This document shows, in pieces, positions 1-64,000 of a DNA stretch of 64,000 bases. Each line of letters opens with the position of its first letter. Position 1 is the first letter of the stretch. The notes below the pieces were generated by a model. It was not told where the DNA came from. It was given only the letters and a program-made list of their open reading frames with translations, and did no database searches. The DNA is from an uncultured Fimbriimonadaceae bacterium (lineage in GTDB: Bacteria > Armatimonadota > Fimbriimonadia > Fimbriimonadales > Fimbriimonadaceae). The DNA is taken from contig CAYVHL010000001.1 in the NCBI GenBank assembly GCA_964451255.1, positions 1,161,252 through 1,225,251 on the forward strand, in the 5' to 3' direction. Position numbers and translations under genes: made by a program.

Positions 1-1029
1 GTAGAACTCGGCGACGTGGGTAGGCAACGCGGCGCCGCCGGAAACAAAGAACCGGATGTGCCCCCCTGTCCTTTCACGGATCTTCTTCCCGACGAGGGCG
101 TCGGTCAGCGGAAAGAGAGGCGCGGGACGGCCCTGGGCGCGGGCGACCCCTTGGGACAGGGCTAAATAGAACAACTTCTTCTGTATAGGCTTCTGCTTTT
201 CGACACTGTCCAGAATCCGCGACTTGACGCTCTCTAGAAACCGGGGCACACAGAGCATGACTGTGGGCTGATACTTGACCATTTCGCCAGCCAGCGCGAC
301 AAGGCTGCTTGCGATCACTGTCCTCGCGCCCACTGATATAGGTAACACAACGCCGCCAAACCTCTCGTAAACATGAGACATCGGCAAGAAGCTCAGAAAG
401 GTGTCCGTCTCGTCCACCGGGAGCGCGTCCTTGACGTTCTGGCACAGAAAGATGAAGTTCCGGTGGCTGAGCACGGCGCCCTTTGGCTGGCCGGTCGTGC
501 CCGAGGTGTAGATGAGGGTCGCCACGTCGTCTGGCCCGACCGTGTCGATACGCGCCTCCCAAGCCGCCTTGTCCATCGAGGACTTGTCGGCATGGTCGAG
601 AAAACCAGCTTCGCCGTTCGCCGGGCGAAGAACCACAGGCAACCGACCGGGAAGCTTCTCCGACAAGCGGCTCTCCAACACGACGCAGGCCTTGGCGCCG
701 CAGTCGTCCGCAATGTATGTCGCTTGGTCGGGCGGCAAGGTCGGGTAAATGGGCACGGTGGTGATGCCGAGGGACTGGGCGGCCCAGTCCACAAGCAACC
801 ATTCAAGACTGGACTCGCCCAGGATCACAAGGGTGTCGCCCTTGACCAGCCCTAGTCCGTCCAGTGCACGTGCGTACGCGAAGACGGTCTCGTAGAGATC
901 CCGAAAGGTCATCGTCTGGTCGGGAGACCCGCCTTTGCCGGGCACAAGGTGGCTTATGCGCTCGGCGTGCTCGGCGCACCGACGCCGCAACATGTCGCCG
1001 AGGGACTGGCAGTTCAGAGGGGTGCTCAT
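1..1029 (-). CDS. AMP-dependent acyl-CoA synthetase / long-chain-fatty-acid--CoA ligase (partial; C-terminus lies beyond the window start)
   Basis: Absent from the ORF track because it runs off the edge. The minus-strand frame from the ATG at 1029 reads MSTPLNCQSLGDMLRRRCAEH... It contains the AMP-binding signature IYTSGTTGQPKG (about nt 478-513). Its ATG overlaps the rhodanese stop (ATGA). ORFs 74..802 and 393..806 are off-frame shadows of it. Confidence 0.85.
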   Translation of the reverse strand, partial: MSTPLNCQSLGDMLRRRCAEHAERISHLVPGKGGSPDQTMTFRDLYETVFAYARALDGLGLVKGDTLVILGESSLEWLLVDWAAQSLGITTVPIYPTLPPDQATYIADDCGAKACVVLESRLSEKLPGRLPVVLRPANGEAGFLDHADKSSMDKAAWEARIDTVGPDDVATLIYTSGTTGQPKGAVLSHRNFIFLCQNVKDALPVDETDTFLSFLPMSHVYERFGGVVLPISVGARTVIASSLVALAGEMVKYQPTVMLCVPRFLESVKSRILDSVEKQKPIQKKLFYLALSQGVARAQGRPAPLFPLTDALVGKKIRERTGGHIRFFVSGGAALPTHVAEFY

Positions 1030-1397
1030 TTCTCGACCGGGAGGCCAAGCCCGGTGTACTCTGTCCAGCCACCTGCTAGGCTGAGGACGTCGGTGAAGCC
1101 CATCTCCTTGAGGGCCTTTGCCGCCAAGGCGCTGCGGTGCCCGCCGCCGCAATAGCAGACGATCTTCTGGGAGCGGTCGGCCAAGGCGGGGTCGCGTTTG
1201 TAGTGTTCCAGGTCCGCCCGAACCTCGAGCATGCCCCGGGGGTAGTTGCGAGAACCGGGGATGTGTCCGGCGGCAAACTCGTCCGGCTCGCGCACGTCCA
1301 TCAGCCAATAGCCAGCCAGCCCAGGCAGGTCGGCGATCGTCACCTCTTGGACTTCAAGCAGCGCTTCGTGGACATAATCGTCAAGGGACTTCGCCAT
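1026..1397 (-). CDS. rhodanese-domain sulfurtransferase
   Basis: ORF 1026..1580 trimmed to the internal ATG at 1397 (MAKSLDDYVHEALL...). Single rhodanese domain with active-site loop CYCGGGHRS. The longer N-terminal extension overlaps the divergent gene and is low-complexity. Confidence 0.85.
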   Translation of the reverse strand: MAKSLDDYVHEALLEVQEVTIADLPGLAGYWLMDVREPDEFAAGHIPGSRNYPRGMLEVRADLEHYKRDPALADRSQKIVCYCGGGHRSALAAKALKEMGFTDVLSLAGGWTEYTGLGLPVEK

Positions 1398-3615
1398 GAC
1401 AAGGAACCTTACCATCCTCAGTTTCACTCTGTTTGTGGCCGCGCCCCTTGTCGGCCTGGCCGCACAACAAAGGAGCCCAATGGACGATGTCGCCGCCGTG
1501 CTCAAGGAACTGCCTCCGCTTGCCACTTCAACGGTCGCGACAGGCGACTGGTTGGTGCGCAAGCCGAAGGAACTCGCCAAGGCCTACCACGGGCCCGGCC
1601 CGCTCGACGTCACCCTGGACAACGGGCTCGTCCGGCGCACGTTCCGGCTCGGGCCAGGGGTGACGACGTACAGCCTCCAGGAGCGGACGGCCGGGCACGA
1701 GTACATCAGGGCGGCGTCCCCCGAGGCCACGCTCACTCTGAACGGCACCCAGGTCACCGTCGGCGGCTACGTCGGCCAACCCGACCGTGCCTATTTACTT
1801 CCCGGCTGGCTTGACTCCATGAAGCCCGACCCGGAAGCCTTTAGCCTTCTCAGGGTGCAGTTTTCTGTCCCCGAGAAGCCGTTCGACTGGAAGCCCACCC
1901 TAAGGCCGCCCGCCGGATCGTGGCCCCCGCGCGGCTGTTCCATGACCCTGACTTTCACAAGCGCGAAGTGGCCGGGCCTCTTGGTGGACGTCGTCCATGA
2001 GATGTACGACGGGGCGCCCGTGATGATGAAGAGGGTGGTCGTCCGGAATGTCGGACGACAGCCTGTGAGACTCGACCACTTCCAGGGTGAGGTCTTGGCC
2101 TTGGTCGAGGCGCAAAGTGAGGTCGACACCCCGGCCGGGTGGCGCTATCCGAACCTGGAGATGATCAGCGACTACTCCTTCGGCGGCATGGCGGGCGGCG
2201 ACGCCAACCGGTGCCGCAAATGGAACACCGACCCCGCTTACACCACCCAGGTCAACTACAGGCTGGAGACCCCGTGCCTTCTCACCAGCGAGCCGCCGAT
2301 CGGGCCCGGCGTGATCGTCGCCCCGGGCGGGAAGTGGGCGGGCAACCGGTCGTACCTTGTTCTCTATGACTCGACCGACCGCGAGCGGAAGGGGCTCGAG
2401 CTCCGCCACACATACCGCCTCCTGGCCCCGTGGACGGCCGAGAGCCCGATCATGCTCCACCTGACGACGACGGACGACGCCAAGGCCCGTGCCAGCATCG
2501 ACCAGGCCGCCGAATGTGGGTTCGAGATGGTCATCTTCTCGTTCGGCAGCGGCCTCAACATGGAGGACACTAGCGATGCCAACATCGCCAAGTTCAAGGC
2601 GTTGGCCGACTATGGCCACAAGAAGGGCCTCGAGGTAGGCGGCTACTCGCTGTTGGCCAGCCGCCGGATCGACGACCGCAACGACGTCATCAACCCCAAG
2701 ACCGGAAAGACGGGCGGGGCGATCTTCGGCAACTCTCCTTGCCTAGGAAGCACCTGGGGGCAGCAGTACTTCAAGAACATCGCCGACTTCTTGCAACGGA
2801 CAGGGTTCGACCTCCTGGAACATGACGGCAGCTATCCGGGCGACCTGTGCGCCAGCACCAGCCATCCCGGCCACCAAGGACTGGAGGACAGCCAATGGAC
2901 GCAGTGGCGCACGATCACCGGCTTCTACGCGTGGTGCCGTGCCAGAGGCATCTATCTGAACGTCCCTGACTGGTACATGCTCGCTGGCTCGAACAAGACC
3001 GGCATGGGCTATCGGGAGACGAACTGGAGCCTGCCCCGCGCCCAGCAGCATATCCATTGCCGCCAAAACCTCTTTGACGGCACATGGACGAAGTCACCGA
3101 CGATGGGCTGGATGTTCGTGCCCCTGACCGAGTACCAAGGCGGCGGCGCGGCGGCCACCGTTGAGCCTCTCAAAGACCACCTGGCCGACTACGAGAACCA
3201 CCTCATCAACAACTTCGCGTACGGCGCGCAGGCGTGTTACCGGGGCCAGCGGCTCTACGACGCGCCCGAGACCAAGGCGGTGGTCGTCAAGTGGGTGGAC
3301 TGGTTCAAGAAGCACCGGGACGTTCTGGAAGGCGAGGTCATCCACCTGCGCCGGGCCGACGGCCGCGACATCGACTACGTCCTGCATGTGAACCCCGAAG
3401 GGCCGGAGAAGGCCATGCTCGTGGTCTTCAACCCCACCTCTTCGGCGGTACGCCGGGAGATCGAGGTGCCTCTTCACTATGCCGGACTGTCGGGGAAGGC
3501 CACGGCATCAGCGCCTGGCAAGGCGCCGGTCTCGATCGCTCTGGACTCCCACCAGGTGGGCAAGGTGACGGTCGACGTGCCGGCGGGAGGTTTCACCTAC
3601 GTCGTGTTCAAGTAG
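1396..3615 (+). CDS. secreted glycoside-hydrolase-like protein (TIM-barrel type; family not assigned)
   Basis: 739-aa ORF with an N-terminal signal peptide (LSFTLFVAAPLVGLAAQQ). The central region (FEMVIFSFGSGLN...LEHDGSYPGD...GYRETNW) resembles a carbohydrate-active TIM barrel. I could not assign the family by eye. Confidence 0.7.
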   Translation: MTRNLTILSFTLFVAAPLVGLAAQQRSPMDDVAAVLKELPPLATSTVATGDWLVRKPKELAKAYHGPGPLDVTLDNGLVRRTFRLGPGVTTYSLQERTAGHEYIRAASPEATLTLNGTQVTVGGYVGQPDRAYLLPGWLDSMKPDPEAFSLLRVQFSVPEKPFDWKPTLRPPAGSWPPRGCSMTLTFTSAKWPGLLVDVVHEMYDGAPVMMKRVVVRNVGRQPVRLDHFQGEVLALVEAQSEVDTPAGWRYPNLEMISDYSFGGMAGGDANRCRKWNTDPAYTTQVNYRLETPCLLTSEPPIGPGVIVAPGGKWAGNRSYLVLYDSTDRERKGLELRHTYRLLAPWTAESPIMLHLTTTDDAKARASIDQAAECGFEMVIFSFGSGLNMEDTSDANIAKFKALADYGHKKGLEVGGYSLLASRRIDDRNDVINPKTGKTGGAIFGNSPCLGSTWGQQYFKNIADFLQRTGFDLLEHDGSYPGDLCASTSHPGHQGLEDSQWTQWRTITGFYAWCRARGIYLNVPDWYMLAGSNKTGMGYRETNWSLPRAQQHIHCRQNLFDGTWTKSPTMGWMFVPLTEYQGGGAAATVEPLKDHLADYENHLINNFAYGAQACYRGQRLYDAPETKAVVVKWVDWFKKHRDVLEGEVIHLRRADGRDIDYVLHVNPEGPEKAMLVVFNPTSSAVRREIEVPLHYAGLSGKATASAPGKAPVSIALDSHQVGKVTVDVPAGGFTYVVFK

Positions 3616-3629
3616 GGCCCGGCGAAGTT

Positions 3630-4940
3630 TCAAATCAGGTTCAACTCTTTCACGCGTAGATACGCGCCCACCAGGGCGGAGGCCAGATCCTGCGGCTCAG
3701 CCTCGATCGTGTGGAAACCCGCCGTGCGCAACACCGCCTCCGCTTTGCGACGGTCTTGGCCGTACCAGAGGGCGGCAGTGCGGAAATAGAGGTCCCTGTC
3801 GTCGATGACGGGTGCGTGGCGAAGCTCGCGGATCTTCGGGTCGACGACACGAACGACCATGAGCAGATGGCGGCGATGGATCGGCCCGAGGGACTGCACC
3901 AAGTCGGCGGCCTGGTCTTCGTTTTCTGCGTCCGTGAACACCACCAACAGCGACCGCTTGTTCCACCTGTTGGCCAGGTAGGTGAACGCGGCGGCGTAGT
4001 TGGGTTGGACCGGTTCGGCCTGGGCGTCGTGGACCTTGTCCAGGATCGCCGCGACTTGGGCGCGGCCCTTGCGGGGCGCTGCGTAGGCCTTGATGACGTC
4101 GTTGAAGACGAGAAGGCCGATCTGGTCGCCCTGGCGTTCGGCGGTGTGCATGAGCATAAGCGCCGAGTCCAGGGCAAGATCCAGTTTGCGCACGCCGTCG
4201 ACTTCGGCCATCATGTGCCGGCCGACGTCCACGCACACGATCACGGCCTGGTTGCGCTCGGTCTCAAAGTTGCGCACGACAAGCTTGCCCCGCCGGGCGC
4301 TGGCCTTCCAGTCGATCGTCCGGAAGTCGTCGTCGTTGTAGTCGCGGAGCGACTCGAACTCCTGGCCGAGGCCCTTTTGCCTTGTCCGCCGCAAACCTAT
4401 TAAGTTCAACTTCCCGCGCTGCTTGAGCAAGTCGAACTCCTTGACCGCCTTGACGTTCGGATACACGCGGCACGTCTCCTGGGTGGGCAGTTCCTTTTGA
4501 ACCCAAGCGAGCCCAAGTGGCGCCAGGAACCGCACGAACGTGCCGGTGAACGATTGCTCACCACGTTCACGCGGGGTGATGGAGTACTCCACCTCCTCCG
4601 GGCGTTCGGGAAGGATCCGCATTTTGAAGTCGGATTTGGTCACCAAGGCGGTTGTCGGCGGCTCGTCGCGAACCTCCACGACCAAAGGCGCCCGGCTCAT
4701 GTTTTCGAGGGTGAGGCTGATCGAATTCGGCACCCGGACGCTCAAGATCGGGTCGCTGGCGCGTTTGACGCTCAAGGGGTCGCCTTTCTTGGCGACGAAC
4801 CCGGTGATGAGCATCAGGGCGAAGATGCCCACGTCATAGGGAAGCAGTAGCTTCTCAAAGCCCGGCACGACCGCGCCCACCAAGGCAATCGGGATCCCCA
4901 AAGCGACCAAGACCCAAAACCGTTTGGAGGGCACGATCAT
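3630..4940 (-). CDS. DUF58 domain protein (vWA-like, MoxR-associated family)
   Basis: 436 aa with two N-terminal TM helices. DUF58 signature LRDYNDDDFRTIDWKASARRGKLVVRNFETERNQ followed by a vWA-like region. Confidence 0.85.
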   Translation of the reverse strand: MIVPSKRFWVLVALGIPIALVGAVVPGFEKLLLPYDVGIFALMLITGFVAKKGDPLSVKRASDPILSVRVPNSISLTLENMSRAPLVVEVRDEPPTTALVTKSDFKMRILPERPEEVEYSITPRERGEQSFTGTFVRFLAPLGLAWVQKELPTQETCRVYPNVKAVKEFDLLKQRGKLNLIGLRRTRQKGLGQEFESLRDYNDDDFRTIDWKASARRGKLVVRNFETERNQAVIVCVDVGRHMMAEVDGVRKLDLALDSALMLMHTAERQGDQIGLLVFNDVIKAYAAPRKGRAQVAAILDKVHDAQAEPVQPNYAAAFTYLANRWNKRSLLVVFTDAENEDQAADLVQSLGPIHRRHLLMVVRVVDPKIRELRHAPVIDDRDLYFRTAALWYGQDRRKAEAVLRTAGFHTIEAEPQDLASALVGAYLRVKELNLI

Positions 4941-4960
4941 GTGCGTGTAGGATATTACAC

Positions 4961-5704
4961 GTGACTGACCAGCATATGGTCTTGACGCCGGAGAAGGTCG
5001 TCGTCTCTTATCGGCTGGCCAGCCTGGGCACCAGGATCATGGCGCACATCATCGACGTGGTCATCGCGATCATGGTGTTCTACGTCCTAGCCATCGGGGC
5101 TGCCTTCGTCTTCCAAGGAGCACCGGAGCTGACTTGGGTCATCCTTGCCGCCATGGCCGCCTTCGGACTCTACGCGTATTTTGCGTTCCAAGAAGGCTTC
5201 TGGGGTGGGCAGACGATCGGCAAGCGCCTCATGAACATCCGTGTGATCATGGTCGACGGGACGCCGATCACCTTTCCCGCGGCGATCTATCGCAACCTCC
5301 TGCGTGTCGGCGATTTTCTGCCGACGTTCTATCTCGCCGGGTTCTTGTCCATATTCACCAACCCCCGGTCACAAAGGATCGGGGACATCGTCGCGGGAAC
5401 GGTCGTCGTGCACGAGCCCCGCAACCTCTACACGTTTACCCCCGCACCCCACCGGTACGGGGTGCACCGGCTGGAAGACACGGTCGGTGACCTGCGCAAA
5501 ATGACACTCCAAGAGTACTTTGCGATCAAGCGTCTGTGCGACCGCTTTCCCGAGCTACCCGCCCAGACTCAAGCTGAGAGCCTCCGTGACATTTGGTTTC
5601 CTTTTGCCTCCAAGGTCGGTATCGAGCCTGTCCCTAACGTCCATCCCTTGTATCAGATGGAGGCCGCGGTCATGAAGTACGGGCGTATGCACAAGCTCGT
5701 GTGA
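4961..5704 (+). CDS. RDD family membrane protein
   Basis: 247 aa with a GTG start preceded by AGGA. Hydrophobic N-terminal RDD-type domain (RIMAHIIDVVIAIMVFYVL...RIGDIVAGTVVV). An alternative ATG lies at 4976. Confidence 0.8.
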   Translation: MTDQHMVLTPEKVVVSYRLASLGTRIMAHIIDVVIAIMVFYVLAIGAAFVFQGAPELTWVILAAMAAFGLYAYFAFQEGFWGGQTIGKRLMNIRVIMVDGTPITFPAAIYRNLLRVGDFLPTFYLAGFLSIFTNPRSQRIGDIVAGTVVVHEPRNLYTFTPAPHRYGVHRLEDTVGDLRKMTLQEYFAIKRLCDRFPELPAQTQAESLRDIWFPFASKVGIEPVPNVHPLYQMEAAVMKYGRMHKLV

Positions 5705-5774
5705 AACTTGGGGATACTGTGGGGGACCGATGGGAAATGTCGAGCGGTTGGAAAACCGGCCTCCATACATATCC

Positions 5775-5883
5775 TTTCCCACAAGCTTTTCCACTCGCGC
5801 TATTCCAGGTAGGGTGGCTGATTCTAGCTTGGATCGTACGACTGGCTAACCTGAGCCAGAGCGGTGATATCAAGTTTTCCACA
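5775..5883. promoter_or_regulatory. cluster of three DnaA-box-like 9-mers in the low-GC spacer upstream of recF
   Basis: TTTCCCACA (5775-5783), TTTTCCACT (5787-5795) and TTTTCCACA (5875-5883), compared with the consensus TTATCCACA. An AT-rich stretch follows at 5897-5936. Confidence 0.3.
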
Positions 5884-5956
5884 CTTGCCAACACCCTAAT
5901 AACAACAACTTCATTGATATCAAAGGAATGATTCAGAAGGGACACGACGGGGACAA

Positions 5957-7042
5957 ATGGACGGCGTGACCGTCGCAGAGGTTCGATACCAAGACTTCCG
6001 AAACCTAGCGGTGGTGGAGTTGACGGCGGCCCAAGGTGTCAACTTGATCGTCGGGCCCAACGCGCAAGGAAAGACCAATCTCCTTGAGGGGATGCACCTC
6101 CTGTCGACCGGACGTCTGATGCGGGGATCGAAGGAGGCCCAGGCGGTACGGCACGGAGAGCCCAGGGCGGCGGTCGAAGCCACTCTTCAGCCTCACGGCA
6201 CCACTATCCGGGTCAACATCGAACCAGGGACGCGCAAGAGGGCGTTGGTGAATGGGCTCGGCCTGCCGCGTGCGGCCGACCTCATCGGAAGGCTGCCGTC
6301 GGTCAGCTTCTCAAGCCAGGATCTCGCGGTGGTCGCAGGAGACCCTGCCGACCGACGCCACCTTCTGGACGCCGAACTCTCACAGGTCTACCCGGCCTAT
6401 CTGAAGCACCTTTCCATTTACAAGCGAGCCCTGGAACAACGCAACGCCCTCTTGCGGCGTGCCCAAGAGACCCATGTCGATGACGCGGCGTTCGAGGTCT
6501 GGGAACACCAACTTGCCCTACACGGCGCCGCGATGCGGACGACTCGGACTGAATGGGTCGAAGCCCTTGCCCCGATGGCACGCGAGCGTCATTCGGCTCT
6601 GGGTGACGGAGAGTCGCTTGAGGTGGGTTACAGGGCGAACGACGATGCTGACCTCGCAGGATCCCTGGCGGCGCGCCGGGGACAGGACATCCATAGGGGT
6701 TCCACCACTGTCGGCCCCCATCGGGACGAACTTGAGATCACGGTCGCGGGCGCGGACGCGCGGTATTTCGGCAGCCAGGGCCAACAACGAACCGCAGTCG
6801 TGGCAATCAAGTTGGGTGTCCTCGCACTGGCTCAAGACGCCTTCGGATTTCCGCCGATGCTCTTGCTCGACGACATATTCAGTGACCTGGACGACCGTCG
6901 GAGGGCCCATCTGATGGACATCGCCTATGGCTCGGGCGGACAGGTGTTCGTGACCTGCACGGAAGCTGAACAAGCGGGTGAAAAACTGTTGGGTGCCGCC
7001 AAAATCTTCCGGGTACGATCTGGATGTCTGGAGCAAGGATGA
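5957..7042 (+). CDS. recF: DNA replication and repair protein RecF
   Basis: 361 aa. N-terminal Walker A GPNAQGKTNLLE and C-terminal SMC-like signature/Walker B (GSQGQQRT...LLLDDIFSDLD). Confidence 0.95.
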   Translation: MDGVTVAEVRYQDFRNLAVVELTAAQGVNLIVGPNAQGKTNLLEGMHLLSTGRLMRGSKEAQAVRHGEPRAAVEATLQPHGTTIRVNIEPGTRKRALVNGLGLPRAADLIGRLPSVSFSSQDLAVVAGDPADRRHLLDAELSQVYPAYLKHLSIYKRALEQRNALLRRAQETHVDDAAFEVWEHQLALHGAAMRTTRTEWVEALAPMARERHSALGDGESLEVGYRANDDADLAGSLAARRGQDIHRGSTTVGPHRDELEITVAGADARYFGSQGQQRTAVVAIKLGVLALAQDAFGFPPMLLLDDIFSDLDDRRRAHLMDIAYGSGGQVFVTCTEAEQAGEKLLGAAKIFRVRSGCLEQG

Positions 7043-7335
7043 AAAGACTTTCGGACGTTCTATCAGGCGCTTTGGCGAGTCCAGAACTGCTCAGGGCGGC
7101 CCGTGCACAAATGGTGATGCGCAGATGGGAAGAGGCCGTCGGGCCGTTCTTGGCGGACAAATGCGTGCCCGACCGATACGACCATGGGACGCTCTGGGTG
7201 GCGGCGGCAGGTTCCGCGTGGGCCCAGGAGTTGCGCATGCGACGACTACAAGTGACCGAGGTTTTGAACAACATGGCCCGGGAGAACTTGTTCACTGACT
7301 TACGGGTCGGCGTGCGCAGACCGCGTCAGAACTAG
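7039..7335 (+). CDS. DUF721 (DciA-like) protein, the usual recF-downstream gene
   Basis: ORF 7024..7335. I prefer the ATG at 7039, which overlaps the recF TGA (ATGA) and has GGAG 7 nt upstream. Sequence MKRLSDVLSGAL...RRWEEAVGPFLADK...GTLWVAAAGSAWAQEL is typical of DUF721. Confidence 0.8.
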   Translation: MKRLSDVLSGALASPELLRAARAQMVMRRWEEAVGPFLADKCVPDRYDHGTLWVAAAGSAWAQELRMRRLQVTEVLNNMARENLFTDLRVGVRRPRQN

Positions 7336-7347
7336 GCAGGTTCCAAA

Positions 7348-8706
7348 GTGCGGGAGGAGATCACCCGCCGACCCTTGTTGGTCTCCGCCACGGCATTTGC
7401 GCTCGGTCTGTCCACTACATTTGTTTGGTGGCACGTGTTCTTTGCCTTGCCGTTCCCGTTTCTTGTCAGGGAGAAGCGTGCCACGTTGTGTTGGTGCCTG
7501 TTCTTCGCGCTCGGCTGGGTGTGGCGTCCAGTCCTGCCCACCGACCCTGTTTGGGAGACAAGACCCGTCCAGGTTGTCGGGCGGATCGCGAGCGTGCCGA
7601 CCGACGTCATGTTCGGCCGACAATCGCTGCTGGATGCGGGAGGAAGACGCTACGTCCTCGTCACAGACCAAGACGTCTCGATCGGGGACACCGTACGGGT
7701 GGGAGGCCGACTCAAGCCATTGCGCGAGGGCTCTGGCACCGGCCACGGAGCGGTCGGAGAGTTGGAGGCCATCGGTGGCCTCGAAGTCGTCTCGCCAGGC
7801 CCTTTCCTGGGCAGATGGGGGTTGGCGCTCCGTGACAGCTTCCGCAGGTTTGTCGATCGGTCGCTGAGGCCCAAAGACGCCGCCTTGGTCGACGGCATCG
7901 CCTTCAACGTCTCGACACAGATCGACGAGGGCGATTACCGAGCGTTGGCGCGATCAGGCGTGGTGCACGTCATATCCACCTCAGGTGTGCACGTCGTCCT
8001 CGTAGCCGGGTTCCTGGCCTTTCTGGCGCGAAAGACACCTGTCCCCCGGCCTTGGAGCCTTGCGTTGCTCGCCGTGCTCCTGGTCGTCTATGCCTGCGCC
8101 GCTGGCCTGCGACCGCCGATGGTCCGGTCGGTAGGCATGGCCCTCATCGCCCTCTCCGCGTACATGTTCCGGCGGGAGCCCGACGGGATGACGTCGCTTG
8201 CCGCGGCATCGCTGGTCACGCTGCTCTGCGACGCTTGGGCGGTGGCCGAGGCGGGGTTCTGGCTGTCCGTTGTCGCTGTAGGCGGCCTTGTGCTGTTTGT
8301 CGACCCGTTCAAGACCACTGAGCGGCGTCGCGACCCGCAGACCTGGTTGAGAACCGCGTTCACGACGAGCGTGGTCGCCTCAGCGGCGACGCTGCCGATC
8401 ATCGCGTCGATGTCCGGGCAATTGCCTCTGGTCGGGCCGCTGGCAAACCTGATGGCGATTCCGGCAAGTGAACTCCTGCTGATGTCCTCGCTCCTGTCGT
8501 GGCTCGTCAGCCTTGTCTTCTATCCCCTTGGCCACGGCCTTCTCGTCATTACTAGCGGCCCCCTTCTGGCCGCATTGAGGGGTGCCGCTTCCGCAGGCCT
8601 GCTACCGGCGGCGTGCCCTGGTGTCCCCGGCTTCTCTGTCTACTGGTGCGTGTGGGTGTATGGTTTGGCGCTTGCCTTTTGGCGACCCTGGGTCCGTCCG
8701 GCGTGA
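7348..8706 (+). CDS. comEC: ComEC/Rec2 DNA internalisation channel, N-terminal part (DUF4131 plus polytopic Competence domain)
   Basis: 452 aa with many TM helices (GVVHVISTSGVHVVLVAGFL...). It stops at 8704-8706 just before the point where the metallo-beta-lactamase domain normally follows. Confidence 0.8.
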   Translation: MREEITRRPLLVSATAFALGLSTTFVWWHVFFALPFPFLVREKRATLCWCLFFALGWVWRPVLPTDPVWETRPVQVVGRIASVPTDVMFGRQSLLDAGGRRYVLVTDQDVSIGDTVRVGGRLKPLREGSGTGHGAVGELEAIGGLEVVSPGPFLGRWGLALRDSFRRFVDRSLRPKDAALVDGIAFNVSTQIDEGDYRALARSGVVHVISTSGVHVVLVAGFLAFLARKTPVPRPWSLALLAVLLVVYACAAGLRPPMVRSVGMALIALSAYMFRREPDGMTSLAAASLVTLLCDAWAVAEAGFWLSVVAVGGLVLFVDPFKTTERRRDPQTWLRTAFTTSVVASAATLPIIASMSGQLPLVGPLANLMAIPASELLLMSSLLSWLVSLVFYPLGHGLLVITSGPLLAALRGAASAGLLPAACPGVPGFSVYWCVWVYGLALAFWRPWVRPA

Positions 8707-9541
8707 CTTCCTCGTCCTGTGGGCCCTCGTCGGGCTCGCCGGTATTGGAGCGGAAGTCGCGCGGCGACACCATGCGCCGCGCCTGACCTTCCTGCAAGTG
8801 GGTCAGGGCGACTGCACGGTCTATCAGGGCGACGGATATGTCATGGTCGTCGACGCGGCCGGGAAGACCGACCACTTTGACGCGGGCGAGCGCTTGGCTG
8901 TGCCCGCAATGCGGCGGCTGGCCGTAGACAGGATCGACCTGCTTGTCTTGACGCACCCGGACTCCGACCATGTTGGCGGTCTCGCCGCCTTGTCTTCCCA
9001 CTTTCGGATAGGCGCAGTGGCCGTCCCGTGGCACTTTCAAGGCAACCTCGAGATGCTCTCCACCTTACGTGCCGCCGGGATCGAGCCTGGGCGGGTCCAT
9101 TGGATTCGGGATGAGCAGACCCTTCACCTTGGTCGTGCGGAAGTGCTCCTCTGGACGGCTCCTGCCAGACTGGCCGCAGCGGACAATGACGGCTCCATGC
9201 TGACGAAGATCACGCTTGAGAAGGGCACTGCGGTACTGACCGGGGACGCAAGCTCGGAGGTTGAGGACTGGTTGGCCGACCGACCAGGCTGGGACGCCCA
9301 GGTGCTCAAGGCCGGACACCACGGAAGCAAAACATCAACTTCGACCAAATGGTTGACATCCGTACGGCCGAACTGGGTGGTCTTCAGTTGTGGAGTCGAC
9401 AACATGTACGGCCACCCCTCGCAGGAAGCGCTAGAACGAACTCAAAAAGAGGCGCAAATCTGGCGAACCGATCGGCAGGGCGAGATGACCTTCACCCTGA
9501 GCCCATCAGGATTCGTTCCGGTCAGCCACCGAACTCCTTGA
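8660..9541 (+). CDS. comEC: ComEC C-terminal metallo-beta-lactamase-fold domain, encoded in a different frame from the N-terminal part
   Basis: ORF 8582..9541. MBL motifs LTFLQVGQGDC and LTHPDSDHVGG, with HHGS near the end. First in-frame ATG is at 8660. The start is uncertain because this may be the continuation of a frameshifted single gene. Confidence 0.7.
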   Translation: MVWRLPFGDPGSVRRDFLVLWALVGLAGIGAEVARRHHAPRLTFLQVGQGDCTVYQGDGYVMVVDAAGKTDHFDAGERLAVPAMRRLAVDRIDLLVLTHPDSDHVGGLAALSSHFRIGAVAVPWHFQGNLEMLSTLRAAGIEPGRVHWIRDEQTLHLGRAEVLLWTAPARLAAADNDGSMLTKITLEKGTAVLTGDASSEVEDWLADRPGWDAQVLKAGHHGSKTSTSTKWLTSVRPNWVVFSCGVDNMYGHPSQEALERTQKEAQIWRTDRQGEMTFTLSPSGFVPVSHRTP

Positions 9542-12134
9542 TCTGCCTACTGGTTGACTCCAGTTTCCCTCGCACGTCCGCGATATTCTCCCGCAACCGG
9601 GCGACGACCTCAGGCTTCGCGCGTTCGACAAACTGTGGGTTTGCCAGTTGCCGCTCCAGTTTCTCCAGTTCGGCCCGGTGCTTCTCAAGATCCTTGTTGA
9701 GGCGAATGATCTCCTTGTCTTTGTCGATGAGCCCCTGGGTGGGAAGAAAGAACTCCAAGCCTGACGCGGTTGTCGAAAGGTGCTCTTCTTCGGGTTTGCC
9801 CCGTCGCAGTTCGGCGAACCACGCCTGGGTTCTCACGATTTCTTCGCCCTCCCCGAGGTCTCCGGTGAAATAGGCCACTGGCAGTTGCTTGATCGGCGAG
9901 GCGCCGCACTCAGCCCTTAGCGCACGAAGTGCCCTAGTCGCTTCGAACCAGCCGTCGACCTCAGCCTCTAGCTCCGGAGCTAACCATTTAGATAATGTCT
10001 CTGGCCAGGTTTCACACATGACAAAGGGCTTCTTATGCATGAAGGGAAGCTGAGAATAGACCTCCTCGGTCAGGTGTGGCATCACGGGATGTAACATGAC
10101 CAAGAAGGCCCGCAAGCACGTCATGAGCACCCACTGGGGAGCCTGCTTGTGTTCAGGGTCTTGAAGCCGTGACTTGCAGATTTCGATGTACCAGTCACAC
10201 AGCTCCGACCAGAAGAACGTGTAGAGGGCATGCACGGCCGTCTGCACGTCGTAGCCCTCGAACGCGTCCGTGACCACCTGGTGGCAGGCGGCAAGCCGAC
10301 TGAGGATCCATTTGTCGATAGACTCCAGCGACGCAGGTTCATTGCCGTCGTATCCGTCTAGGTTCATGGACACAAACCGGCTGGCGTTCCACACCTTTGT
10401 GGCGAAGTTCCGGGCGTCGTCGATCTTGCGGGGGCCGTAACGAAGGTCTTGGTTGAACCCGGTCTGGCTGAAGAGGGCGAACCTCAAGGCGTCGGCACCC
10501 TTCGTCTCGATGATCTCTACTGGGTCGACGCCGGTTCCAAGGCTCTTGCTCATGCGTTTGCCTTGTTCGGTCAACACGGTGGCGTAGATGTATACATGCT
10601 TGAAGGGCTTTTGACCGGTGAGGTCGATTCCCATCATGATCATCCGCGCTACCCAGAGGTACAGGATTTCCCGGCTCGTGACTAGGACGTCGGTGGGATA
10701 GTAGGTCTTGAGGTCGTCCGTTTGTTCCGGCCAGCCCATCGTCGCGAAGGGCCAAAGGCCGCTGCTGAACCAGGTGTCGAGCACGTCGTCGTCTTGCCGG
10801 ACGATCTTGTCGCCCCCCGCCTTTTCTTGAGCCTCATCCCAACTGAGCGCGGCGTAGGCAGTGCCGTCCTCGGTGTAGTACACGGGGATCCGGTGACCCC
10901 AAATGAGTTGGCGGCTGACGTTCCAGTCACGGATGTTACGCATCCATTCAAGGAAGACGTCCTTGTACCGGCCGGGAAAGAACTCGATCTCGTCTGATTC
11001 GGCGGCGGCGATCGTCGGCTCTGCCAGGGTCGTCTGTGAGGCGAACCACTGCTCGCTTGCCAGGGGCTCGATGATGTCCTTGCTTCGGTCGCTGATCAGG
11101 ATTGCGATCTCGTGGTCCTCGACCTTGTCCAGAGCTCCCTCGCGCACCAGTGCCTCGATCATCTTCTCTCGAGCTGCCTTGCGGTCTAAGCCCTGGAACT
11201 CGTCCCCGCCTAGTTCGGTGACGCGGCAATCCTGGTCGAGCATCAGTAAGACGGGCAGATTGTGGCGCGCGCCGACCTCGAAATCGAAGGGATCATGCCC
11301 TGGGGTGATCTTGACCGCCCCGGTGCCAAATTCGGGGTCGGGATAGATGTCTTCGATCAAGGGCACCTCGCGTCCCACGACCGGAACTACGAGAGTCTTG
11401 CCTACGAGTCCCTTGTAGCGGGCGTCGGTGGGGTGCACGGCCACGGCGACGTCCGCCAAGATCGTCTCAGGCCGGGTGGTGGCCACGGTGATGTGTCCGG
11501 AGCCGTCCTTGAACTTATAGTTCACGTGGTAAAGCTTGCCTTGGATCGTCTGGCGCTCGGTCTCGATGTCGCTCACACTAGTCTTGAGCACAGGATCCCA
11601 ATTGACGACGCGCAGACCGCGCTTGATCAGGCCTCGATCGAACCAATCGACGAAGGTGGTGAGTACCGCTTTCGAATAGCCCTCGTCAAGGGTGAACCGA
11701 AGCCGTGTCCAGTCGAATGCGCAACCCAGCATCCGCAACTGCTTCAGGATCGTGTCGCCGCTCTCCTTGCGCCATTCCCAAGCCTTCTCAATGAATTCGT
11801 CCCGACTGAGCGAGGAGGGGTCGATTCCTTGCTTCTGCAGACTCTTTCGGACGACAGCCTGGGTGGCGATGCCAGCGTGGTCTTGGCCGGGCAGGACAAG
11901 CACGTTAAATCCGCGCAGACGCTTGTAGCGGCCAAGCAGGTCTTGGATCCCGTAACAGAGGGCATGGCCCATGTGCAACGACCCGGTCACGTTGGGGGGA
12001 GGGATCGTGATTGTGAACAGCGGCCGTGTCGTGTCGGCGGGGGGTTGGAACAGGCCCGCCTGCTCCCAGGCGCTGTACCATCTCGGCTCAGTCGATGGGG
12101 CGGAGTAACCCGCCGAAGGGGATGTGTCGCTCAT
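9522..12134 (-). CDS. valS: valine--tRNA ligase
   Basis: 870 aa. Class I HIGH motif (PNVTGSLHMGH), KMSKS-type motif (RMSKS) and C-terminal coiled coil. Its 3' end overlaps the convergent comEC end by 20 nt. Confidence 0.97.
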   Translation of the reverse strand: MSDTSPSAGYSAPSTEPRWYSAWEQAGLFQPPADTTRPLFTITIPPPNVTGSLHMGHALCYGIQDLLGRYKRLRGFNVLVLPGQDHAGIATQAVVRKSLQKQGIDPSSLSRDEFIEKAWEWRKESGDTILKQLRMLGCAFDWTRLRFTLDEGYSKAVLTTFVDWFDRGLIKRGLRVVNWDPVLKTSVSDIETERQTIQGKLYHVNYKFKDGSGHITVATTRPETILADVAVAVHPTDARYKGLVGKTLVVPVVGREVPLIEDIYPDPEFGTGAVKITPGHDPFDFEVGARHNLPVLLMLDQDCRVTELGGDEFQGLDRKAAREKMIEALVREGALDKVEDHEIAILISDRSKDIIEPLASEQWFASQTTLAEPTIAAAESDEIEFFPGRYKDVFLEWMRNIRDWNVSRQLIWGHRIPVYYTEDGTAYAALSWDEAQEKAGGDKIVRQDDDVLDTWFSSGLWPFATMGWPEQTDDLKTYYPTDVLVTSREILYLWVARMIMMGIDLTGQKPFKHVYIYATVLTEQGKRMSKSLGTGVDPVEIIETKGADALRFALFSQTGFNQDLRYGPRKIDDARNFATKVWNASRFVSMNLDGYDGNEPASLESIDKWILSRLAACHQVVTDAFEGYDVQTAVHALYTFFWSELCDWYIEICKSRLQDPEHKQAPQWVLMTCLRAFLVMLHPVMPHLTEEVYSQLPFMHKKPFVMCETWPETLSKWLAPELEAEVDGWFEATRALRALRAECGASPIKQLPVAYFTGDLGEGEEIVRTQAWFAELRRGKPEEEHLSTTASGLEFFLPTQGLIDKDKEIIRLNKDLEKHRAELEKLERQLANPQFVERAKPEVVARLRENIADVRGKLESTSRQIKEFGG

Positions 12135-12198
12135 ATTCGGTTACCTTCGTGTCGCGAAGACTCTTAGAGTGTACAACCGAGGCGTCAGCAATGCGGGG

Positions 12199-12218
12199 AC
12201 TGTTTCACGTGAAACAGT
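12199..12218. repeat. 20-bp perfect palindrome ACTGTTTCACGTGAAACAGT (function unknown)
   Basis: Read directly from the sequence. It sits 3 nt downstream of the cdsA stop and 65 nt upstream of the valS start. No U-tract follows it on the minus strand. Confidence 0.8.
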
Positions 12219-12221
12219 TGC

Positions 12222-13052
12222 TCAGAGGCGGCTTCGAAGGAGATACAGCATGGCGAAGAGGACGGGCATGGCGATGAGGAACGCGTCCATCCGGTCCAGC
12301 ACGCCGCCGTGACCGGGAAGGAGGCCCCCGCTGTCCTTACGCCCGACCGCGCGCTTAAGGGCGCTTTGGAGCAGGTCTCCGATTTGGCCTGTAATGCCGC
12401 CGACAGCCCCGACTAGCGCCCCGATCCACCATGGTGGCCCAATGAAGAAGCTGAGGACGACGCCCGTGATAGTGGCGAACGTGAAGTGGGCGGCGGCGCC
12501 TTCCCAGGTCTTGTTCGGCGAGACGGACGGCGCCATCAGGTGTTTGCCGAACCGCTTGCCAAACACAAGCGCCGCCGTGTCGCCGATCCAGAGCGGGCCG
12601 GCGGCAAGGAGGACAAGATTGGGTGCGAAAGCATGCCCTGGCGACATGCCGGCCGACACCTGTTGTAGTGTGATCCCGGCGTAGAGCGGCGCCACAACCC
12701 AGAAGACGCTTAGGTAGTCGGTACCAGAAGCCCGCCCCTTTGCGAAGCGTCGCAAGAGGGAGGCGACACCGACCGCCAAGCCGAGCAGACAGGCGGCCCA
12801 CGGCTTGGTCTGCCCGGAGACCAGAACCAAGGCAAGGCCCGCCAGTACGGCGGCTCCCATGAGAACCCACTTGGGAGTGATCTCCATCAGGTCGGCCAGT
12901 TCCCACACGCAGCAATAGAGCAACAGGCCGCCAAGCGCCAGCGACGGATAGGGCGACGTCGCGTGGACGGCGAGCAACGTCAGCGCCAATAGGACGGCTG
13001 CGGTCGCGAGGCGTATTCTCAAAGGCTTAACAATGAGACGGCCCGGCGGCAC
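12222..13052 (-). CDS. cdsA: phosphatidate cytidylyltransferase
   Basis: 276 aa polytopic membrane protein with a GTG start. C-terminal signature GDLLQSALKRAVGRKDSGGLLPGHGGVLDRMD. Confidence 0.9.
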   Translation of the reverse strand: MPPGRLIVKPLRIRLATAAVLLALTLLAVHATSPYPSLALGGLLLYCCVWELADLMEITPKWVLMGAAVLAGLALVLVSGQTKPWAACLLGLAVGVASLLRRFAKGRASGTDYLSVFWVVAPLYAGITLQQVSAGMSPGHAFAPNLVLLAAGPLWIGDTAALVFGKRFGKHLMAPSVSPNKTWEGAAAHFTFATITGVVLSFFIGPPWWIGALVGAVGGITGQIGDLLQSALKRAVGRKDSGGLLPGHGGVLDRMDAFLIAMPVLFAMLYLLRSRL

Positions 13053-13087
13053 ATACGTCGCCGGGCCGAGAAGTCATGGACGGCGGG

Positions 13088-14110
13088 TTACGGGTTGACC
13101 GTGACCTTGATCGTGGTCGAGTATGGTTTCTTGAGGCCGAAGGCGTCTTCAATGGTCAGCTTCACGACGTACTCGCCTGGCTTGCGGAAGCGCCGCGTCA
13201 CGGTCTGGCCCTCGGCGTCGACGCCGTCGTTGTGCGCGGCGTCGAAGTTCCAAAGGTATCGCAGGGCAGTCGCGCCGCCGAATCCGTTACCAACGAAGGT
13301 GTATTCGTCACCGAACGCGAGGTTCAAGTCGGCCCTCGTGTTCATCTCGCCGTAGATCGGGGTCGGGTCGTTGACGATTTTGAGTTGCCCGACGTAGAAC
13401 GTGCTGACGCTGTCCCCTGAGAGCGCGATCGACACGACCTGCATGTTTGTCTTCTCAAACCCAGTGATTGCCTGCAGGGGGATTCCCGCTGGTGCCCAAC
13501 CGTTCTTGTCGGGGAACGTCGAAGAAAGGTCGATGTAGGCCTCAGACATTTTGCCGTCGCTTGTCCCTACGACGACGCGGACTGTGGTGAGCGTGGGGGT
13601 TTCGGTTCTCGTGGCGGCTGGCCCGCCTTTTTGACCGCCCGGCAGTCCAGGAGCCCCACCTGGAAACCCGCCTGCGCCGGGGAAGCCGCCCGCTCCAGGC
13701 CGCCCGCCGCCCGTGTTGCCCGGCCTGCCGCCGGGACGGCCAAGGTTGCCGGGAGGTCCGCCCGGAACGCCGCCCGCACCGGGTTTGCCCCCCATGGTCC
13801 GGTTCGCGGTCGGCACCTGGATCATCAGTTCCAACAAGTTGTCACGGTTTTTCGTCGCGGCAGCCAAATCAACGGCCTTGTCAAACTTGATAATGCCGCC
13901 TTGGAAGAAGTTGCGAGAGGAGACCCTGATGGATGTCGTGCCTTCGAAAGCCAGCTCGTCTGCTTCCTTGATCGTCCCGCTTCCCCAAGAGGAGAGCTCG
14001 ATTCCCTGGGCCTTAGCAGTCCGCGTCGGCGTATAAATCTCCTGTGACAGACCGATGACCGCCGCTAAGGAGAATGCGGCGATTGTCGTGGTTTTGATCC
14101 AAATAGTCAT
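13088..14110 (-). CDS. secreted protein with Gly/Pro-rich low-complexity insert and C-terminal PKD domain
   Basis: ORF 13088..14212 trimmed to the ATG at 14110 (MTIWIKTTTIAAFSLAAVIGLSQE signal peptide, GAGG 8 nt upstream). C-terminal PKD-like segment YLWNFDAAHNDGVDAEGQTVTRRFRKPGEYVVKLTIEDAFG. Confidence 0.75.
   Translation of the reverse strand: MTIWIKTTTIAAFSLAAVIGLSQEIYTPTRTAKAQGIELSSWGSGTIKEADELAFEGTTSIRVSSRNFFQGGIIKFDKAVDLAAATKNRDNLLELMIQVPTANRTMGGKPGAGGVPGGPPGNLGRPGGRPGNTGGGRPGAGGFPGAGGFPGGAPGLPGGQKGGPAATRTETPTLTTVRVVVGTSDGKMSEAYIDLSSTFPDKNGWAPAGIPLQAITGFEKTNMQVVSIALSGDSVSTFYVGQLKIVNDPTPIYGEMNTRADLNLAFGDEYTFVGNGFGGATALRYLWNFDAAHNDGVDAEGQTVTRRFRKPGEYVVKLTIEDAFGLKKPYSTTIKVTVNP
13616..13792 (-). 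repeat. low-complexity Gly/Pro-rich coding tract (about 59 codons)
   Basis: Translates to GGKPGAGGVPGGPPGNLGRPGGRPGNTGGGRPGAGGFPGAGGFPGGAPGLPGGQKGGPA inside the PKD-domain protein. Confidence 0.7.
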
Positions 14111-14141
14111 TCTCAAGCCTCGATTGTTGCTAAGCCCTGAT

Positions 14142-14915
14142 CTACAGACGCCGCAGTCGGGTGACCGATACAGCACGCCCTGTCTCATATAAGACGTCCA
14201 CAACCACCCCACAGATTACACCAGGTTCGTTCGCCACCTCGAACCGAGCTGGCAATCCCGTGACGAACTTGTGGACGACGATGCTTTTGTCGACGCCGAT
14301 CACACTGGGAACCGGGCCGCACATCCCGGTGTCCGTGATGTAGGCGGTGCCCCCTTCTAGCACGGTCTCGTCCGAAGTCTGCACGTGAGTGTGGGTGCCG
14401 ACGACGACCGACACGCGTCCGTCCACATAGTATCCGAACGCGATTTTCTCACTGGTCGCCTCTGCATGGAAATCGACAAGGATGTGTTTTGTGCCAGCCT
14501 TGGCCAACAGGTCGTCGATGGCCGCGAACGGATCGCTGTAGCCGTCCATGAAGACCCTGCCGCATAGGTTGATGACCGCCAGGTCGAGGCTTCCTTTCTG
14601 GACGTGGCACACGCCCCGTCCCGGAACGCCCTTGGCCATGTTGGCAGGGCGTACGATCGGCTTTCCTTTGTCGAGGTAGTCGTAGATCTCACGCTTGTTG
14701 AAGGCATGGTTTCCCAGCGTGATGGCGTCTACCCCGGATCGGAACAGCTCGTCCGCGATGTCCGGCGTGATACCGGCTCCCGCGGCAGAGTTCTCGCCGT
14801 TGACGACGATGAACTCTGGATTGAATTCGTTCCGCAAGGTCGGCAACCCATCGACCACCGCCTTGCGGCCCGGTTTGCCGACGATGTCGCCAAGGAAAAG
14901 GACGCGGTATGTCAC
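14142..14915 (-). CDS. ymdB: YmdB-family metallophosphoesterase (TIGR00282-type 2',3'-cyclic-nucleotide phosphodiesterase)
   Basis: 257 aa. N-terminus MTYRVLFLGDIVGKPGR...VVNGENSAAGAGIT, typical of YmdB. Its start overlaps the rny stop (ATGA). Confidence 0.9.
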   Translation of the reverse strand: MTYRVLFLGDIVGKPGRKAVVDGLPTLRNEFNPEFIVVNGENSAAGAGITPDIADELFRSGVDAITLGNHAFNKREIYDYLDKGKPIVRPANMAKGVPGRGVCHVQKGSLDLAVINLCGRVFMDGYSDPFAAIDDLLAKAGTKHILVDFHAEATSEKIAFGYYVDGRVSVVVGTHTHVQTSDETVLEGGTAYITDTGMCGPVPSVIGVDKSIVVHKFVTGLPARFEVANEPGVICGVVVDVLYETGRAVSVTRLRRL

Positions 14916-15967
14916 GGACTGACCACCTCGGTGACGCGGAACTCCCGGATGACCGTGACGCGCACAGGGCCAGGGTACTCCAGTCCAGCCTTGATCCGGC
15001 GTCCGACTTGGACCGCGATTCGCTTTGCCCCTTCGTCATCGACTTCTTCCGCACGGACGTACACGCGGATCTCGCGTCCCGCCTGTACAGCGTAGGCCTT
15101 GTCGACCCCCTTGAGGCTGCTGGCGAGGGACTCCAGCGCCTCGAGCCGGGCGACATGGCTTTCCAGCTTCTCACGCCTGGCGCCGGGTCGCGACGCGCTC
15201 AGGGCGTCTGCGCAGGCGACGACCACGGCTTCGGGCCTCGAGCAAGGGATCTCGTCGTGGTGGGCGCCGACAGCGTCCAGTACCGCGTCAGGCTCACCAT
15301 GAAGCCGTAGGAACTCCATTCCAGCCAGGGCGTGCGGCCCTGGCCATTCTTGGCCCAGTGCTTTGCCGATGTCGTGGAGCAGCCCGGCGCGGCGGCAGAC
15401 GGCCTCGTCGGCGCCGAGCTCGCCCGCAAGGACCGAGGCGATACCTGCCACTTCGACGCTGTGCTCCAAAACGTTCTGGGTGTAACTAGTCCGAAATCGA
15501 AGTTGGCCGAGGACCTTGGCCACCGCTGACGGCAACGAGCCCGCCCTGGCCCGTGAAGCCGCGTCGTGCCCGGCGTCGACCAGCCCGCCCTCGATTTCTG
15601 CGAGGGTCGCTTCATGGAGCTCTTCGATACGGCCAGGGTGGATCCGTCCGTCCAGAATCAGGCTGACCAATGTCATTCGAGCCGCCTCGCGCCTAAGCGG
15701 ATCGAAGCAAGACACAGTCACGGACTCGGGGCTGTCGTCGATGACCAGGTCGGTGCCGGTCACCGATTCGAAAGCCCGGATGTTGCGCCCTTCGCGCCCG
15801 ATCAGCCTCCCCTTCATCTCCTCGCTGGGCAAAGGGACGACGACCGCGGCGGCCTCAGTGGCGGCGGTCGCTGCGACGCGCCGGACGACCCCGATCAGCA
15901 ACCGTTTGGCGGCAAGCTCGGCTTCGGTCGGAGTCAGTCCGCTTGAACTTTCGTCGGCTCCCATCAC
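14912..15967 (-). CDS. rny: ribonuclease Y homologue with KH + HD domains only (no N-terminal membrane anchor or coiled coil)
   Basis: 351 aa. KH domain GRLIGREGRNIRAFESVTGTDLVIDD and HD domain (HSVEVAGIA...LLHDIGKA). Start codon GTG 15967 or ATG 15964, overlapping the recX stop. Confidence 0.85.
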   Translation of the reverse strand: MMGADESSSGLTPTEAELAAKRLLIGVVRRVAATAATEAAAVVVPLPSEEMKGRLIGREGRNIRAFESVTGTDLVIDDSPESVTVSCFDPLRREAARMTLVSLILDGRIHPGRIEELHEATLAEIEGGLVDAGHDAASRARAGSLPSAVAKVLGQLRFRTSYTQNVLEHSVEVAGIASVLAGELGADEAVCRRAGLLHDIGKALGQEWPGPHALAGMEFLRLHGEPDAVLDAVGAHHDEIPCSRPEAVVVACADALSASRPGARREKLESHVARLEALESLASSLKGVDKAYAVQAGREIRVYVRAEEVDDEGAKRIAVQVGRRIKAGLEYPGPVRVTVIREFRVTEVVSP

Positions 15968-16407
15968 AGGTCGGGGAAGACCCGGGCCAAGACGTCCCGG
16001 ACCGTCTCTTCGTCAAATCCCCGCGCGACAAGGTACCTGGCCGTCTTGGCCGGGCTTGCGTCACTGCCTAGCCGGGCCGCCAAGGCTAGCGCGCGTGCGA
16101 CCTCGCCCTCTTGCGCCATCTCGGCCACCGATCTATCGACAAGGGCCTCGTCCAATCCGCGCCGGAGCAACCGGGCACGCACCTTCTCTTTGCTCTCGCG
16201 TCCTCGACCGAGTGCGCGTTCGACCTCGTTGAGGGCGACTCGGACGTCTGACACGTATCCCAGTTCCAGCATCCTGGCGACCACCCTGTCGGCGTCCTCC
16301 TCGCCGACTCCTTTCGTCGCGAGCTTGCTCTTGAGCTCCGCGGCCGTCCGTTCGGACTGGGCGACGATGGCGAACGCCAAGTCGAAGGCTTCGTCGGGCG
16401 GTCTCAC
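15964..16407 (-). CDS. recX: recombination regulator RecX
   Basis: 147 aa helical-repeat protein immediately downstream of recA, with 4-nt overlaps on both sides. Confidence 0.85.
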
Positions 16408-17459
16408 ACGGTCAAAGCGTCGATCACGACGGCGGTGCCAGACCCGACTGCGCCCTTGACGCCGAGTTTCTGGCGAACGAGCCCGGCGACCTCTTCTAGG
16501 ATCTCAGGGTGTTCCTCAAGATATTGCCGGGCGTTGTCCCGGCCCTGGCCCAGACGGGTCTCGCCATAGTTGTAGTAGGTCCCCGCCTTGCCGACAAGGT
16601 TATGTTCGACCGCCAGGTCCAGCACGTCGCCTGCGCGGTTGATGCCTTCGCCGAAGATCATGTCGAATTCGGCGTTCTTGAACGGTGGTGCGACCTTGTT
16701 TTTCACGATCTTCACCTTCGTCCGGGCACCGTATGCGTCCGGGCCGTTCTTCAGCAATTCTCCGCGCCGGACCTCAAGCCGGGTGCTCGCCCAGAACTTG
16801 AGGGCGCGGCCGCCTGGGGTCGTCTCGGGGTTGCCGAACATGACGCCGATCTTTTCGCGAATCTGGTTTATGAAGATGACCGCAGTGCGCGTCTTGTTGA
16901 TCGTCCCGCCCAATTTGCGCAGAGCCTGCGACATCATCCTCGCCTGCAGGCCTACATGGGTGTCCCCCATCTCGCCTTCGATCTCGGCCTTCGGCACGAG
17001 CGCGGCGACCGAATCGAGCACGACGATGTCCATGGCGCCCGAGCGGACCATCGAATCCATGATCTCAAGGGCCTCTTCTCCGGTGGTCGGCTGGGCTACG
17101 TAAAGCTTGTCGACGTCGACTCCCAGCCTCTTGGCATATTCGATGTCCAGAGCGTGCTCCGCATCGACAAACAGGGCCATTCCGCCCGCTTTCTGGGCCT
17201 GGGCGATGACGTGGAGGGCGATGGTCGTCTTGCCGCTGGACTCCGAACCGTAGATTTCAGTTATCCGGCTACGGGGCACGCCGCCGACGCCGAGCGCGGC
17301 GTCGAGGGAGAGAGAACCCGTCGATATGGCCTCCACAGACTCGGTCTCGCCGCCTCCCAGGCGCATGACGGATCCCTTGCCAAATGACTTTTCAATCTGT
17401 TGCAGCGCTATGTCGAGGGCCCTCGCCCGGTCGGCCGCCCCGTTCTTCTCGTTTGCCAT
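16404..17459 (-). CDS. recA: recombinase RecA
   Basis: 351 aa. Walker [10 protein letters not shown] and a canonical RecA core ([22 protein letters not shown]...). Confidence 0.98.
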
Positions 17460-17506
17460 GGTCGTGTTCGTCCTTCCCCCGCACCAGAATCGCGGTATGA
17501 GACATC

Positions 17507-17535
17507 AGTATACTAGTTTTGTTGACAAGAGGCAA
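17507..17535 (-). promoter_or_regulatory. candidate sigma-70-type promoter for recA
   Basis: On the minus strand: TTGCCT (17535-17530), a 17-nt spacer, then TATACT (17512-17507). GGGGGAAGGA lies upstream of the ATG. The -10 element sits inside an 8-bp palindrome, AGTATACT. Confidence 0.3.
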
Positions 17536-17705
17536 CGGTCACCTCGCAGGTCAACCTCGTAAAAATACTGGGTTTAGGGATAGGGCTGGTCGTCGGGACG
17601 CCTAGAGATTTCGGTAAAATCACCTTTACTGTCATGGGTGCCTCTCAGGATTGAGAGCGTGTCCAAGGGAAAGCTTGGCGCGAAGGCACGCAGAAAGGAA
17701 TCAGG

Positions 17706-18275
17706 ATGAACAGGACTCTGCCCGTTTTAGCGATCGTCGCCATCGCCGCCGCCAGCCAAGCGTTTACAGTCGCTTCCTTCCAGGATCCGACCATCGGTCA
17801 ATCGAACCTGGTCGTGTTCACGCTTTCCGGAGGCAGCCTCAGTGCCGGTTACACCGGCATTGAGCTCAACGTCCTTGGCACAAACTATTCGAACGTGACG
17901 ATGACGATCACCCCTGTCACGATCAGCGGCAGCGGCCCGGTCTACAACGTCGCCGCCGGATCGGCGGTCTTCAGCACCGGCTCCGATTCGAACGTGCTGA
18001 CGATCACGTGGGACGGAGCGAGCCTGGTTGAGCCTTTCTCCTTGGGCGGCAGCTTCGCGGCCGCGCAGACGGTCACGTTCAGCGGCTCCAGCGTCCCTGC
18101 CGCCGCCGCGACCTGGACGTCCAGGCAGTTTGCCTTCTCCTTTGCCAATCAGCAGACCGGCCCGAACGGCACTACCTACTCGGCGTCGATGACATCTTCC
18201 GCGGTGCCTGAGCCAGCCACGATCGCCGTCTTGGCCATGAGCATCGTCGGCCTCGTGGCCCGCCGCCGTAAGTAA
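17706..18275 (+). CDS. PEP-CTERM sorting-domain protein
   Basis: 189 aa. Signal peptide, Ser/Thr/Gly-rich body, and C-terminal VPEPATIAVLAMSIVGLVARRRK. Confidence 0.8.
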   Translation: MNRTLPVLAIVAIAAASQAFTVASFQDPTIGQSNLVVFTLSGGSLSAGYTGIELNVLGTNYSNVTMTITPVTISGSGPVYNVAAGSAVFSTGSDSNVLTITWDGASLVEPFSLGGSFAAAQTVTFSGSSVPAAAATWTSRQFAFSFANQQTGPNGTTYSASMTSSAVPEPATIAVLAMSIVGLVARRRK

Positions 18276-18296
18276 GGCTGGGCGGAGAATTTCCTC

Positions 18297-18330
18297 AAGT
18301 CGGCCGGTGGTTTTCGCCACCGGCCGACTT
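18297..18330 (+). terminator. intrinsic-terminator-like hairpin after the PEP-CTERM gene
   Basis: Perfect 14-bp stem AAGTCGGCCGGTGG / CCACCGGCCGACTT with loop TTTTCG, followed by GCCTTTGT. Confidence 0.6.
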
Positions 18331-18349
18331 GCCTTTGTATACTGCCCCC

Positions 18350-20758
18350 ATGCTTCGGGCGGCGTTCTTCACGGCCCTCTTGGCGGTGCTGGTGGCCCTT
18401 GCCGGCGCGCAGAGTGGCGTGACGACCATCCGCATGATGGCCAAGACCTGGGCCATACCATCGCCGAACGCCAGCGACCCGCGGTCGGTGGCCCGAAGGG
18501 CGATCTTTGACGAGTTCCACCGGCTGAACCCGGACGTGGAGGTTGTCAACGCCGGTGGCCTTGAGCTCCCGTCCGACACCTCTGAAGTCGGGCTCTTCAT
18601 GTCCATGGCCGGCGACACCGCCCCGGACATCTTTTACGTCAACTTCCGGCAGTACTACAACTACATCGACCAAGGATTCTGCCTGCCCCTGGACCAGTTC
18701 CTCAAGGGTGACAACGACGTCATGCGCCGTATCAACCCTGAGGTGCTCAAAGTCCTCAAGAGTTACGACGGACACATCTACTCCGTCCCCTTCTACCAAG
18801 TCGCCCAGGCCCTCTACTACCGCCGGGACCACTTCATTGACGCTGGGTTGGACCCCGACCGTCCGCCCAAGGACTGGGACGAGTTCTTGGAGTACGGGCG
18901 CAAACTCACGGAGAGCAAGCCGGGACGGAATGGGTTCGCGTTCGGCACGTCGGCGCAGAGCCAAGCGTATTGGTGGGTCAACTTTCTGTGGCAGGCTGGC
19001 GGGGACGTGGCCCTGCCGTCGCCTTCCGGTGTGTGGCGGTCAGTCATCGCGACGCCTCAAGGCGCGACGGCGCTTGACTATTTCCGTCGCTTGACCACCG
19101 AGACCTGGAAGGGTGCGGACGGGCTGAAACACGGCCCCATCAGCCGAATGACCGCCGACCTGGCGGGGGACATCAGTGCGGGCAAGATCAGCATGTGGTT
19201 CAGCTACACCGGCGACGTCGTCCTGAACCAGAGCGACATCCCGGCGAGCCTGATTGGCATCGCCCAGATGCCCTCTGGGCCTGCCGGACACGCCAACGAG
19301 GTCAACGCCGGCATGTGGGCGATCAACTCGGGCGTCAAAGACCCCAAGAAACTCGACGCCTGCTGGAGGTTCATCCACTTCTGGGCCAGCCAACAGGCGG
19401 CCAAGATCTCAGCGGAGAGGTTCATCGATGCGGGTCTCGCCAAGTTTGTCAACCCGGCTGTGTTGGAGGAGATGGGCCGTCACGACCTGGCCACCCAGGT
19501 TGACCCGAACTACATCAAGGCGAACGACGAACTGTTCAAGACTGGGCACCCAGAGCCGTACGGCCACAACTGCCAACAGGTCTACTCCGTGCTCGACAAC
19601 GCCTTGGAGCGCGCGCGGCACGAAGACACCCCTGCCATCAAGATCTTGCGGGACGTCCAGGCGGAAATGGACCGCAAGCTACTCGGCTACACGCCACCGG
19701 AAGTGCTCGCCCGCCAACGAGGATGGGCCACCGGGATACTCGGCGTCCTCGTCCTGCTCGTCGTCTGGATATCGGTCGTCGCGTGGAAGAGGGCGCGGCA
19801 CAGCCTTAGCCAAGTCGAGGACCGACTTGCCGCTGGCACTGACCGCCGACGCGTCGCCAGGTTTCTGTTTTGGTGCCTCTTGCCAGCGGCCGGAAGTGTT
19901 TTGGTCTGGGCCTACATCCCATTGTTTCGAGGCCTGGTGATCGCCTTCCAAGACTTCAAGATCATCAAGGGCAGCCATTGGGTGGGGCTCGACAACTTCA
20001 TCGAAGTCTTCACCCAGCCGATTTTCTACCGGTCTGTGGTGAACAGTCTTGTCTTTGTCACCCTCTCTGTCGGGATCGGGTTCTTGCTCCCCATCTTCCT
20101 CGCCGTCGCCCTCAACGAGATCCCACGGTTCAAGGTGCTGTTCCGGACCCTTTACTTCCTGCCCGCCATGACGAGCTCGGTGGTGGTCGCATTCCTATGG
20201 CGGCAGATCTATGACCGCGGCCCGACGGGCCTGCTGAACTCGCTCCTTGATCCGCTCGTCGCAGTGTGGGACCGGATGGCCGGCGTCCAGCACGTGCCCA
20301 TGGCAGTGGACTGGCTAGGCGATCCCAAGCTGGCGATGTTCGCCGTCGTCCTGCCCGGAATCTGGGCGGGAGCCGGGCCGGGTTCGATCCTGTACCTTGC
20401 CGCACTCAAGAACGTTCCAGAGGAACGCTACGAGGCAGCCGATCTCGACGGCGCCGGTTGGATGCAGAAGCTCTTCAAGATAACCTTTCCCGGCTTGCGC
20501 CCCCTTATCCTGATCAACCTTCTTGGCGCGGTCATCGCCGGGTTCAAGGCGATGGAGAGCATCTTTATCCTCACCGGCGGCGGCCCCGTCTACGCCACCC
20601 ACGTGCTCGGGCTCGAGATCTGGACGAACGCCTTCCAGTTCTTGAAGTTTGGCTACGCGACCGCCGCCGCGTGGGTCATGGGGGCGATGCTCATCGGCTT
20701 CACCCTGCTCCAGATGAAGACCCTCACGAGCATGAAGTTCACGGCCGGAAAGGGCTAG
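18350..20758 (+). CDS. fused ABC-transporter solute-binding protein (family 1, sugar type) and MalF/UgpA-type permease
   Basis: ORF 18329..20758. I prefer the ATG at 18350 (MLRAAFFTALLAVLVALAGAQSG signal peptide). An SBP domain of about 440 aa is followed by an extra TM helix (GILGVLVLLVVWISVVAW), then a 6-TM permease with EAA loop YEAADLDGAGWMQKLFKITFPGLRP. Confidence 0.85.
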   Translation: MLRAAFFTALLAVLVALAGAQSGVTTIRMMAKTWAIPSPNASDPRSVARRAIFDEFHRLNPDVEVVNAGGLELPSDTSEVGLFMSMAGDTAPDIFYVNFRQYYNYIDQGFCLPLDQFLKGDNDVMRRINPEVLKVLKSYDGHIYSVPFYQVAQALYYRRDHFIDAGLDPDRPPKDWDEFLEYGRKLTESKPGRNGFAFGTSAQSQAYWWVNFLWQAGGDVALPSPSGVWRSVIATPQGATALDYFRRLTTETWKGADGLKHGPISRMTADLAGDISAGKISMWFSYTGDVVLNQSDIPASLIGIAQMPSGPAGHANEVNAGMWAINSGVKDPKKLDACWRFIHFWASQQAAKISAERFIDAGLAKFVNPAVLEEMGRHDLATQVDPNYIKANDELFKTGHPEPYGHNCQQVYSVLDNALERARHEDTPAIKILRDVQAEMDRKLLGYTPPEVLARQRGWATGILGVLVLLVVWISVVAWKRARHSLSQVEDRLAAGTDRRRVARFLFWCLLPAAGSVLVWAYIPLFRGLVIAFQDFKIIKGSHWVGLDNFIEVFTQPIFYRSVVNSLVFVTLSVGIGFLLPIFLAVALNEIPRFKVLFRTLYFLPAMTSSVVVAFLWRQIYDRGPTGLLNSLLDPLVAVWDRMAGVQHVPMAVDWLGDPKLAMFAVVLPGIWAGAGPGSILYLAALKNVPEERYEAADLDGAGWMQKLFKITFPGLRPLILINLLGAVIAGFKAMESIFILTGGGPVYATHVLGLEIWTNAFQFLKFGYATAAAWVMGAMLIGFTLLQMKTLTSMKFTAGKG

Positions 20759-20760
20759 GC

Positions 20761-21516
20761 TCAGAGGTCAGAGGGTGCCAGGACGCCTTTGGCATTTCCC
20801 ATGGCCGTTAGGACGGTCTTGCCCGGCAACTTCTTTGCCGAGCCGTCCAACATGCCGACTACGCGCCTCGAATCCGTCTCCCAGTCCCTTTCGTCAAAGA
20901 ACAGCAGGGTCAGGCTTGGTTGACCCTGCTTGTTCTCGTCGGCTCCCGCGAGAAACGTGTTGCCCAAAATCGTGCTTGATCGGGGGTTGAGGCTGAGAAA
21001 CGCCTCTCCCGGCTTCTCCTCGCCAGCCAAATACGGCTGCAGGTAAGGCGCGGCTGCCTGGGCCGTGTCGAGGACCGGGGGTAGCGCGTCGTCGTGCTCG
21101 GCCGCGTACGTGATGGTGGCGGTTGTCAGTTGTCGCATCCTCACCATCGTCCGTGTTTGCTGGGCGGCCACCCTTGCTTGGCTGAAGACGGGGAACAAAA
21201 AGGCGGCAATGACGCCGATACCGCACAAGCAGAGGCCGCCGATCGTTACGAGGACGATCAGGGCGGTCCGGTTGCTGTTGCGATGGTCACCCGCGCTGGG
21301 CGGCGGGACGTGCGCGAACTTGTCGTCTCTAGGGGGTGGTGGGGCCGAATAGGGGAACAGGCCGCCGATGGATCCGGCCGTCACCGCGTCGCCGCCTTCT
21401 TCGGGTTCAAGCAAGGTGCCTGGGTTGATGTCGCCCTTGTCGGCAAGGCCCTTGAGGCCTTCCAATGTGAACGGCCCTTCCTTTGCTCCCCCCTCACTGA
21501 TCACGAAGTAGCGCAT
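20761..21516 (-). CDS. chimeric protein: N-terminal GYF_2-like domain, TM helix, C-terminal DUF1559/pseudopilin-like domain
   Basis: ORF 20761..21558 trimmed to the ATG at 21516 (MRYFVISEGGAKEGPFTLEGLKGLADKGDINPGTLL). It then has a Pro-rich linker and TM helix ALIVLVTIGGLCLCGIGVIAAFLFPVFSQAR, and a C-terminal motif VVGMLDGSAKKL. Confidence 0.75.
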   Translation of the reverse strand: MRYFVISEGGAKEGPFTLEGLKGLADKGDINPGTLLEPEEGGDAVTAGSIGGLFPYSAPPPPRDDKFAHVPPPSAGDHRNSNRTALIVLVTIGGLCLCGIGVIAAFLFPVFSQARVAAQQTRTMVRMRQLTTATITYAAEHDDALPPVLDTAQAAAPYLQPYLAGEEKPGEAFLSLNPRSSTILGNTFLAGADENKQGQPSLTLLFFDERDWETDSRRVVGMLDGSAKKLPGKTVLTAMGNAKGVLAPSDL

Positions 21517-21578
21517 CGTTGCCACAAGGATAGCGGAAAGACAAGACGCCCACGCCACACTTTCGCCGGGGTAGCTTC

Positions 21579-23984
21579 ATGCCCATGCCGGAACGGATCT
21601 TGGTGGCCGCGGTCGGCATGGAGAGCCGGGTCGCGGGCTCGGAAGCGGTCTACACCTACACCGCCCGCCCAGGCCTCAAAGTGGGCGACGCCCACCTCGT
21701 CTCGCTGGGGCCGCGCCGGGTCGTGGGCTACATCCTTGACATCTACGAAACATCACCCGAGGATCTTGGTTTTGACCCCGCCCAACTGAAGCCGGTCGGA
21801 CCCCAGGTGCGGGGCATGGAGTTGCCCGAGCCGACCCTCGAACTAGTCAGAGAGGTCGCCCGGCAGACATTGTCTTCTTTGCCGTCCGCCCTTGGCCCTG
21901 CGGTGCCCCCAGGTACCCGCGACCGCCTGGTTGCGACGTGGGAATGGACGGGGAGGATCCCGGAAGAACAGGCGTCTGCCGCCCTGTCTGAGACGCTGCG
22001 GGTTCTGCAGGAGGGCGCAGTGGTGGACACGAAGGCCAAGCCTCTACCGGACGCGACCAAGAGGCACCTGCGCCAATTGGAGAAGATGGGTCTCGCCCGG
22101 GCCGTCATGGCGTTGGCTCCGGCAATAGCAAGGCGGGGAGCGCAGGGCAACTTCCGGCTGACTCCCGACCTAGAGAAGGTCGAACGGTTTCTGTCCGGCC
22201 CGGGCCGCCGCCGGCCGGCCCAATCGATCACCCTCATGCGCCTACAGGGCAGCGAAGCCGCCAGTTTCTCGACGCAGGAGATCAAGACGCTTGGGGGCGG
22301 GACTGACCAAACGGTCAAAGCCCTGGTGGACGCTGGACTGCTCGAACAAGTGGTCGAGGCGCAAAGGCCCGTCAAGCCGCCGACGCCGAACTCCGAACAA
22401 CTGACGGCTATCGCCGCCGTGTCCAGGTCGGTCGCTGACGGGTTGCCTGACACCTTCCTCTTGTTCGGCGTCACGGGATCAGGCAAGACGGAGGTCTATC
22501 TGCGTTGCGCCGAAGAGGCCCTCCGACGGGGGCGGCAAGTCCTCTACCTGGTCCCTGAGATCGCGTTGACCGCCCAGGTCATCGCCCACCTGAGGGCCCG
22601 GTTCGGGCCTCGGGTCGCGGTCCTCCACAGCAACATGACGCCCGCCGAGCGTCTCGAGTCTTGGCTTCGGATCCGGAGCGGCGAAGCCCCGGTTGTGTTG
22701 GGAGCGAGGTCGGCGCTTTTCGCCCCGGTCACCGACCTCGGCCTCATCGTGATGGACGAGGAGCACGAGGCGAGCTACAAACAAGAGAGCGCGCCAAGAT
22801 ATCACAGCAAGCGTCTGGCCCAGTGGATGGCCGGGCACCACGGGTGCCCGTTGGTCCTCGGTTCGGCCACGCCGAGCGTCGAGTCATTCTTCGAGGCGCA
22901 AGCCGGGGAGACCAAGCTCATCAGGCTGACCAAGAGGGCGGCCAGCGCGAAGCTGCCGACTGTCCATTTGGTTGATTTGACCGAGACATACCGCGAACAT
23001 CGTGCCTCGGTTTTCGCGCCGCCACTTCACGAGGCCCTTGGCGAGACCTTGGCGAACGGAACCCAAGCGATCCTGTTTCTCAACCGCCGGGCGTACGCGC
23101 CTTTTGTGGTCTGCCGGGACTGCGGCCACCGCTTCATGTGTCCGCGTTGCGCGGTGGCCTTGTCGTTCCACCGCCGTGAGCGCCGTCTGCGTTGCCACCA
23201 TTGCGACTTTGACTCCCCAGCCCCCGACACCTGTCCAGAATGTACGGGAACCAAAGTGTCAGCCTTCGGGGTCGGGGCAGAGAAGGTCGAGGAGGCGGTC
23301 GCCACCCACTTCCCGACCGCGCGTGTCGCCCGTCTCGACCGTGACGTTGCCCGTCGGAAGGGCGCCCTGGAAGAGATCTTCACAAAGTTCCGTGGCCACG
23401 AGATCGACGTGCTTGTCGGCACGCAGATGGTGGCGAAGGGGCTGGACTTCCCCGATGTCACCCTCGTCGGGGTCATCGCCGCCGACATCTCCTTGAACAT
23501 TCCCGACTTTCGTGCCAGCGAGCGGACGTTCCAACTGCTCTCGCAGGTCGCGGGCCGTGCGGGCCGTGGTGTAAAGCCGGGCCGGGTTTACATCCAGACG
23601 CTCAGCCACGACCACCCGGCAGTTGTCGCCGCCCAGAACCACGACTTCGAACCCCTTTACCGGGCCTTGGTCGAAGAACGCCAGAACGCTGGCTACCCTC
23701 CCTTTTGCCGCCTGGTCAACATTGTCTTCACGAGTCCGTCAAGGACGGAGGTGGTACAGCATTCCGCAGTCGCAGCCCAACGTCTGAGGGTCGCCCTGCC
23801 GACCGCCGAGATCCTGGGCCCGGTCGATTGCGCGTTTGAGCGTCTGCACGAGCAGTGGAGACGCCATGTGCTGATCAAGGTGGCATCGGGCAGCGATCTG
23901 AGGCCCATTCAGGGCGCCGTCAACCACATGCCGTCCAATCGAGTCAAGACAGTGGTCGACGTCGACCCCTACAACATGCTTTGA
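21579..23984 (+). CDS. priA: primosomal protein N' (replication restart helicase PriA)
   Basis: 801 aa. Walker A GVTGSGKTEVY, DEEH box (VMDEEHEASYK) and Cys-rich zinc region CRDCGHRFMCPRC...CHHCDF...CPEC. Confidence 0.95.
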   Translation: MPMPERILVAAVGMESRVAGSEAVYTYTARPGLKVGDAHLVSLGPRRVVGYILDIYETSPEDLGFDPAQLKPVGPQVRGMELPEPTLELVREVARQTLSSLPSALGPAVPPGTRDRLVATWEWTGRIPEEQASAALSETLRVLQEGAVVDTKAKPLPDATKRHLRQLEKMGLARAVMALAPAIARRGAQGNFRLTPDLEKVERFLSGPGRRRPAQSITLMRLQGSEAASFSTQEIKTLGGGTDQTVKALVDAGLLEQVVEAQRPVKPPTPNSEQLTAIAAVSRSVADGLPDTFLLFGVTGSGKTEVYLRCAEEALRRGRQVLYLVPEIALTAQVIAHLRARFGPRVAVLHSNMTPAERLESWLRIRSGEAPVVLGARSALFAPVTDLGLIVMDEEHEASYKQESAPRYHSKRLAQWMAGHHGCPLVLGSATPSVESFFEAQAGETKLIRLTKRAASAKLPTVHLVDLTETYREHRASVFAPPLHEALGETLANGTQAILFLNRRAYAPFVVCRDCGHRFMCPRCAVALSFHRRERRLRCHHCDFDSPAPDTCPECTGTKVSAFGVGAEKVEEAVATHFPTARVARLDRDVARRKGALEEIFTKFRGHEIDVLVGTQMVAKGLDFPDVTLVGVIAADISLNIPDFRASERTFQLLSQVAGRAGRGVKPGRVYIQTLSHDHPAVVAAQNHDFEPLYRALVEERQNAGYPPFCRLVNIVFTSPSRTEVVQHSAVAAQRLRVALPTAEILGPVDCAFERLHEQWRRHVLIKVASGSDLRPIQGAVNHMPSNRVKTVVDVDPYNML

Positions 23985-23991
23985 CCCGGTC

Positions 23992-24459
23992 TTACCGACG
24001 CAAGTACTGGGAGAACTGTTCGACGTGGTACATGTCGTGCCCGACGATGGACCATGCCCAGTCGAGGGCCGTGAACTCCCCACGCTCGTTATGCACTGTC
24101 GAACGGCCCCATTCATGAGCTGCCAGACCCTGGCAGTAGGCCAGGGTAGCGGCACGGTTCCTTGCGAACAGTTCCAGCGCCTCGGCCACGTCCCAGTCTT
24201 CATAACGCTGGTCGGCCGCCCGCACCTCCTCGTCGAGGTTCAAGATCTCGGAGCCTGGCTCCTCGACGCATTGTCTAATGCGGCCCAACAGGATCGGCTC
24301 CCAGTCGGCCAGGTGCGCGACCGAGAACCGCAATGTGAAGCGTGACGGATCCAGCGCTGTGTCGTGGAGGGAGGTGGGGATGGTCGACACGATGTTGCGC
24401 ACGGCTTCTGGCGACAGGCGCAGGGCATGAAACAGGTAGTGGAGCCTTCCCATGGCCAC
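23992..24459 (-). CDS. DinB-family (DinB_2) four-helix-bundle protein
   Basis: 155 aa. Conserved His positions including the C-terminal HDMYHVEQ. Convergent with priA. Confidence 0.75.
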   Translation of the reverse strand: MAMGRLHYLFHALRLSPEAVRNIVSTIPTSLHDTALDPSRFTLRFSVAHLADWEPILLGRIRQCVEEPGSEILNLDEEVRAADQRYEDWDVAEALELFARNRAATLAYCQGLAAHEWGRSTVHNERGEFTALDWAWSIVGHDMYHVEQFSQYLRR

Positions 24460-24508
24460 TTCTACCCTTCTTGGCCAGCGAAATGTGTCTGCTTCCAGCC
24501 AGGGGGCC

Positions 24509-25366
24509 TCATGCCCTGCCCAAGATGGCGTCCATCGCGTTCGACGTGTTCTTGGCCCGCACGAGCGGATAGTGCTTGTACAGCGGGATCAGCTCGGCCA
24601 CGACAGGGCCGTCGTATCCGATCTCGGCGATAGCCGCCATCACCGCCGGCCAATCGACGTCGCCCTCCAGCAAATCGACGAACCCTTCGGCCGTCCCGAC
24701 CGCTCGGCGGAAGTCCTTGAAGTGGATGCCGGCCACCCGATGGCCGAGGATTCTGAGCCACTGTTCCGGATACCCATAGGGCAAGATGTTGGCGACGTCC
24801 ACATAGGCGCCAACCGCTTTGTCCCCGATTTCGTCGATCAACCCGGCTACCTCCAAGGGCGACAGGAGGAACTTGTTCCATACATTTTCCAGGCCCATCC
24901 GCACGCCAAAGTCCCCGGCGACCGGCGCGAGGGCGGCCAAACCGTCTCGCGTGTGGCCCATGACATCCTCGTAACTTAGGGCCGGGCGGTCCGGAAGGAA
25001 GAACACGTCCACCGCCCCAGGGATCGTCAGCAACGTCCGGCAACCAAGCCAGTTGGTGATCTGGAGCATCTTGGCCAAGGCCCCCTTCGCGCGAGACCGG
25101 TCGGCCGCCTCCGGGCTCGCCAAGCTATAACCCCAGTAGAGGCCCGACGCCACGCTGGCGACCTTCACTCCGGCCTTCTTTGCCAGTTCCAGCACCGCCG
25201 AGCAATCCGCCTGCGTCGTCTGGAGGCCGAGCACCCCGTCCTCGGAGACACAGACTTCGACCGCTTCGTAACCGTGCTTAGCCGCATAGCCAAAGAAGGA
25301 CTCCAGGGGAAGCGTGGCCTCGAGGCCTCCAGGGTAGGACCAGTAGTTGATCGACTTGAGGAGCAT
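24509..25366 (-). CDS. sugar phosphate isomerase/epimerase (xylose-isomerase-like TIM barrel)
   Basis: 285 aa. Begins MLLKSINYWSYPGG...GYEAVEV... and shows the typical AP_endonuc_2/IolE-like pattern. Confidence 0.85.
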   Translation of the reverse strand: MLLKSINYWSYPGGLEATLPLESFFGYAAKHGYEAVEVCVSEDGVLGLQTTQADCSAVLELAKKAGVKVASVASGLYWGYSLASPEAADRSRAKGALAKMLQITNWLGCRTLLTIPGAVDVFFLPDRPALSYEDVMGHTRDGLAALAPVAGDFGVRMGLENVWNKFLLSPLEVAGLIDEIGDKAVGAYVDVANILPYGYPEQWLRILGHRVAGIHFKDFRRAVGTAEGFVDLLEGDVDWPAVMAAIAEIGYDGPVVAELIPLYKHYPLVRAKNTSNAMDAILGRA

Positions 25367-25451
25367 GGGCCCGTGATACCCGCCTGGCTCATTCCGGGCT
25401 AGGCTCAGGTCAGAAGGGACCGGTCTGTCGTCCGCAAACGATCGACCAGGC

Positions 25452-26135
25452 TCAGGCGGTGGGGATCTCTTGGAAGAACGGGCAGCCCGAACTGTCGATG
25501 TCGGGAGCGTGGGCCAGGTCTAGAGGCTTTGGATGGACGCCCGCTGCCTTCGCCATCTGCTCGTTGATGTCGGAGAGTAGCTTCTTTGAGTATCCGGGGA
25601 ACTGCTTGATGACGATCCCGTCTCTTCCCACCAGCGTCGAGAAGCAAGAGTCCAGCGACCGGTAGGAAGCGTAGACCTTCTTCTCCTTTGAGGTGACCAG
25701 CGGGAAATTGACGTCAAAGTCCATCCGGTATTTGTCCGCGTCAATCCGCTGCATGTCGGTCACACCGAGGATGGTGGCTTTCCCATTGAAGTTCGCCTGG
25801 ATCTGGTTGAAGAACTCTTGCGCCTGCATGGCGCATGGACAACCGTCCTTGATCATGTAGACCAGGACCGGCCCCTTCTCCAGCAGGCTGGAGAGCTTCA
25901 ACTCTTTGCCGTTCGAATCCTTCAAATCGAGTTCCGGAGCCGCCTTGCCAGGGATCGCCAGCACCGCTTTACGCATTTCATCCGTCACCGGGTGCAACGG
26001 GGCGAGGATGGTGGCGAGGTCGTCCGCCTGGGTGTCGCCTTTTGTCCGGTTGCGCCACGAGGCCATCGATAGAGAACCGGCGACCAAGACCGTCGTCGCT
26101 GTCAATATCACCCAGCGCAATGCGCGGACGTTCAT
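25452..26135 (-). CDS. membrane-anchored thioredoxin-fold (redoxin/TlpA-like) protein with atypical CPC motif
   Basis: 227 aa. N-terminal signal anchor. Thioredoxin-fold segment LKDSNGKELKLSSLLEKGPVLVYMIKDGCPCAMQAQEFF. Confidence 0.7.
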   Translation of the reverse strand: MNVRALRWVILTATTVLVAGSLSMASWRNRTKGDTQADDLATILAPLHPVTDEMRKAVLAIPGKAAPELDLKDSNGKELKLSSLLEKGPVLVYMIKDGCPCAMQAQEFFNQIQANFNGKATILGVTDMQRIDADKYRMDFDVNFPLVTSKEKKVYASYRSLDSCFSTLVGRDGIVIKQFPGYSKKLLSDINEQMAKAAGVHPKPLDLAHAPDIDSSGCPFFQEIPTA

Positions 26136-26204
26136 AGCACGAGTCTATTCGAGCCGGAGGCCAACCCCGGGGACCCGAGTTCGGCCTAAGTACAATATGA
26201 ACCA

Positions 26205-27125
26205 ATGGCGCAGCGTCTTCCGGACTGGTTGACGATCCGGCTCCCCAGGCCGGACACGATCAAAGAAGTCGAACAGATGATGAGGTCGAAGAACCTCCAT
26301 ACGGTCTGTGAAAGCGCCCGCTGTCCCAACCTGGCTGAATGCTGGAGCAAGAAGACCGCCACCTTCATGATCCTTGGCAACACCTGCACGAGGAGCTGTG
26401 GCTTTTGCGCGATCAAGGTCGGCCGTGGGGAAGAGGTCGACAAATTTGAGCCGGTCCATGTGGCCGAGACGGCCAAGACCATGGGCATGAAGCATGTGGT
26501 CGTGACCAGTGTCGCCCGGGACGACCTTCCCGACCAGGGGGCAGGGCAGTTCGCCCTGACGATCGACGCCCTCCACCGTGAGACGCCCGATGTGATCGTC
26601 GAAGTCCTCACCCCCGACTTCCGTGGCAACGAGGAGTGCGTCCGCACGGTCTGCGCCGCCCATCCCGAGATCTACAACCACAATATCGAGACAGTCGAAC
26701 GCCTCCACACGATTGTCCGCCCGCAGGCCAAGTACGCCCGCACGATGCGCCTCTTGCAAATGGTCAAGGAGATCGATCCGACCATCTACACCAAATCGGG
26801 GCTCATGCTCGGGCTCGGCGAGACCAAAGACGAAGTCGTTCGGGTGCTCCACGACCTTTATGGGCACGGCGTCGACGCCGTGACCATCGGGCAGTACCTT
26901 CGGCCGACGATGAAACACCTGCCCGTCGTCGAGTACGTCCACCCAGATGTCTTCAAGGAGTACGAGGAGATCGGCACCAAGATCGGTTTTGCGTTTGTGG
27001 CGAGCGCCCCGTTCGTCCGGTCGAGCTATAACGCGATCGCTTTTAGCGAGAAAGTGTTAGGCGAACGCTTGGCCCGGCTCGACGCGAATATGAAACGCCG
27101 TACCGAGTTGCCCCAGATCGTCTAA
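26205..27125 (+). CDS. lipA: lipoyl synthase
   Basis: 306 aa. Auxiliary cluster motif CESARCPNLAEC and radical-SAM motif CTRSCGFC. Confidence 0.97.
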   Translation: MAQRLPDWLTIRLPRPDTIKEVEQMMRSKNLHTVCESARCPNLAECWSKKTATFMILGNTCTRSCGFCAIKVGRGEEVDKFEPVHVAETAKTMGMKHVVVTSVARDDLPDQGAGQFALTIDALHRETPDVIVEVLTPDFRGNEECVRTVCAAHPEIYNHNIETVERLHTIVRPQAKYARTMRLLQMVKEIDPTIYTKSGLMLGLGETKDEVVRVLHDLYGHGVDAVTIGQYLRPTMKHLPVVEYVHPDVFKEYEEIGTKIGFAFVASAPFVRSSYNAIAFSEKVLGERLARLDANMKRRTELPQIV

Positions 27126-27194
27126 ACGGGGTGCTGAGTCGTCTAAATTGAATGCAAGGGGCCGACCCGCAGATTCACCGGCTCCAGAAGTACC

Positions 27195-30100
27195 GTGACC
27201 CGTTGGCTCTGGCGCTCGTTTCTCGGCCTTGTCCGCGTCGGCTTGGCGTGGATACCCGCCTTCCTGCTGGCGGCTTGGGGGGCAGCCTATGTGCGGGCAT
27301 GCGTGGTGACGGCGCTCGCCCCCGGAAACGCGGTCGTCCTCCGCTACGAGTCGTCTGCCGGAGTCGTCACCGTTCGCGCCGACTCTTACATCGCCAACAT
27401 CCAGACCCGGACGCTCTACTTGCGCGGTGTCTCGATCGTCGCGCCAGACGGGGTGACGGCCGGTCGTGCGACGGAAGCAGTCGTCACGCAAGCGGACACG
27501 GGCGCCAGCGTCAAGCTCAAGTCCGTCGAAGCGACGGTCGAGCGTGACGCCTCGGGCAATTTGAACGTCAAGGATCTCCTGCCCAAACCGTCCGGTCAAC
27601 CGGATACGGGCAAGGTCGAAGTCACGGTGGACAGGGCGGTGCTGGTGTTCCGTGACATGACCCTCGCCGAGCCGCTCGTGCACAGGTTTGTCGTGAAGGA
27701 CCTTGCTCTGGCCAGGGCAGACGGCGACACCCTGTTGTCGGCCGAAATCGAAGGGGCGACGAAGGTTTCCGCTTGGGCAAAGGCGGGGGGCGAATGGGCT
27801 GCCGATACTCGTCTTCTTGGGGGCGACTTTGGCTGGCTCATCCAACCTGCCAGCACGTTCCTTCCCAAAGAGGTGACGAAAATGTACGGGCCGATCCGCG
27901 CTGCGTCTCTCACGGGCAAAGGGAACATCCACCTGTCTGGCAGGGATGGAAAGGTGTCCGTCACCGGCGACGTGGCGTTTCGAGCTGGAGGCGTCTCGGT
28001 CGGCAAGACAATACGCGGCGCCATGGTGGACGCTGAGATACATGGCGGGCTGGATCGGGCCAGGGCCAAGGTCTCCATTCGGGAGGCCAATCGGCGGATA
28101 CAGTTTGAAGGGGTGGTCGCGGCAAAGGCCAAGTCACCGGAGATCAACGGCAACTTCGCGGTGTCCCTACGCTCGCGGGGTGACGTGTGGCCCGAACTTG
28201 CTGGCCCGCTCCCCAAAGACCTCAAGTGGGACCACGCGGTTTATTCCGGTTCGTTGAGGTGGGACGGAAGCGACTTCGCTGTCGCAGGCGACATCAAGGC
28301 GGACGGCGTCGAACTGGGTGGCCTCAAGTTCGGGAAACTGTCCGCGATGCTTGGCGTGACGCCTCGACGCATCGGTTTGTATGCAAATAACTTCGAGTTC
28401 TCCGGACTGACTTGGCGCGGCCGGTTCGACCTGGACACCAAGACCGGTGGATTGAACGGCCTTGCTGAGACACAAGATGATCTGGCCAGAGTTCTTCCAT
28501 CCGCGTCTGCCCGATCCCTTAGCCTGCCTGGACACGCGCAGATCATCGTCCGCGGAACAGTGGATCATCCAAAGGCGGTGCTGGATTCGACCGGCGTGCT
28601 CGCGTGGTGCCCCAACGGCGAGCCATCCGTCGAACTCGGAAAACTCTCGGCGCGCGCCACATTGGACGGCGACCGTGTCGTGATCGACCGCTGCCTATTG
28701 ATCGGAAACGCGGGGGCGGCCAAGGTTACGGGCACGATCGACGTCAAGAATCAAACCCTTGACTTGGCCGCATCCGTGCCTGGTGTGAGGATCGGTGCCT
28801 TTACCAAAATGGCGGACGGAAATTTGGCGGCGGACCTGCGGGTCATCGGCCCGTTCGACCACTGGCTCGTCGCAGGCCGCGTCGAGGGATACGGGGTGGA
28901 AACACAGGGGCTGACCATCCCTCAGATCGTCGCGGAGTTCAGCGGGGACGACAAAGCCGTTGATTTTAGCGATGTCAGGGCCCACGTGCTCGGCGGACAC
29001 GCGAGCGCCAAGGGACGTGTCGATGTGGAGCATTCGGCCCTCGATCTTGAGTTCAACGCCCAAGACCTTGACATTGGACGGCTGTCCCAGGATCAAATCG
29101 TAGGCCAGGTCGACCTGCACGACGGACGACTGACGGGAACATTCGATCATCCGGTCGTCCGTGCGTCAGCTGATTCCGTCGGACTTGTGGCGGGCGACGT
29201 ACGAGCAACCGACATCGTCGCCGACCTGAATGTGGACGGGGCCCTTGCCAGCTGTGTCGTTACAAGGGCGAAGGTGGGCGACGGACTGCTGACCGTCGAC
29301 GGATCTGTTGATTTGGAGACCATGGCGTCTTCCGCGGCAGGCGAGTGGAGAGGAGTCCGTCTCTCGTCGCTCAAGCCCAAAGCGCTCGACATGGTCACGG
29401 AGGGGACGACATCAGGGCGGTTCGCGTGGCAGGATCCTGGGTTCGGCCAACCTGTCGGCGAGGCGACGGTCAACATTGACGGCGCCAGCCTCAACCATCT
29501 GGAACTTGGGTCGGGCGACGGCAAGATCGCATTCGACGGCAGACACCTCTTAGCAACGGGATCGGTTGGCACCATAGATCGTTATGTACAGCTCAATAGC
29601 CTGGACTATAACGTAGACGACAACACTCTTGATGCGACTGGCGTCGTTTCGGAGTTCGGACTGCGGCAGGCGGTCGTGGCCGCCCTCGCCCAAAGCGACG
29701 ACGTCGACGACGACACCAGGGACTTGGTCAATTCTCTTGGCGGCAACGTGAGCGCCAGCATCTCGGTAAGCGGACGTCCAGACGCTTTGGTGTTCACTGT
29801 CCCACGGCTGACAGTCAACGATGTCACGGCCTTGGGCCATGGATTTGGATCAGCGGTCGCACGCGGCAAGTTTGGCGACGGCGCCTGGAGCTTGGACAGC
29901 CTGGTCTGGTCAAAGGGCGACGCGCATATCAACGGTGCTCTTGCCGTCGACCGGGCGAACAACCTGGCCGGCCTCATCGAAGTCGTCGGTGTTGAAATGG
30001 CGGATGTCGCAGCCTTGATCCCTGGCCTGGACATCGCCAAAGGCACGGCTTCGGGAGCCGTCTTACTTGCGGGCAAGCCCGACGCGCCAGAAGCACGGGG

Positions 30101-31712
30101 TTCCGCCAAGTTGGACAGGGTCACGCTCGTTGATGGGACGGGTAAGCCCGTCGACATACCGCTCAGCGTCAACGCTTCGGAGATCGATTGGCGGAACGGG
30201 CTTATGGCCGCCGCAGGTGATTTCACCGTGGCGACCGGGCAAGTCCAGGGAGGGGTCACCGGAAGCTTCCAGTTGAGGTTGCCCACCGTGGGTTGGGGCC
30301 TTGACAGGAACCGTGCCGTAGGCGTCGACGCCACACTGGACAATCGACCGCTCGCCGCCTTTGGCGGCCTTTGGCCAGAGATCGAGGAGGCCGGCACAAA
30401 CGGCACGGTATCTGCGGAGGTTCATGTCAGTTCGAAGTTGGGCGACATTCAGCTTGGTGGGAACATCAAAGTCGGTGCCGACGAACAGGGTCGGAGCACC
30501 CTCAAGCTCAAGTCGTCCCCCAAGCCGTTGGAAAACGTCTTGGCCGAGGCTTCCCTTAGCGGCCAGTCGGCCAGGGTGACCGCCTCAGCGTCGGGGCCGT
30601 TCGGCGGTTCGGCGAAGCTGACGGCGATGATCGACGCGAAAGGAGCGCTCAGTCAGGCGTTTAGCCCGGACAACCTCATTTCAGCGACGGAGTTGGACGG
30701 CGCGCTCAGTCTGGAGAACCTGCAGTGGCGGGGAAAGATCAACGGAGCGGACAAAGATTCGACTTTCACAGTCAACGGAGATGTGACCGCCAAGGGCCCT
30801 GTGAGCGAGCCGACGGTCGGCGGACGGTTACAACTCAAGGGGGTCGCGCTGAACCTCCCGTCTGGCGTCGAACAAGGGCCGCCCCCGACGAAACCGCTTC
30901 TGGACCCGGTCTTTGACAACGTGACCGTCGTCACCGACCATGGGACCCAGGTCAATGTCGCGGCTGCTTCAGTCAACGTCTATGGCACCGGGTCGCTGAC
31001 CGGCAGCCTCTCTGACCCGCGGTTCACCGCCGATCTTGGACTCGATAGCGGAACCTTGCGCCTGCCCACGAACAGGATCACGCTGGAAGACAGCAGCCGG
31101 ATTCGGATACTGGCAGAAGGGCCGCAACCGACCGTTCGGGTCGATGTCGACCTTACCGGTCACACAGTGGCGACGGCCCGTCAAGCTACCGACGTATACC
31201 AGACATACTTGATAGCCCTCGATATTAAAGGCAATTTGGTAGGTGAAGAACCTTTACAGATCACGGGAACCAGTGACCCGCCTGATCTGACCAACGACCA
31301 GATAAGGGCCATCCTGGGTGAGCAGCAGCTCATCGAGTCGCTGGCGAGAGGGGCGCTTGGACAGGCGACCTCATCCGACCTAAGGGACAGCTTTTACTCG
31401 GTGGCCGTGCCGTCGCTGACCGCAGGACTCACAGACAATTTGGCGCAGGGCCTCAAGTTAGATTATTTGGTGTTGGACTACAACCCCTTCGACCAAGCGG
31501 TCCTTCGACTGGGCAAATCGTTGGGAAAGGGGCTGATGCTGCAGGCGTCCCGTCAGCTCGTGCAGCCCACATTCGGGCCGATCAAATACGAATTCAGGCT
31601 GAGTTACCGTCCTCCTTTCAAGGACCAGTTCTTCAGCCGGATCCGTTTCAGCCTGTCCCACGACCAAGAGGTTCCCTGGAAGATCGGCGTCGGTTGGTCG
31701 TTCCGTTTTTAG
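27195..31712 (+). CDS. tamB: translocation and assembly module protein TamB (AsmA-like, DUF490 C-terminus)
   Basis: 1505 aa with a GTG start. N-terminal TM anchor, a long beta-rich body, and a C-terminus ending ...WKIGVGWSFRF. It lies immediately upstream of an Omp85 gene. Confidence 0.85.
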   Translation: MTRWLWRSFLGLVRVGLAWIPAFLLAAWGAAYVRACVVTALAPGNAVVLRYESSAGVVTVRADSYIANIQTRTLYLRGVSIVAPDGVTAGRATEAVVTQADTGASVKLKSVEATVERDASGNLNVKDLLPKPSGQPDTGKVEVTVDRAVLVFRDMTLAEPLVHRFVVKDLALARADGDTLLSAEIEGATKVSAWAKAGGEWAADTRLLGGDFGWLIQPASTFLPKEVTKMYGPIRAASLTGKGNIHLSGRDGKVSVTGDVAFRAGGVSVGKTIRGAMVDAEIHGGLDRARAKVSIREANRRIQFEGVVAAKAKSPEINGNFAVSLRSRGDVWPELAGPLPKDLKWDHAVYSGSLRWDGSDFAVAGDIKADGVELGGLKFGKLSAMLGVTPRRIGLYANNFEFSGLTWRGRFDLDTKTGGLNGLAETQDDLARVLPSASARSLSLPGHAQIIVRGTVDHPKAVLDSTGVLAWCPNGEPSVELGKLSARATLDGDRVVIDRCLLIGNAGAAKVTGTIDVKNQTLDLAASVPGVRIGAFTKMADGNLAADLRVIGPFDHWLVAGRVEGYGVETQGLTIPQIVAEFSGDDKAVDFSDVRAHVLGGHASAKGRVDVEHSALDLEFNAQDLDIGRLSQDQIVGQVDLHDGRLTGTFDHPVVRASADSVGLVAGDVRATDIVADLNVDGALASCVVTRAKVGDGLLTVDGSVDLETMASSAAGEWRGVRLSSLKPKALDMVTEGTTSGRFAWQDPGFGQPVGEATVNIDGASLNHLELGSGDGKIAFDGRHLLATGSVGTIDRYVQLNSLDYNVDDNTLDATGVVSEFGLRQAVVAALAQSDDVDDDTRDLVNSLGGNVSASISVSGRPDALVFTVPRLTVNDVTALGHGFGSAVARGKFGDGAWSLDSLVWSKGDAHINGALAVDRANNLAGLIEVVGVEMADVAALIPGLDIAKGTASGAVLLAGKPDAPEARGSAKLDRVTLVDGTGKPVDIPLSVNASEIDWRNGLMAAAGDFTVATGQVQGGVTGSFQLRLPTVGWGLDRNRAVGVDATLDNRPLAAFGGLWPEIEEAGTNGTVSAEVHVSSKLGDIQLGGNIKVGADEQGRSTLKLKSSPKPLENVLAEASLSGQSARVTASASGPFGGSAKLTAMIDAKGALSQAFSPDNLISATELDGALSLENLQWRGKINGADKDSTFTVNGDVTAKGPVSEPTVGGRLQLKGVALNLPSGVEQGPPPTKPLLDPVFDNVTVVTDHGTQVNVAAASVNVYGTGSLTGSLSDPRFTADLGLDSGTLRLPTNRITLEDSSRIRILAEGPQPTVRVDVDLTGHTVATARQATDVYQTYLIALDIKGNLVGEEPLQITGTSDPPDLTNDQIRAILGEQQLIESLARGALGQATSSDLRDSFYSVAVPSLTAGLTDNLAQGLKLDYLVLDYNPFDQAVLRLGKSLGKGLMLQASRQLVQPTFGPIKYEFRLSYRPPFKDQFFSRIRFSLSHDQEVPWKIGVGWSFRF

Positions 31713-31789
31713 CTGGTCGGGACCCTGAAAGTATCGCCGGGGTAAGGTGCTCGTCTAAACTACCGATTCGGGTCGGGTGTAGGGAAGGA

Positions 31790-33610
31790 ATGGTAATGCG
31801 TCGATTCTTCGGGGCGGTCATGCTGGCCGTGATGGCTGCTGCCGTATGGGCTCAGACCCAGACCGTCACCAAGGTCACCGTAAGCGGAAACAAGGAGATC
31901 AGCGAGGCGGCGATCTTGGCGGCGATGAGCCTGAAGCCTGGCTCGACGTTCTCCGAGGACGCCCGAAAGGCCGATGAGCAGAAGATTCTGGACCTCGGCT
32001 ACTTCCGCGATGCAAAGGTACTCCAGTGGCCAGGGAACGACCAGAACATCGAGCTCAAAGTCGAAGTCAGCGAGTATCCCGTGATCAAGGAGGTTCGCAT
32101 CACGGGCAATATCGCCGTCAAGGCGTCGGACATCCAAAAGGCGGTGGAAGGCGTCCAGCAGATGGGCAAGATATGGACCAACCGCAACGCGACCCCCATC
32201 AAGGACGCGGTCAAGGCCCTTTATGAGAAGGCGGGCATCTTCGTCGATTTCGAGATGGTCGGCCCACAACCCGAGTCTCCGGGCACGCTGACCGTCGCGG
32301 TGCTGGAGCCGAGTATCGAGCAGATCAAGTTCACAGGGCTCGTCCGCACGAAGCCACAGACGATCAAGCGGATGATGAAGTCAAAGCCTGGCGGCACCTT
32401 CAACCGAGAACTTCTCCGTAGCGACCTTTACGGCCTGGCCGCCACCCAGTGGTTTGAGGACATCAAACCTGACGCGACATTGGGTGACCGTCCGGGCGCG
32501 TGGGATGTGACAATCGATTTCAAGGAGGCTCGCACCGCCCAGATCAACGCCGGCATCGCGCTGGATCCGCAGAGCCGCATAGTCGGCACGCTCAGCTACG
32601 GTGACTCGAACTTCAAGGGCTTAGGTCAGAGCGTCGGCGTCCAACTGAGCCAGGCGACAGTCGGCGGCGGGCCCAGCGCAGAGTTCGGGTTCAACAACCG
32701 TTTTTACGACTCCAAGGACACGTCGATGACTTTCCGACTGTTCAGCAAAGTCGTTTACAACTTTACGGGCAACGGTCTGTTTGGCGAAAGCGGCTCCGAT
32801 GACACCGCCGACAGGTTCGACGAACGCCGCACCGGGTTCCAATTGAGCTTCAGCCGACCAGAAGGCAAGCGCTATCGGATCAACCTGGGCGTCCAAGCGC
32901 GGAACTCGCGGACGATCGACCTCCAGACAACCGGGACGGAGAACTTCATCCAACAGGACGGTGACCTCGCCACACTGAGCATCGGGGGAGAATACGACAC
33001 GACATACGGTGGGGCCGACCCCTACAGCGGCGAGAACATTCGCCTGACCCTCGAGCCCGGCTACAGCAACATCACCCAGATTGGCGGCAATGTGGCGTCC
33101 AACCAAGACCTGTTGGGCACGTCGACTTTCCTACGCACGACCCTCGAATTTCGCAAGTACTGGTCCAAAGCGCCGAAACCGAAGAAGAACGCCGACCCCA
33201 ACGAGGACATCAGCATCGCTCCCCGGCCGGTCATCGCGTTCCGCGCCAGATATGGCTACATCACCGGTAAGGTTCCGTTCTTCGAGCAGCTCTTCGTCGG
33301 TGGCGCCGATTCACTGCGCGGTTACACGAACCAAAGGTTCTGGGGCAACCAATCGTTTCTGGCGACCGTTGAGTACCGGCACCCGATCCAGAAGAACTTC
33401 TCCCTTGCCGCATTCACCGACTACGGTGGAGCCTGGGGCGGCTACGGCGAGCTAAACGGATTTGAACAGAGCCAAAGCCCTAACCTGCACCTTGGCTACG
33501 GCCTCGGAATCATCTTCAGAGTCCAGCAGCTGGGCTCCATCCGCATCGACTTCGCCTTCAACCAAGAGGGCGGATCCAGGACCCACTTCTCATTTGGACA
33601 GAGTTTCTGA
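31790..33610 (+). CDS. bamA: Omp85-family outer membrane protein assembly factor (BamA/TamA-like) with POTRA repeats
   Basis: ORF 31694..33610 trimmed to the ATG at 31790 (MVMRRFFGAVMLAVMAAAVWAQ, AGGGAAGG upstream). POTRA-like repeats and a C-terminal beta-barrel ending ...FSFGQSF. Confidence 0.9.
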   Translation: MVMRRFFGAVMLAVMAAAVWAQTQTVTKVTVSGNKEISEAAILAAMSLKPGSTFSEDARKADEQKILDLGYFRDAKVLQWPGNDQNIELKVEVSEYPVIKEVRITGNIAVKASDIQKAVEGVQQMGKIWTNRNATPIKDAVKALYEKAGIFVDFEMVGPQPESPGTLTVAVLEPSIEQIKFTGLVRTKPQTIKRMMKSKPGGTFNRELLRSDLYGLAATQWFEDIKPDATLGDRPGAWDVTIDFKEARTAQINAGIALDPQSRIVGTLSYGDSNFKGLGQSVGVQLSQATVGGGPSAEFGFNNRFYDSKDTSMTFRLFSKVVYNFTGNGLFGESGSDDTADRFDERRTGFQLSFSRPEGKRYRINLGVQARNSRTIDLQTTGTENFIQQDGDLATLSIGGEYDTTYGGADPYSGENIRLTLEPGYSNITQIGGNVASNQDLLGTSTFLRTTLEFRKYWSKAPKPKKNADPNEDISIAPRPVIAFRARYGYITGKVPFFEQLFVGGADSLRGYTNQRFWGNQSFLATVEYRHPIQKNFSLAAFTDYGGAWGGYGELNGFEQSQSPNLHLGYGLGIIFRVQQLGSIRIDFAFNQEGGSRTHFSFGQSF

Positions 33611-33649
33611 AACTGGTGCTAAATAGAGAAGTCGGAAGGTAAGAACGAT

Positions 33650-34288
33650 ATGAGCAAAAGGAACGTCCTCGTCGTGGCAGCGGCCGGCCTCATCGGCCTC
33701 GCTCTTCTGGCAGCATCTGGTTTCCAAGGACAACCGGACAAGTTTGCCGTCGTCGACATGAACAGACTGATGAACGATAGCAAGCGTGGCGCCAAGGTGC
33801 GCGACTCCTTGCAATCCGACTTCCGTCAGCGCGCAGGCATCCTCGACTTCTTGAACACCAACGACGTCGCTACGCAAGAGCAGGCGAACCAGTTGAAGCA
33901 ACTGACCCTGAAAGACAATCCGACTGACGCGGACAAGGGTTCGGTTGAGAAGATCAAGGACGACATCAAGAAGGCGGTCAAGGAATTCAACGACCTCAAC
34001 GTCAAGAGCAACCCGACCGACACCGACCGCAATCGCATGGTCGAGCTCAACGGCTTGCGCAGCGCGGTCAAAGAGAAGATCATTCCGCAGATGCAGAAGG
34101 ACTTCGACGACGAATTCAACGCCGAAAAGAGCAAGATGCAGAACGACCTTCTGGAAGCGGCAAAAGCGGCGGTCAAAGATGTCGCTGGCAAGAAGGGCGT
34201 GACGATGGTCTTCGAGTCCAGCGTGGTCATGTTCTCGGCCAACGATTTGACCGACGACGCCATCAAGTCGATGAATGCCAAGGCCTGA
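33650..34288 (+). CDS. skp: OmpH/Skp-family periplasmic chaperone
   Basis: 212 aa. Signal peptide, then FAVVDMNRLMNDSKRGAKVRDSLQ and a long Lys/Asp/Glu-rich helical region. In the canonical position after bamA. Confidence 0.85.
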   Translation: MSKRNVLVVAAAGLIGLALLAASGFQGQPDKFAVVDMNRLMNDSKRGAKVRDSLQSDFRQRAGILDFLNTNDVATQEQANQLKQLTLKDNPTDADKGSVEKIKDDIKKAVKEFNDLNVKSNPTDTDRNRMVELNGLRSAVKEKIIPQMQKDFDDEFNAEKSKMQNDLLEAAKAAVKDVAGKKGVTMVFESSVVMFSANDLTDDAIKSMNAKA

Positions 34289-35261
34289 CGAAAGTCGCGC
34301 TTTCCTTTGGCTCTTCGTCGCGATGGCCGTGTCTGGGTGCGCCCCTCGGCCCGAACCTGTCCGCATCACCGCGGCCTTGGCACCAGCGGCCACCCGGCCA
34401 TCTGGTGACGGGCTCTCCTTTTCGAAGACCCTGCCTGGTCAGACGCGGACGTTCACCGCGATGCCTTCTGATTCGGTCGCGTCCCAACTGGACGCGAACA
34501 AGGTCGCGGACGCCCTTGAGAAATTGGCCGACGACCAGCGCAAGGAGCTCGCGCAGCTGACGGAAAGGCTGTATGGAGCCAAGCTCGAACTGATACAAGC
34601 CCGAAGAGCCGAAGACGTGGCGGCGGCGAAGGAAGCCTATGCAGAGGCCAGGGCACGGGTTCTTGAAAAGGTCAGGGAGGCGTTTCACGACCAGGCGCCA
34701 GTAGTAGGAGGCGACCGCACCAAACTGGCGGGCATTGTCGGCTTACCAGACCCGGACCCGGCCTCCAAGCGTAAGGCCAAGAAGGGTGACCCTCAAGCTG
34801 AGGCCGACCTGGAGAGGGCGACGAGGCTTCGCGGCAAGATCAAATCACAAGAGGAGGCCTTCTGGGCCGAAGTGGAGCGCCTGGTCTCACCGGTTAGAGG
34901 GGCCTTCGTCGACAATCTCCGACAAATGGCGGCGAAGTACGACATCGCGGCCGAACAGGCCAGGAAGGACGCGAGGGTCGAGGCCCAAGACGTCCTCAGC
35001 GGGGCAAGCAGCGAAATCGAGACACCTACGGTTGATCTGGGCGTCTTCATGCCTGCTGTCCCGGCCCAGAGCACGACCGTCCCCGCCTTGTCCGTCTCGG
35101 GAAGCGCGGCCATGACTAGGAAATCGCCGGCTGTCCAGGATTCGCCAGCCGTCGCAGTCTTCCTGCGTCTCAGAAACTATCGTCTCGCTAAGCCGGGCGA
35201 GACAGCCAAAGACGTCACCGCAGAGTTTGAAAAATGGAAAGAAAGGTACAGCGCACGCTAG
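34275..35261 (+). CDS. hypothetical lipoprotein with coiled-coil region
   Basis: 328 aa. Lipobox-like LFVAMAVSGC. Ala/Glu/Arg/Lys-rich helical middle. Overlaps skp by 14 nt and lpxD by 28 nt. Confidence 0.6.
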   Translation: MPRPDESRAFLWLFVAMAVSGCAPRPEPVRITAALAPAATRPSGDGLSFSKTLPGQTRTFTAMPSDSVASQLDANKVADALEKLADDQRKELAQLTERLYGAKLELIQARRAEDVAAAKEAYAEARARVLEKVREAFHDQAPVVGGDRTKLAGIVGLPDPDPASKRKAKKGDPQAEADLERATRLRGKIKSQEEAFWAEVERLVSPVRGAFVDNLRQMAAKYDIAAEQARKDARVEAQDVLSGASSEIETPTVDLGVFMPAVPAQSTTVPALSVSGSAAMTRKSPAVQDSPAVAVFLRLRNYRLAKPGETAKDVTAEFEKWKERYSAR

Positions 35262-36265
35262 GGGAGATCGCAGGCTTGGTGGGCGGAGTCGTGTCCGGCG
35301 ACCCCTCACTGGTGGTCGCTGGGCCGGTGCCCGCTGGCAGCGACGACAGCGAGGGCATCACGTTCGCCGCGGATGAGAAGTACCTGTCCAAGGCCTTGGA
35401 CTCGGGTGTGGGGGCGATCATCGCTTGGGCCGACGCTGATCTGGCAGGGCGCCCCGGCATCTTGGTCGAAGACCCCCGACGCGCCTTTGGCGCGTTGCTC
35501 GCCATGTCCGCGAGACCCTTGCGGACTACCCCGGGAACCCACCCGACCGCCGTCGTCTCTCCGGACGCGTCCCTCGGCGAAGGATGCTCTGTCGGCGCAT
35601 ATGTCGTGGTGGACGGCGACGCAGACATCGGGGCTGGCTGTGTCCTCATGCCCTTCGCGTACGTCGGGCCAGGGTGTCGACTTGGCGCCGGCACCGTGCT
35701 GATGCCCCACGCCGTGCTAGTCCAAGACGTCCGGCTGGGGACGAACTGTATCGTTCACCCAGGGGCGGTTCTCGGAGCCGACGGGTTCGGGTTCGTCTGG
35801 GACGGGACCAAGCAGATCAAGGTGCCACAGGTGGGGGGCGTCGCCGTCGGCGACGACGTGGAGATCGGCGCTAACACCTGTGTGGACCGCGCCACATGCG
35901 GCGACACGTCCCTCGCGTCCGATGTCAAGCTGGACGACCTCGTCATGGTCGCCCACAATGTCTCGATCGGTCGGAGCTCGGTCGTGGCCTCGTTGGCGGG
36001 CGTCGCCGGCAGTAGCAGCATTGGTGCGCGCGTGACGGTAGGCGGCCAAGTGGCGATCGCAGACCACGTCGCCATCGGTGACGACATCGCCCTCGGTGGG
36101 CGCACGGGTGTCATGAACGACATGGACGAACCTGGCGTCTACCTCGGCACCCCGGCGACCCAGATCAAGAAGGCCATCCGCATCATGGCCCTGTCTCTCA
36201 AGCTTCCCGAACTCTTCCAACGGGTACGCGAGTTAGAAGAGTCGCTCAAGAGGCCAAGGGATTGA
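35234..36265 (+). CDS. lpxD: UDP-3-O-acylglucosamine N-acyltransferase
   Basis: 343 aa. N-terminal TLGEIAGLVGG..., a long left-handed beta-helix of hexapeptide repeats, and a C-terminal helix. Confidence 0.92.
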   Translation: MERKVQRTLGEIAGLVGGVVSGDPSLVVAGPVPAGSDDSEGITFAADEKYLSKALDSGVGAIIAWADADLAGRPGILVEDPRRAFGALLAMSARPLRTTPGTHPTAVVSPDASLGEGCSVGAYVVVDGDADIGAGCVLMPFAYVGPGCRLGAGTVLMPHAVLVQDVRLGTNCIVHPGAVLGADGFGFVWDGTKQIKVPQVGGVAVGDDVEIGANTCVDRATCGDTSLASDVKLDDLVMVAHNVSIGRSSVVASLAGVAGSSSIGARVTVGGQVAIADHVAIGDDIALGGRTGVMNDMDEPGVYLGTPATQIKKAIRIMALSLKLPELFQRVRELEESLKRPRD

Positions 36266-37080
36266 CGAGGGTCTTTCCTCGCCTGACCGTGGCCAGTGAC
36301 ACCGTATTCACCGGCCTCGGCCTGCACTCCGGCGCGCCCTGTCGTGCCGTCGTCCGGTCCTCGGGGCACGGCGTCCACTTCATCGCTGGCGGCGAGGCGT
36401 TCGAGGCGTTGGCCGAGAATGTGACCGACACGTCACGTTGCACCCGGCTTGGCTCGGTGTCCACGGTCGAACATCTCTTGAGCGCTTTGTGGGGGCTCGG
36501 GGTGACCGACGCCGCAATTGAAGTCGAAGGGGGCGAACTGCCCGGGCTGGACGGCTCGGCCAAACCGTTCGCCGACGCCCTGCTCGAGACCGGGTTTATT
36601 GGCGTCGGAGAACTGCATGTCGACGGCCCGTTCGCCCGGGTCTACCACGTGGACGGACCCGTCAAAGTCGCCATGTCGAATGGAGAGGGGCACTGGCGCT
36701 ACACCTACGACTTGGGAGACAGGTGGCCCGGCGTCCAATCCTTTGAGTGGACAGCATCTCGGGACCAGTACCTGGACCAGGTCGCCCCAGCCCGGACAAT
36801 CGTCTTGGAAGAAGAGATCGAGCTTGCCAGGCAAGCGGGCCTCGGCAAGGGATTGGAGGAGTGGGGCGTCGTGGCGATTGGACGGCAGGGCTATCTGACA
36901 AACGTTCGGTTCCCAGATGAACCGGCCCGGCACAAGCTTCTGGACCTTATCGGCGACTTGGCGTTGAGCGGAGTCCCCGTGGCTGCGATCAACGTCACGT
37001 CAGACCGTAGCGGGCATCGGACCAACGTGGCCGCCGCGGCCAAACTGGCGCGGAACACACGCGTCCGCCGGGTGCCTTAG
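36262..37080 (+). CDS. lpxC: UDP-3-O-acyl-N-acetylglucosamine deacetylase
   Basis: 272 aa. GLHSGAPC and TVEHLLSAL motifs, plus a C-terminal HKLLDLIGDLAL...SGH motif. Its start overlaps the lpxD stop. Confidence 0.92.
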   Translation: MTRVFPRLTVASDTVFTGLGLHSGAPCRAVVRSSGHGVHFIAGGEAFEALAENVTDTSRCTRLGSVSTVEHLLSALWGLGVTDAAIEVEGGELPGLDGSAKPFADALLETGFIGVGELHVDGPFARVYHVDGPVKVAMSNGEGHWRYTYDLGDRWPGVQSFEWTASRDQYLDQVAPARTIVLEEEIELARQAGLGKGLEEWGVVAIGRQGYLTNVRFPDEPARHKLLDLIGDLALSGVPVAAINVTSDRSGHRTNVAAAAKLARNTRVRRVP

Positions 37081-37089
37081 CCAGCCGAC

Positions 37090-38631
37090 TCATAGCGCGC
37101 GTAACTGTGGCCACTTTGTCTCAATCCCTTCGCTCCGGCACAGGTCTTGGAAATCAACCAAACGGTCGGATCTAACGGCTTGAGGACTTAGTTTGTGCCT
37201 CAAACAGTACCAAGCAAGGAGCCCGCTAGCTTCGCCGATGTCCCACTCCACGGGGTGGAGCCGGTAGCAACCGTTGGTCACGTGGGTCGTGCCGATGTTC
37301 TTGCAGGCTGGCAACATGTTGGTCATTCGCACCGGCACAAGGGCGCCTAAAGGGATGTGGAACGGTAGGGCGGGGATGTCGACGGTCGGCCTTCCGTTGG
37401 TGGAGGGGTGGAGGTCGATGCGGTATGCGCCGACGCCGACGGACTCGTGGTCGTTGGCCGCCCGGTCTCTGCCCATGTTGCAGTCTGGAGACACGTCCTG
37501 CTCCTTCACCGTCACTTGGGCCCGAATTCGGCGCGACTCACGGATGTATGGTGCCTGGCACAGACCGTCTTCCGTGCCGACCAACTCGCCAGCTAGGCGA
37601 AGGTTTTTGTGCCCGCACTCCGTTTGGAGCCAATAGACCAGGCTCAACGTCAGTTGTCGTGACGCCTCAAGACGTTCGGCAACCGTATCGTCATCCTCGT
37701 CCAGTATCGAACCGGCAAAGTAGTCGTTTTGGGGCCAGTTCACGATGGTCGCCGGGTAGGGCGCGTCTCTTCTATAGTGGCCTGGGTCGACGATCTGCCG
37801 GTAACTGAACAGGCTGGGAGAGCCATCGGCAAGCAGCGGAAGTTCGTAGGCGACGCCGGACTGCGGCCGCAGGATCGTGAACGAAAGCAGCTTTCCTGGC
37901 CAACCGGGGGGCTCGTATGCGCGCCACAAGTCGTAATGCGCCGGACGGTCGATGGTGAAGTCGCCGTCCGGGCGTAGCTCGAGGGCGGCGCACCAAGTCA
38001 AGCCTTGCACGTTGTCCCACTCGTCCTCGCCCTCCAGGGCATGTGGTTCTCCCGTCTCCAGTCGGCTCTCTGCCCCGACGACGTATTCAGCGCCGCACAG
38101 GGGGAGCAAGCTCCCAGTCTCGGTCGCGTCCAGGACGAACCGGGAATCGACTTCCAATTGGGCTCCATCCGGTCCCAAGAACCCGACGACGCCGATGCGG
38201 TCGCCCAGCGTCTCGCACGCCTCAAGCCTGTAGCCCAGGCGAAGATCCAACGACCGCCATGCCCCGGCGGCGTCGAACATCCTCAACAAGACGGCGTGTC
38301 CGTCGGCAGGGCTATGACATAACCTGCTGACCCACCCGCTGCCCGGATTAAGGTGGGGGTTATCGCGGGCTACTGCGGCGATCCGTGGGTCCGACCAGAC
38401 CAACCGTCGAACGTTGTCCCGATACTGCCGGTACCGCCTCGTGCAACCGAACTGCTCGATCCAAGGGTGCTCGTCGGGCGGCACACCCTGAGACGTCAAC
38501 TGGCCGCCGATCCAAGGGCACGGCTCTGTCATTACGACCGAGACCCCCTTGTCCGCCAGAGCCAAGGCGGCGGCGACACCTCCGGTGCCGCCGCCGACGA
38601 TCAAGACATCGCAGTTGAGACGCTCTACCAA
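37090..38631 (-). CDS. FAD-dependent oxidoreductase (FAD_oxidored-type)
   Basis: 513 aa. N-terminal dinucleotide-binding motif DVLIVGGGTGGVAAALALA. Confidence 0.85.
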   Translation of the reverse strand: MVERLNCDVLIVGGGTGGVAAALALADKGVSVVMTEPCPWIGGQLTSQGVPPDEHPWIEQFGCTRRYRQYRDNVRRLVWSDPRIAAVARDNPHLNPGSGWVSRLCHSPADGHAVLLRMFDAAGAWRSLDLRLGYRLEACETLGDRIGVVGFLGPDGAQLEVDSRFVLDATETGSLLPLCGAEYVVGAESRLETGEPHALEGEDEWDNVQGLTWCAALELRPDGDFTIDRPAHYDLWRAYEPPGWPGKLLSFTILRPQSGVAYELPLLADGSPSLFSYRQIVDPGHYRRDAPYPATIVNWPQNDYFAGSILDEDDDTVAERLEASRQLTLSLVYWLQTECGHKNLRLAGELVGTEDGLCQAPYIRESRRIRAQVTVKEQDVSPDCNMGRDRAANDHESVGVGAYRIDLHPSTNGRPTVDIPALPFHIPLGALVPVRMTNMLPACKNIGTTHVTNGCYRLHPVEWDIGEASGLLAWYCLRHKLSPQAVRSDRLVDFQDLCRSEGIETKWPQLRAL

Positions 38632-38637
38632 AGCCGG

Positions 38638-39084
38638 TTAGCCCGCTAGCTTCGCGGTGAGGGTGATCTCCGGAACAGCCGCCAAGGCTTTGGACACGGG
38701 GCATCCCTTCTTGGCATTGTTGGCCGCCTCAAGGAACTGTGCCTCGCTGGCACCCGGCACGACACCGACCAACTCTAACTCGATCTTGCTGATCAGGAAG
38801 TCAGACCCCTCTTGGGCCAGGGTCACCTTGGCAGTGCAGTCCAAGCTGGTCGGAGGGTGCCCGGCCGCGGCAAGCTGGGCGCTGGTGGCCATCGCAAAGC
38901 ACGCGCTGTGGGCGGCCGCGATCAGTTCTTCAGGAGACGTGTCGGAACCGTTACCGAACCGGGAATCGAATGAATAGGGGCCGGAGAACTTTCCGCTGCC
39001 CAGTGCGAGGCTTCCCTTTCCTTCCTTCAAGTTTCCTTGCCATTTGGACTCGGCGTGTCTCGTGGCGATTTCTTGTAATGACAT
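38638..39084 (-). CDS. osmC: OsmC-family peroxiredoxin
   Basis: ORF 38638..39123 trimmed to the ATG at 39084 (AGGAG 5 nt upstream). Two conserved Cys contexts: HSACFAMA and KKGCPVSK. Confidence 0.88.
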   Translation of the reverse strand: MSLQEIATRHAESKWQGNLKEGKGSLALGSGKFSGPYSFDSRFGNGSDTSPEELIAAAHSACFAMATSAQLAAAGHPPTSLDCTAKVTLAQEGSDFLISKIELELVGVVPGASEAQFLEAANNAKKGCPVSKALAAVPEITLTAKLAG

Positions 39085-39145
39085 ATGTGCTCCTGGCGGG
39101 GTTTGCCCGCCCGGGTTGAGCATACGCCTATCGGCAACGTGAGAC

Positions 39146-41269
39146 TCAGCCTTCGAGGACCAGCTTCCCGAAGTCGGCCACCTGGTTCAGGGTCCGCTCG
39201 ACGGCAACGAGGGCCTCCAGGTTGAGTCGACGCTGGTTTTCGTCTTCGGTCAGCACCATCCGACCGTCGAAGAAGGCGTTGATCGGTCCCGCCATGCCCG
39301 CGATCAGACCAAGCAGGTGGTCGATTTCCCCGGACATGAAGGCCATCCATGCCTCGCTCCAGTCCATGGCGAAGTTCTCCGTGATCACTCCGTCGGCCAG
39401 TCCGACCAAAACAGACGGGGGCTTTCCCCACGCCTCGTCGACGACCGACCCAAAGCCTTTCTTGCGGGCAGCGGCGATGATGCTTGACGGGCGGGCCAGG
39501 CCCTGGACCAGCAATGGAGTCGATTTCACCGCTTGGGCAACCTTGCAACTCGATAGAAACCGTGCCGGATCCAAGATACGTTCGACTCTTGTGTTGTGGA
39601 AGCGCTCGTCGGTCATGGCCTCTGCGACGGAGAGCCGCACGTCATAGTCGAACTCCTCAAGCATCGTGTCGTACCGACCTACGAAGAGATCCTCCAGCGC
39701 AACCGTCGCCGCTTCAGTGTCCAAGGACACTCCGGGCAAGAGGCCGGTGTAGACGTCAAAAGCCTCCTTCCAAAGGTGCTCATATCCACGGAATGGAGCA
39801 CCGTCATTCAACTCCCAGGCGGCCTCGATCAGCATCGTGGCGGCCCTGCGCAACCCATACGGGTCACTGCTGCCCGTAGGTGCCAGACCGAGGCCCAAAA
39901 AACCAGCCAGTTTGTCAAGCTGATCCGCCACAAGCAACGAAAGGCCGGTGGTGCGGCTCACGCCGTGGGGCAAGCGGGAGGCGGTCGCCACGTCGTACTG
40001 GCTGCCGATCGCCAACCAGACGGCTTCGGGCATGCCTTCGCGACGAGCATAGTCCGCGCCGACCAAGCCCTGTAACGACGCCAACTCGCCGACCAATCCG
40101 GTGCCAAGGTCGGCCTTGGCATATCTCCCCGCCGACCGGGCGAATTCGCTTCCTGACGTGTCCCCGCCAGCCGCCAGATAGACCCTTGCCGCCAGTTCGG
40201 CGAGACGTCTGGACCGGTCGAAGACGGTTCCGAGCCGGTCTTGGAAGGTCATCTGGCGCGTGAGCTCCAGAAACCCGTCCAAACTCGTCCGCTTGTCCTC
40301 GTCATAGAAGAACTTGGCGTCGTTGAACCTGGCGCCCAAGACCCACTCGTTTCCCGCCCTGACCGTCGCTTCGTCGCCCGAGTTTCGAACGGCGACGAAC
40401 TTGGGCAACAATCTGCCGTCCTTCCCCCGGACAGGAAAGAACCGTTCGTGTTTGGCCATCGCGGTGATCAAGACCGGTTCTGGCAGTTCCAAGTAGTGGT
40501 CGGGAAACGACCCCTCGTGGCAGGCAGGCCACTCGGTCAAGAACACGTTCTCGTCAACCAAGGAAGCGGGGAGGTCTGGCGTTCCGCTAGCTACGCTTGC
40601 CGCCTCTTTGCGGATGCGATCCTCCCTCATGGAGGGAATCGGCTCGACATGGCGCTTCCTGAGACCCTCCATCAGGCCATCCCAGGTTTTGACAGAGAAC
40701 GGCTTTGGGTGCTCGAACCGGTGCCCTCGGCTGGTGGTGCCGGACTTCACGCCTTCGATCTCAAATTTTATCGGCGTGTTGCCGAGCGTCGCGAGGATCC
40801 ATCGGATCGGGCGGGCAAACCGCATGCGACCGTCTCCCCACCGCATCGTCTTGTCAAAACTGAGCGCTCTGATCGCGGCGGGCAGGATCTCCGCGAGCAC
40901 GTCGGCTGCTAGCATTCCCGGCACGTTCTTGGTGACCCAAACGTAGTCACCCTCACGCCGAACATCATCCGGCTTGACCCCGGCAGAACGACAGAATCCT
41001 TCCAGCGCCTTCGTCGGTTTGCCTTCACCATCGTAGGCGGCTTGCACGGACGGCCCACGTGTCTCCACAGATTTGGACTCTTGTTTGTCGACCACGTCCG
41101 TGACACCGACGATCAACCTGCGCGGCGTCCCGGCTGCCTTCGATGGGCCGTGCGACAGCGCGGCTTCGTCCAACCTTTCGATGATTTCACGCTCAAGTTG
41201 TTGAAAGGCGCGCCGGACAGATGTCGCAGGTAACTCCTCGCAGCCAAGCTCAAACAACAGATCCGGCAT
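39146..41269 (-). CDS. glyS: glycine--tRNA ligase beta subunit
   Basis: 707 aa. Characteristic N-terminus MPDLLFELGCEELP. Confidence 0.95.
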   Translation of the reverse strand: MPDLLFELGCEELPATSVRRAFQQLEREIIERLDEAALSHGPSKAAGTPRRLIVGVTDVVDKQESKSVETRGPSVQAAYDGEGKPTKALEGFCRSAGVKPDDVRREGDYVWVTKNVPGMLAADVLAEILPAAIRALSFDKTMRWGDGRMRFARPIRWILATLGNTPIKFEIEGVKSGTTSRGHRFEHPKPFSVKTWDGLMEGLRKRHVEPIPSMREDRIRKEAASVASGTPDLPASLVDENVFLTEWPACHEGSFPDHYLELPEPVLITAMAKHERFFPVRGKDGRLLPKFVAVRNSGDEATVRAGNEWVLGARFNDAKFFYDEDKRTSLDGFLELTRQMTFQDRLGTVFDRSRRLAELAARVYLAAGGDTSGSEFARSAGRYAKADLGTGLVGELASLQGLVGADYARREGMPEAVWLAIGSQYDVATASRLPHGVSRTTGLSLLVADQLDKLAGFLGLGLAPTGSSDPYGLRRAATMLIEAAWELNDGAPFRGYEHLWKEAFDVYTGLLPGVSLDTEAATVALEDLFVGRYDTMLEEFDYDVRLSVAEAMTDERFHNTRVERILDPARFLSSCKVAQAVKSTPLLVQGLARPSSIIAAARKKGFGSVVDEAWGKPPSVLVGLADGVITENFAMDWSEAWMAFMSGEIDHLLGLIAGMAGPINAFFDGRMVLTEDENQRRLNLEALVAVERTLNQVADFGKLVLEG

Positions 41270-41323
41270 GTACCAGAAAGTTTACCGGGTAGTCGTCCGC
41301 CGCACCTTGGCGACTGAGACTAG

Positions 41324-41352
41324 TTGACGTTTCCGTCAGGTTCAAGTACAAT
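41324..41352 (+). promoter_or_regulatory. near-consensus sigma-70-type promoter for the OMP gene
   Basis: TTGACG (41324-41329), a 17-nt spacer, then TACAAT (41347-41352). GGAGGA precedes the ATG at 41408. Confidence 0.4.
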
Positions 41353-41407
41353 ACGGGGGCCTGAGAGATCGAGGCACGTCTGGCTAGACACGGAGGATCA
41401 AAACCGC

Positions 41408-41914
41408 ATGAAAAAGCTTTTCGCCCTGGCCGTCATCGGAGTGGCAGCCATCAGCAACGCCCAGTGGGAGGCACCGACCAATGTAGGAGTGCGTATAGGC
41501 TGGGTTTATCCCATCGACGCAAACTTGCGCGACGTAGCCCCGAATTACATCGGAGCGGGCGTCGATTATTATCCAAATTTCCAGTTGCTTAAAGGCAACG
41601 GCGAGTCTTATATCTCGTTCGACTGGATCGGCAAGTCGGGAAGCGGAGCCAAAGGCAACTTGTTCCCGATCTTGATCAACCACAAGTTCTACGCGGCCGA
41701 CGCAAACCCCAATGAGCCGCGTTCCTACTTCACTCTTGGCGCAGGCGTGGCCATCATTGACGTCAACTCCACCAACACTGTCTTGGCAATCCGTGGCGGC
41801 GTTGGCAGGGAGTTGAGCCAAAACCTCTTCGCCGAAGCCAACCTGCTGTACACCGACGCTTCGGCCGGCGTGCACGGGACGAGCCTCGGCTTCTACTTGG
41901 GCTACCGCTTCTAG
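41408..41914 (+). CDS. small outer-membrane beta-barrel protein (OmpA-beta-barrel/OmpW-like size class)
   Basis: ORF 41324..41914 trimmed to the ATG at 41408 (MKKLFALAVIGVAAISNAQ signal peptide). Alternating amphipathic strands and a C-terminal YLGYRF. Confidence 0.75.
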   Translation: MKKLFALAVIGVAAISNAQWEAPTNVGVRIGWVYPIDANLRDVAPNYIGAGVDYYPNFQLLKGNGESYISFDWIGKSGSGAKGNLFPILINHKFYAADANPNEPRSYFTLGAGVAIIDVNSTNTVLAIRGGVGRELSQNLFAEANLLYTDASAGVHGTSLGFYLGYRF

Positions 41915-41934
41915 GTCGACGAACCTGGTCGTCG

Positions 41935-41968
41935 GGTCAGGGCCGCTCCCAACGGGGCGGCCCTGACC
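41935..41968. terminator. strong hairpin between convergent genes (candidate bidirectional terminator)
   Basis: GGTCAGGGCCGCTCC / GGGGCGGCCCTGACC forms a 15-bp stem (one G-U) with loop CAAC, followed on the + strand by ATTTCTT. Confidence 0.6.
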
Positions 41969-41973
41969 ATTTC

Positions 41974-42711
41974 TTATGCGAGCACTGCCTCCGCGTGTGG
42001 CCGGATCTCGTCGTCAGCCAGGCGTTTGACGCCGTCCTTAGTCAGGATCGCCACCGACGGCAGGTTCTTACGGAAACCTCCCGTGGCCGAGTCCATTTCC
42101 GCCGCGATGTCGAGCAAGGTCAGGCCGTCTTGCAGAACCTCGCCCTCTGGCCTTGTGTGCCAGGGTCCCTTGGTGCGGGAGATGTATTCGAAGACTCCGC
42201 GTATACGCTCCGAGCCGGAACCTGCCGCCGCATAATCTGCGCTGAGAAACCTGCCCCCCGCCGTGTCGAAGAAGTAGACGCCGAACTCACCGCTGGCCGG
42301 GTCAAAGTTCGCGGCGATGGGCACGAAGAGGCCGATCCCTTGCATCGCCATGGGTAGGTTGGAAGCAAGGGCCCGGCTGATCTCCATTAGTTTGCCCTCA
42401 GCCGAGATCTCCACCATGTTCATCCGCTCGTAGTACTTGAATGCGTGCTTTAGGTATCTGCAGACCTCGATGGAGCGGGCATAGGCGCCGCTGATCGCCA
42501 CGACCACCGTGTCGTCCAACGCTTCGATTTTTTCGGCGTGCTCGTACATGATGAGGTTGCCCATCGTCGCACGGCGGTCGGCCATCACCAGGACGCCGTG
42601 CTCAAAGCGCAGCGCGAGCACCGTTGTGCCATGGATTTCGTCAGCGCCGGCGGGCATCTTGCCGAGGTCGAAATTGACGAGATCGGCAAACGTCTTCGGG
42701 CCGCTGGTCAT
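41974..42711 (-). CDS. prcB: proteasome beta-type subunit (Ntn hydrolase)
   Basis: 245 aa. A short propeptide is followed by GTTVLALRFEHGVLVMADRRAT (catalytic Thr context). Its ATG overlaps the stop of the upstream 60-aa gene (ATGA). Confidence 0.85.
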   Translation of the reverse strand: MTSGPKTFADLVNFDLGKMPAGADEIHGTTVLALRFEHGVLVMADRRATMGNLIMYEHAEKIEALDDTVVVAISGAYARSIEVCRYLKHAFKYYERMNMVEISAEGKLMEISRALASNLPMAMQGIGLFVPIAANFDPASGEFGVYFFDTAGGRFLSADYAAAGSGSERIRGVFEYISRTKGPWHTRPEGEVLQDGLTLLDIAAEMDSATGGFRKNLPSVAILTKDGVKRLADDEIRPHAEAVLA

Positions 42712-42890
42712 TGTCCAGACCGCTGCCGGTACTTCTTAGCCTGGTCGGGGTCGACGTTCTTCATGCGGCGCAAAAGCTCGTTTGGCGCCTTGGGGCGGTC
42801 GATGTCCGGCTTGCCTGGCCCGCCGTCGTCCCCAAGTTTGCGCGTGGGTTCTGGCTCGGCCCGTCGTGTAGTCCTGTCAATGTTGATCAT
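42708..42890 (-). CDS. UBact-type prokaryotic ubiquitin-like modifier (Pup homologue)
   Basis: 60 aa, MINIDRTTRRAEPEPTRKLGDDGGPGKPDIDRPKAPNELLRRMKNVDPDQAKKYRQRSGQ. Charged and predicted disordered, with C-terminal ...YRQRSGQ. It sits between a Pup-ligase-family gene and a proteasome subunit. Confidence 0.8.
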   Translation of the reverse strand: MINIDRTTRRAEPEPTRKLGDDGGPGKPDIDRPKAPNELLRRMKNVDPDQAKKYRQRSGQ

Positions 42891-42896
42891 ATTGCC

Positions 42897-44360
42897 TCAG
42901 CCCTGTATGAGTTCGCAGAACTCCTCCCATGATTCTACGTCGGCCAGCCGCGGATTGAACTCGTCGAGAGGCCCAATTCGAAGGTCGACCGGCGCGTGCT
43001 CACCCCGAAAAACGATCGAACCCCAACTCATAGTCTCGATGTGGCGCCCGAACTTTGCCACGGCGATCCCTCTTACCCACGGCCGTGTCCCGAATGCCGC
43101 TGGAATGGGGTTCTCCACGGGGGTATCCGGCTCGCCGTCGACCTCACCGGCCTCCACGATGGCGTCAAAGAGGCTTTCCTCGGAGTTGATGTCGCAATAG
43201 GCAAGGTCAAGCGACTGCATGGCCGTGTGATGCCATGTCAGGCCCTCTGCCTCCCGGTACTGGTCCAGAAGCCAGTGCTTCGCGGCCCAATCCACGTTGC
43301 GCCGGAATCGATCTGGATCGGTGAACCGGGCTTCAAGCAGTTCTCGGCATTCCTTGCTCGTTTGGATGGTCTCTGCGTCGGACTCATCCAACGCCTCGGC
43401 GGCATCGAGATAGGATTCCAGGATCAGACGTGGTGTTGTCCAGCTTGTGCCTTCGAGGTCGACACGACCCTCCCCCGTAAAGTCCCGGCTGACGTCCGCG
43501 ATTGCCCGGACGGGATCCTGTAGCCGCCAGGTCGGCACCGCGTCGGCATCTATGAGCCTTAGCGCCAACTTGACGAGGGCGACCTTGCGCCTGGTGCAGA
43601 CGAACATGCGGTTCGCGTCGCCACAAATCACGTGAAGCCGCACCCAGTGGTTGGGGTCGGCGTGAGGTTCGTCCCGTGTGTTGAACACCGGCCGCCGGTA
43701 GAGGGTCTCGATGTTGGCCGACTCGACGAAAAAGTCGGCTCGTTGGCTCATTTGGAACGGGCACGCGACACCGTGTTCGTGTCCGACTTTGCCTGCGCCG
43801 GTGAGCAGCTGTCGGGTGACGAACAGGGGCAACAGGCAGGCGAACAACTTCTCAAAGCCGACGGAGCGGGGCACAAGATAGCTTTCGTGGGTGCCGTAAG
43901 AAGCGCCGTGAAAGTCCGTGTTGTTCTTGTAGACCTTGGCCGGGCGTCCCGTCTCTTTGCTGAACGCCTCTGCCGCCAGGGCGACGACCGCTTCGCCCGC
44001 TTTGTCGTGCAGAGCCAGTTCATGAGCGGTCAAGCATTCCGGGGTGGAGTACTCCGGGTGCCCATGGTCGTTGTAGAGCCGGGCGCCGTTCGGCAGGACG
44101 CGGTCGGAGCGGACTTCCTGGTCTCCGACACGGTAGTGCCCGGAATCAAACCTGGCGTCTTCCGGATCGTAGGCAAGCTGGTCGACTTTGAATCCGCGCA
44201 AGTCTGACCTTGGCGACTCGAAGCGATAGTCCCAACCGACAAAGCACTCGCCCGGATAACTCCGGACGAGTGCCATTGAATCGTCGATCTGGTCTTCTGC
44301 GCCCCGCCCTTCGACGCTGAGCCCGTATTCGGTCTCAAGCCCGGCCAGGATCGGACGCAT
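42897..44360 (-). CDS. Pup-ligase/deamidase family protein (Dop-like)
   Basis: 487 aa. Motifs LETEYGLSV, NGARLYNDHGHPEYSTPEC, YKNNTD..GASYGTHESY and NTRDEPHAD. The N-terminal insertion WDYRFESPRSDLRGF... resembles the Dop-specific loop region as I recall it. Confidence 0.88.
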   Translation of the reverse strand: MRPILAGLETEYGLSVEGRGAEDQIDDSMALVRSYPGECFVGWDYRFESPRSDLRGFKVDQLAYDPEDARFDSGHYRVGDQEVRSDRVLPNGARLYNDHGHPEYSTPECLTAHELALHDKAGEAVVALAAEAFSKETGRPAKVYKNNTDFHGASYGTHESYLVPRSVGFEKLFACLLPLFVTRQLLTGAGKVGHEHGVACPFQMSQRADFFVESANIETLYRRPVFNTRDEPHADPNHWVRLHVICGDANRMFVCTRRKVALVKLALRLIDADAVPTWRLQDPVRAIADVSRDFTGEGRVDLEGTSWTTPRLILESYLDAAEALDESDAETIQTSKECRELLEARFTDPDRFRRNVDWAAKHWLLDQYREAEGLTWHHTAMQSLDLAYCDINSEESLFDAIVEAGEVDGEPDTPVENPIPAAFGTRPWVRGIAVAKFGRHIETMSWGSIVFRGEHAPVDLRIGPLDEFNPRLADVESWEEFCELIQG

Positions 44361-44365
44361 GCCGC

Positions 44366-45694
44366 TTAGCGGAAGACGACGAAGTCACCCGTGGTGGGGA
44401 ACGGCCAGCCTGTCGGTACGGTCGTTATCGTGAATTTGCCGTCCGCCGGTACCCCGTTGACCATGGTGAAGGTGCCGAGGCTGCCAGTCGCGTTCGTTGT
44501 GGGCGCACCGATCTCCTTGATCGGGTGTAGCGACACCGTGCCTGTCGAGCCGCTCATCGTAGCCGTGCCGAACCAGAGGGCGGAAACACCGGCGCCGCTC
44601 TTGTTGAAGGCCACCACTTGGTGCTGGCCGTTCGCCTTGGTCGTCGGCAGAACCATCATCGTGAAGTCGGGCACGTCGCTCAAGACCTCGGTGTAAGAAC
44701 GCCAGTAACCCTGCAGGGCGGCGATCAGCGTCGCGGTCGGCGGGGTTCCACGGGGATCGGGCTCGTAAACGTTGTATGTGCCTGGAGCAGGTTGCCCAGC
44801 GATCGTGATCGGCGCCGTGAGCGTGCCTGCCTCAACAAAGTTGGGTGAGAAGAGGTCGAACGAGCCGACGGAATTGAATCCTTTGCCAAGCCCCATTTGG
44901 TCGCCAGAGAACATGGCTTTGTCAGCCGAGCCTCCCAACGACATGCTCGGGCGGTCGGCTGCCGCCATCGGCGTCATGTCGAACGTGACAAAGTCGCTGA
45001 GGAACCCGGGGACGGCGGTGATTCCACCCGGCAGGTTTTCATTGTTCCATCCGTTCTGGTCGAACAGGATCTGCCCCGGCGGCCCCGGATCGAAGCTCAG
45101 GCTGGCATCGTTGATGTAAACCTGGACAGTCGTCTGCCGACCCGGAACGAGAGTGGCGTCGATCGGCATGGCGGGAAGAGCGACAGGCAAGCCGTTATAA
45201 AGTGAGAACACGTTGCCGAACTGGTCTTCAATGCCCCAGTCCCATGCCTCCATATAGAGTTGCGAGAAGTGTTTGGCGGCGACACCCGTGCCCAAGTCTT
45301 GGGTAAAGGACGCGTTGTTGACCGAATAGCCACCCAGGTTGCACTGGATGCCGGCCAAAGACCCCTGAAACACCGTCGGTACGACGTCGATCAGGCCGTT
45401 GCCCCACCGGAAAACGTTCAGCGTGACGTGGTTGTCACCAGAGCTACGTCGTCCCTGCCCAGACAGGATCACGATGTTCGCCTGGGCGTTTCGGCTTGGC
45501 AGGTTTACGGTGGCCAGTTGGCGAGATCCGGTGGATCCCGTGCTACCACCCGATGTCGACCCTGTCGACCCGATAATGCCCCCGTTGCCTCCGTTGCAAC
45601 CCACGACGATGGCACCGGCCACGAATGCGATTAGCCACTTCTTCAAAGCTAGCTCCCTTGTCCCCGGCCTCGCTGTGGCCTCCGCCACACACAC
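44366..45694 (-). CDS. hypothetical lipoprotein
   Basis: 442-aa ORF. A likely alternative TTG start at 45646 is preceded by AAGGGAG. Lipobox AIVVGC is followed by a Gly/Ser/Thr linker and a beta-rich body. Its stop lies 5 nt from the Dop-like gene start. Confidence 0.7.
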   Translation of the reverse strand: MCVAEATARPGTRELALKKWLIAFVAGAIVVGCNGGNGGIIGSTGSTSGGSTGSTGSRQLATVNLPSRNAQANIVILSGQGRRSSGDNHVTLNVFRWGNGLIDVVPTVFQGSLAGIQCNLGGYSVNNASFTQDLGTGVAAKHFSQLYMEAWDWGIEDQFGNVFSLYNGLPVALPAMPIDATLVPGRQTTVQVYINDASLSFDPGPPGQILFDQNGWNNENLPGGITAVPGFLSDFVTFDMTPMAAADRPSMSLGGSADKAMFSGDQMGLGKGFNSVGSFDLFSPNFVEAGTLTAPITIAGQPAPGTYNVYEPDPRGTPPTATLIAALQGYWRSYTEVLSDVPDFTMMVLPTTKANGQHQVVAFNKSGAGVSALWFGTATMSGSTGTVSLHPIKEIGAPTTNATGSLGTFTMVNGVPADGKFTITTVPTGWPFPTTGDFVVFR

Positions 45695-45891
45695 GGGTCA
45701 CCACCGAGGCACATCCATGCCAGGCAGAGTTCCCAAGCCGAAGCCAATGGTACCCAAAAGACGGAGCCGTTGCGACTAATCGTTCGCACCAATCGCGTCA
45801 GATCGAGAAATCGATCATGTTCGGGGCCTCCGGAAGTGTCCGATCCAGTCGGTGGAATGCGTCTCGACCCCGGGGTAACATCACCACCCCC

Positions 45892-46419
45892 ATGAAAAAG
45901 GAGGACCTGCTGGATCTGAACGAAGCGGTCCAGAACCCTGGGAAAAAGCTTTCGTTTACGTTCTCTACGCCGCTGAATCAGGAGGAGGACTTGGATTTGG
46001 TCGAGCCGGCTGAAGCTCGGCTTGACGCGGTCAGCACCGGCAACATGCTTCTCGTCGAGACGACGGTCCGTGCCAAGGCGGTCGTCGAATGCGCCCGGTG
46101 CGGAGCCCCTTTGGAGGTGCCGATCGACTTCTCCATGGACGACCAGTTCGAAGTCGAGGGCGTGCCTAGTTGCTACGCCTCGGACGGTTACGCCAAGATC
46201 GTCACTGACGAGCCTGAACCGCTCTTCAAGAACAACGCGCTGATAAGAGACGCCTATGTCCGGCAAGGCCTCCTCCTCAACATTCCCGTCCAACCCCTCT
46301 GCTCTTTTGGATGGGATGGCCCTTGCCCTAACGCTGGAGCCGCCAGGCGAGAGGATGGGGCGCACGGCCATCCGGCGTTTGGCGATCTCGGGCATCTGAT
46401 TTCTGGAGACAAGGGTTGA
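45892..46419 (+). CDS. yceD: YceD/DUF177 family protein
   Basis: ORF 45625..46419 trimmed to the ATG at 45892 (MKKEDLLDLNEAV...). Contains a CxxC pair (ECARCGAPLEVPIDF). In the usual position upstream of plsX. Confidence 0.85.
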   Translation: MKKEDLLDLNEAVQNPGKKLSFTFSTPLNQEEDLDLVEPAEARLDAVSTGNMLLVETTVRAKAVVECARCGAPLEVPIDFSMDDQFEVEGVPSCYASDGYAKIVTDEPEPLFKNNALIRDAYVRQGLLLNIPVQPLCSFGWDGPCPNAGAARREDGAHGHPAFGDLGHLISGDKG

Positions 46420-47414
46420 CGCGGGTCGCGCTCGACGCTATGGGTGGCGACCACGCGCCCGAACAGATCGTCGTCGGCGCCGTGCAAGCCGCCAGGGAGC
46501 TGGACGGGGAAGTGATCTTGGTCGGTGACCCTGACAAGATCCATCGGTTCCTAGGGCCTGACAAACCGACCAACATTCGGATCCACGCGGCGAGCGAAGT
46601 CGTCGAGATGGATGAGAAACCAGCGGAGGCCATCAGGCGCAAGAAGGACTCGTCTATGGTCGTCGCGGCCGGAATGGTCAAGTCTGGCGAGGCGGACGCT
46701 TTTGTATCGGCAGGTAACACGGGCGCAGCCACCGCCTCCGCCCTTCTTGGATGGGGCCGGATCAAGGGTGTCGAGAGGCCAGCCATCGCCACCCAGTTTC
46801 CCAACCGGTTTGGTCGCTTCCTCTTGCTCGACTCAGGAGCTTCGCCGGACGCGGAGCCACGCCAGATGCTGGAGTTCGCGCTGATGGGTCGCGCCTTCGC
46901 CGAGCGGGTGATGGGAAAGGCCGACCCCAAGGCCCATCTCCTGAACATCGGCGAGGAACCGGGAAAGGGCAACGCGTTTGCCAAGCACGCGCATGAACTG
47001 ATGGCGCGGCACGATTGGTTCGGTGGCAACATCGAAAGCAAGGAGATGTTCAAGAAGCCGGTCGACGTCGTCGTGTGCGACGCTTTTGTCGGCAACCTCG
47101 TGCTCAAAGCCTGCGAAGGCGTGGCCGAGTTCATCATGGGCGAGATCAAGCGGGCGGTGCCCAAGGGTCTTGCGCGTATCCTGTGGTTGCCAGCCCAAAG
47201 CGGCATGGCGCCGCTCCGTCAACAGATTGATTACCGCGAGTACGGCGGGTCGCCCCTCCTCGGTGTGAACGGTGTGTGTATCATCGCCCACGGGAGCAGC
47301 GACGCCAAGGCGGTCAAGAACGCCGTCCTGAACGGAGCGCGCGCCCATCGGCAAGGGCTCGTGCAGGCCATACGTGAGAGTGTGGACGCCGAGGTCCGAC
47401 AGGGCATTTTATGA
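46416..47414 (+). CDS. plsX: phosphate acyltransferase PlsX
   Basis: 332 aa. TTG start overlapping the yceD stop. N-terminal VALDAMGGDHAP. Confidence 0.95.
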   Translation: MTRVALDAMGGDHAPEQIVVGAVQAARELDGEVILVGDPDKIHRFLGPDKPTNIRIHAASEVVEMDEKPAEAIRRKKDSSMVVAAGMVKSGEADAFVSAGNTGAATASALLGWGRIKGVERPAIATQFPNRFGRFLLLDSGASPDAEPRQMLEFALMGRAFAERVMGKADPKAHLLNIGEEPGKGNAFAKHAHELMARHDWFGGNIESKEMFKKPVDVVVCDAFVGNLVLKACEGVAEFIMGEIKRAVPKGLARILWLPAQSGMAPLRQQIDYREYGGSPLLGVNGVCIIAHGSSDAKAVKNAVLNGARAHRQGLVQAIRESVDAEVRQGIL

Positions 47415-48397
47415 GCATCACGTCCGTCGTCCAAGGGATCGGCCATGCGGTGCCGGAGAAGAGACTAACCAACCACGACCTGGAAAGGCTCGTGGACACC
47501 AGCGACGAATGGATCGCCCAGCGCACAGGAATTCGGGAAAGAAGGGTCTGCAGTGACGAAGAGGCCGCCAGCGACCTGGCCGTCGCGGCCGCCCGCGAAG
47601 CCCTGGCTTCAGCAGGTATGGCGTCTGACGAACTGGACATGGTCATGTGCGCGACCGTCACCGGCGATTTCCGGTTCCCCGCAACATCCAATATCGTCCA
47701 GCATGCGGTCGGCGCCACACGCGCCGGCGCATTCGACGTCCAGGCCGCTTGTGCCGGGTCGATCTACGCGTTGAGCATCGCGGACGCCATGATCAAGGCG
47801 GGGCAGATCAAGAACGCCCTCGTCATCGGGGTCGACACCCTTACCAAACTCGTGGACTGGACGGACCGGTCGACTTGTGTGCTCTTCGGCGACGGCGCAG
47901 GGGCCCTGGTCGTCAAAGGCGAGGAGGGGACAGACCGCGGGATCGTCAAGACCGTCCTCCTGAGCGACGGAAGCGGCGCGCCGCACATCTGCATCGAGCA
48001 AGGCGGCTCGCGGTACCCTCATGGCAAGGACTTCAGCCAGGCCCACGGGGACCGTATCTATATGAACGGCCCCGAGACTTACCGGTTTGCCGTAAAGGCG
48101 ATCGGCGACGCCTGTTGCCGGGTCTTAGACGAAGCCGGTCTCCACAGCGACGAGGTCGACCTCTTCGTCCCCCACCAGGCCAACCTGCGCATCATCGAGT
48201 CCGCCGCCGAACGCCTCGAACTACCGCCGGACAAGGTCTACGTGAATATCCACAAGTACGGTAACACCTCTGCCGCTTCCATCCCGCTCGGCCTCTATGA
48301 GGCGAACAAGGAGGGGAGGCTGAAGAAGGGCGACCTCGTGTTGACAGTGGGCTTTGGCGCGGGCCTCGTGTGGGGAGCGAACCTCATCCGCTGGTAG
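47411..48397 (+). CDS. fabH: beta-ketoacyl-ACP synthase III
   Basis: 328 aa. Catalytic Cys in AACAGSIYAL, plus HQANLRII and GNTSAASIP motifs. Confidence 0.95.
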   Translation: MSITSVVQGIGHAVPEKRLTNHDLERLVDTSDEWIAQRTGIRERRVCSDEEAASDLAVAAAREALASAGMASDELDMVMCATVTGDFRFPATSNIVQHAVGATRAGAFDVQAACAGSIYALSIADAMIKAGQIKNALVIGVDTLTKLVDWTDRSTCVLFGDGAGALVVKGEEGTDRGIVKTVLLSDGSGAPHICIEQGGSRYPHGKDFSQAHGDRIYMNGPETYRFAVKAIGDACCRVLDEAGLHSDEVDLFVPHQANLRIIESAAERLELPPDKVYVNIHKYGNTSAASIPLGLYEANKEGRLKKGDLVLTVGFGAGLVWGANLIRW

Positions 48398-48407
48398 TCG
48401 TCCGGGA

Positions 48408-49727
48408 TCAACCCAGCCCGGTCAAAGCCCCGTCGCCGCAGTAGTCGCGGTTGCCAAAGGACTTCACGTCGTGTCCGAACCCCTGGGCCAAGGCCATGAG
48501 CAAGCGGTTGTGGGGGACCCTGTCGTACTGTAGAGACCGACCGGTATTGAACCCTAGTCCCCCGCCGACCATGACGAACGGGATGTTGTCCAGTGTGTGG
48601 GAATTGCCCTGCCCAAGCTCGTTCGTCCACAGGACGGTCGTGTGGTCGAGCATCGATCCGTCGCCACCCGGCTCGGGCGTCTCCGACAGCCGTTTGGCCA
48701 AGTAGGCTAGTTGCTCGCAGTACCACTTGTTGATCTTGGTGAGTTTTTCTTGCGAGTCGGCGTCACTGTCGGGTTTGTGGGAGAGATCGTGCTGGCCTTC
48801 CTTGATGTCGAGCCAGGTGAAGCGGGCCTGTCCGACGGAGTTCGTGTATTGCAACGTCGCTACCCGGGTGGCGTCTTCTTGGAACGCGCTGACCATTAGG
48901 TCGATCTGAAGCTTGCTGAGCGTCGGGATGTTGTCGTTGTGACGTCGGACGCCCGGCTCGATCGGCGGCACCGCGTGGCCCACCGATGCCTTGCGGGCGG
49001 ACTGGATGTCTTGTTCAAGATCACGGACGGCGGTCAGATGCTGGTCGAGCAAGTGCTCGTCCTCCTTGGCGATGACACCCCTGACCTTGTTGATGTCCTC
49101 CCTCAAGTCGTCTAGGACGCTACTGAGAACTTCGCGGCCCTTCATCTGGCCGTGGATCTTGTTGAACATCAAATAGGGGTCGTCGACCGGGGCGACGGGC
49201 CGGTTCGGCCCCGCATAGACCATACGTGTCCAAGTGTCCGCATGGTCGGGGACCATGACTCCGAACTCCAACGAACCGAATCGCGTCCGGGTCTCCGGTG
49301 ACTTCTGTAAGAAGTCCTTGATCTCTTGGTCGATCGATATGCCGCTCGACCATCCGGCTGGCGTGTCGGAGCCGCCTTGCACGTTGCCAGGGAAGAGTTC
49401 GATGCCCGTCAACAAGCAGCCGATGCCCCGCATATGGCCGTCTCCGTCTCCCCGGATGCGGTCGCAGACGCCTTTCAAGACCAGCGTCTTGTCCTTGAAC
49501 GGGGCAAGGGGCGTCAAGCTCTCTTTGAGGTTGAACGCGGATCCCGCTTGATCGGGCCAAAAAGTGTCAGGCACGATTCCGTCGGGGCTGAATATGATCA
49601 CCAGTCGCTGCTTCCGCTTGGCAGTACCAAACGTCGCCCCTAGGCTAGGCAATCCCAGCAGGTATGGCGTCGCCACCGCTCCGATCCCCAGGTTTTTCAA
49701 GACCTGTCTGCGTGTGGTTTCTCTCAT
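48408..49727 (-). CDS. DUF1552 domain protein (Tat-signal)
   Basis: 439 aa. N-terminal [22 protein letters not shown]. Its start overlaps the stop of the upstream DUF1592-type gene (ATGA), the usual pairing. Confidence 0.88.
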
Positions 49728-52009
49728 GTCCGCCTCGAGGCCGTCGTCGCGATCTGCACCAACAGTTCCCTCATATTGTAGTCGGCATTCTTGAACTTGG
49801 TGACCAAGTCGGACAACGCCGTCTGCCCATAAGCGCGGACCGGCTCCTTGGTGATGTACTGGAACAGTTTTTCCACGAACGCGGCCTGGGCCTCGTCGCT
49901 GGTCGCCAGATAGGCGGCAAGATCGCCGGCGTTCTTGAACATGACCGTCGTACCGGCCTTTGTCTTGTAGTGTCCGGATGTGTCGACCGGCTTGCCGTTG
50001 TCGGACTTCCGCACCCTGCCGATCGCGTCGTACTCTTCAAAGGTGAAGCCGATCGGGTTGATGAGCGCATGGCAAGAGCTGCACGGGGTGTTCTTGGTCT
50101 GTAGCGCAACCCGCTCGCGGGTGGTCAGGTTCGGGTGCAGGCTCGCCGCGGCCGGGGCGGTAGCGACGGGCGGCGGCGCGAGGACGCGGCCCAGCATGTT
50201 CCTTACGACCAAGACCCCTCGGTGGATGGGCGAGCTTCCGTCCAGATAGGCATACCGCGCCATCACGTAGGGCTGGGTCAACAGGCCGGATCGGCCCGGG
50301 GCCCGCAAAGCTTGAAACGGCGCTCCAGCAGGCAAGCCGCCTCCATAGACTTTGGCCAGACGCCCGTTCCAGTACACCTTGTCGCTGAGCATCATCTCGC
50401 GGTAGTCAGCCTTGGGCCCCCACGCGACCTCCCTAAGGAACAGATCCAGGGAAGTCCGCAGGTCGCCGACCGTGGACTCGTCGAAGCCGGGGAACTTCTT
50501 GCTATCTTTGACGACGTCGGGGATCTCGTCAAGCCTTAGCCAGTGCATCAGGAAGTCTCGAAACTTGCTCAACGCGCGGGGGTCGTCGGCCATCCGACGG
50601 GCCTGCTTCTCGACAGCCCCCCTGTCTTTGAGCTCCCCTGCCGCCGCCGCGCGAAGCAGCTCCGGGTCGGGCAGGCTGTCCCACAGGGCGAACGAGAGGT
50701 CGGCGGCGTTCTTGTACGGATCGTCCGAGGAACCGATCTCGCGGTATAGGAACCGGGGAGACATCAGCGCCAAGACGACGGCACGCTTGATCGAAGCCGA
50801 CAGATCCGGTGAGTTCGCGAACTGCTTGTCTATGTAGCGCCTTTCCGTCTCCGCATCAAGGGGTTGCCGGAAGGCTCGCACGACGAACTGCTTGGCCAAG
50901 GCCTTCGCTTCTTGGGGGTCTTTCAGTTGATCGTCTTTAGCCGACCGGATGACTTGGTCGGCCACTTCGACGGCGGCACGGCCCAGCGCCTCGTCCCACT
51001 GCGGGCTGATCGAGCTGCCCCGCGCGTATCCGGTGCTGCTGTCGTCGGCCGGAAACGCGGTCTGCACGACATAGGTCGGGTCGTTGCCAGACGTTGACAG
51101 ATAGACCGACGGGATCACTTCGTCGGCCCCTTTGGGTGGCCTCCACAACAAGCGGATGAACGCCGGGGTGGCCTCGGTCTTGTTCAGCTTCTCGTCTTGT
51201 ACGCCCTGGATCCACTTCTTGAACTCGACATACACCGGATAGGCCCGGCCAGCCAGCATGCTGACCGTGGCCCTGAACTCTGTCTGGTTGCCTGAGCGGA
51301 CCAAGGCGTCGACGGTGGGGACAGGACTGCCGTTGAAGTAGAGGGCGGCCGCTTGGTCGGTCTCCAAGATCAGGTCGAAGTCGCCGGTGTCTGGAGCTAC
51401 AATGGCTCCGCTCCAGGTCACGAGGTAAGCCTTTGCGTCCACGTCGCCGGGTTCTGGCCCCGCCTTAGAAAAGTGGAAGTCCAGCTGGCGGTCGACACGC
51501 TCTATCTTGCGGTCCTTCTTCTTGGCTTCCTTCCCTGAGAAGTACTTCCCGTTAAGGCCGTTTTGTCCAGGGTTGACGGCGGCATGGTAGTCGCCGACAA
51601 GATCGGCGACGGCGTTCTTGAGTTGGCGGACGGTCAGTCGCTGCAACGCGATCCGGGCCGGCCGGTTCCTTTCTTGTGCGAGAGGCGAGTAGAACGCTTC
51701 GTACATGTACGCCGCCACGGCCCTGGCTTCAGCAACCGAGGCATGTCTTGGCCCTGGCGGCATGTTCTTAGCGATGAAGGCGCCCAGCTCCTCTTGGGTG
51801 AGCTTGCCGGCCAAGGGGCCGGAATAGCCCGGCCCGCCCGCGCCTGCCTCACCATGGCAAGGGGCGCATGTCTTTGCGAAGAGTCCCTTGCCCGTTAGGA
51901 ACGCCTTGGACTGTGGCGGGTCTTGCCGGCCCGGCACGGCCAGAGCGACGACGAGTGGCGCCACACTAAGAGCGGTGACTGTCAGCCGTCGCCAATCCGT
52001 CCTCACCAT
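49724..52009 (-). CDS. multi-domain DUF1592/DUF1595/DUF1587/DUF1588/DUF1585-type protein with CxxCH motifs
   Basis: 761 aa. Signal peptide, heme-binding-type CAPCHGE near the N-terminus and [13 protein letters not shown] near the C-terminus. Confidence 0.88.
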
Positions 52010-52604
52010 TCACCCCTTCGTCCTAGGGTACTCGCATTCAATGCCGTTTCGACCTGGCATTGATGCCGTCCCGGAACTGGCCCGAAAGACACTGACATTA
52101 GGACTTTGTCCCAAAATTGCGCACGTTGTGTATCCATGAGTGGCAAACGCCTGTCAAAGTAACGCTCCTTCCCCGAACAGGGAAAGAATCACAAAGGACG
52201 TGACGATGGACAGGCAAACCATGAAATCAAGGTGCGCGCTTTGACGCGACCTGCCGCCACCGTCTGACGAGCCGATCCTCCACCCGAGGCCCCGCCCGTC
52301 AGACCGACGAGGCGAAGGGCGCGACCGGCTTCCGGCCGCAAAGCACCGCACACCACACCCAATCGACCACATGGTGGCGCCCCGCGTGCCCCGTGTGACG
52401 ACCAGCATTCCGTCCGGCGGACGCGCCCGGACGGTCGACTCGCTGAGGCCCGGGCGGGCCGCGAAGGACGGTTATCGTTCATACCGAAACCCACTGTGAA
52501 AGGTGGATGGCGAAAGCCTCTCCGTCCTCACTTTTGCCCGCCCGACAGGCCTTGGCCAGCAAGAAGTCTTTCGTAGTCCAGACAACGAAGACAGTAGAAG
52601 ATTT

Positions 52605-52741
52605 GGCCTTTCGGGCCGAGGTGAACGGGTTATCGCGCCGGGGGTTCGAATCCCTCCTGGCAAGGACGGCTTCCCAGCTTGACTTGCCAGTAGCTCAGGG
52701 GTAGAGCACGAACGGCCGTCACGGCACTTGCCCGAAGGGCC
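52605..52741 (+). ncRNA. YrlA-class bacterial Y RNA candidate (permuted tRNA-like domain on a bulged stem)
   Basis: Base pairs read directly from the sequence. T arm 52640-52656 with loop TTCGAAT. 7-bp closed acceptor-like stem CTGGCAA (52657-52663) / TTGCCAG (52684-52690). TA at the U8/A9 positions. D arm GCTC-AGGGGTA-GAGC (52693-52707). Anticodon-stem equivalent 52709-52713 pairs with 52629-52635. A 7-bp helix with a bulged A (52621-52628 / 52716-52722). A 12-bp helix 52605-52616 / 52730-52741. It lies 50 nt upstream of rsr on the same strand. The true 5' and 3' ends are unknown. Confidence 0.7.
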
Positions 52742-52791
52742 CCACACATGCGGGAAACTGCAAGACAAGCAACTGAAGGAGAAAACAGGAC

Positions 52792-54363
52792 ATGAGGTTC
52801 ACCAGGCACTTCGCCGTAAAGAAGACATCACAGTCCCGGCCCGTGCCGGGAAAGGGACAGGCCGCCAACTCAGCGGGCGGCTTCGTGTTCGAGGTCGACG
52901 AGTGGAAACTGCTCGACCGATTTCTGACACTGGGCACCGAGGGGGGCACCTACTACATCAGCGAGCAGGACTTGACCATGGAGCAGGCGCAGAACGCGTT
53001 GGCCCTCGTCAAGAGCCAGGGCGAGAAGGTCGTCGAAAGGGTCGCCCAGGTCAGCCGCTCGGGGAGATCCCCTAAGGCCGACCCAGGGTTGTTCGTTCTC
53101 GCGATGGCCGCCTCGTTCGGGGAACTCGAGACCCGACGCGCGGCGTTCGCCGCGTTGCCCAAGGTCGCGCGCACCGGCACGCATCTGTTCCAGTTCGTCG
53201 CCGAGTGCGAGCGACTGCGTGGATGGGGCAGGGCCATGCGCACGGCCGTCGGGCGTTGGTACAACGAAGCCGACGCGGGCGACGTCGCCTACCAGGCGAT
53301 GAAGTACCAGCAGCGCGGCGGCTGGGGCCATCGCGACCTGTTGCGCCTCGCCCACCCTAAGCCGGTGGACGAAGCCCACAAGGTGGTCTACAAGTGGATC
53401 GTCGACGGCGAGTTGATCGGGCCGCAGCCTCGCATCGAAGCCTTTGAGCGCTTGAAGAGGACGGCAGAGGCGACCGAGGCGGCCAGGCTCGTCAGCGAGT
53501 TCGACCTGCCCCGCGAATGTGTTCCCAGCCAGTTGCTCAACAGCCCTGAAGTGTGGGACGCCCTGCTGGCCAATATGCCGATGACGGCGATGGTCCGCAA
53601 CCTGGGCAATATGTCCAAGGTCGGGCTGCTTACCGTCGGGTCGGACGCCTCGAAGGAGGTCGTGCGTCGGCTGGGTGACCTCAAGAGGCTGAAGGCGGCG
53701 CGTGTCCACCCGGTCGCGTTGCTGATGGCGCTCAAGGTCTATCGGCAGGGGCACGGGTTGCGCGGCTCGGGCCAATGGGAAGCCGTCCCCGCTGTGGTCG
53801 ACGCCCTGGACGCCGCCTTCTACAAGGCGTTTGAGACCGTCGAGCCAAGCGGGAAGCGGTTCGTGCTGGGCATCGACGTCTCCAGTTCAATGGCATGGTC
53901 GACCGTGGCGGGGACGCCGCTCACCGCATGCGAGGCGGCGACCACGATGGCCATGGTGACGCTGGCGGCCGAGGAAGAAGTGAGCCCGATGGCGTTCGCG
54001 GACGAGTTCCGCAAGGTACCGCTGTCGAAGCGCATGAGCCTGGACGACGCGATGCGCCACACCCAGGCACGGAACTTCGGCGGCACCGACTGCGCGTTGC
54101 CCATGTTGTGGGCGATGAAGAACAAGGTCAAGGCGGACGCCTTCGTCGTCTACACGGACAACGAGACTTGGTTCGGTGAGACCCACCCGTTCCAAGCGTT
54201 ACAAGAATATCGACAGAGGACCGGGATCCCGGCCAAGTTGGCTGTCGTGGGGATGTGTGCCAACCGGTTCACCGTCGCCGACCCGTCCGACCCCGGCATG
54301 CTGGACTTCGTCGGCTTCGACGCCGCGGTTCCTCAAGCTCTACGGGAGTTTGTGACCGCATAG
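52792..54363 (+). CDS. rsr: Ro 60-kDa autoantigen orthologue (Rsr; TROVE + vWA domains)
   Basis: 523 aa. N-terminal TROVE region (GGFVFEVDEWKLLDRFLTLGTEGGTYYISEQ) and a C-terminal vWA with MIDAS motif GIDVSSSM. GAAGGAG RBS upstream. Confidence 0.92.
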   Translation: MRFTRHFAVKKTSQSRPVPGKGQAANSAGGFVFEVDEWKLLDRFLTLGTEGGTYYISEQDLTMEQAQNALALVKSQGEKVVERVAQVSRSGRSPKADPGLFVLAMAASFGELETRRAAFAALPKVARTGTHLFQFVAECERLRGWGRAMRTAVGRWYNEADAGDVAYQAMKYQQRGGWGHRDLLRLAHPKPVDEAHKVVYKWIVDGELIGPQPRIEAFERLKRTAEATEAARLVSEFDLPRECVPSQLLNSPEVWDALLANMPMTAMVRNLGNMSKVGLLTVGSDASKEVVRRLGDLKRLKAARVHPVALLMALKVYRQGHGLRGSGQWEAVPAVVDALDAAFYKAFETVEPSGKRFVLGIDVSSSMAWSTVAGTPLTACEAATTMAMVTLAAEEEVSPMAFADEFRKVPLSKRMSLDDAMRHTQARNFGGTDCALPMLWAMKNKVKADAFVVYTDNETWFGETHPFQALQEYRQRTGIPAKLAVVGMCANRFTVADPSDPGMLDFVGFDAAVPQALREFVTA

Positions 54364-54367
54364 GCGA

Positions 54368-54398
54368 GGTGGCCGTCAGCGAGACGCTTTCGGCCACC
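54368..54398 (+). terminator. hairpin just after the rsr stop (weak terminator candidate)
   Basis: GGTGGCCG (54368-54375) / CGGCCACC (54391-54398), an 8-bp stem with a 15-nt loop and no U-tract. Confidence 0.3.
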
Positions 54399-54569
54399 AG
54401 ACTGCCAGAGAATCCTTGCAGGCACTCGTTCTGGGCTAAAGCTGAGAATACTCATAGCTTCATGTCTAACCGTTACGGGAGTTTGGGTCGAACCAAGTTG
54501 CCTCGTATCATATTTGTGGAGAGGACGTTCTTTGAGACGTCGCTGACTTCATCCGAGAGAGGAATCAAA

Positions 54570-55214
54570 ATGACACGCACTGCACTTGTTCTCGTGCTAG
54601 CAACGGCCGGGTTTGCCTGTCAGGCAAACGCAGTCGAATTGCTGAGCAACGGTGGCTTCGAAAGCGAACCCAATTGGGGTGGCGGGATCAGCCATGACGG
54701 CGGCTATACGGCGTTCACGGGCACCGACATCCCTGGCTGGATCGTCGCGGACGGTCATGCCGCCACCATCCATAACCACGTCTACCCGTGGATCAGCGGT
54801 TCGTACAGCCTGAACACAGACGGGGAGGGCTACAACAGCCACAACGTTGACATCTACCAAGACTTCACACCTGACGCGGGCTCCCTCAACACGCTGACCT
54901 ACGCCTGGAAGGTCTGGTACATCAACGCGGTTCCGCGATTGGACGTCTCGGTGACCGACCTGACCGACTCGAGCGTGCTCTATCACGGCAACTTCGGCCA
55001 ACCGGACTTACTTCTCCACAACGAGTCGTCGAATTTTGTCGGCAACGGCCACACCCTGCGCCTGGAGATCAAAGAGTCTCCCGAGACCGGTCTGAACGAC
55101 AACGCGTTCATTGCCGATGACTTCAGCGTCCAGTCGGAAGCTGTCCCCGAACCGTTTTCGATCGTAGGTCTGGCTCTGGCCGGCGCCTTGGCCGCAAGGC
55201 GTCGTAAAGCTTGA
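54570..55214 (+). CDS. PEP-CTERM sorting-domain protein with DUF642/CBM-like N-terminal domain
   Basis: ORF 54255..55214 trimmed to the ATG at 54570 (MTRTALVLVLATAGFACQANA, GAGAGAGG upstream). ELLSNGGFE motif and C-terminal VPEPFSIVGLALAGALAARRRKA. Confidence 0.8.
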   Translation: MTRTALVLVLATAGFACQANAVELLSNGGFESEPNWGGGISHDGGYTAFTGTDIPGWIVADGHAATIHNHVYPWISGSYSLNTDGEGYNSHNVDIYQDFTPDAGSLNTLTYAWKVWYINAVPRLDVSVTDLTDSSVLYHGNFGQPDLLLHNESSNFVGNGHTLRLEIKESPETGLNDNAFIADDFSVQSEAVPEPFSIVGLALAGALAARRRKA

Positions 55215-55228
55215 TCGGAAAGGACTGT

Positions 55229-55250
55229 GCCGGGGCGACCTCGCCCCGGC
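55229..55250. terminator. GC-rich hairpin between convergent genes
   Basis: GCCGGGGCG (55229-55237), loop ACCT, CGCCCCGGC (55242-55250): a perfect 9-bp stem with no clear U-tract. Confidence 0.45.
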
Positions 55251-55289
55251 AAGACCAGCTTGTGTCATGACCTACCATTGTGGGCGGGC

Positions 55290-55496
55290 TCAGTTCGCGT
55301 ATGGGTGGGACTTGAGGCTGAACGTCAACTCGCGCTCTAGGCCGAGGCCGTTGATCTGCGACAGGTGGACCTTGCGCAAGTCGGGGTTGACCAGCAGGCG
55401 TCGGAGGTAGGCGTTCAGTTCCTCGGCCTCCTCACGCGACAGGACGATGTCAACGTCGGTCAGGCTCTTACCGCTTTCGTAGTCCCTGATCTCCAT
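55290..55496 (-). CDS. small hypothetical protein (68 aa)
   Basis: MEIRDYESGKSLTDVDIVLSREEAEELNAYLRRLL... The composition looks like a real protein, and GAGGG lies about 11 nt upstream. I recognised no family. Confidence 0.4.
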   Translation of the reverse strand: MEIRDYESGKSLTDVDIVLSREEAEELNAYLRRLLVNPDLRKVHLSQINGLGLERELTFSLKSHPYAN

Positions 55497-55710
55497 GGTG
55501 TTTGCGCCCTCTGAGGGTCGGCCCGTCTACAACCCCACTACCGTCACCAGACGCACCGATCGTTCCCGGGTTCGGCACGGCTAGGCCTCTCAGATGATCG
55601 GACGACCACGGGCGGGACACGAGAAAGTCCAGTAATGGCACGGGCAGGCCGACACCATGGCCGGTGAGTCAGCGGGTCCGTGCCTGAAAACCTGGATCCC
55701 TTGCGCTGGC

Positions 55711-56847
55711 CTATCCGTCGCGCAAGCTCGGGTCGTAGGACGGGTAGCTACCGAGCACGACGGTCTCCATAGCCTCTTCCCGGATCTCCGCCAGGGCGGC
55801 GGCGACGTGGGGTTCGGTGTGGTGCCCCCCACAGTCGACATAGAAGATGTACTCGAACGCCGCCCTTTGGGCCGGACGGGACTCGATCATCAGCAGGTTC
55901 ACGCCGTGCTTGTCAAAGGAACCCAGCACGCGGTAGAGCTCACCTGGCTTGTTCCTCAAGTTGAACATGAGCGTCGTCTTGTCCGAACCGCTGGGTGCGG
56001 GTTCGTTGTGGCCAAGGACCACGAACCTTGTCCGGTTGTTGCTCAGGTCCTCGATGTGTTCGGCGAGGATGTCGAGGTCGTAGGCCTCCAGGCACAGACG
56101 GTTGGCGATCGCCGCGCCACTGGTGTCGTCCACCGCGCGCTCGGCTGCCCGGGCCGTGGGCACGACGTCGATGACTTCGGCGTGAGGTAGGTGCTCGCCT
56201 AACCAACGTCGGCACTGGGCAGCGGGTTGCGGCCCAGCGAACACGTGGGTCACCTCAGCCAAGGACTTGGCGCGTGACCCCAGATGGTGATGGACATTGA
56301 TAAACGTCTCAGCGCAAATTTTGACGTTAGTCACAGGAAACATGTCCAGCGTCTCGGGAATGACGCCGGCCGTCGAGTTCTCGATCGGGGCGAGGCCATA
56401 GTCGGCCTGGCCGTGGTCGACGGACAGGAAGACGTCCCGAATAGAGTCGACGGGCAGGAGTTCCACACTTCGTCCGAATGTCTCGACGACCGCTTGGTGG
56501 CTGTAGGTGCCGACGGGGCCCCAGAAGGCGACGGTCAAGACACGTTCGGCCGCTCTCCCCGCCGAGATGATCTCTCGGAAAATGGCCACGAGTTGCGTGT
56601 TCTTGAGCGGCGCGACGTCCAGCGAAGAAAGACGCTCGTAGATCTGCCGCTCGCGTTCAGGAGTGAAGAACGGCCTTTTGTCGCCGCCCTTGATCCGGCC
56701 GACCTCCTGCGTCAGGTCTGTCCGACGCTTCAAGCAACGCACGATTTCCGCGTCGACGGCGTCGATGTCGGCGCGGACCTCTTCCAGCGTCCTTTGGCCC
56801 CGTTCGTCCACAAATTGGATTATGGCGCGGCCCGACTGCCGCCTCAA
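55711..56847 (-). CDS. pheA: bifunctional chorismate mutase / prephenate dehydratase (P-protein)
   Basis: 378 aa. N-terminal CM_2 helices (LEEVRADIDAVDAEIVRCLKRR), PDT domain (VAFWGPVGTYSHQA) and ACT domain with the ESRP motif (LMIESRPA). Confidence 0.93.
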   Translation of the reverse strand: MRRQSGRAIIQFVDERGQRTLEEVRADIDAVDAEIVRCLKRRTDLTQEVGRIKGGDKRPFFTPERERQIYERLSSLDVAPLKNTQLVAIFREIISAGRAAERVLTVAFWGPVGTYSHQAVVETFGRSVELLPVDSIRDVFLSVDHGQADYGLAPIENSTAGVIPETLDMFPVTNVKICAETFINVHHHLGSRAKSLAEVTHVFAGPQPAAQCRRWLGEHLPHAEVIDVVPTARAAERAVDDTSGAAIANRLCLEAYDLDILAEHIEDLSNNRTRFVVLGHNEPAPSGSDKTTLMFNLRNKPGELYRVLGSFDKHGVNLLMIESRPAQRAAFEYIFYVDCGGHHTEPHVAAALAEIREEAMETVVLGSYPSYDPSLRDG

Positions 56848-56855
56848 TCACCCCG

Positions 56856-57710
56856 TTGTCGGTTAGACTGGGACGCAGTTTGAACGAAGCCCTAAACGGC
56901 CTTCGCATACGCCTTTCTGGCCTTTGGAGCCCGGCAGACGCGCTGATCAACTGGATCGACATCCTGCTGGTCAGCTTCATCCTGTACCGGCTCCTCAAGC
57001 TCGTGCGGGGCAAGCGGGCGTGGCGGATCCTGGCCGGAGCGGGCATTTTCGTCGTCGCCTTGGTGGTGAGCGACTGGGTTCATCTGAGGACCCTCAACTT
57101 CATCTTGGTGAAGGCGACAGTTTTGGCCCCCGTCGCCTTGGTCGTCCTGTTTCTCCCCGAACTGAGACAGGCGTTGGAGGGCTTCGCACGGTTGGGCTTC
57201 TGGAACGAGCGCCTTACCGCGCGGTTCCTCTCGAACAGCCCCTTTCCGACACAACCGAGGCTGGAAGACATCGTCCAAGCGGTCGACACTTTGGCCAAGG
57301 CCCACACGGGCGCGCTCATCGTCGTCGAGAGGACGGCCCGTCTTGACGACATCATCGGGAACGGCATCCCGGTGAACGCCCTCGTCACCTCCACGTTGCT
57401 TGAGGCGATGTTTTATGGCGAGAACCCGTTCCACGACGGCGCGGCAGTGATCCGTGGCGACCAAGTCGTGGCCGCTGGTTGCCGTCTGCCGTTGAGCGAG
57501 AGCTCCACGGTCGACCGGACCAAGCACATGCGCCATCGGGCCGGCTTAGGCATCAGTGAGGTGGCCGACTGCCTGGTCATCATCGTCAGCGAGGAACGGG
57601 GCAAGATCAGCGTGGCGCTAGAAGGGAAGCTCACCGAAGTGCAGCACATCCAAGATTTGCGCGCGATGCTCCGTCAAGAGATGTCGGTTGACAAGGAGCA
57701 AGAGGCATGA
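56856..57710 (+). CDS. cdaA: diadenylate cyclase CdaA
   Basis: 284 aa with a TTG start. Three N-terminal TM helices and a DAC domain with HDGAAVI and RHRAGLG motifs. Confidence 0.92.
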   Translation: MSVRLGRSLNEALNGLRIRLSGLWSPADALINWIDILLVSFILYRLLKLVRGKRAWRILAGAGIFVVALVVSDWVHLRTLNFILVKATVLAPVALVVLFLPELRQALEGFARLGFWNERLTARFLSNSPFPTQPRLEDIVQAVDTLAKAHTGALIVVERTARLDDIIGNGIPVNALVTSTLLEAMFYGENPFHDGAAVIRGDQVVAAGCRLPLSESSTVDRTKHMRHRAGLGISEVADCLVIIVSEERGKISVALEGKLTEVQHIQDLRAMLRQEMSVDKEQEA

Positions 57711-58621
57711 GGCGGAACGACATGTTTCTGTACCTCTTTTCCTTTGTAATCACGCTCTTGGTCTGGTTGTATCTCGCCGACCCGGCAAGGACCGAAGAGA
57801 GAAACGTCACGCTCACCATCAGGCTGGCCCCCGGTATGGCGGTCGTGTATCCCCAGGAGACAGTGCCGGTGATGGTCACTGGCACCGCCACCTCGATGGC
57901 CCGCCTGAAGGCTGACGACCTCAAGGCCTCTGTCGATGTGACCGGCGTGACGACGGAGGGCGTGGCAGATGCCAGCGTCCATGTGACGGGGCCAAGCAGT
58001 CTGAACCTGACCTACACGCCCAAGCAACCCCATATGCGTCTCTCCTTGGAAAAGGAGAAGTCCCGGATCCTCCCGGTGGAGTTCGACCGGCCCGGGCTGA
58101 ACGGCGAGACCGCGACCACCGTGCCACCGACCGTCAAAGTGACCGGCCCGCACTCCGTCGTCGAAAGAGTGATGCGTGCCGTGGTGGACTATGACTTGGG
58201 CAGGTCGGCGTCCGAGCAGGCCATCCAGTGGGAAGTCCACCTGCTTGCCCGGGATCGCGAGGCCATAACCACGTTGGCGATCGACCCCAAGACTGTTCAA
58301 GTCGACACGAACTCGATCAGCTTGGCGCCGCGTCTGCTGACCGTGTCTCCCGTTATTCACGGCAAACCTGCCGACGGATACACGATGGTCAGCACCGACG
58401 TCGTGCCGATCAGGCTGAGCGCAAGGTTGTCCCCGGCCCAAGCTTCGGTCATCTCGGCACTGTTCACAAAGGAAGTGAACATCGAGGGTGCGAAGGCAGA
58501 CGTGCAACAGACGGTCGAAGTCGTCGTCCCAGAGGGGGTTCGCGTCATCGGGCCGACGGCCGTCTCTGTCACCGTCCGAATCGTGAAGGTTCCGGGGACG
58601 GACAAGAAGGGCAAGCCTTGA
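57707..58621 (+). CDS. cdaR: CdaA regulatory protein CdaR (YbbR-like repeats)
   Basis: 304 aa. N-terminal TM helix and repeated YbbR-type beta modules. Its ATG overlaps the cdaA stop. Confidence 0.85.
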   Translation: MRRNDMFLYLFSFVITLLVWLYLADPARTEERNVTLTIRLAPGMAVVYPQETVPVMVTGTATSMARLKADDLKASVDVTGVTTEGVADASVHVTGPSSLNLTYTPKQPHMRLSLEKEKSRILPVEFDRPGLNGETATTVPPTVKVTGPHSVVERVMRAVVDYDLGRSASEQAIQWEVHLLARDREAITTLAIDPKTVQVDTNSISLAPRLLTVSPVIHGKPADGYTMVSTDVVPIRLSARLSPAQASVISALFTKEVNIEGAKADVQQTVEVVVPEGVRVIGPTAVSVTVRIVKVPGTDKKGKP

Positions 58622-59394
58622 TCGAATGCCGCCCCATCACCCGTGGGGCCGAGGAGGAGGCCTTCCTGACCGTGCTTTGCAAGGTCTTTGACCTGGAGAT
58701 AGAACGGGCACGGGTCGTCTTTTTCAACGAGCCGTTCTTCGACCTCGGGCGTAAATGGGCGCTGTTTGAGGACGGGCGCATCGCGACGATCCTCACCACC
58801 GCCCCGTTGGAGTTCGGATGGGGAAGGGCGGTCGGCATCGCCGGTGTGGGCACCTTGCCGGAATCGCGGATGCGGGGGCACGCGACCAGGCTGGTCGCGG
58901 AAGCCTTAGACAAGGCCTCCCGAGACCGGGAAGGTGCCGCATTGCTTTTCGCGAACAGCCCGCGCGTATATGAGCGGGCTGGGTTCACCGTCTTGGACGA
59001 AGTCGTTCGGTGCGACCTTGCCTACCAACGGAACCAGCCGCCCGCCGAGGCCCTGACCAATGATGAGGTCCGGGAAACCTACGGCAAATGGGCGGAAGGT
59101 GACGACGACCGTTTGCGCCGTGACGACCGCCGTTGGCGTTACTGGGAGTGGGTGTCGCGGCCGTGCGAACCCTACGGCGGAGGCTATATCTGCCATGAGG
59201 CCATGCTCTGTCGCGAAGCGGTGGTCTACACACGGGAAGACGCCTGGCCGGTGATGCCGGGTAGCCAATGGACGGGACTGAAGTCAATGACCTCTCGGCT
59301 CGGCGTGCCCGCCGGCCCTCCGCGCCATGAGCTGTGGCTCATGGGGCGCGGATTCCCGCGGGTGCCGCAGATGTTTATGACGGACCAGTTCTGA
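58618..59394 (+). CDS. GNAT-family N-acetyltransferase (Eis-like architecture)
   Basis: ORF 58228..59394 trimmed to the TTG at 58618, which overlaps the cdaR stop. The first 130 codons of the long ORF are Arg-rich and overlap cdaR. The acetyl-CoA-binding-like segment is GIAGVGTLPESRMRGHATRLVAEAL. Confidence 0.65.
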   Translation: MIECRPITRGAEEEAFLTVLCKVFDLEIERARVVFFNEPFFDLGRKWALFEDGRIATILTTAPLEFGWGRAVGIAGVGTLPESRMRGHATRLVAEALDKASRDREGAALLFANSPRVYERAGFTVLDEVVRCDLAYQRNQPPAEALTNDEVRETYGKWAEGDDDRLRRDDRRWRYWEWVSRPCEPYGGGYICHEAMLCREAVVYTREDAWPVMPGSQWTGLKSMTSRLGVPAGPPRHELWLMGRGFPRVPQMFMTDQF

Positions 59395-59407
59395 GACATT
59401 GGGCGCT

Positions 59408-59426
59408 TTGCACTTTTTAAGTGCAA
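59408..59426. repeat. AT-rich inverted repeat TTGCACTT-TTT-AAGTGCAA (terminator or operator candidate)
   Basis: Perfect 8-bp arms, 14 nt after the GNAT stop and about 100 nt upstream of the next gene. Confidence 0.5.
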
Positions 59427-59522
59427 GTTGTGCCTGGTGATCTTGCCTGGTCAGGTTCAAAATGTTTGCCGTCAACAACTGGCTCAGTTTGGTTTAGCCT
59501 CAAAACTGGCTACACTGAACGT

Positions 59523-62500
59523 ATGCAGTTCAGACTGGGACGGGTCGCGACGTTGGCGGGAAGCGCGGGTGCCCTCGCAGTTGCCGTCGCAGTACCCACG
59601 AGCCAGCGGGCGAAGGCTCCGAAGGTCGAGTTCAACCGCGACGTCCGGGTGATCCTGTCCAACTGCATGGCGTGCCACGGCCCGAGTTCAGGGGAGGGCA
59701 TGGGCGGCCTCCGTCTCGACGCGTTCGACACCGCCACCAAGACCCTGCCCGACGGCAAGCGGGCGATCGTGCCGGGGAAGCCTGGCGAGAGCGAGCTCCT
59801 GAAACGGGTCGAATCGAAAGACCCTGGCTACATGATGCCGCCTCCGGAGTCGCACAAGACGGTCTCCAAGGATCAGATCCAAACCTTGCGCGACTGGATC
59901 GCGGAAGGCGCCCAGTACAAGGAGCATTGGGCGTTCGTCAAACCCGTCCGCCCCGCCTTGCCCGAGGTCCAGGACAAGAACTGGCCCAAGAACGACATCG
60001 ACTACTTTGTCCTCGCCAACCTTGAGAGCCACGGCCTGAAACCGGAGCCCGAGGCCGACAGGGCGACCCTGATCCGTCGCGTGTCCCTGGACTTGACCGG
60101 GCTTCCGCCGACCCCGGGCGAAGTCGAAGCTTTCGTCAACGACCAGTCGCCGAAGGCATACGAAAAGGTCGTCGACCGACTGCTCGCCTCGCCCCGGTAC
60201 GGGGAACGCATGGCGATGGATTGGATGGACTACTCCCGCTATGCGGACAGCAACGGCTATCAAGCGGACTACGAGCGATACCAGTCGCGATGGCGCGATT
60301 GGGTGATCGACGCCTTCAACAAGAACATGCCGTACGACGAGTTCACGGTGGACCAGATCGCCGGCGACCTCCTGCCCCACGCGACGATGGAACAGCGGCT
60401 GGCCACCGGGTTCAACCGCAACCACCGGATCAACACGGAAGGCGGGGTCATCCCCGAAGAGTGGCGGGTCGAGACGGTCATCGACCGCGTCGACACGACG
60501 TCGGCCATCTGGCTCGGCCTCACGGTCGGCTGCGCCCGGTGCCACGACCACAAGTTCGACCCGGTGAGCCAGAAGGACTTCTATCGGCTCTTCGCGTTTT
60601 TCAACAATGTCCCCGAATCCGGCACGGGCGTCGAACGGCCAGTCAACCATCCGCCGGTCATGGACGCGCCGACTCCGGCCCAGACGGCGAAAATGGCCCA
60701 TTACGACCGGGCGATCAAGGAACTGGGCGCCTGGTTGGACAAGGAAGCAGCCAAGCGAGAGGATGTCGCCGCCGATTGGCGGCCAAAGAACCTCCTCGGG
60801 GCCGTCACAAACGGCCTGGTGGAACGGTTCGCTTTCACCAAGGGCGGTAGCAAGGCGGGGTCGAACAATGGCGGCGTGGCCTATGAGCCGGGACGGGCGA
60901 CGGGGGCCGTCGTCACTGACGACAAGTCGTTCGTCGATCTCGGAGGCGTCGCCGACTTTGAGCGCGACCAACCGTTCAGCTTTTCGCTGTGGATCAAGCC
61001 CAAGAACGGTGAGGGCTCCCCCCTGTCCCGCATGGATTCGAACGACGCTTTCCGGGGTTGGGAGTGTTCGCTCAGCGACGGCCGACCGCAAGCCCATATC
61101 ATCAACAAATGGCCGGACAACGCCGTCAAGGTCTCCGCGAAAGACGTAAAGCTACCTAACGACCGGTGGAGCCACCTCGTCGTCACATACGACGGTTCGT
61201 CCAAGGCTGCCGGAATGAAGATGTACGTGGACGGCCAGCCGGTCGCCGTCAACGTCGACAACGACAACCTGAACCAGACCGTTCGAACCAAGGTCACGAC
61301 CAAGGTCGGCCGACGTACGAACAGCGAGACCTTCACCGGCGCCGTGGACGACGTCGCTATCTTCAACCGAGTGTTGACGCCGGAAGAAGCCGCCACCTTA
61401 GCCTCCACGTCTCCCGCTCTACCGTTGGTCTCGATCGACAAGGGTAAGCGCACTCCTAGCCAGCGGCTCGACTTGGCCCGCTACTACTGTCTGGCCCATG
61501 ACGACCAGTTCGCGGCTCGTGACAGGCAACGGGCGGACGTGGCCGCGCGAAGGGAAGAACTCAAAGCGGAGATTCCTAACGTGATGGTCATGGAAGAGAT
61601 GCCGAAGCCGCGTGACTGCTACGTCCTTGTTCGGGGCCAATACGACAAGCACGGTGAGAAAGTGACGGCCGGGCTACCGTCATTCCTGCCGCCGATGCCC
61701 AAGGGGCAGCCTGAGAACCGGCTCGGTCTGGCGAGGTGGATCGTCTCCCCGGACAACCCGCTCACAGCCCGTGTCACCGTCAACCGCATGTGGGCGCGTT
61801 TCTTCGGGGCCGGGATCGTGGGGACGATCGAAGATTTCGGCACAAGAGCGGACTACCCGAACAACCCTGAACTCCTTGATTGGCTTGCGACCGAGTTCCT
61901 GCGGCTCAAATGGGATCTCAAGGGGATGATGAAGGAGATCGCCATGAGCGCCTCCTATCGCCAATCCTCGAACATCACCGCCGAGAAACTCGAGGCAGAC
62001 CCTGAGAATAAGATGATCTGTCGTGGGCCACGGTTCAGGTTGCAAGGCGAGGTCATTCGCGACCAGGCCCTTTTTGTCAGCGGGCTGCTGGTCGAAAAGC
62101 TAGGCGGCCCGTCCGTCCGGCCCTATATGCCGCCTGGCATCTGGGACGAGACAAACATGTATGGGAACCTCCGCGATTACAAGCACGACATCGGGCCCGG
62201 GCTCTATCGCCGAAGCCTTTACACGATCTGGAAGCGCACCGCCGCCCCGCCAAACATGCTCTTGTTCGACGTGCCGTCACGCGAGACCTGCCGGATGATG
62301 CGGGCGAGGACGGACACGCCGCTCCAGGCCCTTACTCTGATGAACGACGAGACGTACATCGAAGCGGCACGTGTTCTGGCGCAGAGAATGCTCAAGGAAG
62401 GGGGGTCGACGCCGGAGTCGCGCCTGACCTACGGGTTCCAACTGGTCATGTGCCGCAAACCGACGGACGCGGAGGTCAAGTTGCTCGCCGACGGAGTGGC

Positions 62501-62663
62501 TAAGAGGGCCGAGAAATTCCGGGCAGACCCTGCCGCAGAAGCCGGCATCCTCGGTGAAGGCGTCTCCCCAGTCCCCGACAAGTTGGACAAGTCTGAGCTT
62601 GCCGCTTACACCATAGCGGCCAGCGCGTTGCTCAACACCGACGAAGCGATCACAAAGGAGTAA
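59523..62663 (+). CDS. PSCyt1/DUF1549/LamG/DUF1553 (PSD1) multi-domain protein
   Basis: ORF 59421..62663 trimmed to the ATG at 59523 (MQFRLGRVATLAGSAGALAVAVA signal). CMACHG (CxxCH) and CARCHDHKFDP motifs. LamG-like insert (WSHLVVTYDG...VDDVAIFNRVLT). Confidence 0.9.
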   Translation: MQFRLGRVATLAGSAGALAVAVAVPTSQRAKAPKVEFNRDVRVILSNCMACHGPSSGEGMGGLRLDAFDTATKTLPDGKRAIVPGKPGESELLKRVESKDPGYMMPPPESHKTVSKDQIQTLRDWIAEGAQYKEHWAFVKPVRPALPEVQDKNWPKNDIDYFVLANLESHGLKPEPEADRATLIRRVSLDLTGLPPTPGEVEAFVNDQSPKAYEKVVDRLLASPRYGERMAMDWMDYSRYADSNGYQADYERYQSRWRDWVIDAFNKNMPYDEFTVDQIAGDLLPHATMEQRLATGFNRNHRINTEGGVIPEEWRVETVIDRVDTTSAIWLGLTVGCARCHDHKFDPVSQKDFYRLFAFFNNVPESGTGVERPVNHPPVMDAPTPAQTAKMAHYDRAIKELGAWLDKEAAKREDVAADWRPKNLLGAVTNGLVERFAFTKGGSKAGSNNGGVAYEPGRATGAVVTDDKSFVDLGGVADFERDQPFSFSLWIKPKNGEGSPLSRMDSNDAFRGWECSLSDGRPQAHIINKWPDNAVKVSAKDVKLPNDRWSHLVVTYDGSSKAAGMKMYVDGQPVAVNVDNDNLNQTVRTKVTTKVGRRTNSETFTGAVDDVAIFNRVLTPEEAATLASTSPALPLVSIDKGKRTPSQRLDLARYYCLAHDDQFAARDRQRADVAARREELKAEIPNVMVMEEMPKPRDCYVLVRGQYDKHGEKVTAGLPSFLPPMPKGQPENRLGLARWIVSPDNPLTARVTVNRMWARFFGAGIVGTIEDFGTRADYPNNPELLDWLATEFLRLKWDLKGMMKEIAMSASYRQSSNITAEKLEADPENKMICRGPRFRLQGEVIRDQALFVSGLLVEKLGGPSVRPYMPPGIWDETNMYGNLRDYKHDIGPGLYRRSLYTIWKRTAAPPNMLLFDVPSRETCRMMRARTDTPLQALTLMNDETYIEAARVLAQRMLKEGGSTPESRLTYGFQLVMCRKPTDAEVKLLADGVAKRAEKFRADPAAEAGILGEGVSPVPDKLDKSELAAYTIAASALLNTDEAITKE

Positions 62664-62665
62664 AG

Positions 62666-64000
62666 ATGGACCAACAATACAGACTGCAAGACCAGTTCAA
62701 CCGACGGACGTTTCTGAAGCGGACGAGCGGTTTGGGGCTCGCCGCCCTCGTGGGCATCCTGGGCGACGAAGGTTTCGCGTCCGTTTTGCCTGGTTCGGGC
62801 CCCGACGACCTGAAGCGTGTCGGCGGCTTGCCAGAGTTCCCGAACTTCGCGCCCAAGGCCAAGCGGGTCATCTATCTCTTCCAGAGCGGCGCGCCGAGCC
62901 AGATGGAGCTCTTCGACCCCAAACCGCATTTGGCGGACAAGCGGATGGAAGAGTTGCCTGCCTCCGTGCGGATGGGCCAGCGCCTCACCGGCATGACCAG
63001 CGGTCAGAAGTCGTTCCCGGTCGCGCCAAGCATCTACAAGTTCCAGAAGCACGGCCAGTGCGGCATGGAGCTCAGCGAACTCTTGCCCAACCTCGGCGGC
63101 ATGGCCGATGAGCTCTGCTTGGTCCGGTCGATGTTCACCGACGCGATCAACCATGACCCGGCCGTCACGTTCTGCCAGTCGGGGTTCCAACTGGCGGGAA
63201 GGCCGAGCATCGGGGCTTGGCTGACCTACGGCCTTGGCACGATGAACGCGGACCTGCCCTCCTACGTCGTCCTCACCAGCATCGGCAGCGGGCGCAAGGA
63301 CGACCAGCCGCTCTACGACCGGCTGTGGGGTTCTGGGTTCTTGCCCACCAAGTACCAAGGCGTCAAGTTCCGGAACACCGGCGACCCTGTCCTCTTCATC
63401 TCCGACCCGCACGGCATCGACCGGGAAACCAGGCGGGAGATGCTCGACGAACTGATGGGCTTGAACAAGATCCGCCGCGCGGCGACGGGCGACCCGGAGA
63501 TCGACACCCGCATCTCCCAATACGAGCTCGCGTTCCGCATGCAGACTTCGGTGCCGGAACTGCTGGACATCAAATCGGAGCCAGCCAGCATCCTAGAGAT
63601 GTACGGTAAGGACGTCGAACGCAAAGGGTCGTTCGCATACAACTGCCTGCTCGCCCGTCGTATGGCGGAACGGGGCGTGCGGTTCGTCCAACTCTTCCAT
63701 ATGGGTTGGGACCACCACTTCAACCTGCCCATGGCGATCAAGGGCCAGGCGGAGGATATCGACCAGCCTTCGGCGGCCCTCCTCAAAGACCTGAAGCAGC
63801 GCGGCATGCTCGACGACACTTTGGTCGTCTGGGGCGGCGAGTTCGGGCGGACGGTGTATTCCCAGGGCGAACTGACGGCGACGAACTACGGCCGTGACCA
63901 CCATCCGCGCTGTTTCTCCGTATGGATGGCGGGCGGCGGGGTCAAGCAGGGCTTGACGTACGGGACGACCGACGACTATAGCTACAACATCACCGAGAAC
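62666..64000 (+). CDS. DUF1501 domain protein (sulfatase-like, Tat signal), partial at window end
   Basis: Absent from the ORF track because it runs off the edge. From the ATG at 62666 it reads MDQQYRLQDQFNRRTFLKRTSGLGLAAL...KRVIYLFQSGAPSQMELFDPKP...VVWGGEFGRT. It is open to nt 64000 (445 codons) and is the usual partner of the upstream PSD1 gene. Confidence 0.9.
   Translation, partial: MDQQYRLQDQFNRRTFLKRTSGLGLAALVGILGDEGFASVLPGSGPDDLKRVGGLPEFPNFAPKAKRVIYLFQSGAPSQMELFDPKPHLADKRMEELPASVRMGQRLTGMTSGQKSFPVAPSIYKFQKHGQCGMELSELLPNLGGMADELCLVRSMFTDAINHDPAVTFCQSGFQLAGRPSIGAWLTYGLGTMNADLPSYVVLTSIGSGRKDDQPLYDRLWGSGFLPTKYQGVKFRNTGDPVLFISDPHGIDRETRREMLDELMGLNKIRRAATGDPEIDTRISQYELAFRMQTSVPELLDIKSEPASILEMYGKDVERKGSFAYNCLLARRMAERGVRFVQLFHMGWDHHFNLPMAIKGQAEDIDQPSAALLKDLKQRGMLDDTLVVWGGEFGRTVYSQGELTATNYGRDHHPRCFSVWMAGGGVKQGLTYGTTDDYSYNITEN

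Follow-up and report, generated by a model that had tools for sequence, protein, structure and literature searches.

In M. tuberculosis, the genes of the actinobacterial Pup system are laid out as mpa-dop-pup-prcB-prcA ... pafA. UBact, a relative of Pup defined by bioinformatics, and the UBact-proteasome clusters of Gram-negative bacteria were reportedly described by Lehmann and colleagues in 2017 (BBRC 483:946); to our knowledge, UBact has not yet been the subject of published experimental or biochemical work. Plesiocystis and Rhodopirellula have Pup systems with a single ligase and no proteasome, the ligase being one with a 4-TM insertion (Iyer et al., 2008; PMC2588565), and some Planctomycetes have single-copy Dop/PafA homologues (Hecht et al., 2020; PMC7947786). 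Proteasome homologues made of beta-type subunits only are represented by HslV, Anbu and BPH (Fuchs et al., 2017; PMC5666114).

We have analyzed a 64-kb stretch of DNA (64,000 nucleotides; the window) from a Fimbriimonadaceae bacterium (Armatimonadota), in which three packed genes, all on the minus strand, code for a Dop-type enzyme of the Pup-ligase family (487 aa; 42897..44360), the Pup-family modifier UBact (60 aa; 42708..42890) and a 20S proteasome beta subunit (245 aa; 41974..42711). The stop codon of the enzyme gene is followed by a 6-nt gap before the UBact start (TGA GGCAAT ATG), a GAGG Shine-Dalgarno-like motif before UBact shares bases with that stop codon, and the UBact and beta genes have an ATGA in common. 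This arrangement had been reported in a first-pass annotation made from the sequence alone, and all of its coordinates hold; the same annotation inferred an LPS-diderm host, and bamA, tamB, lpxC and lpxD are all inside the window. Its proposal that the locus contains a modifier, a Dop-like enzyme, a beta subunit and nothing else is too narrow. The lipoprotein gene that it had seen directly upstream (442 aa; 44366..45694, minus strand; 426 aa if translation begins at 45646 instead), whose product has a signal peptide and a VVGC lipobox, is a conserved fourth member and the first gene of the block: it lies 5′ of the Dop-like gene in 62 of 64 judgeable species loci, and its stop codon falls −4 to +21 nt from the Dop-like start in 67 of 68. 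The signal peptide, the lipobox and a Gly/Ser/Thr-rich linker are all conserved among the orthologues of the lipoprotein. The protein has no match in Pfam, NCBIfam or the PDB, and a single-sequence AF2 model is unusable (pLDDT 36). Its gene holds the position of mpa in full clusters, but because the protein is exported we reject it as a functional substitute for Mpa. At the other end of the block, between the beta gene and a convergent OMP gene (41324-41914, plus strand), lies a GC-rich hairpin (41935..41968; 15 pairs, dG −40.8 kcal/mol, z −5.4). The hairpin, previously taken as the end of the operon, is real, but its T-tract is present only on the plus strand, so that formally it is the terminator of the OMP gene; probably, it is a bidirectional terminator.

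The locus is a conserved core operon of lipoprotein, Dop-type enzyme, UBact and 20S beta. In the Fimbriimonadia lineage (at least 160 species genomes), UBact has the Dop-like gene as a neighbor in at least 73 of the 75 species genomes in which this could be judged, and beta adjoins UBact in all 74 species loci, the most invariant feature of the block; two species loci, L045 and L077, have UBact and beta with no Dop-like neighbor. Values of dN/dS of 0.06-0.08 over the enzyme, UBact and beta show strong purifying selection, and profile searches gave matches far above chance for all three proteins.

The 60-aa protein is a UBact-type modifier, as had been proposed from its tail: it scores 75.7 bits on PF20513 (cutoff 27.8) and 73.3 bits on NF033388 (cutoff 35), both above the curated cutoffs, and its gene sits between the Dop-type and beta genes, the context expected of UBact. 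The ORF ends in VDPDQAKKYRQRSGQ (...KKYRQRSGQ). Conservation of the ORF, raised earlier as a point to be checked, is borne out by a dN/dS of 0.063 against the closest relative and by a tail, VDPDQAKKYRQRSG[Q/E], that is nearly invariant across 120 clusters of homologues, in which the last residue is Q (84/120) or E (36/120). Invariant residues also occur in the N-terminal half, and the C-terminal RSG[Q/E] is the most conserved segment. The gene was thought to be easily missed by gene callers; public data do call it and label it UBact.

The 487-aa enzyme matches Pfam Pup_ligase with an E value of 5e-128 and has the motifs ETEYG, NGARLYNDHGHPEYSTPEC and NTRDEPHAD. It scores 352.7 bits on the NCBIfam model for Dop (TIGR03688; cutoff 492.3), below the equivalog cutoff, as does the Dop of a full cluster, L090 (473.5 bits). 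Among PDB sequences it matches Dop from end to end, Dop loop included (277 bits), and PafA from residue 85 only (166 bits). Residues from about 36 to 84 align with the loop of AcDop (WDYRFESPRSDLRGF vs WDFEEENPLRDARGF), for which PafA has no counterpart, in agreement with the insertion noted in the first-pass annotation. As a PafA the protein fails on its score (262.9 bits on TIGR03686; cutoff 551.3, also an equivalog cutoff), on the presence of the Dop loop, and on the absence of the PafA-type Val insertion, with DHGH in place of the DVGSH of PafA. An AF2 model (pLDDT 90.8) predicts that residues 204-223 are without helix, that is, a loop-type alpha-loop, and the predicted fold has a TM score of 0.82-0.86 to Dop and 0.73-0.77 to PafA. 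Thus, by HMM score, Dop loop, predicted alpha-loop and predicted fold, the enzyme is of the Dop type, and it is predicted to be the deamidase and depupylase for UBact. A loss of catalytic residues, which would have spoken against this, is not seen: the GhExE motif, D98 and the nucleotide-binding motifs are all there, LETEYG, YNDHGHPEY (with D98), SQRADF, NTRDEPHAD and RLHVI.GDAN are invariant among 62 members of the family, and dN/dS is 0.083. The positions that discriminate Dop from PafA (Hecht et al., 2020) are Dop-like at V32, V/I88, H99, P107, F210, E/D218, R222 and S445, PafA-like in the enzyme family at E213, the equivalent of PafA Glu177, and at S85, polymorphic (A/S) at residues 28 and 105, and family-specific at R84, N97, G100 and Y/F221. 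In addition, one Thr of a conserved TT pair is lost (T-L). The Glu177 equivalent and the lost Thr make it uncertain that the activity is purely Dop-like. Over 75 species, no significant covariation was detected between the terminal Q or E of UBact and residues of the adjacent enzyme (smallest p, 0.0015 in 894 tests).

The third protein had been read as an Ntn-hydrolase proteasome beta subunit with a propeptide, and it is a 20S beta subunit with intact active-site residues. It scores 78.5 bits on Pfam PF00227 (Proteasome; cutoff 22.4), and its best-scoring NCBIfam model is TIGR03690 (20S_bact_beta), at 129.5 bits against a cutoff of 191.9; its best PDB matches are the beta subunits of Rhodococcus (83 bits) and M. 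tuberculosis (80 bits). A homologue of HslV, Anbu or BPH is rejected, since TIGR03690 scores best, HslV reaches just 24-30 bits and the PDB matches are to 20S beta. The 28-residue propeptide ends at ...HG|TTVLAL, placing Thr29 at the mature N-terminus. The catalytic set, T29 (Thr1), D45 (Asp17) and K61 (Lys33), is invariant in 77 of 77 orthologues; Gly-1 is kept in 73 and is Ala in the other 4, and the conservation of GSGS and DSATGG is 90% or higher. The dN/dS of beta is 0.059.

Relative to the six-gene layout, the locus is truncated, as first noted. In the window, tblastn and Pfam on 20 large ORFs revealed neither AAA ATPases nor paralogues of the three genes, a second Pup-ligase gene included, and alpha was not found there either; alpha, PafA and Mpa were not seen in 46 species loci with at least 9 kb on each flank; a second Pup-ligase paralogue and Mpa are absent within ±10 kb in 80 species loci; and about 2 Mb of sequence from the reduced clade yielded no Mpa-type ATPase. 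The full cluster, Mpa-Dop-UBact-beta-alpha-PafA, is intact in L090 (Armatimonadota) and in L091 (Nitrospirota). The Dop-like enzyme of L090 is about 44% identical to that of the window, and in a tree of beta subunits L090 is the sister of the whole reduced clade. Yet the beta-only particle considered earlier is unsupported, because unlinked and unannotated alphas occur in the clade (L037, L065 and P0596, the latter from a Fimbriimonadaceae MAG). In L037 the alpha gene is upstream and ends where the Dop-like gene begins; in L065 it shares a contig with beta and has its start 9.2 kb downstream. No synteny that could predict the position of alpha elsewhere was found between this region of L065 and its counterparts in neighbors. 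Clade members with an unlinked alpha are thus L037, L065 and GCA_035440005.1. Orphan alphas (L092-L098) share 61-78% identity with the L065 alpha fragment, as against 53% for the full-cluster alpha. One of them, HRF59075.1, is an NCBI "hypothetical protein [Fimbriimonadaceae bacterium]" whose gene, in a MAG, adjoins proS, with no other gene of the system nearby. In the alpha tree the orphans group with L037 in a single clade that is the sister of the full-cluster alphas, and the alpha and beta trees mirror one another. On TIGR03691 the orphan alphas score 78-84 bits and the in-cluster alpha 75 bits, all below the cutoff of 139; it is because of such scores that the alphas are annotated as hypothetical. 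A search with an alpha profile that included L091 listed 120 matches, mostly alphas of Nitrospirales, and is uninformative on Fimbriimonadaceae.

A single enzyme as a property of the organism, rather than of the locus, is likewise unsupported, since an orphan PafA orthologue is present in a related lineage. This orphan PafA-like gene, in L096/L175, has the idiosyncratic motifs of the in-cluster PafA of L090. L175 is somewhat more distant, with a priA product 48% identical to that of the window, against 53-59% for confirmed Fimbriimonadaceae, and its lineage is known here by the orphan PafA and not by the reduced operon. The NTRDEPHAD motif is missing from the Armatimonadota PafA-like protein, which makes its ligase activity uncertain. 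A reduced operon together with an orphan alpha or PafA in one assembly was sought via P0219 and P0214, which proved to be in different assemblies and contigs. Since alpha, PafA and Mpa were unseen in the window and in the 46 loci, their presence in the window genome is extrapolated from relatives.

We consider it likely that the locus is the core operon of a UBact-proteasome system whose other parts are dispersed in Fimbriimonadia genomes, and not a three-protein system. An ancestral six-gene Mpa-Dop-UBact-beta-alpha-PafA cluster would have been broken up in this lineage. Alpha would persist unlinked, under the label "hypothetical", and at least one related lineage keeps an orphan gene for a PafA-type ligase; the minimal look of the locus would come from a scattering of the remaining parts, alpha at the least, to other places in the genome. 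By analogy with actinobacterial Pup, the Dop-type enzyme would deamidate Gln60 of UBact to Glu and also strip UBact off substrates, a PafA-type ligase encoded elsewhere would join the gamma-carboxylate of Glu60 to substrate lysines, and the tagged proteins would be degraded by an alpha/beta 20S particle. How substrates are unfolded we can only infer, as no Mpa was found.

Alternatively, the genome may be truly minimal, devoid of PafA and Mpa, with a mosaic Dop-like enzyme that deamidates UBact-Gln and ligates UBact-Glu, and with degradation proceeding without an Mpa unfoldase. We regard this as unlikely. The lack of a second paralogue and of Mpa in the window and around the 80 species loci would fit, but alpha is kept unlinked in the clade, so that what is missing at the locus says little about what the genome lacks, and the related lineage has its orphan PafA. 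The same type of enzyme is found beside UBact ending in Q and in E, without covariation, and species with the E form need no deamidase; Actinobacteria with Pup-Glu, however, retain Dop too, as a depupylase. The enzyme itself is consistent with a mixed activity in its conserved Glu at the position of PafA E177, in Ser at position #6, and in the family-specific R84, N97 and G100 beside the catalytic Asp. Moreover, a Dop variant that kept the Dop loop can run a mixed reaction, with pupylation directly from Pup-Gln, and single-copy homologues were noted in some Planctomycetes (Hecht et al., 2020; PMC7947786). Nonetheless, retention of the Dop loop disfavors ligase activity (Hecht et al., 2020; PMC7947786), the predicted alpha-loop is a Dop-type loop and not the PafA helix, and the fold is predicted to be nearer to Dop. 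A more specific form, to which we give rather little credence, dispenses with PafA and Mpa, makes the mosaic enzyme a natural deamidase-ligase, and assembles the 20S particle from an orphan alpha and the operon beta, fed by an Mpa-independent route. If true, the enzyme would be a living counterpart of the bifunctional or promiscuous Dop/PafA ancestor proposed by Hecht et al. (2020; PMC7947786).

Very improbable is a UBact-beta pair that works independently of conjugation, UBact being, for example, a non-covalent adaptor, an assembly factor or a gate for the protease, and the Dop-like enzyme modulating its C-terminus only. The unbroken adjacency of UBact and beta (74/74), the two loci without an adjacent Dop-like gene and the invariant residues in the N-terminal half of UBact could be so explained, but RSG[Q/E], which in Pup is the portion that takes part in conjugation, is conserved more strongly than any other segment, 73 of 75 loci have the Dop-like gene as a neighbor, and L045 and L077 may simply have an unlinked enzyme, just as other members of the clade have an unlinked alpha. 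Finally, a decaying, non-functional remnant or duplicate of a complete cluster, a possibility raised in the first-pass annotation and suggested by the loss of three of six canonical genes and by scores of the enzyme and beta under the NCBIfam equivalog cutoffs, is effectively refuted by the conservation data, as dN/dS is 0.06-0.08 for all three genes, beta Thr1, Asp17 and Lys33 and the enzyme motifs are invariant (77 orthologues and 62 members, respectively), more than 70 species have intact ORFs in tight coupling, and proteins of the full L090 cluster also fall below the same cutoffs.

A core operon with dispersed partners thus remains the favored reading. Fimbriimonadia would combine a compact, highly conserved Dop-UBact-beta operon with unlinked remaining parts; reading the locus alone gives a false picture of a beta-only, single-enzyme system, and the alphas of the lineage are systematically mis-annotated as hypothetical. 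The lineage also supplies naturally occurring variants of the enzyme at those positions by which hydrolase and ligase differ and, should Mpa truly be missing, the way in which substrates reach a 20S proteasome becomes a testable question. The system itself is known (UBact, PF20513), and we did not find the dispersed layout described. Current understanding is not overturned; for work on pupylation the locus is a useful lead, and no first-order surprise.

Among the known systems, those with a single ligase share with the window one Pup-ligase-family gene beside the modifier gene, but the window clade always has an adjacent beta and its enzyme is a soluble Dop type. Chloroflexota-type loci (L086-L088), with Dop, a Pup-like ORF and PafA and no proteasome, belong to the same looser "NDH" Dop-like group and have a small modifier ORF directly 3′ of the Dop-like gene; they differ in having two enzymes and no beta, and in a modifier that ends in PQPGGE and has no Pfam match in precomputed annotation. 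With HslV, Anbu and BPH the locus shares a Thr1 Ntn-hydrolase gene with no alpha gene alongside, but the window protein is a genuine 20S beta, and a cognate alpha family exists in the clade. The actinobacterial Pup system and the window both have a Dop-type enzyme with a glutamine-synthetase fold, in which the Dop loop and a catalytic Asp (D98) are present, a disordered modifier ending in Gly-Gln or Gly-Glu, and a Thr1 Ntn-hydrolase beta, that of the window being best matched in the PDB by Rhodococcus and M. tuberculosis. In contrast, the window modifier ends in RSGQ and not GGQ, the enzyme is about 33-35% identical to actinobacterial Dop and mosaic at the discriminating positions, the host is a diderm, the genes are dispersed, and Mpa was not found. 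UBact clusters (L090, L091) differ in a longer modifier (65-71 aa, against 60 aa), in an in-cluster alpha of 254 aa, where the orphan alphas of the clade have 225-238 aa, and in having Mpa at the position of the lipoprotein gene, alpha and PafA lying outside the operon in the window. The modifier family and its ...YRQR[ST]G[EQ] tail are nevertheless the same, Dop is directly 5′ of UBact and beta directly 3′ in both, and the window and L090 enzymes have in common the signature R84, N97, G100, E213 and T-L.

Three genes packed on the minus strand encode a Dop-like enzyme of 487 aa (42897-44360; Pup-ligase family, Pfam E-value 5e-128), a 60-aa UBact (42708-42890; 75.7 bits on PF20513 and 73.3 bits on NF033388, both well over the curated cutoffs) and a 245-aa 20S proteasome beta subunit (41974-42711; 78.5 bits on PF00227). 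The first two are separated by 6 nt and the last two share an ATGA overlap; both the arrangement and the families proposed in the first-pass annotation are borne out. The top NCBIfam model for the 245-aa protein in a profile search is the bacterial 20S beta subunit, at 129.5 bits, a score that does not reach the cutoff of 191.9. The concern that the 60-aa gene is easily missed by gene callers proved unfounded: public data already include it as a called gene with the label UBact. Ahead of the gene for the cytoplasmic Dop-like enzyme, after a gap of 5 nt, lies a lipoprotein gene (44366-45694, minus strand) whose product is exported and belongs to no detectable family; the gene is translationally packed ahead of dop and occupies the slot that Mpa has in full clusters. 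The hairpin described at 41935-41968 is real (ΔG -40.8 kcal/mol, z -5.4); with its T-tract on the plus strand it formally terminates the convergent OMP gene, and it probably works as a terminator both ways. The 64-kb window has neither a paralogue of any of these genes nor an Mpa-type ATPase, and alpha, PafA and Mpa are absent at any threshold, in agreement with the earlier statement that the locus has no AAA ATPase, alpha subunit or second ligase-type paralogue nearby.

In comparisons with solved structures, the alignment to Dop (277 bits) spans the whole enzyme, Dop loop included, and that to PafA (166 bits) begins only at residue 85. In a confident AlphaFold2 model (pLDDT 90.8), for which 62 sequences of the family served as input, the alpha-loop (residues 204-223) has no helix, which is the Dop conformation, the PafA alpha-loop being a helix (Hecht et al., 2020; PMC7947786); the model has a TM-score of 0.82-0.86 to Dop versus 0.73-0.77 to PafA. 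We conclude, from the alignments and the model, that this is a predicted Dop-type enzyme with a Dop loop, as first supposed. However, at the 21 positions that separate Dop from PafA (Hecht et al., 2020, Table 1; PMC7947786) the enzyme family is a conserved mosaic. Dop-like residues are V32, V/I88, H99, P107, F210, E/D218, R222 and S445, and the PafA insertion is absent; S85 and E213 are PafA-like, and the PafA residue to which E213 corresponds, E177, is of functional importance (Hecht et al., 2020). Residues 28 and 105 are polymorphic (Ala/Ser), R84, N97, G100 and Y/F221 are specific to the family, and T219-L220 is found where Dop and PafA both keep a TT pair. Judged from sequence alone, a ligase activity is possible. 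In an exhaustive search over 1.84 billion representative proteins, the residue signature of the family delimits a subfamily found in Armatimonadota; Latescibacterota and Chloroflexota are among the members of a looser 'NDH' group, which is followed by canonical actinobacterial Dop.

The locus is indeed truncated relative to the mpa-dop-modifier-prcB-prcA-pafA layout, which is complete in two other loci. An Armatimonadota locus, L090, has the full, ancestral-type cluster of Mpa-type AAA ATPase (8328-10004), Dop, UBact, beta, alpha and PafA, and a Nitrospirota contig, L091, has the same six genes. The Dop-like enzyme of L090 is about 44% identical to that of the window and has the same signature, and in the beta tree L090 is sister to the entire clade of loci with the reduced operon. 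With the L090 proteins as probes, alpha genes were found within this reduced clade. In L037 the end of the alpha ORF coincides with the start codon of the Dop-like gene, and in L065, a Fimbriimonadales MAG deep inside the clade, alpha starts 9.2 kb 3' of beta on the same contig. Moreover, when metagenomes were scanned with an alignment of Armatimonadota alphas, 80 loci came back, mostly full clusters; in the seven nearest the L037 alpha (L092-L098), alpha is an orphan, and ±10 kb around it there are no further genes of the system. Identity to the L065 alpha fragment is 61-78% for the orphans and 53% for the L090 alpha; in the alpha tree the orphans and the L037 alpha form one clade, sister to the full-cluster alphas, which mirrors the beta tree. 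The alpha genes and the matching trees indicate that alpha is retained in the clade but unlinked, and the beta-only particle considered in the first-pass annotation is not supported for the lineage. One orphan, P0596 (L093/L174, 10001-10684), is NCBI HRF59075.1, 'hypothetical protein [Fimbriimonadaceae bacterium]'; its gene adjoins proS in GCA_035440005.1, and the priA on that contig is 53% identical to the window priA, the level of confirmed Fimbriimonadaceae with reduced loci. The orphan alphas (225-238 aa) score 78-84 bits on TIGR03691, and an in-cluster alpha 75 bits; because the cutoff is 139, the orphans are annotated as hypothetical.

The reduced-clade sequence searched, about 2 Mb, yielded no Mpa-type ATPase. 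As for PafA, an orphan PafA-like gene lies at a distance of 2.5 kb from alpha in a lineage (L096, L175) that falls within the orphan-alpha clade. The product of this gene and the in-cluster PafA of L090 both have YxDAVG[DS]HxEYAT and no Dop loop, and in these Armatimonadota proteins (L090, 13444-14916; L096, 13114-14589, P0609; L175, 10001-11476) the nearly universal NTRDEPHAD is replaced by NP[RK]W[DE]xYY, whereas the Nitrospirota PafA of L091 retains NTRDEPHAD. The shared peculiarities argue that the orphan gene is the orthologue of the L090 pafA; the catalytic activity of the Armatimonadota proteins may be altered or lost. The L175 lineage is a somewhat more distant relative, its priA being 48% identical to that of the window. 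In two further Armatimonadota species loci (L045, 10001-10923; L077, 10001-10908) the system is limited to UBact, with an RSGQ end, and beta; a Dop-like gene is absent upstream, and a conserved 780-aa ORF without Pfam hits lies 3' of beta; they fit with a progressive dispersal of the cluster. From the clade-wide retention of alpha, the window's own genome probably encodes one; the chances of a PafA there are even or slightly better, and those of an Mpa somewhat less than even. priA lies within 1.6-18 kb of the reduced operon in the window (priA at 21579-23984), L057 and L181, and 6-8 kb from the orphan alpha (L172-L174) and from the orphan PafA-like gene (L175). Possibly, the dispersed parts share a broad chromosomal neighbourhood.

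Established knowledge of the actinobacterial Pup system, and the work of Hecht et al. (2020), make an analogous sequence of deamidation, ligation and degradation the most likely mode of action. The Dop-type enzyme would deamidate UBact Gln60 and take UBact off its conjugates, a PafA-type ligase with a gene elsewhere would couple Glu60 to substrate lysines, and a 20S particle formed by the orphan alpha and the operon's beta would degrade the conjugates; we infer these activities, the partner genes in the window's genome and the route of substrate delivery. The main rival, a truly minimal system in which the mosaic enzyme is bifunctional, appears unlikely, although it draws support from the absence of a linked ligase gene and from the occurrence of one enzyme type with both Q- and E-ending UBact, without covariation; moreover, a Dop variant that retained its loop gave mixed Dop-PafA chemistry (Hecht et al., 2020; PMC7947786). 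The claim of a single enzyme stands for the window, which has no second ligase paralogue, but the related L096/L175 lineage has the orphan PafA orthologue.

That the locus is a decaying duplicate is practically excluded by the dN/dS values against the nearest relative (enzyme 0.083, UBact 0.063, beta 0.059) and by conservation of the block. The enzyme and UBact have their closest homologues in Fimbriimonadaceae and Fimbriimonadales (Armatimonadota), the cultured Fimbriimonas ginsengisoli among them (57% identity). A scan with a UBact alignment, one genome per species, matched 164 genomes, and the best 80 of these are all Armatimonadota; among the loci of these best 80 that could be judged, the Dop-like gene adjoins UBact in 73/75, beta adjoins UBact in 74/74 and the lipoprotein gene is immediately 5' of the Dop-like gene in 62/64, with spacings of -4 to about +20 nt throughout. 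The 60-aa ORF and its C-terminus are kept in relatives, a point that the first-pass annotation asked to have checked: the tail, VDPDQAKKYRQRSG[Q/E], is nearly invariant, ending in Q in 84 clusters and in E in 36. Across 77 beta orthologues, Thr1, Asp17 and Lys33 are invariant, Gly-1 is kept in 73, and the conservation of GSGS and DSATGG is 90% or more. Conservation this strong and dN/dS this low indicate that the locus is functional, not decaying.

Fimbriimonadaceae-type UBact operons, with synteny, also occur on contigs of assemblies named for unrelated organisms, among them L008 (Synechococcus sp. UW140), L024 (Methyloversatilis discipulorum), L181 (Kamptonema cortianum, GCA_030163865.1) and several 'Chthonomonas sp.' UBA MAGs, which suggests mis-binning or contaminating co-cultured Armatimonadota. 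The window further encodes Planctomycete-type PSCyt/PSD multidomain proteins (48408-52009, minus strand; 59421-62663, plus strand), with DUF1592/1588/1585, cbb3-type cytochrome c and PA14 domains, and DUF1549/DUF1553 and Laminin_G_3; a DUF1552 protein is likewise encoded in this Armatimonadota genome. Rsr plus a Y RNA is a classic bacterial pairing, and 51 nt 5' of a gene for a Ro60/TROVE and vWA protein (52792-54363, plus strand) there is a full-length match to the Rfam YrlA (Y RNA-like) family (52609-52740, plus strand), sub-threshold at 37.5 bits versus a gathering score of 69 (E-value 7.7e-06 in a 3.8-kb search) and undetected at the gathering threshold.

UBact with Dop, proteasome subunits, Mpa and PafA was reportedly described in Gram-negative phyla by Lehmann and colleagues in 2017, who are said to list Armatimonadetes. 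Armatimonadetes are also among the Gram-negative alpha and beta subclusters (Fuchs et al., 2017; PMC5666114). Single-ligase systems without proteasomes occur in Plesiocystis and Rhodopirellula (Iyer et al., 2008; PMC2588565), and Planctomycetes have single-copy homologues (Hecht et al., 2020; PMC7947786). Another reduced layout is that of Chloroflexota-type loci (L086, 10001-13397; L087/L088, 10001-13505), which have a Dop-like gene, a 66-86-aa ORF ending PQPGGE, for which the precomputed annotation records no Pfam hit, a second gene of the Pup-ligase family, and no proteasome genes within ±10 kb. In the literature we found no description of the Fimbriimonadia layout, in which the operon consists of lipoprotein, Dop, UBact and beta genes and alpha is an unannotated orphan. 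The UBact system itself is already known; what differs in the Fimbriimonadia is this layout.

What the first reader, a model, noticed from the sequence alone, without database searches (positions are those of the whole stretch)
52605..52741. Circularly permuted tRNA-like module on a bulged stem directly upstream of rsr: a YrlA-class Y RNA candidate
Fifty nt upstream of the Ro60 orthologue, on the same strand, all elements of a tRNA elbow occur, but in permuted order. The T arm is GGGGG-TTCGAAT-CCCTC (52640-52656). It abuts a 7-bp acceptor-like helix, CTGGCAA (52657-52663) / TTGCCAG (52684-52690), that is closed by an 18-20-nt loop instead of having free ends. Next come T-A at the U8/A9 positions (52691-52692) and a D arm GCTC-AGGGGTA-GAGC (52693-52707). 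An A occupies the position-26 equivalent. A 5-bp anticodon-stem equivalent follows, CGAAC (52709-52713) pairing with GTT..CG (52629-52631 and 52634-52635, with an AT bulge). The variable loop is CGCC. The nucleotides needed for tertiary contacts are all present: U8-A14, G15-C48, G18G19 with the T loop, and G53-C61. In place of an anticodon loop the helix continues. First comes a 7-bp stem with a single bulged A (52621-52628 / 52716-52722). An asymmetric internal loop follows, then a 12-bp stem GGCCTTTCGGGC / GCCCGAAGGGCC (52605-52616 / 52730-52741, one G-U). Bacterial Ro orthologues are known to be encoded next to Y RNAs, and the YrlA class contains exactly such a tRNA mimic (established by work on Deinococcus and Salmonella). 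Ordinary tRNA or gene finders would not annotate this instance, and it has not, to my knowledge, been described for this kind of lineage.
Basis: partly seen in the sequence, partly recalled or inferred. Interest (0 to 1): 0.8.

Follow-up and report, generated by a model that had tools for sequence, protein, structure and literature searches.

The report
YrlA-type Y RNA upstream of rsr
The 137-nt stretch just upstream of the Ro60 (rsr) gene is a real but ordinary member of the known YrlA family of bacterial Y RNAs, a tRNA mimic on a Ro60-binding stem, and a second, shorter Y RNA candidate sits next to it.

Summary
Window 52605-52741 (+) carries a T arm, a closed acceptor-like stem-loop, U8/A9, a D arm and a long bulged stem, 50 nt upstream of a Ro60/Rsr gene (52792-54363).

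It is far beyond chance. Rfam YrlA (RF02553) matches end to end (37.5 bits, E=1.4e-6), although below its gathering score of 69. A covariance model built only from 50 rsr-linked relatives gives one hit in the 64 kb, exactly here (73.8 bits, E=4e-17).

Across those relatives the helices covary: 95.5% of cells are paired and 20 of 27 pairs have compensatory changes. The tertiary 15-48 pair covaries as well (G-C 30, A-U 18, one exception).

However, the family, its permuted-tRNA description, its UA kink and its variable acceptor stem were published in 2014 and 2018 for at least 10 phyla. This is a new member of a known kind.

Extras:
- A second, shorter Y RNA candidate lies at 52447-52548.
- This subclass keeps both strands of a metazoan-like, bulged-C Ro-binding helix.
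- Related rsr loci hold arrays of Y RNAs, including unpermuted, tRNA-ordered versions.

No expression or binding data exist.

The parts
52605..52741 (+). Whole YrlA-type Y RNA candidate (137 nt as bounded by the basal helix; true ends unknown)
   Evidence: Rfam RF02553 full-length match at 52609-52740. R2 model without the window: 52604-52742, 73.8 bits, E=3.9e-17, the only hit in 64 kb.
52605..52616 (+). Basal stem, 5' strand (GGCCUUUCGGGC); pairs with 52730-52741
   Evidence: 12 canonical pairs. The inner 7 pairs correspond to family columns with compensatory changes. The outer 5 pairs are specific to the window.
52613..52620 (+). Putative Ro60-binding motif, 5' strand GGGC-C-GAG, with bulged C52617
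   Evidence: Among 50 distinct relatives the bulged C is present in 49 and the following G in all 50. The motif resembles GGUCCGA, which X. laevis Ro60 contacts (Chen 2014). The published motif GNCGAAN0-1G is matched with one mismatch (GCCGAGG).
52621..52628 (+). Middle stem, 5' strand (GUGA-A-CGG; A52625 bulged); pairs with 52716-52722
   Evidence: All pairs canonical. Family columns 18-20 with 158-160 covary.
52629..52635 (+). Anticodon-stem equivalent, 3'-type strand, with YUAY motif UUAU (52630-52633) and UA kink (52631-52632); pairs with 52709-52713
   Evidence: GGUUAUC is nearly invariant in the family. The UA kink is described in the Salmonella YrlA structure.
52636..52639 (+). Variable loop CGCC; C52639 is the position-48 equivalent
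   Evidence: The Levitt pair G15 (52698) with C48 (52639) is present. The family shows G-C in 30, A-U in 18 and one exception.
52640..52656 (+). T arm: 5-bp stem and loop UUCGAAU
   Evidence: The T stem is 100% paired in 50 relatives, and 3 of its 5 pairs show compensatory changes.
52657..52690 (+). Closed acceptor-like stem-loop: 8 bp, a 3x3 internal loop, 4 bp and a UCCC loop; 34 nt
   Evidence: All four modelled acceptor-like pairs covary in the family. This is the longest of 51 family members, the others being 14-27 nt.
52691..52692 (+). UA linker (equivalents of tRNA U8 and A9)
   Evidence: U is present in all 50 distinct relatives and A in 47.
52693..52708 (+). D arm GCUC-AGGGGUA-GAGC plus A26 equivalent
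   Evidence: The D stem is 99% paired in the family. A14 is invariant.
52709..52722 (+). 3' strands of the anticodon-stem equivalent (52709-52713) and of the middle stem (52716-52722)
52727..52733 (+). Putative Ro60-binding helix, 3' strand CUUGCCC
   Evidence: Among 50 distinct relatives: C in 46, U in 43, U in 42, G in 39.
52730..52741 (+). Basal stem, 3' strand (GCCCGAAGGGCC)
52792..54363 (+). rsr (Ro60 orthologue, 523 aa), preceded by AGGAG at 52777-52781
   Evidence: Pfam TROVE at 1.5e-41 and vWA_Ro60 at 5.5e-66. NCBIfam RNA-bind_Rsr at 557 bits, E=3e-167, below the equivalog cutoff of 900.
52447..52548 (+). Second, shorter Y RNA candidate (YrlB-like). It has the same Ro-binding module, GGGCGGGCCGCGAAGGACGGUUAUCG...CCGUCCUCACUUUUGCCCGCCC, and three small hairpins instead of the tRNA-like core.
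   Evidence: Fold z-score -4.3, with 0 of 200 shuffles as stable. R1 with filters off gives 14.2 bits, second best in 3.5 kb. R3, a short-Y model built from 22 non-window RNAs, gives this as its only hit in 64 kb at 24.6 bits, E about 9e-4. All 132 R3 hits in 567 kb of rsr loci, down to 21.7 bits, are on the rsr strand.
54368..54398 (+). Hairpin GGUGGCCG-N15-CGGCCACC, 5 nt after the rsr stop; probable 3' end of the transcription unit
   Evidence: Read from the sequence; not tested further.

Best explanation
Window 52605-52741 encodes a YrlA-type bacterial Y RNA, a non-coding partner RNA of the Rsr/Ro60 protein encoded 50 nt downstream.

Shown here: the sequence and structure signature, its statistical significance, its family-wide conservation and covariation, and its linkage to rsr on the same strand.

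Inferred from published work on Salmonella, M. smegmatis, D. radiodurans and Xenopus:
1. The RNA is co-transcribed with rsr, together with a second short Y RNA candidate at 52447-52548, and is then cut out of the transcript. No terminator-like site separates the three features.
2. The paired 5' and 3' ends form the Ro60-binding module. This is the helix GGGC-C-GA / UUGCCC with bulged C52617, which docks on the outer surface of the Rsr ring.
3. The distal module folds into a tRNA-like L shape. Present are the T-loop/D-loop elbow, U8-A14, G15-C48 and G53-C61 equivalents. There is a closed 34-nt acceptor-like arm, and there is no anticodon loop or CCA end.
4. This module is probably modified by tRNA enzymes (TruB, Dus).
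5. The tRNA-like module acts as the effector-binding or stabilising end of the RNA. It would tether Rsr to another factor (PNPase in D. radiodurans and Salmonella; the elbow-binding partner of YrlA is still unknown) or gate substrate access to the Rsr cavity.
For: Rfam YrlA matches full length at 37.5 bits, E=1.4e-6.

Model R2, built from 50 relatives without the window, gives one hit in 64 kb at 52604-52742: 73.8 bits, E=3.9e-17.

Linkage to rsr:
- All 200 R1 hits (E<=1e-3) in 567 kb of rsr loci lie on the rsr strand. About 60 are full-length YrlA-like elements. The rest are short Y-like elements and some tandem-tRNA junctions, which are known false positives and are themselves co-oriented with rsr.
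- By my reading of the locus tables, 48 of the 50 full-length relatives lie upstream of rsr and 2 downstream.

Covariation in 50 distinct sequences:
- 95.5% of cells are paired, against 73.5% in shuffles and 31-48% in slid controls.
- 20 of 27 pairs have changes on both sides.
- The covariation score is 0.595, against 0.184 shuffled and 0.07-0.11 slid.

The tertiary Levitt pair covaries: G-C 30, A-U 18, one exception, Fisher p=1.6e-12, uncorrected for phylogeny.

The window's tRNA-like fold is fully canonical and within 5 kcal/mol of the MFE.

Both strands of the Ro-binding helix and the bulged C are nearly invariant.

rsr is intact, with TROVE and Ro60-vWA domains.

Published definition and biology of YrlA.
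Against: - There is no transcript, end-mapping, Rsr-binding or modification data for this or any close relative.
- The Rfam gathering score is not reached (37.5 against 69).
- The published 5' motif GNCGAAN0-1G has one mismatch (GCCGAGG).
- Plain MFE folding does not recover the T and D arms. This is also common for real tRNAs.
- The nearest Rsr relatives are only 57-63% identical. Covariation is therefore shown for the family, not for this lineage's own orthologues.
- The covariation counts come from an alignment fitted to the model, and metagenomic sequences are not independent.
- No sigma-70-like promoter was found upstream.
Confidence: 0.88

Rival explanations
1. The element is only a structured 5' leader of the rsr mRNA. 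It would act in cis, for example through autoregulation by Rsr binding its own leader, and would never be released as a separate RNA.
For: It ends 50 nt before the rsr start codon on the same strand. No terminator-like site lies between them and no promoter-like site was detected. Co-transcription is therefore likely.
Against: Homologous elements lie at very different distances from rsr, from 57 nt to more than 1.3 kb. They often occur as arrays of 2-9 copies, and in some loci they lie downstream of rsr. That pattern fits trans-acting RNAs better than a leader. Characterised YrlA and Yrn RNAs are processed from polycistronic transcripts and accumulate as Rsr-bound RNAs.
Confidence: 0.07
2. It is a decaying remnant of two adjacent tRNA genes: the T arm of the first, a spacer, and the D arm of the second. 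This is the known false-positive class for YrlA models, and such a remnant would have no function.
For: The T and D arms are tRNA-like. Tandem-tRNA junctions do score with the model (hits covering model positions 46-105 in tRNA arrays). Chen et al. warn about this artefact.
Against: ARAGORN finds no tRNA in the whole window, and the Rfam tRNA model gives no hit with E<=10 around the site. The match covers the full model, including the Ro-binding 5' and 3' strands and the YUAY motif. The flanking helices pair perfectly and covary in relatives.
Confidence: 0.02
3. It is a YrlA that is opened in its acceptor-like arm, as in M. smegmatis. RNase P would cut 5' of U52684, and the 5' half would be trimmed and could receive CCA. 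The active form would then be a two-piece, tRNA-ended RNA rather than a closed, permuted one.
For: The acceptor-like helix has the tRNA-like 7 bp (8 with G52664-C52683) and an unusually large 20-nt loop. M. smegmatis YrlA, with a 7-bp stem, is cleaved by RNase P and CCA-tailed. Relatives include versions with free acceptor ends.
Against: Most YrlA RNAs are considered poor RNase P substrates. No CCA or discriminator-like sequence follows A52663. The loop can fold into a further hairpin that extends the arm. There are no cleavage data.
Confidence: 0.12

Closest known systems
Salmonella Typhimurium YrlA (Rfam RF02553; tRNA-like domain structure PDB 6CU1, as cited in bioRxiv 10.1101/312249)
   Same: The module order is the same: 5' Ro-binding strand, YUAY with UA kink, variable region, T arm, closed acceptor-like stem-loop, UA, D arm, 3' strand. 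The same tertiary-contact nucleotides are present. It lies next to rsr on the same strand.
   Different: The window RNA scores only 37.5 bits against the family model (gathering score 69). Its acceptor-like arm is 34 nt with 8+4 bp, whereas Salmonella has 6 bp. Its Ro-binding helix keeps both strands and a bulged C, whereas only the 5' strand is recognisable in Salmonella. There is no rtcBA operon here; the next gene encodes a PEP-CTERM protein.
Mycobacterium smegmatis YrlA
   Same: It lies upstream of rsr with a second Y RNA (YrlB) nearby, and it has a 7-bp acceptor-like stem.
   Different: [quoted passage not shown] Nothing is known here.
Cyanobacterial and deltaproteobacterial YrlA with long acceptor stems (e.g. 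Stanieria cyanosphaera; Chen et al. 2014)
   Same: Extended acceptor-like arm.
Deinococcus radiodurans Yrn1 (Rfam RF01053) and metazoan Y RNAs / nematode sbRNAs (RF00019, RF01656)
   Same: The Ro-binding helix is two-stranded with a bulged C: 5' GG(G/U)CCGA and 3' CUUG(C/A)CC, followed by GGUUAUC. The consensus lines of RF00019 and RF01656 show the same motifs.
   Different: Those RNAs lack the complete, YrlA-ordered T, acceptor-like and D module. Neither model hits the window at E<=10.
Circularly permuted tRNA genes of red algae and archaea
   Same: The acceptor stem is closed by a loop, and the ends lie in the anticodon-stem region.
   Different: Those are processed into real, decoding tRNAs. 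Here there is no anticodon loop and no CCA end.

Membership tests
YrlA (Chen et al. 2014; Rfam RF02553) | Encoded within 4 kb of a Ro60/TROVE gene on the same strand | tested here: met
   It ends 50 nt upstream of rsr on the + strand.
YrlA (Chen et al. 2014; Rfam RF02553) | Score at or above the Rfam gathering threshold (69 bits) | tested here: not met
   37.5 bits, full length, E=1.4e-6 in a 701-nt search; nothing at gathering thresholds. All tested rsr-linked relatives of this subclass also score below the threshold, at 34-49 bits.
YrlA (Chen et al. 2014; Rfam RF02553) | 5' motif GNCGAAN0-1G (putative Ro60 contact) | tested here: inconclusive
   The window has GCCGAGG, one mismatch (A to G). 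The subclass consensus GCCGAAG fits, and other members also vary at this position.
YrlA (Chen et al. 2014; Rfam RF02553) | Conserved YUAY before the variable region (UA kink) | tested here: met
   UUAU at 52630-52633. GGUUAUC is nearly invariant in the family.
YrlA (Chen et al. 2014; Rfam RF02553) | T stem-loop 5' of the D stem-loop, separated by a closed acceptor-like stem-loop and a UA dinucleotide | tested here: met
   T arm 52640-52656, acceptor-like arm 52657-52690, UA 52691-52692, D arm 52693-52707. Aligned in register by RF02553 and by R2. The helices covary in 50 relatives.
YrlA (Chen et al. 2014; Rfam RF02553) | tRNA tertiary-contact nucleotides, including a covarying Levitt 15-48 pair | tested here: met
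   The window has equivalents of U8, A14, G15/C48, G18G19, U54U55C56, A58 and G53-C61. In the family the 15-48 pair is G-C in 30, A-U in 18, with one exception.
YrlA (Chen et al. 2014; Rfam RF02553) | Binds Rsr in vivo; carries pseudouridine-55 and dihydrouridine made by TruB and DusA | not testable with these tools
   Needs Rsr immunoprecipitation and modification mapping.
rsr-linked YrlA subclass defined here (models R1/R2) | Full-length match to a model built from relatives only | tested here: met
   R2: 73.8 bits, E=3.9e-17, model positions 1-141 of 141, the only hit in the window.
Ro60/Rsr protein | TROVE ring domain plus Ro60-type vWA domain | tested here: met
   Pfam PF05731 at 1.5e-41 and PF25045 at 5.5e-66. 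NCBIfam Rsr equivalog at 557 bits, below its cutoff of 900, so it is a divergent orthologue.
Canonical tRNA or tandem-tRNA junction | Cloverleaf with anticodon arm and free acceptor ends, detectable by ARAGORN or Rfam tRNA | tested here: not met
   ARAGORN finds 0 genes in 64 kb. There is no RF00005 hit at E<=10 in 52300-53000.
Short (YrlB-like / metazoan-like) Y RNA, for the second element at 52447-52548 | Ro-binding helix of both strands plus GGUUAUC, next to rsr, without T and D arms | tested here: met
   R3, built without the window, gives this as the only hit in 64 kb: 24.6 bits, E about 9e-4. All 132 R3 hits in rsr loci are on the rsr strand. Fold z-score -4.3. The score is weak, and there is no orthologue covariation.

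The most novel reading that the evidence does not exclude
The window RNA may belong to an undescribed subclass of rsr-linked Y RNAs that falls below Rfam thresholds and bridges lineages previously treated as independent.

In this subclass a complete YrlA-type tRNA mimic is fused to the two-stranded, bulged-C Ro-binding helix typical of Deinococcus and metazoan Y RNAs. The same loci carry tandem arrays of two further kinds of element.
- Short Y RNAs, some of which score above the gathering threshold of a nematode sbRNA family.
- Unpermuted, tRNA-ordered versions, in which the Ro-binding helix replaces the anticodon loop and a covarying 7-bp acceptor stem has free ends.

If this reading holds, YrlA arose by tandem duplication and permutation of a tRNA-shaped Y RNA, and bacterial and animal Y RNAs form one family.
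Probability: 0.35. Interest if true: 0.55.

Novelty: new member of a known kind. Interest (0 to 1): 0.3.

Why it matters
For the window itself the value is correct annotation. There is an rsr operon with one firm and one probable Y RNA that standard pipelines (Rfam gathering thresholds, tRNA finders) leave blank. The genome's gene content looks like Planctomycetota or another PVC lineage.

More broadly, the Rfam YrlA threshold misses every member of this rsr-linked subclass that I tested against it. The related loci collected here contain material that could test the published idea that Y RNAs derive from dimeric tRNA transcripts. That material consists of arrays of Y RNAs, short Y RNAs resembling animal ones, and tRNA-ordered versions.

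Tried and rejected
- Rfam at gathering thresholds on the whole window gave nothing. ARAGORN also gave nothing.
- Plain MFE folding does not reproduce the T and D arms, so it was not used as evidence for the cloverleaf. The explicit structure was evaluated instead.
- The sigma-70 promoter scan found no site upstream, and the terminator-like sites it found are all on the other strand.
- Synteny: tblastn of eight window neighbours against all loci matched only the two Logan contigs that are identical to the window. The rsr and Y RNA cassette therefore sits in an unrelated context elsewhere.
- Organism identity could not be established.
  - Exact-sequence look-ups show the proteins are in NCBI on a 1.26-Mb contig, but return no name.
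  - The best Rsr matches among named genomes are Armatimonadota MAGs at 57-62%.
  - Neighbouring PSCyt, PSD and DUF1552 proteins suggest Planctomycetota or another PVC lineage.
  - The lineage-novelty claim is therefore untestable here.
- The supplementary species tables of Chen et al. 2014 are not held. A search for papers with Y RNA, Ro60 and Planctomycetes found none.
- The metazoan Y_RNA, nematode sbRNA and Deinococcus Y RNA models do not hit the window at E<=10. The resemblance of the Ro-binding helix is at motif level only for the window's own RNAs.
- RNAalifold on MAFFT alignments recovered only part of the middle stems, because of indels. I used manually specified structures and model-based alignments, which lean towards the model.

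Full report
**1. The observation**

- T arm GGGGG-UUCGAAU-CCCUC (52640-52656).
- A 7-bp acceptor-like helix, 52657-52663 with 52684-52690, closed by a 20-nt loop.
- UA (52691-52692).
- D arm GCUC-AGGGGUA-GAGC (52693-52707), then A52708.
- A 5-bp anticodon-stem equivalent.
- A 7-bp stem with one bulged A.
- A 12-bp basal stem.

Written as one structure, all 48 pairs are canonical. The structure costs -61.6 kcal/mol against an MFE of -66.4. The unconstrained MFE does not form the T and D arms, so I did not use it as evidence either way.

The ORF that starts 50 nt downstream (52792-54363) has TROVE and Ro60-vWA domains. It matches NCBIfam's Rsr model at 557 bits, below the equivalog cutoff of 900. 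ARAGORN finds no tRNA in the 64 kb, and Rfam at gathering thresholds finds nothing.

**2. Is it more than chance?**

With permissive thresholds, Rfam's YrlA model (RF02553) aligns over its whole length to 52609-52740. The score is 37.5 bits and E=1.4e-6 for the 701 nt searched. The T, acceptor-like and D helices are in register, and the only large departure is a 22-nt insertion in the acceptor-like loop. The score is below the family's gathering score of 69.

For an independent test I collected rsr loci: 26 from genomes and 80 from metagenomes. I then proceeded in three steps.
1. I built model R1 from 22 upstream elements.
2. I used R1 to align 50 full-length elements that do not include the window.
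3. I built model R2 from those alone.

R2 gives a single hit in the window on either strand: 52604-52742, 73.8 bits, E=3.9e-17, covering the full model.

**3. Family evidence**

R1 finds 200 matches (E<=1e-3) in 567 kb of rsr loci, all on the rsr strand.
- About 60 are full-length YrlA-like elements.
- The rest are short Y-like elements and some tandem-tRNA junctions. The junctions are the false-positive class noted by Chen et al..

By my reading of the locus tables, 48 of the 50 full-length relatives lie upstream of rsr and 2 downstream.

On 50 distinct full-length sequences:
- 95.5% of cells form standard pairs, against 73.5% in column shuffles and 31-48% when partners are slid.
- 20 of 27 pairs show changes on both sides.
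- The covariation score is 0.595, against 0.184 shuffled and 0.07-0.11 slid.

The basal stem, middle stem, T stem, acceptor-like stem and D stem all contribute. The tertiary Levitt pair covaries too: G15-C48 in 30 sequences, A15-U48 in 18, one exception (uncorrected for phylogeny). The window has G-C.

Two caveats apply. The alignment was fitted to the model, and metagenomic sequences are related to each other.

**4. What it is**

All published defining features of YrlA are present.
- It lies on the same strand within 4 kb of rsr.
- It has the YUAY motif (UUAU 52630-52633), whose UA is the kink seen in the Salmonella structure.
- The T arm lies 5' of the D arm, with a closed acceptor-like stem-loop between them.
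- It has the UA linker.
- It has the tertiary-contact nucleotides.

The 5' motif GNCGAAN0-1G is matched with one mismatch (GCCGAGG).

The element is not a tandem-tRNA junction. There are no tRNA hits around it, and the match includes the Ro-binding strands.

It is unlikely to be merely an rsr leader. In relatives the elements sit from 57 nt to more than 1.3 kb from rsr, occur in arrays, and sometimes lie downstream of rsr.

**5. How it probably works (inferred, not shown here)**

- The RNA is co-transcribed with rsr and processed out of the transcript. No terminator-like site lies between the elements, and a hairpin follows the rsr stop at 54368-54398.
- The paired ends form the Ro60-binding helix: GGGC-C-GA (52613-52619, with C52617 bulged) against UUGCCC (52728-52733).
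  - Both strands and the bulged C are nearly invariant in 50 relatives.
  - The 5' strand resembles the GGUCCGA contacted by Xenopus Ro60.
- The distal module folds as a tRNA-like L. It is likely modified by TruB and Dus, and serves as the effector-binding or stabilising end.
- The effector for YrlA is unknown in any species.
- The 7-8-bp acceptor-like stem with a large loop leaves open RNase P cleavage, as in M. smegmatis.

**6. Particular features of this instance**

- Its acceptor-like arm, at 34 nt, is the longest of 51 members; the others are 14-27 nt. Published YrlAs of cyanobacteria and deltaproteobacteria also have long arms.
- Its variable region is short, like a class I tRNA. About a quarter of members share this.
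[quoted passage not shown] They argue from this for separate lineages. The present subclass combines a full YrlA module with the two-stranded helix.

**7. Second Y RNA in the window**

At 52447-52548 (+) the same Ro-binding module recurs: GGGCGGGCCGCGAAGGACGGUUAUCG ... CCGUCCUCACUUUUGCCCGCCC. It surrounds three small hairpins instead of a tRNA-like core.
- It folds well: z-score -4.3, with 0 of 200 shuffles as stable.
- It is the second-best R1 match in the region with filters off: 14.2 bits, E=0.0033.
- It is the only hit in 64 kb of model R3, built from 22 short rsr-linked RNAs from other loci: 24.6 bits, E about 9e-4.
- All 132 R3 hits in the rsr loci, down to 21.7 bits, are on the rsr strand, which argues for high specificity at this score.

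I regard it as a probable YrlB-like second Y RNA. This fits the published observation that every characterised species has at least two.

**8. Comparison with what is known, and novelty**

YrlA was described in 254 bacteria and 22 phages in 2014. By 2018 it was said to span at least 10 phyla, with a crystal structure and an explicit comparison to circularly permuted tRNAs. The finding is therefore a new, unannotated member of a known kind.

The claim of lineage novelty cannot be tested.
- The organism could not be named.
- Its PSCyt, PSD and DUF1552 genes suggest Planctomycetota or another PVC lineage.
- The nearest Rsr proteins are in Armatimonadota MAGs.
- The species tables of the 2014 paper are not held.

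**9. Side findings in related loci (outside the window)**

- **Arrays of Y-like elements precede rsr.** There are eight in L001, nine in L022 and three in Tautonia sociabilis L010.
- **Short Y RNAs resemble animal Y RNAs.** They match the nematode sbRNA family RF01656 above its gathering score (43.0 and 42.8 bits against 38). One also matches metazoan Y_RNA (25.7 bits). One element matches the Deinococcus Y RNA model at 41.7 bits, against a gathering score of 80.
- **Ten elements carry the same modules in normal tRNA order.**
  - They come from Tautonia, four Sorangium genomes, a Polyangiaceae MAG, an Armatimonadota MAG and three metagenome contigs.
  - Each has a 7-bp acceptor stem formed by the two ends, a D arm, a long arm ending in CUUGCCC-loop-GGGCCGA where the anticodon loop would be, UUAUC, a variable hairpin and a T arm.
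  - The acceptor stem covaries at 6 of its 7 positions, with no broken pair.
  - One element, L035, encodes ACCA after the stem.
  - In the papers I could search and read, I found no description of such unpermuted forms.
  - A tandem duplication of such a gene, read from one Ro strand to the next, would give exactly the YrlA order. This is a concrete version of the published dimeric-tRNA origin model. I did not take it further.

**10. Verdict**

Interest for the finding itself is low to moderate (0.3).

Noticed in passing
window 52447-52548 (+); extended stem possibly 52442-52557: A probable second, shorter Y RNA lies directly upstream of the YrlA. It has the same GGGCCG..GGUUAUC / CACUU(UU)GCCC module with three small hairpins in place of the tRNA-like core. 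Fold z-score is -4.3, and it is the only hit of the short-Y model R3 in 64 kb.
   Followed up: yes
window 52410-52435 and 52260-52306 (+): There is a perfect 8-bp hairpin, CCGTCCGG-N8-CCGGACGG, just upstream of the second Y RNA. Further upstream is a 47-nt hairpin (GUCUGACG...CGUCAGAC) containing GAGCCGA, which gives a weak R1 match (7.2 bits, E=0.2). Their meaning is unknown.
   Followed up: no
window 54368-54398 (+) and 54570-55214 (+): A GC-rich 8-bp hairpin lies 5 nt after the rsr stop codon, without a U-run. The next ORF is a PEP-CTERM / choice-of-anchor-C-like protein with no link to RNA repair. There is no rtcBA operon here, unlike Salmonella.
   Followed up: partly
window 48408-52009 (-) and 59421-62663 (+): These are Planctomycete-type PSCyt, PSD and DUF1552 gene sets, which suggest a Planctomycetota or other PVC genome. 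Yet the closest Rsr proteins among named genomes are in Armatimonadota MAGs (57-62%), and the flanking genes show no synteny with any other rsr locus.
   Followed up: partly
L010:2530-2651 (Tautonia sociabilis); L012, L014, L017 and L025 at about 5005-5128 (Sorangium); L018:4850-4975; L022:2655-2780; L035:1416-1541; L037:2281-2412; L073:4324-4447: These are tRNA-ordered (unpermuted) Y RNAs next to rsr. Each has a 7-bp acceptor stem made by the two ends, a D arm, a long arm ending in CUUGCCC-loop-GGGCCGA in place of the anticodon loop, UUAUC, a variable hairpin and a T arm. The acceptor stem covaries at 6 of 7 positions with no broken pair in 10 sequences. L035 encodes ACCA after the stem. They carry the same modules as YrlA, permuted back to tRNA order.
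   Followed up: partly
L042:2106-2176, L051:1179-1247, L057:108-177, L040:1495-1563, L019:4697-4769, L041:881-1023: Short rsr-linked bacterial Y RNAs score at or above the gathering threshold of the nematode sbRNA family RF01656 (43.0, 42.8, 38.6 and 38.6 bits against 38). The L019 element scores 33.9 bits on RF01656 and also matches metazoan Y_RNA RF00019 (25.7 bits). L041:881-1023 matches Deinococcus_Y_RNA RF01053 at 41.7 bits, against a gathering score of 80.
   Followed up: partly
L001:1494-2894, L022:1528-2931, L045:317-2442, L029:1407-2444: Tandem arrays of 6-9 Y-like elements lie upstream of rsr, all on the same strand. They mix YrlA-type, short and tRNA-ordered forms.
   Followed up: partly
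L006:839-2560 and 5160-5385 (Gaiellaceae MAG); similar in L009: rsr and its YrlA sit inside an array of 19 tRNA genes covering 19 different amino-acid specificities, all on the rsr strand.
   Followed up: no
L005 (contig binned as a Bathyarchaeota archaeon): The contig carries rsr, a YrlA (94 bits) and a short Y RNA. The neighbours look like a phage or mobile element: an ArdC-N domain, an HNH plus NUMOD3 endonuclease and a radical SAM protein. It is probably a viral or mis-binned contig rather than an archaeal Ro60 locus.
   Followed up: partly
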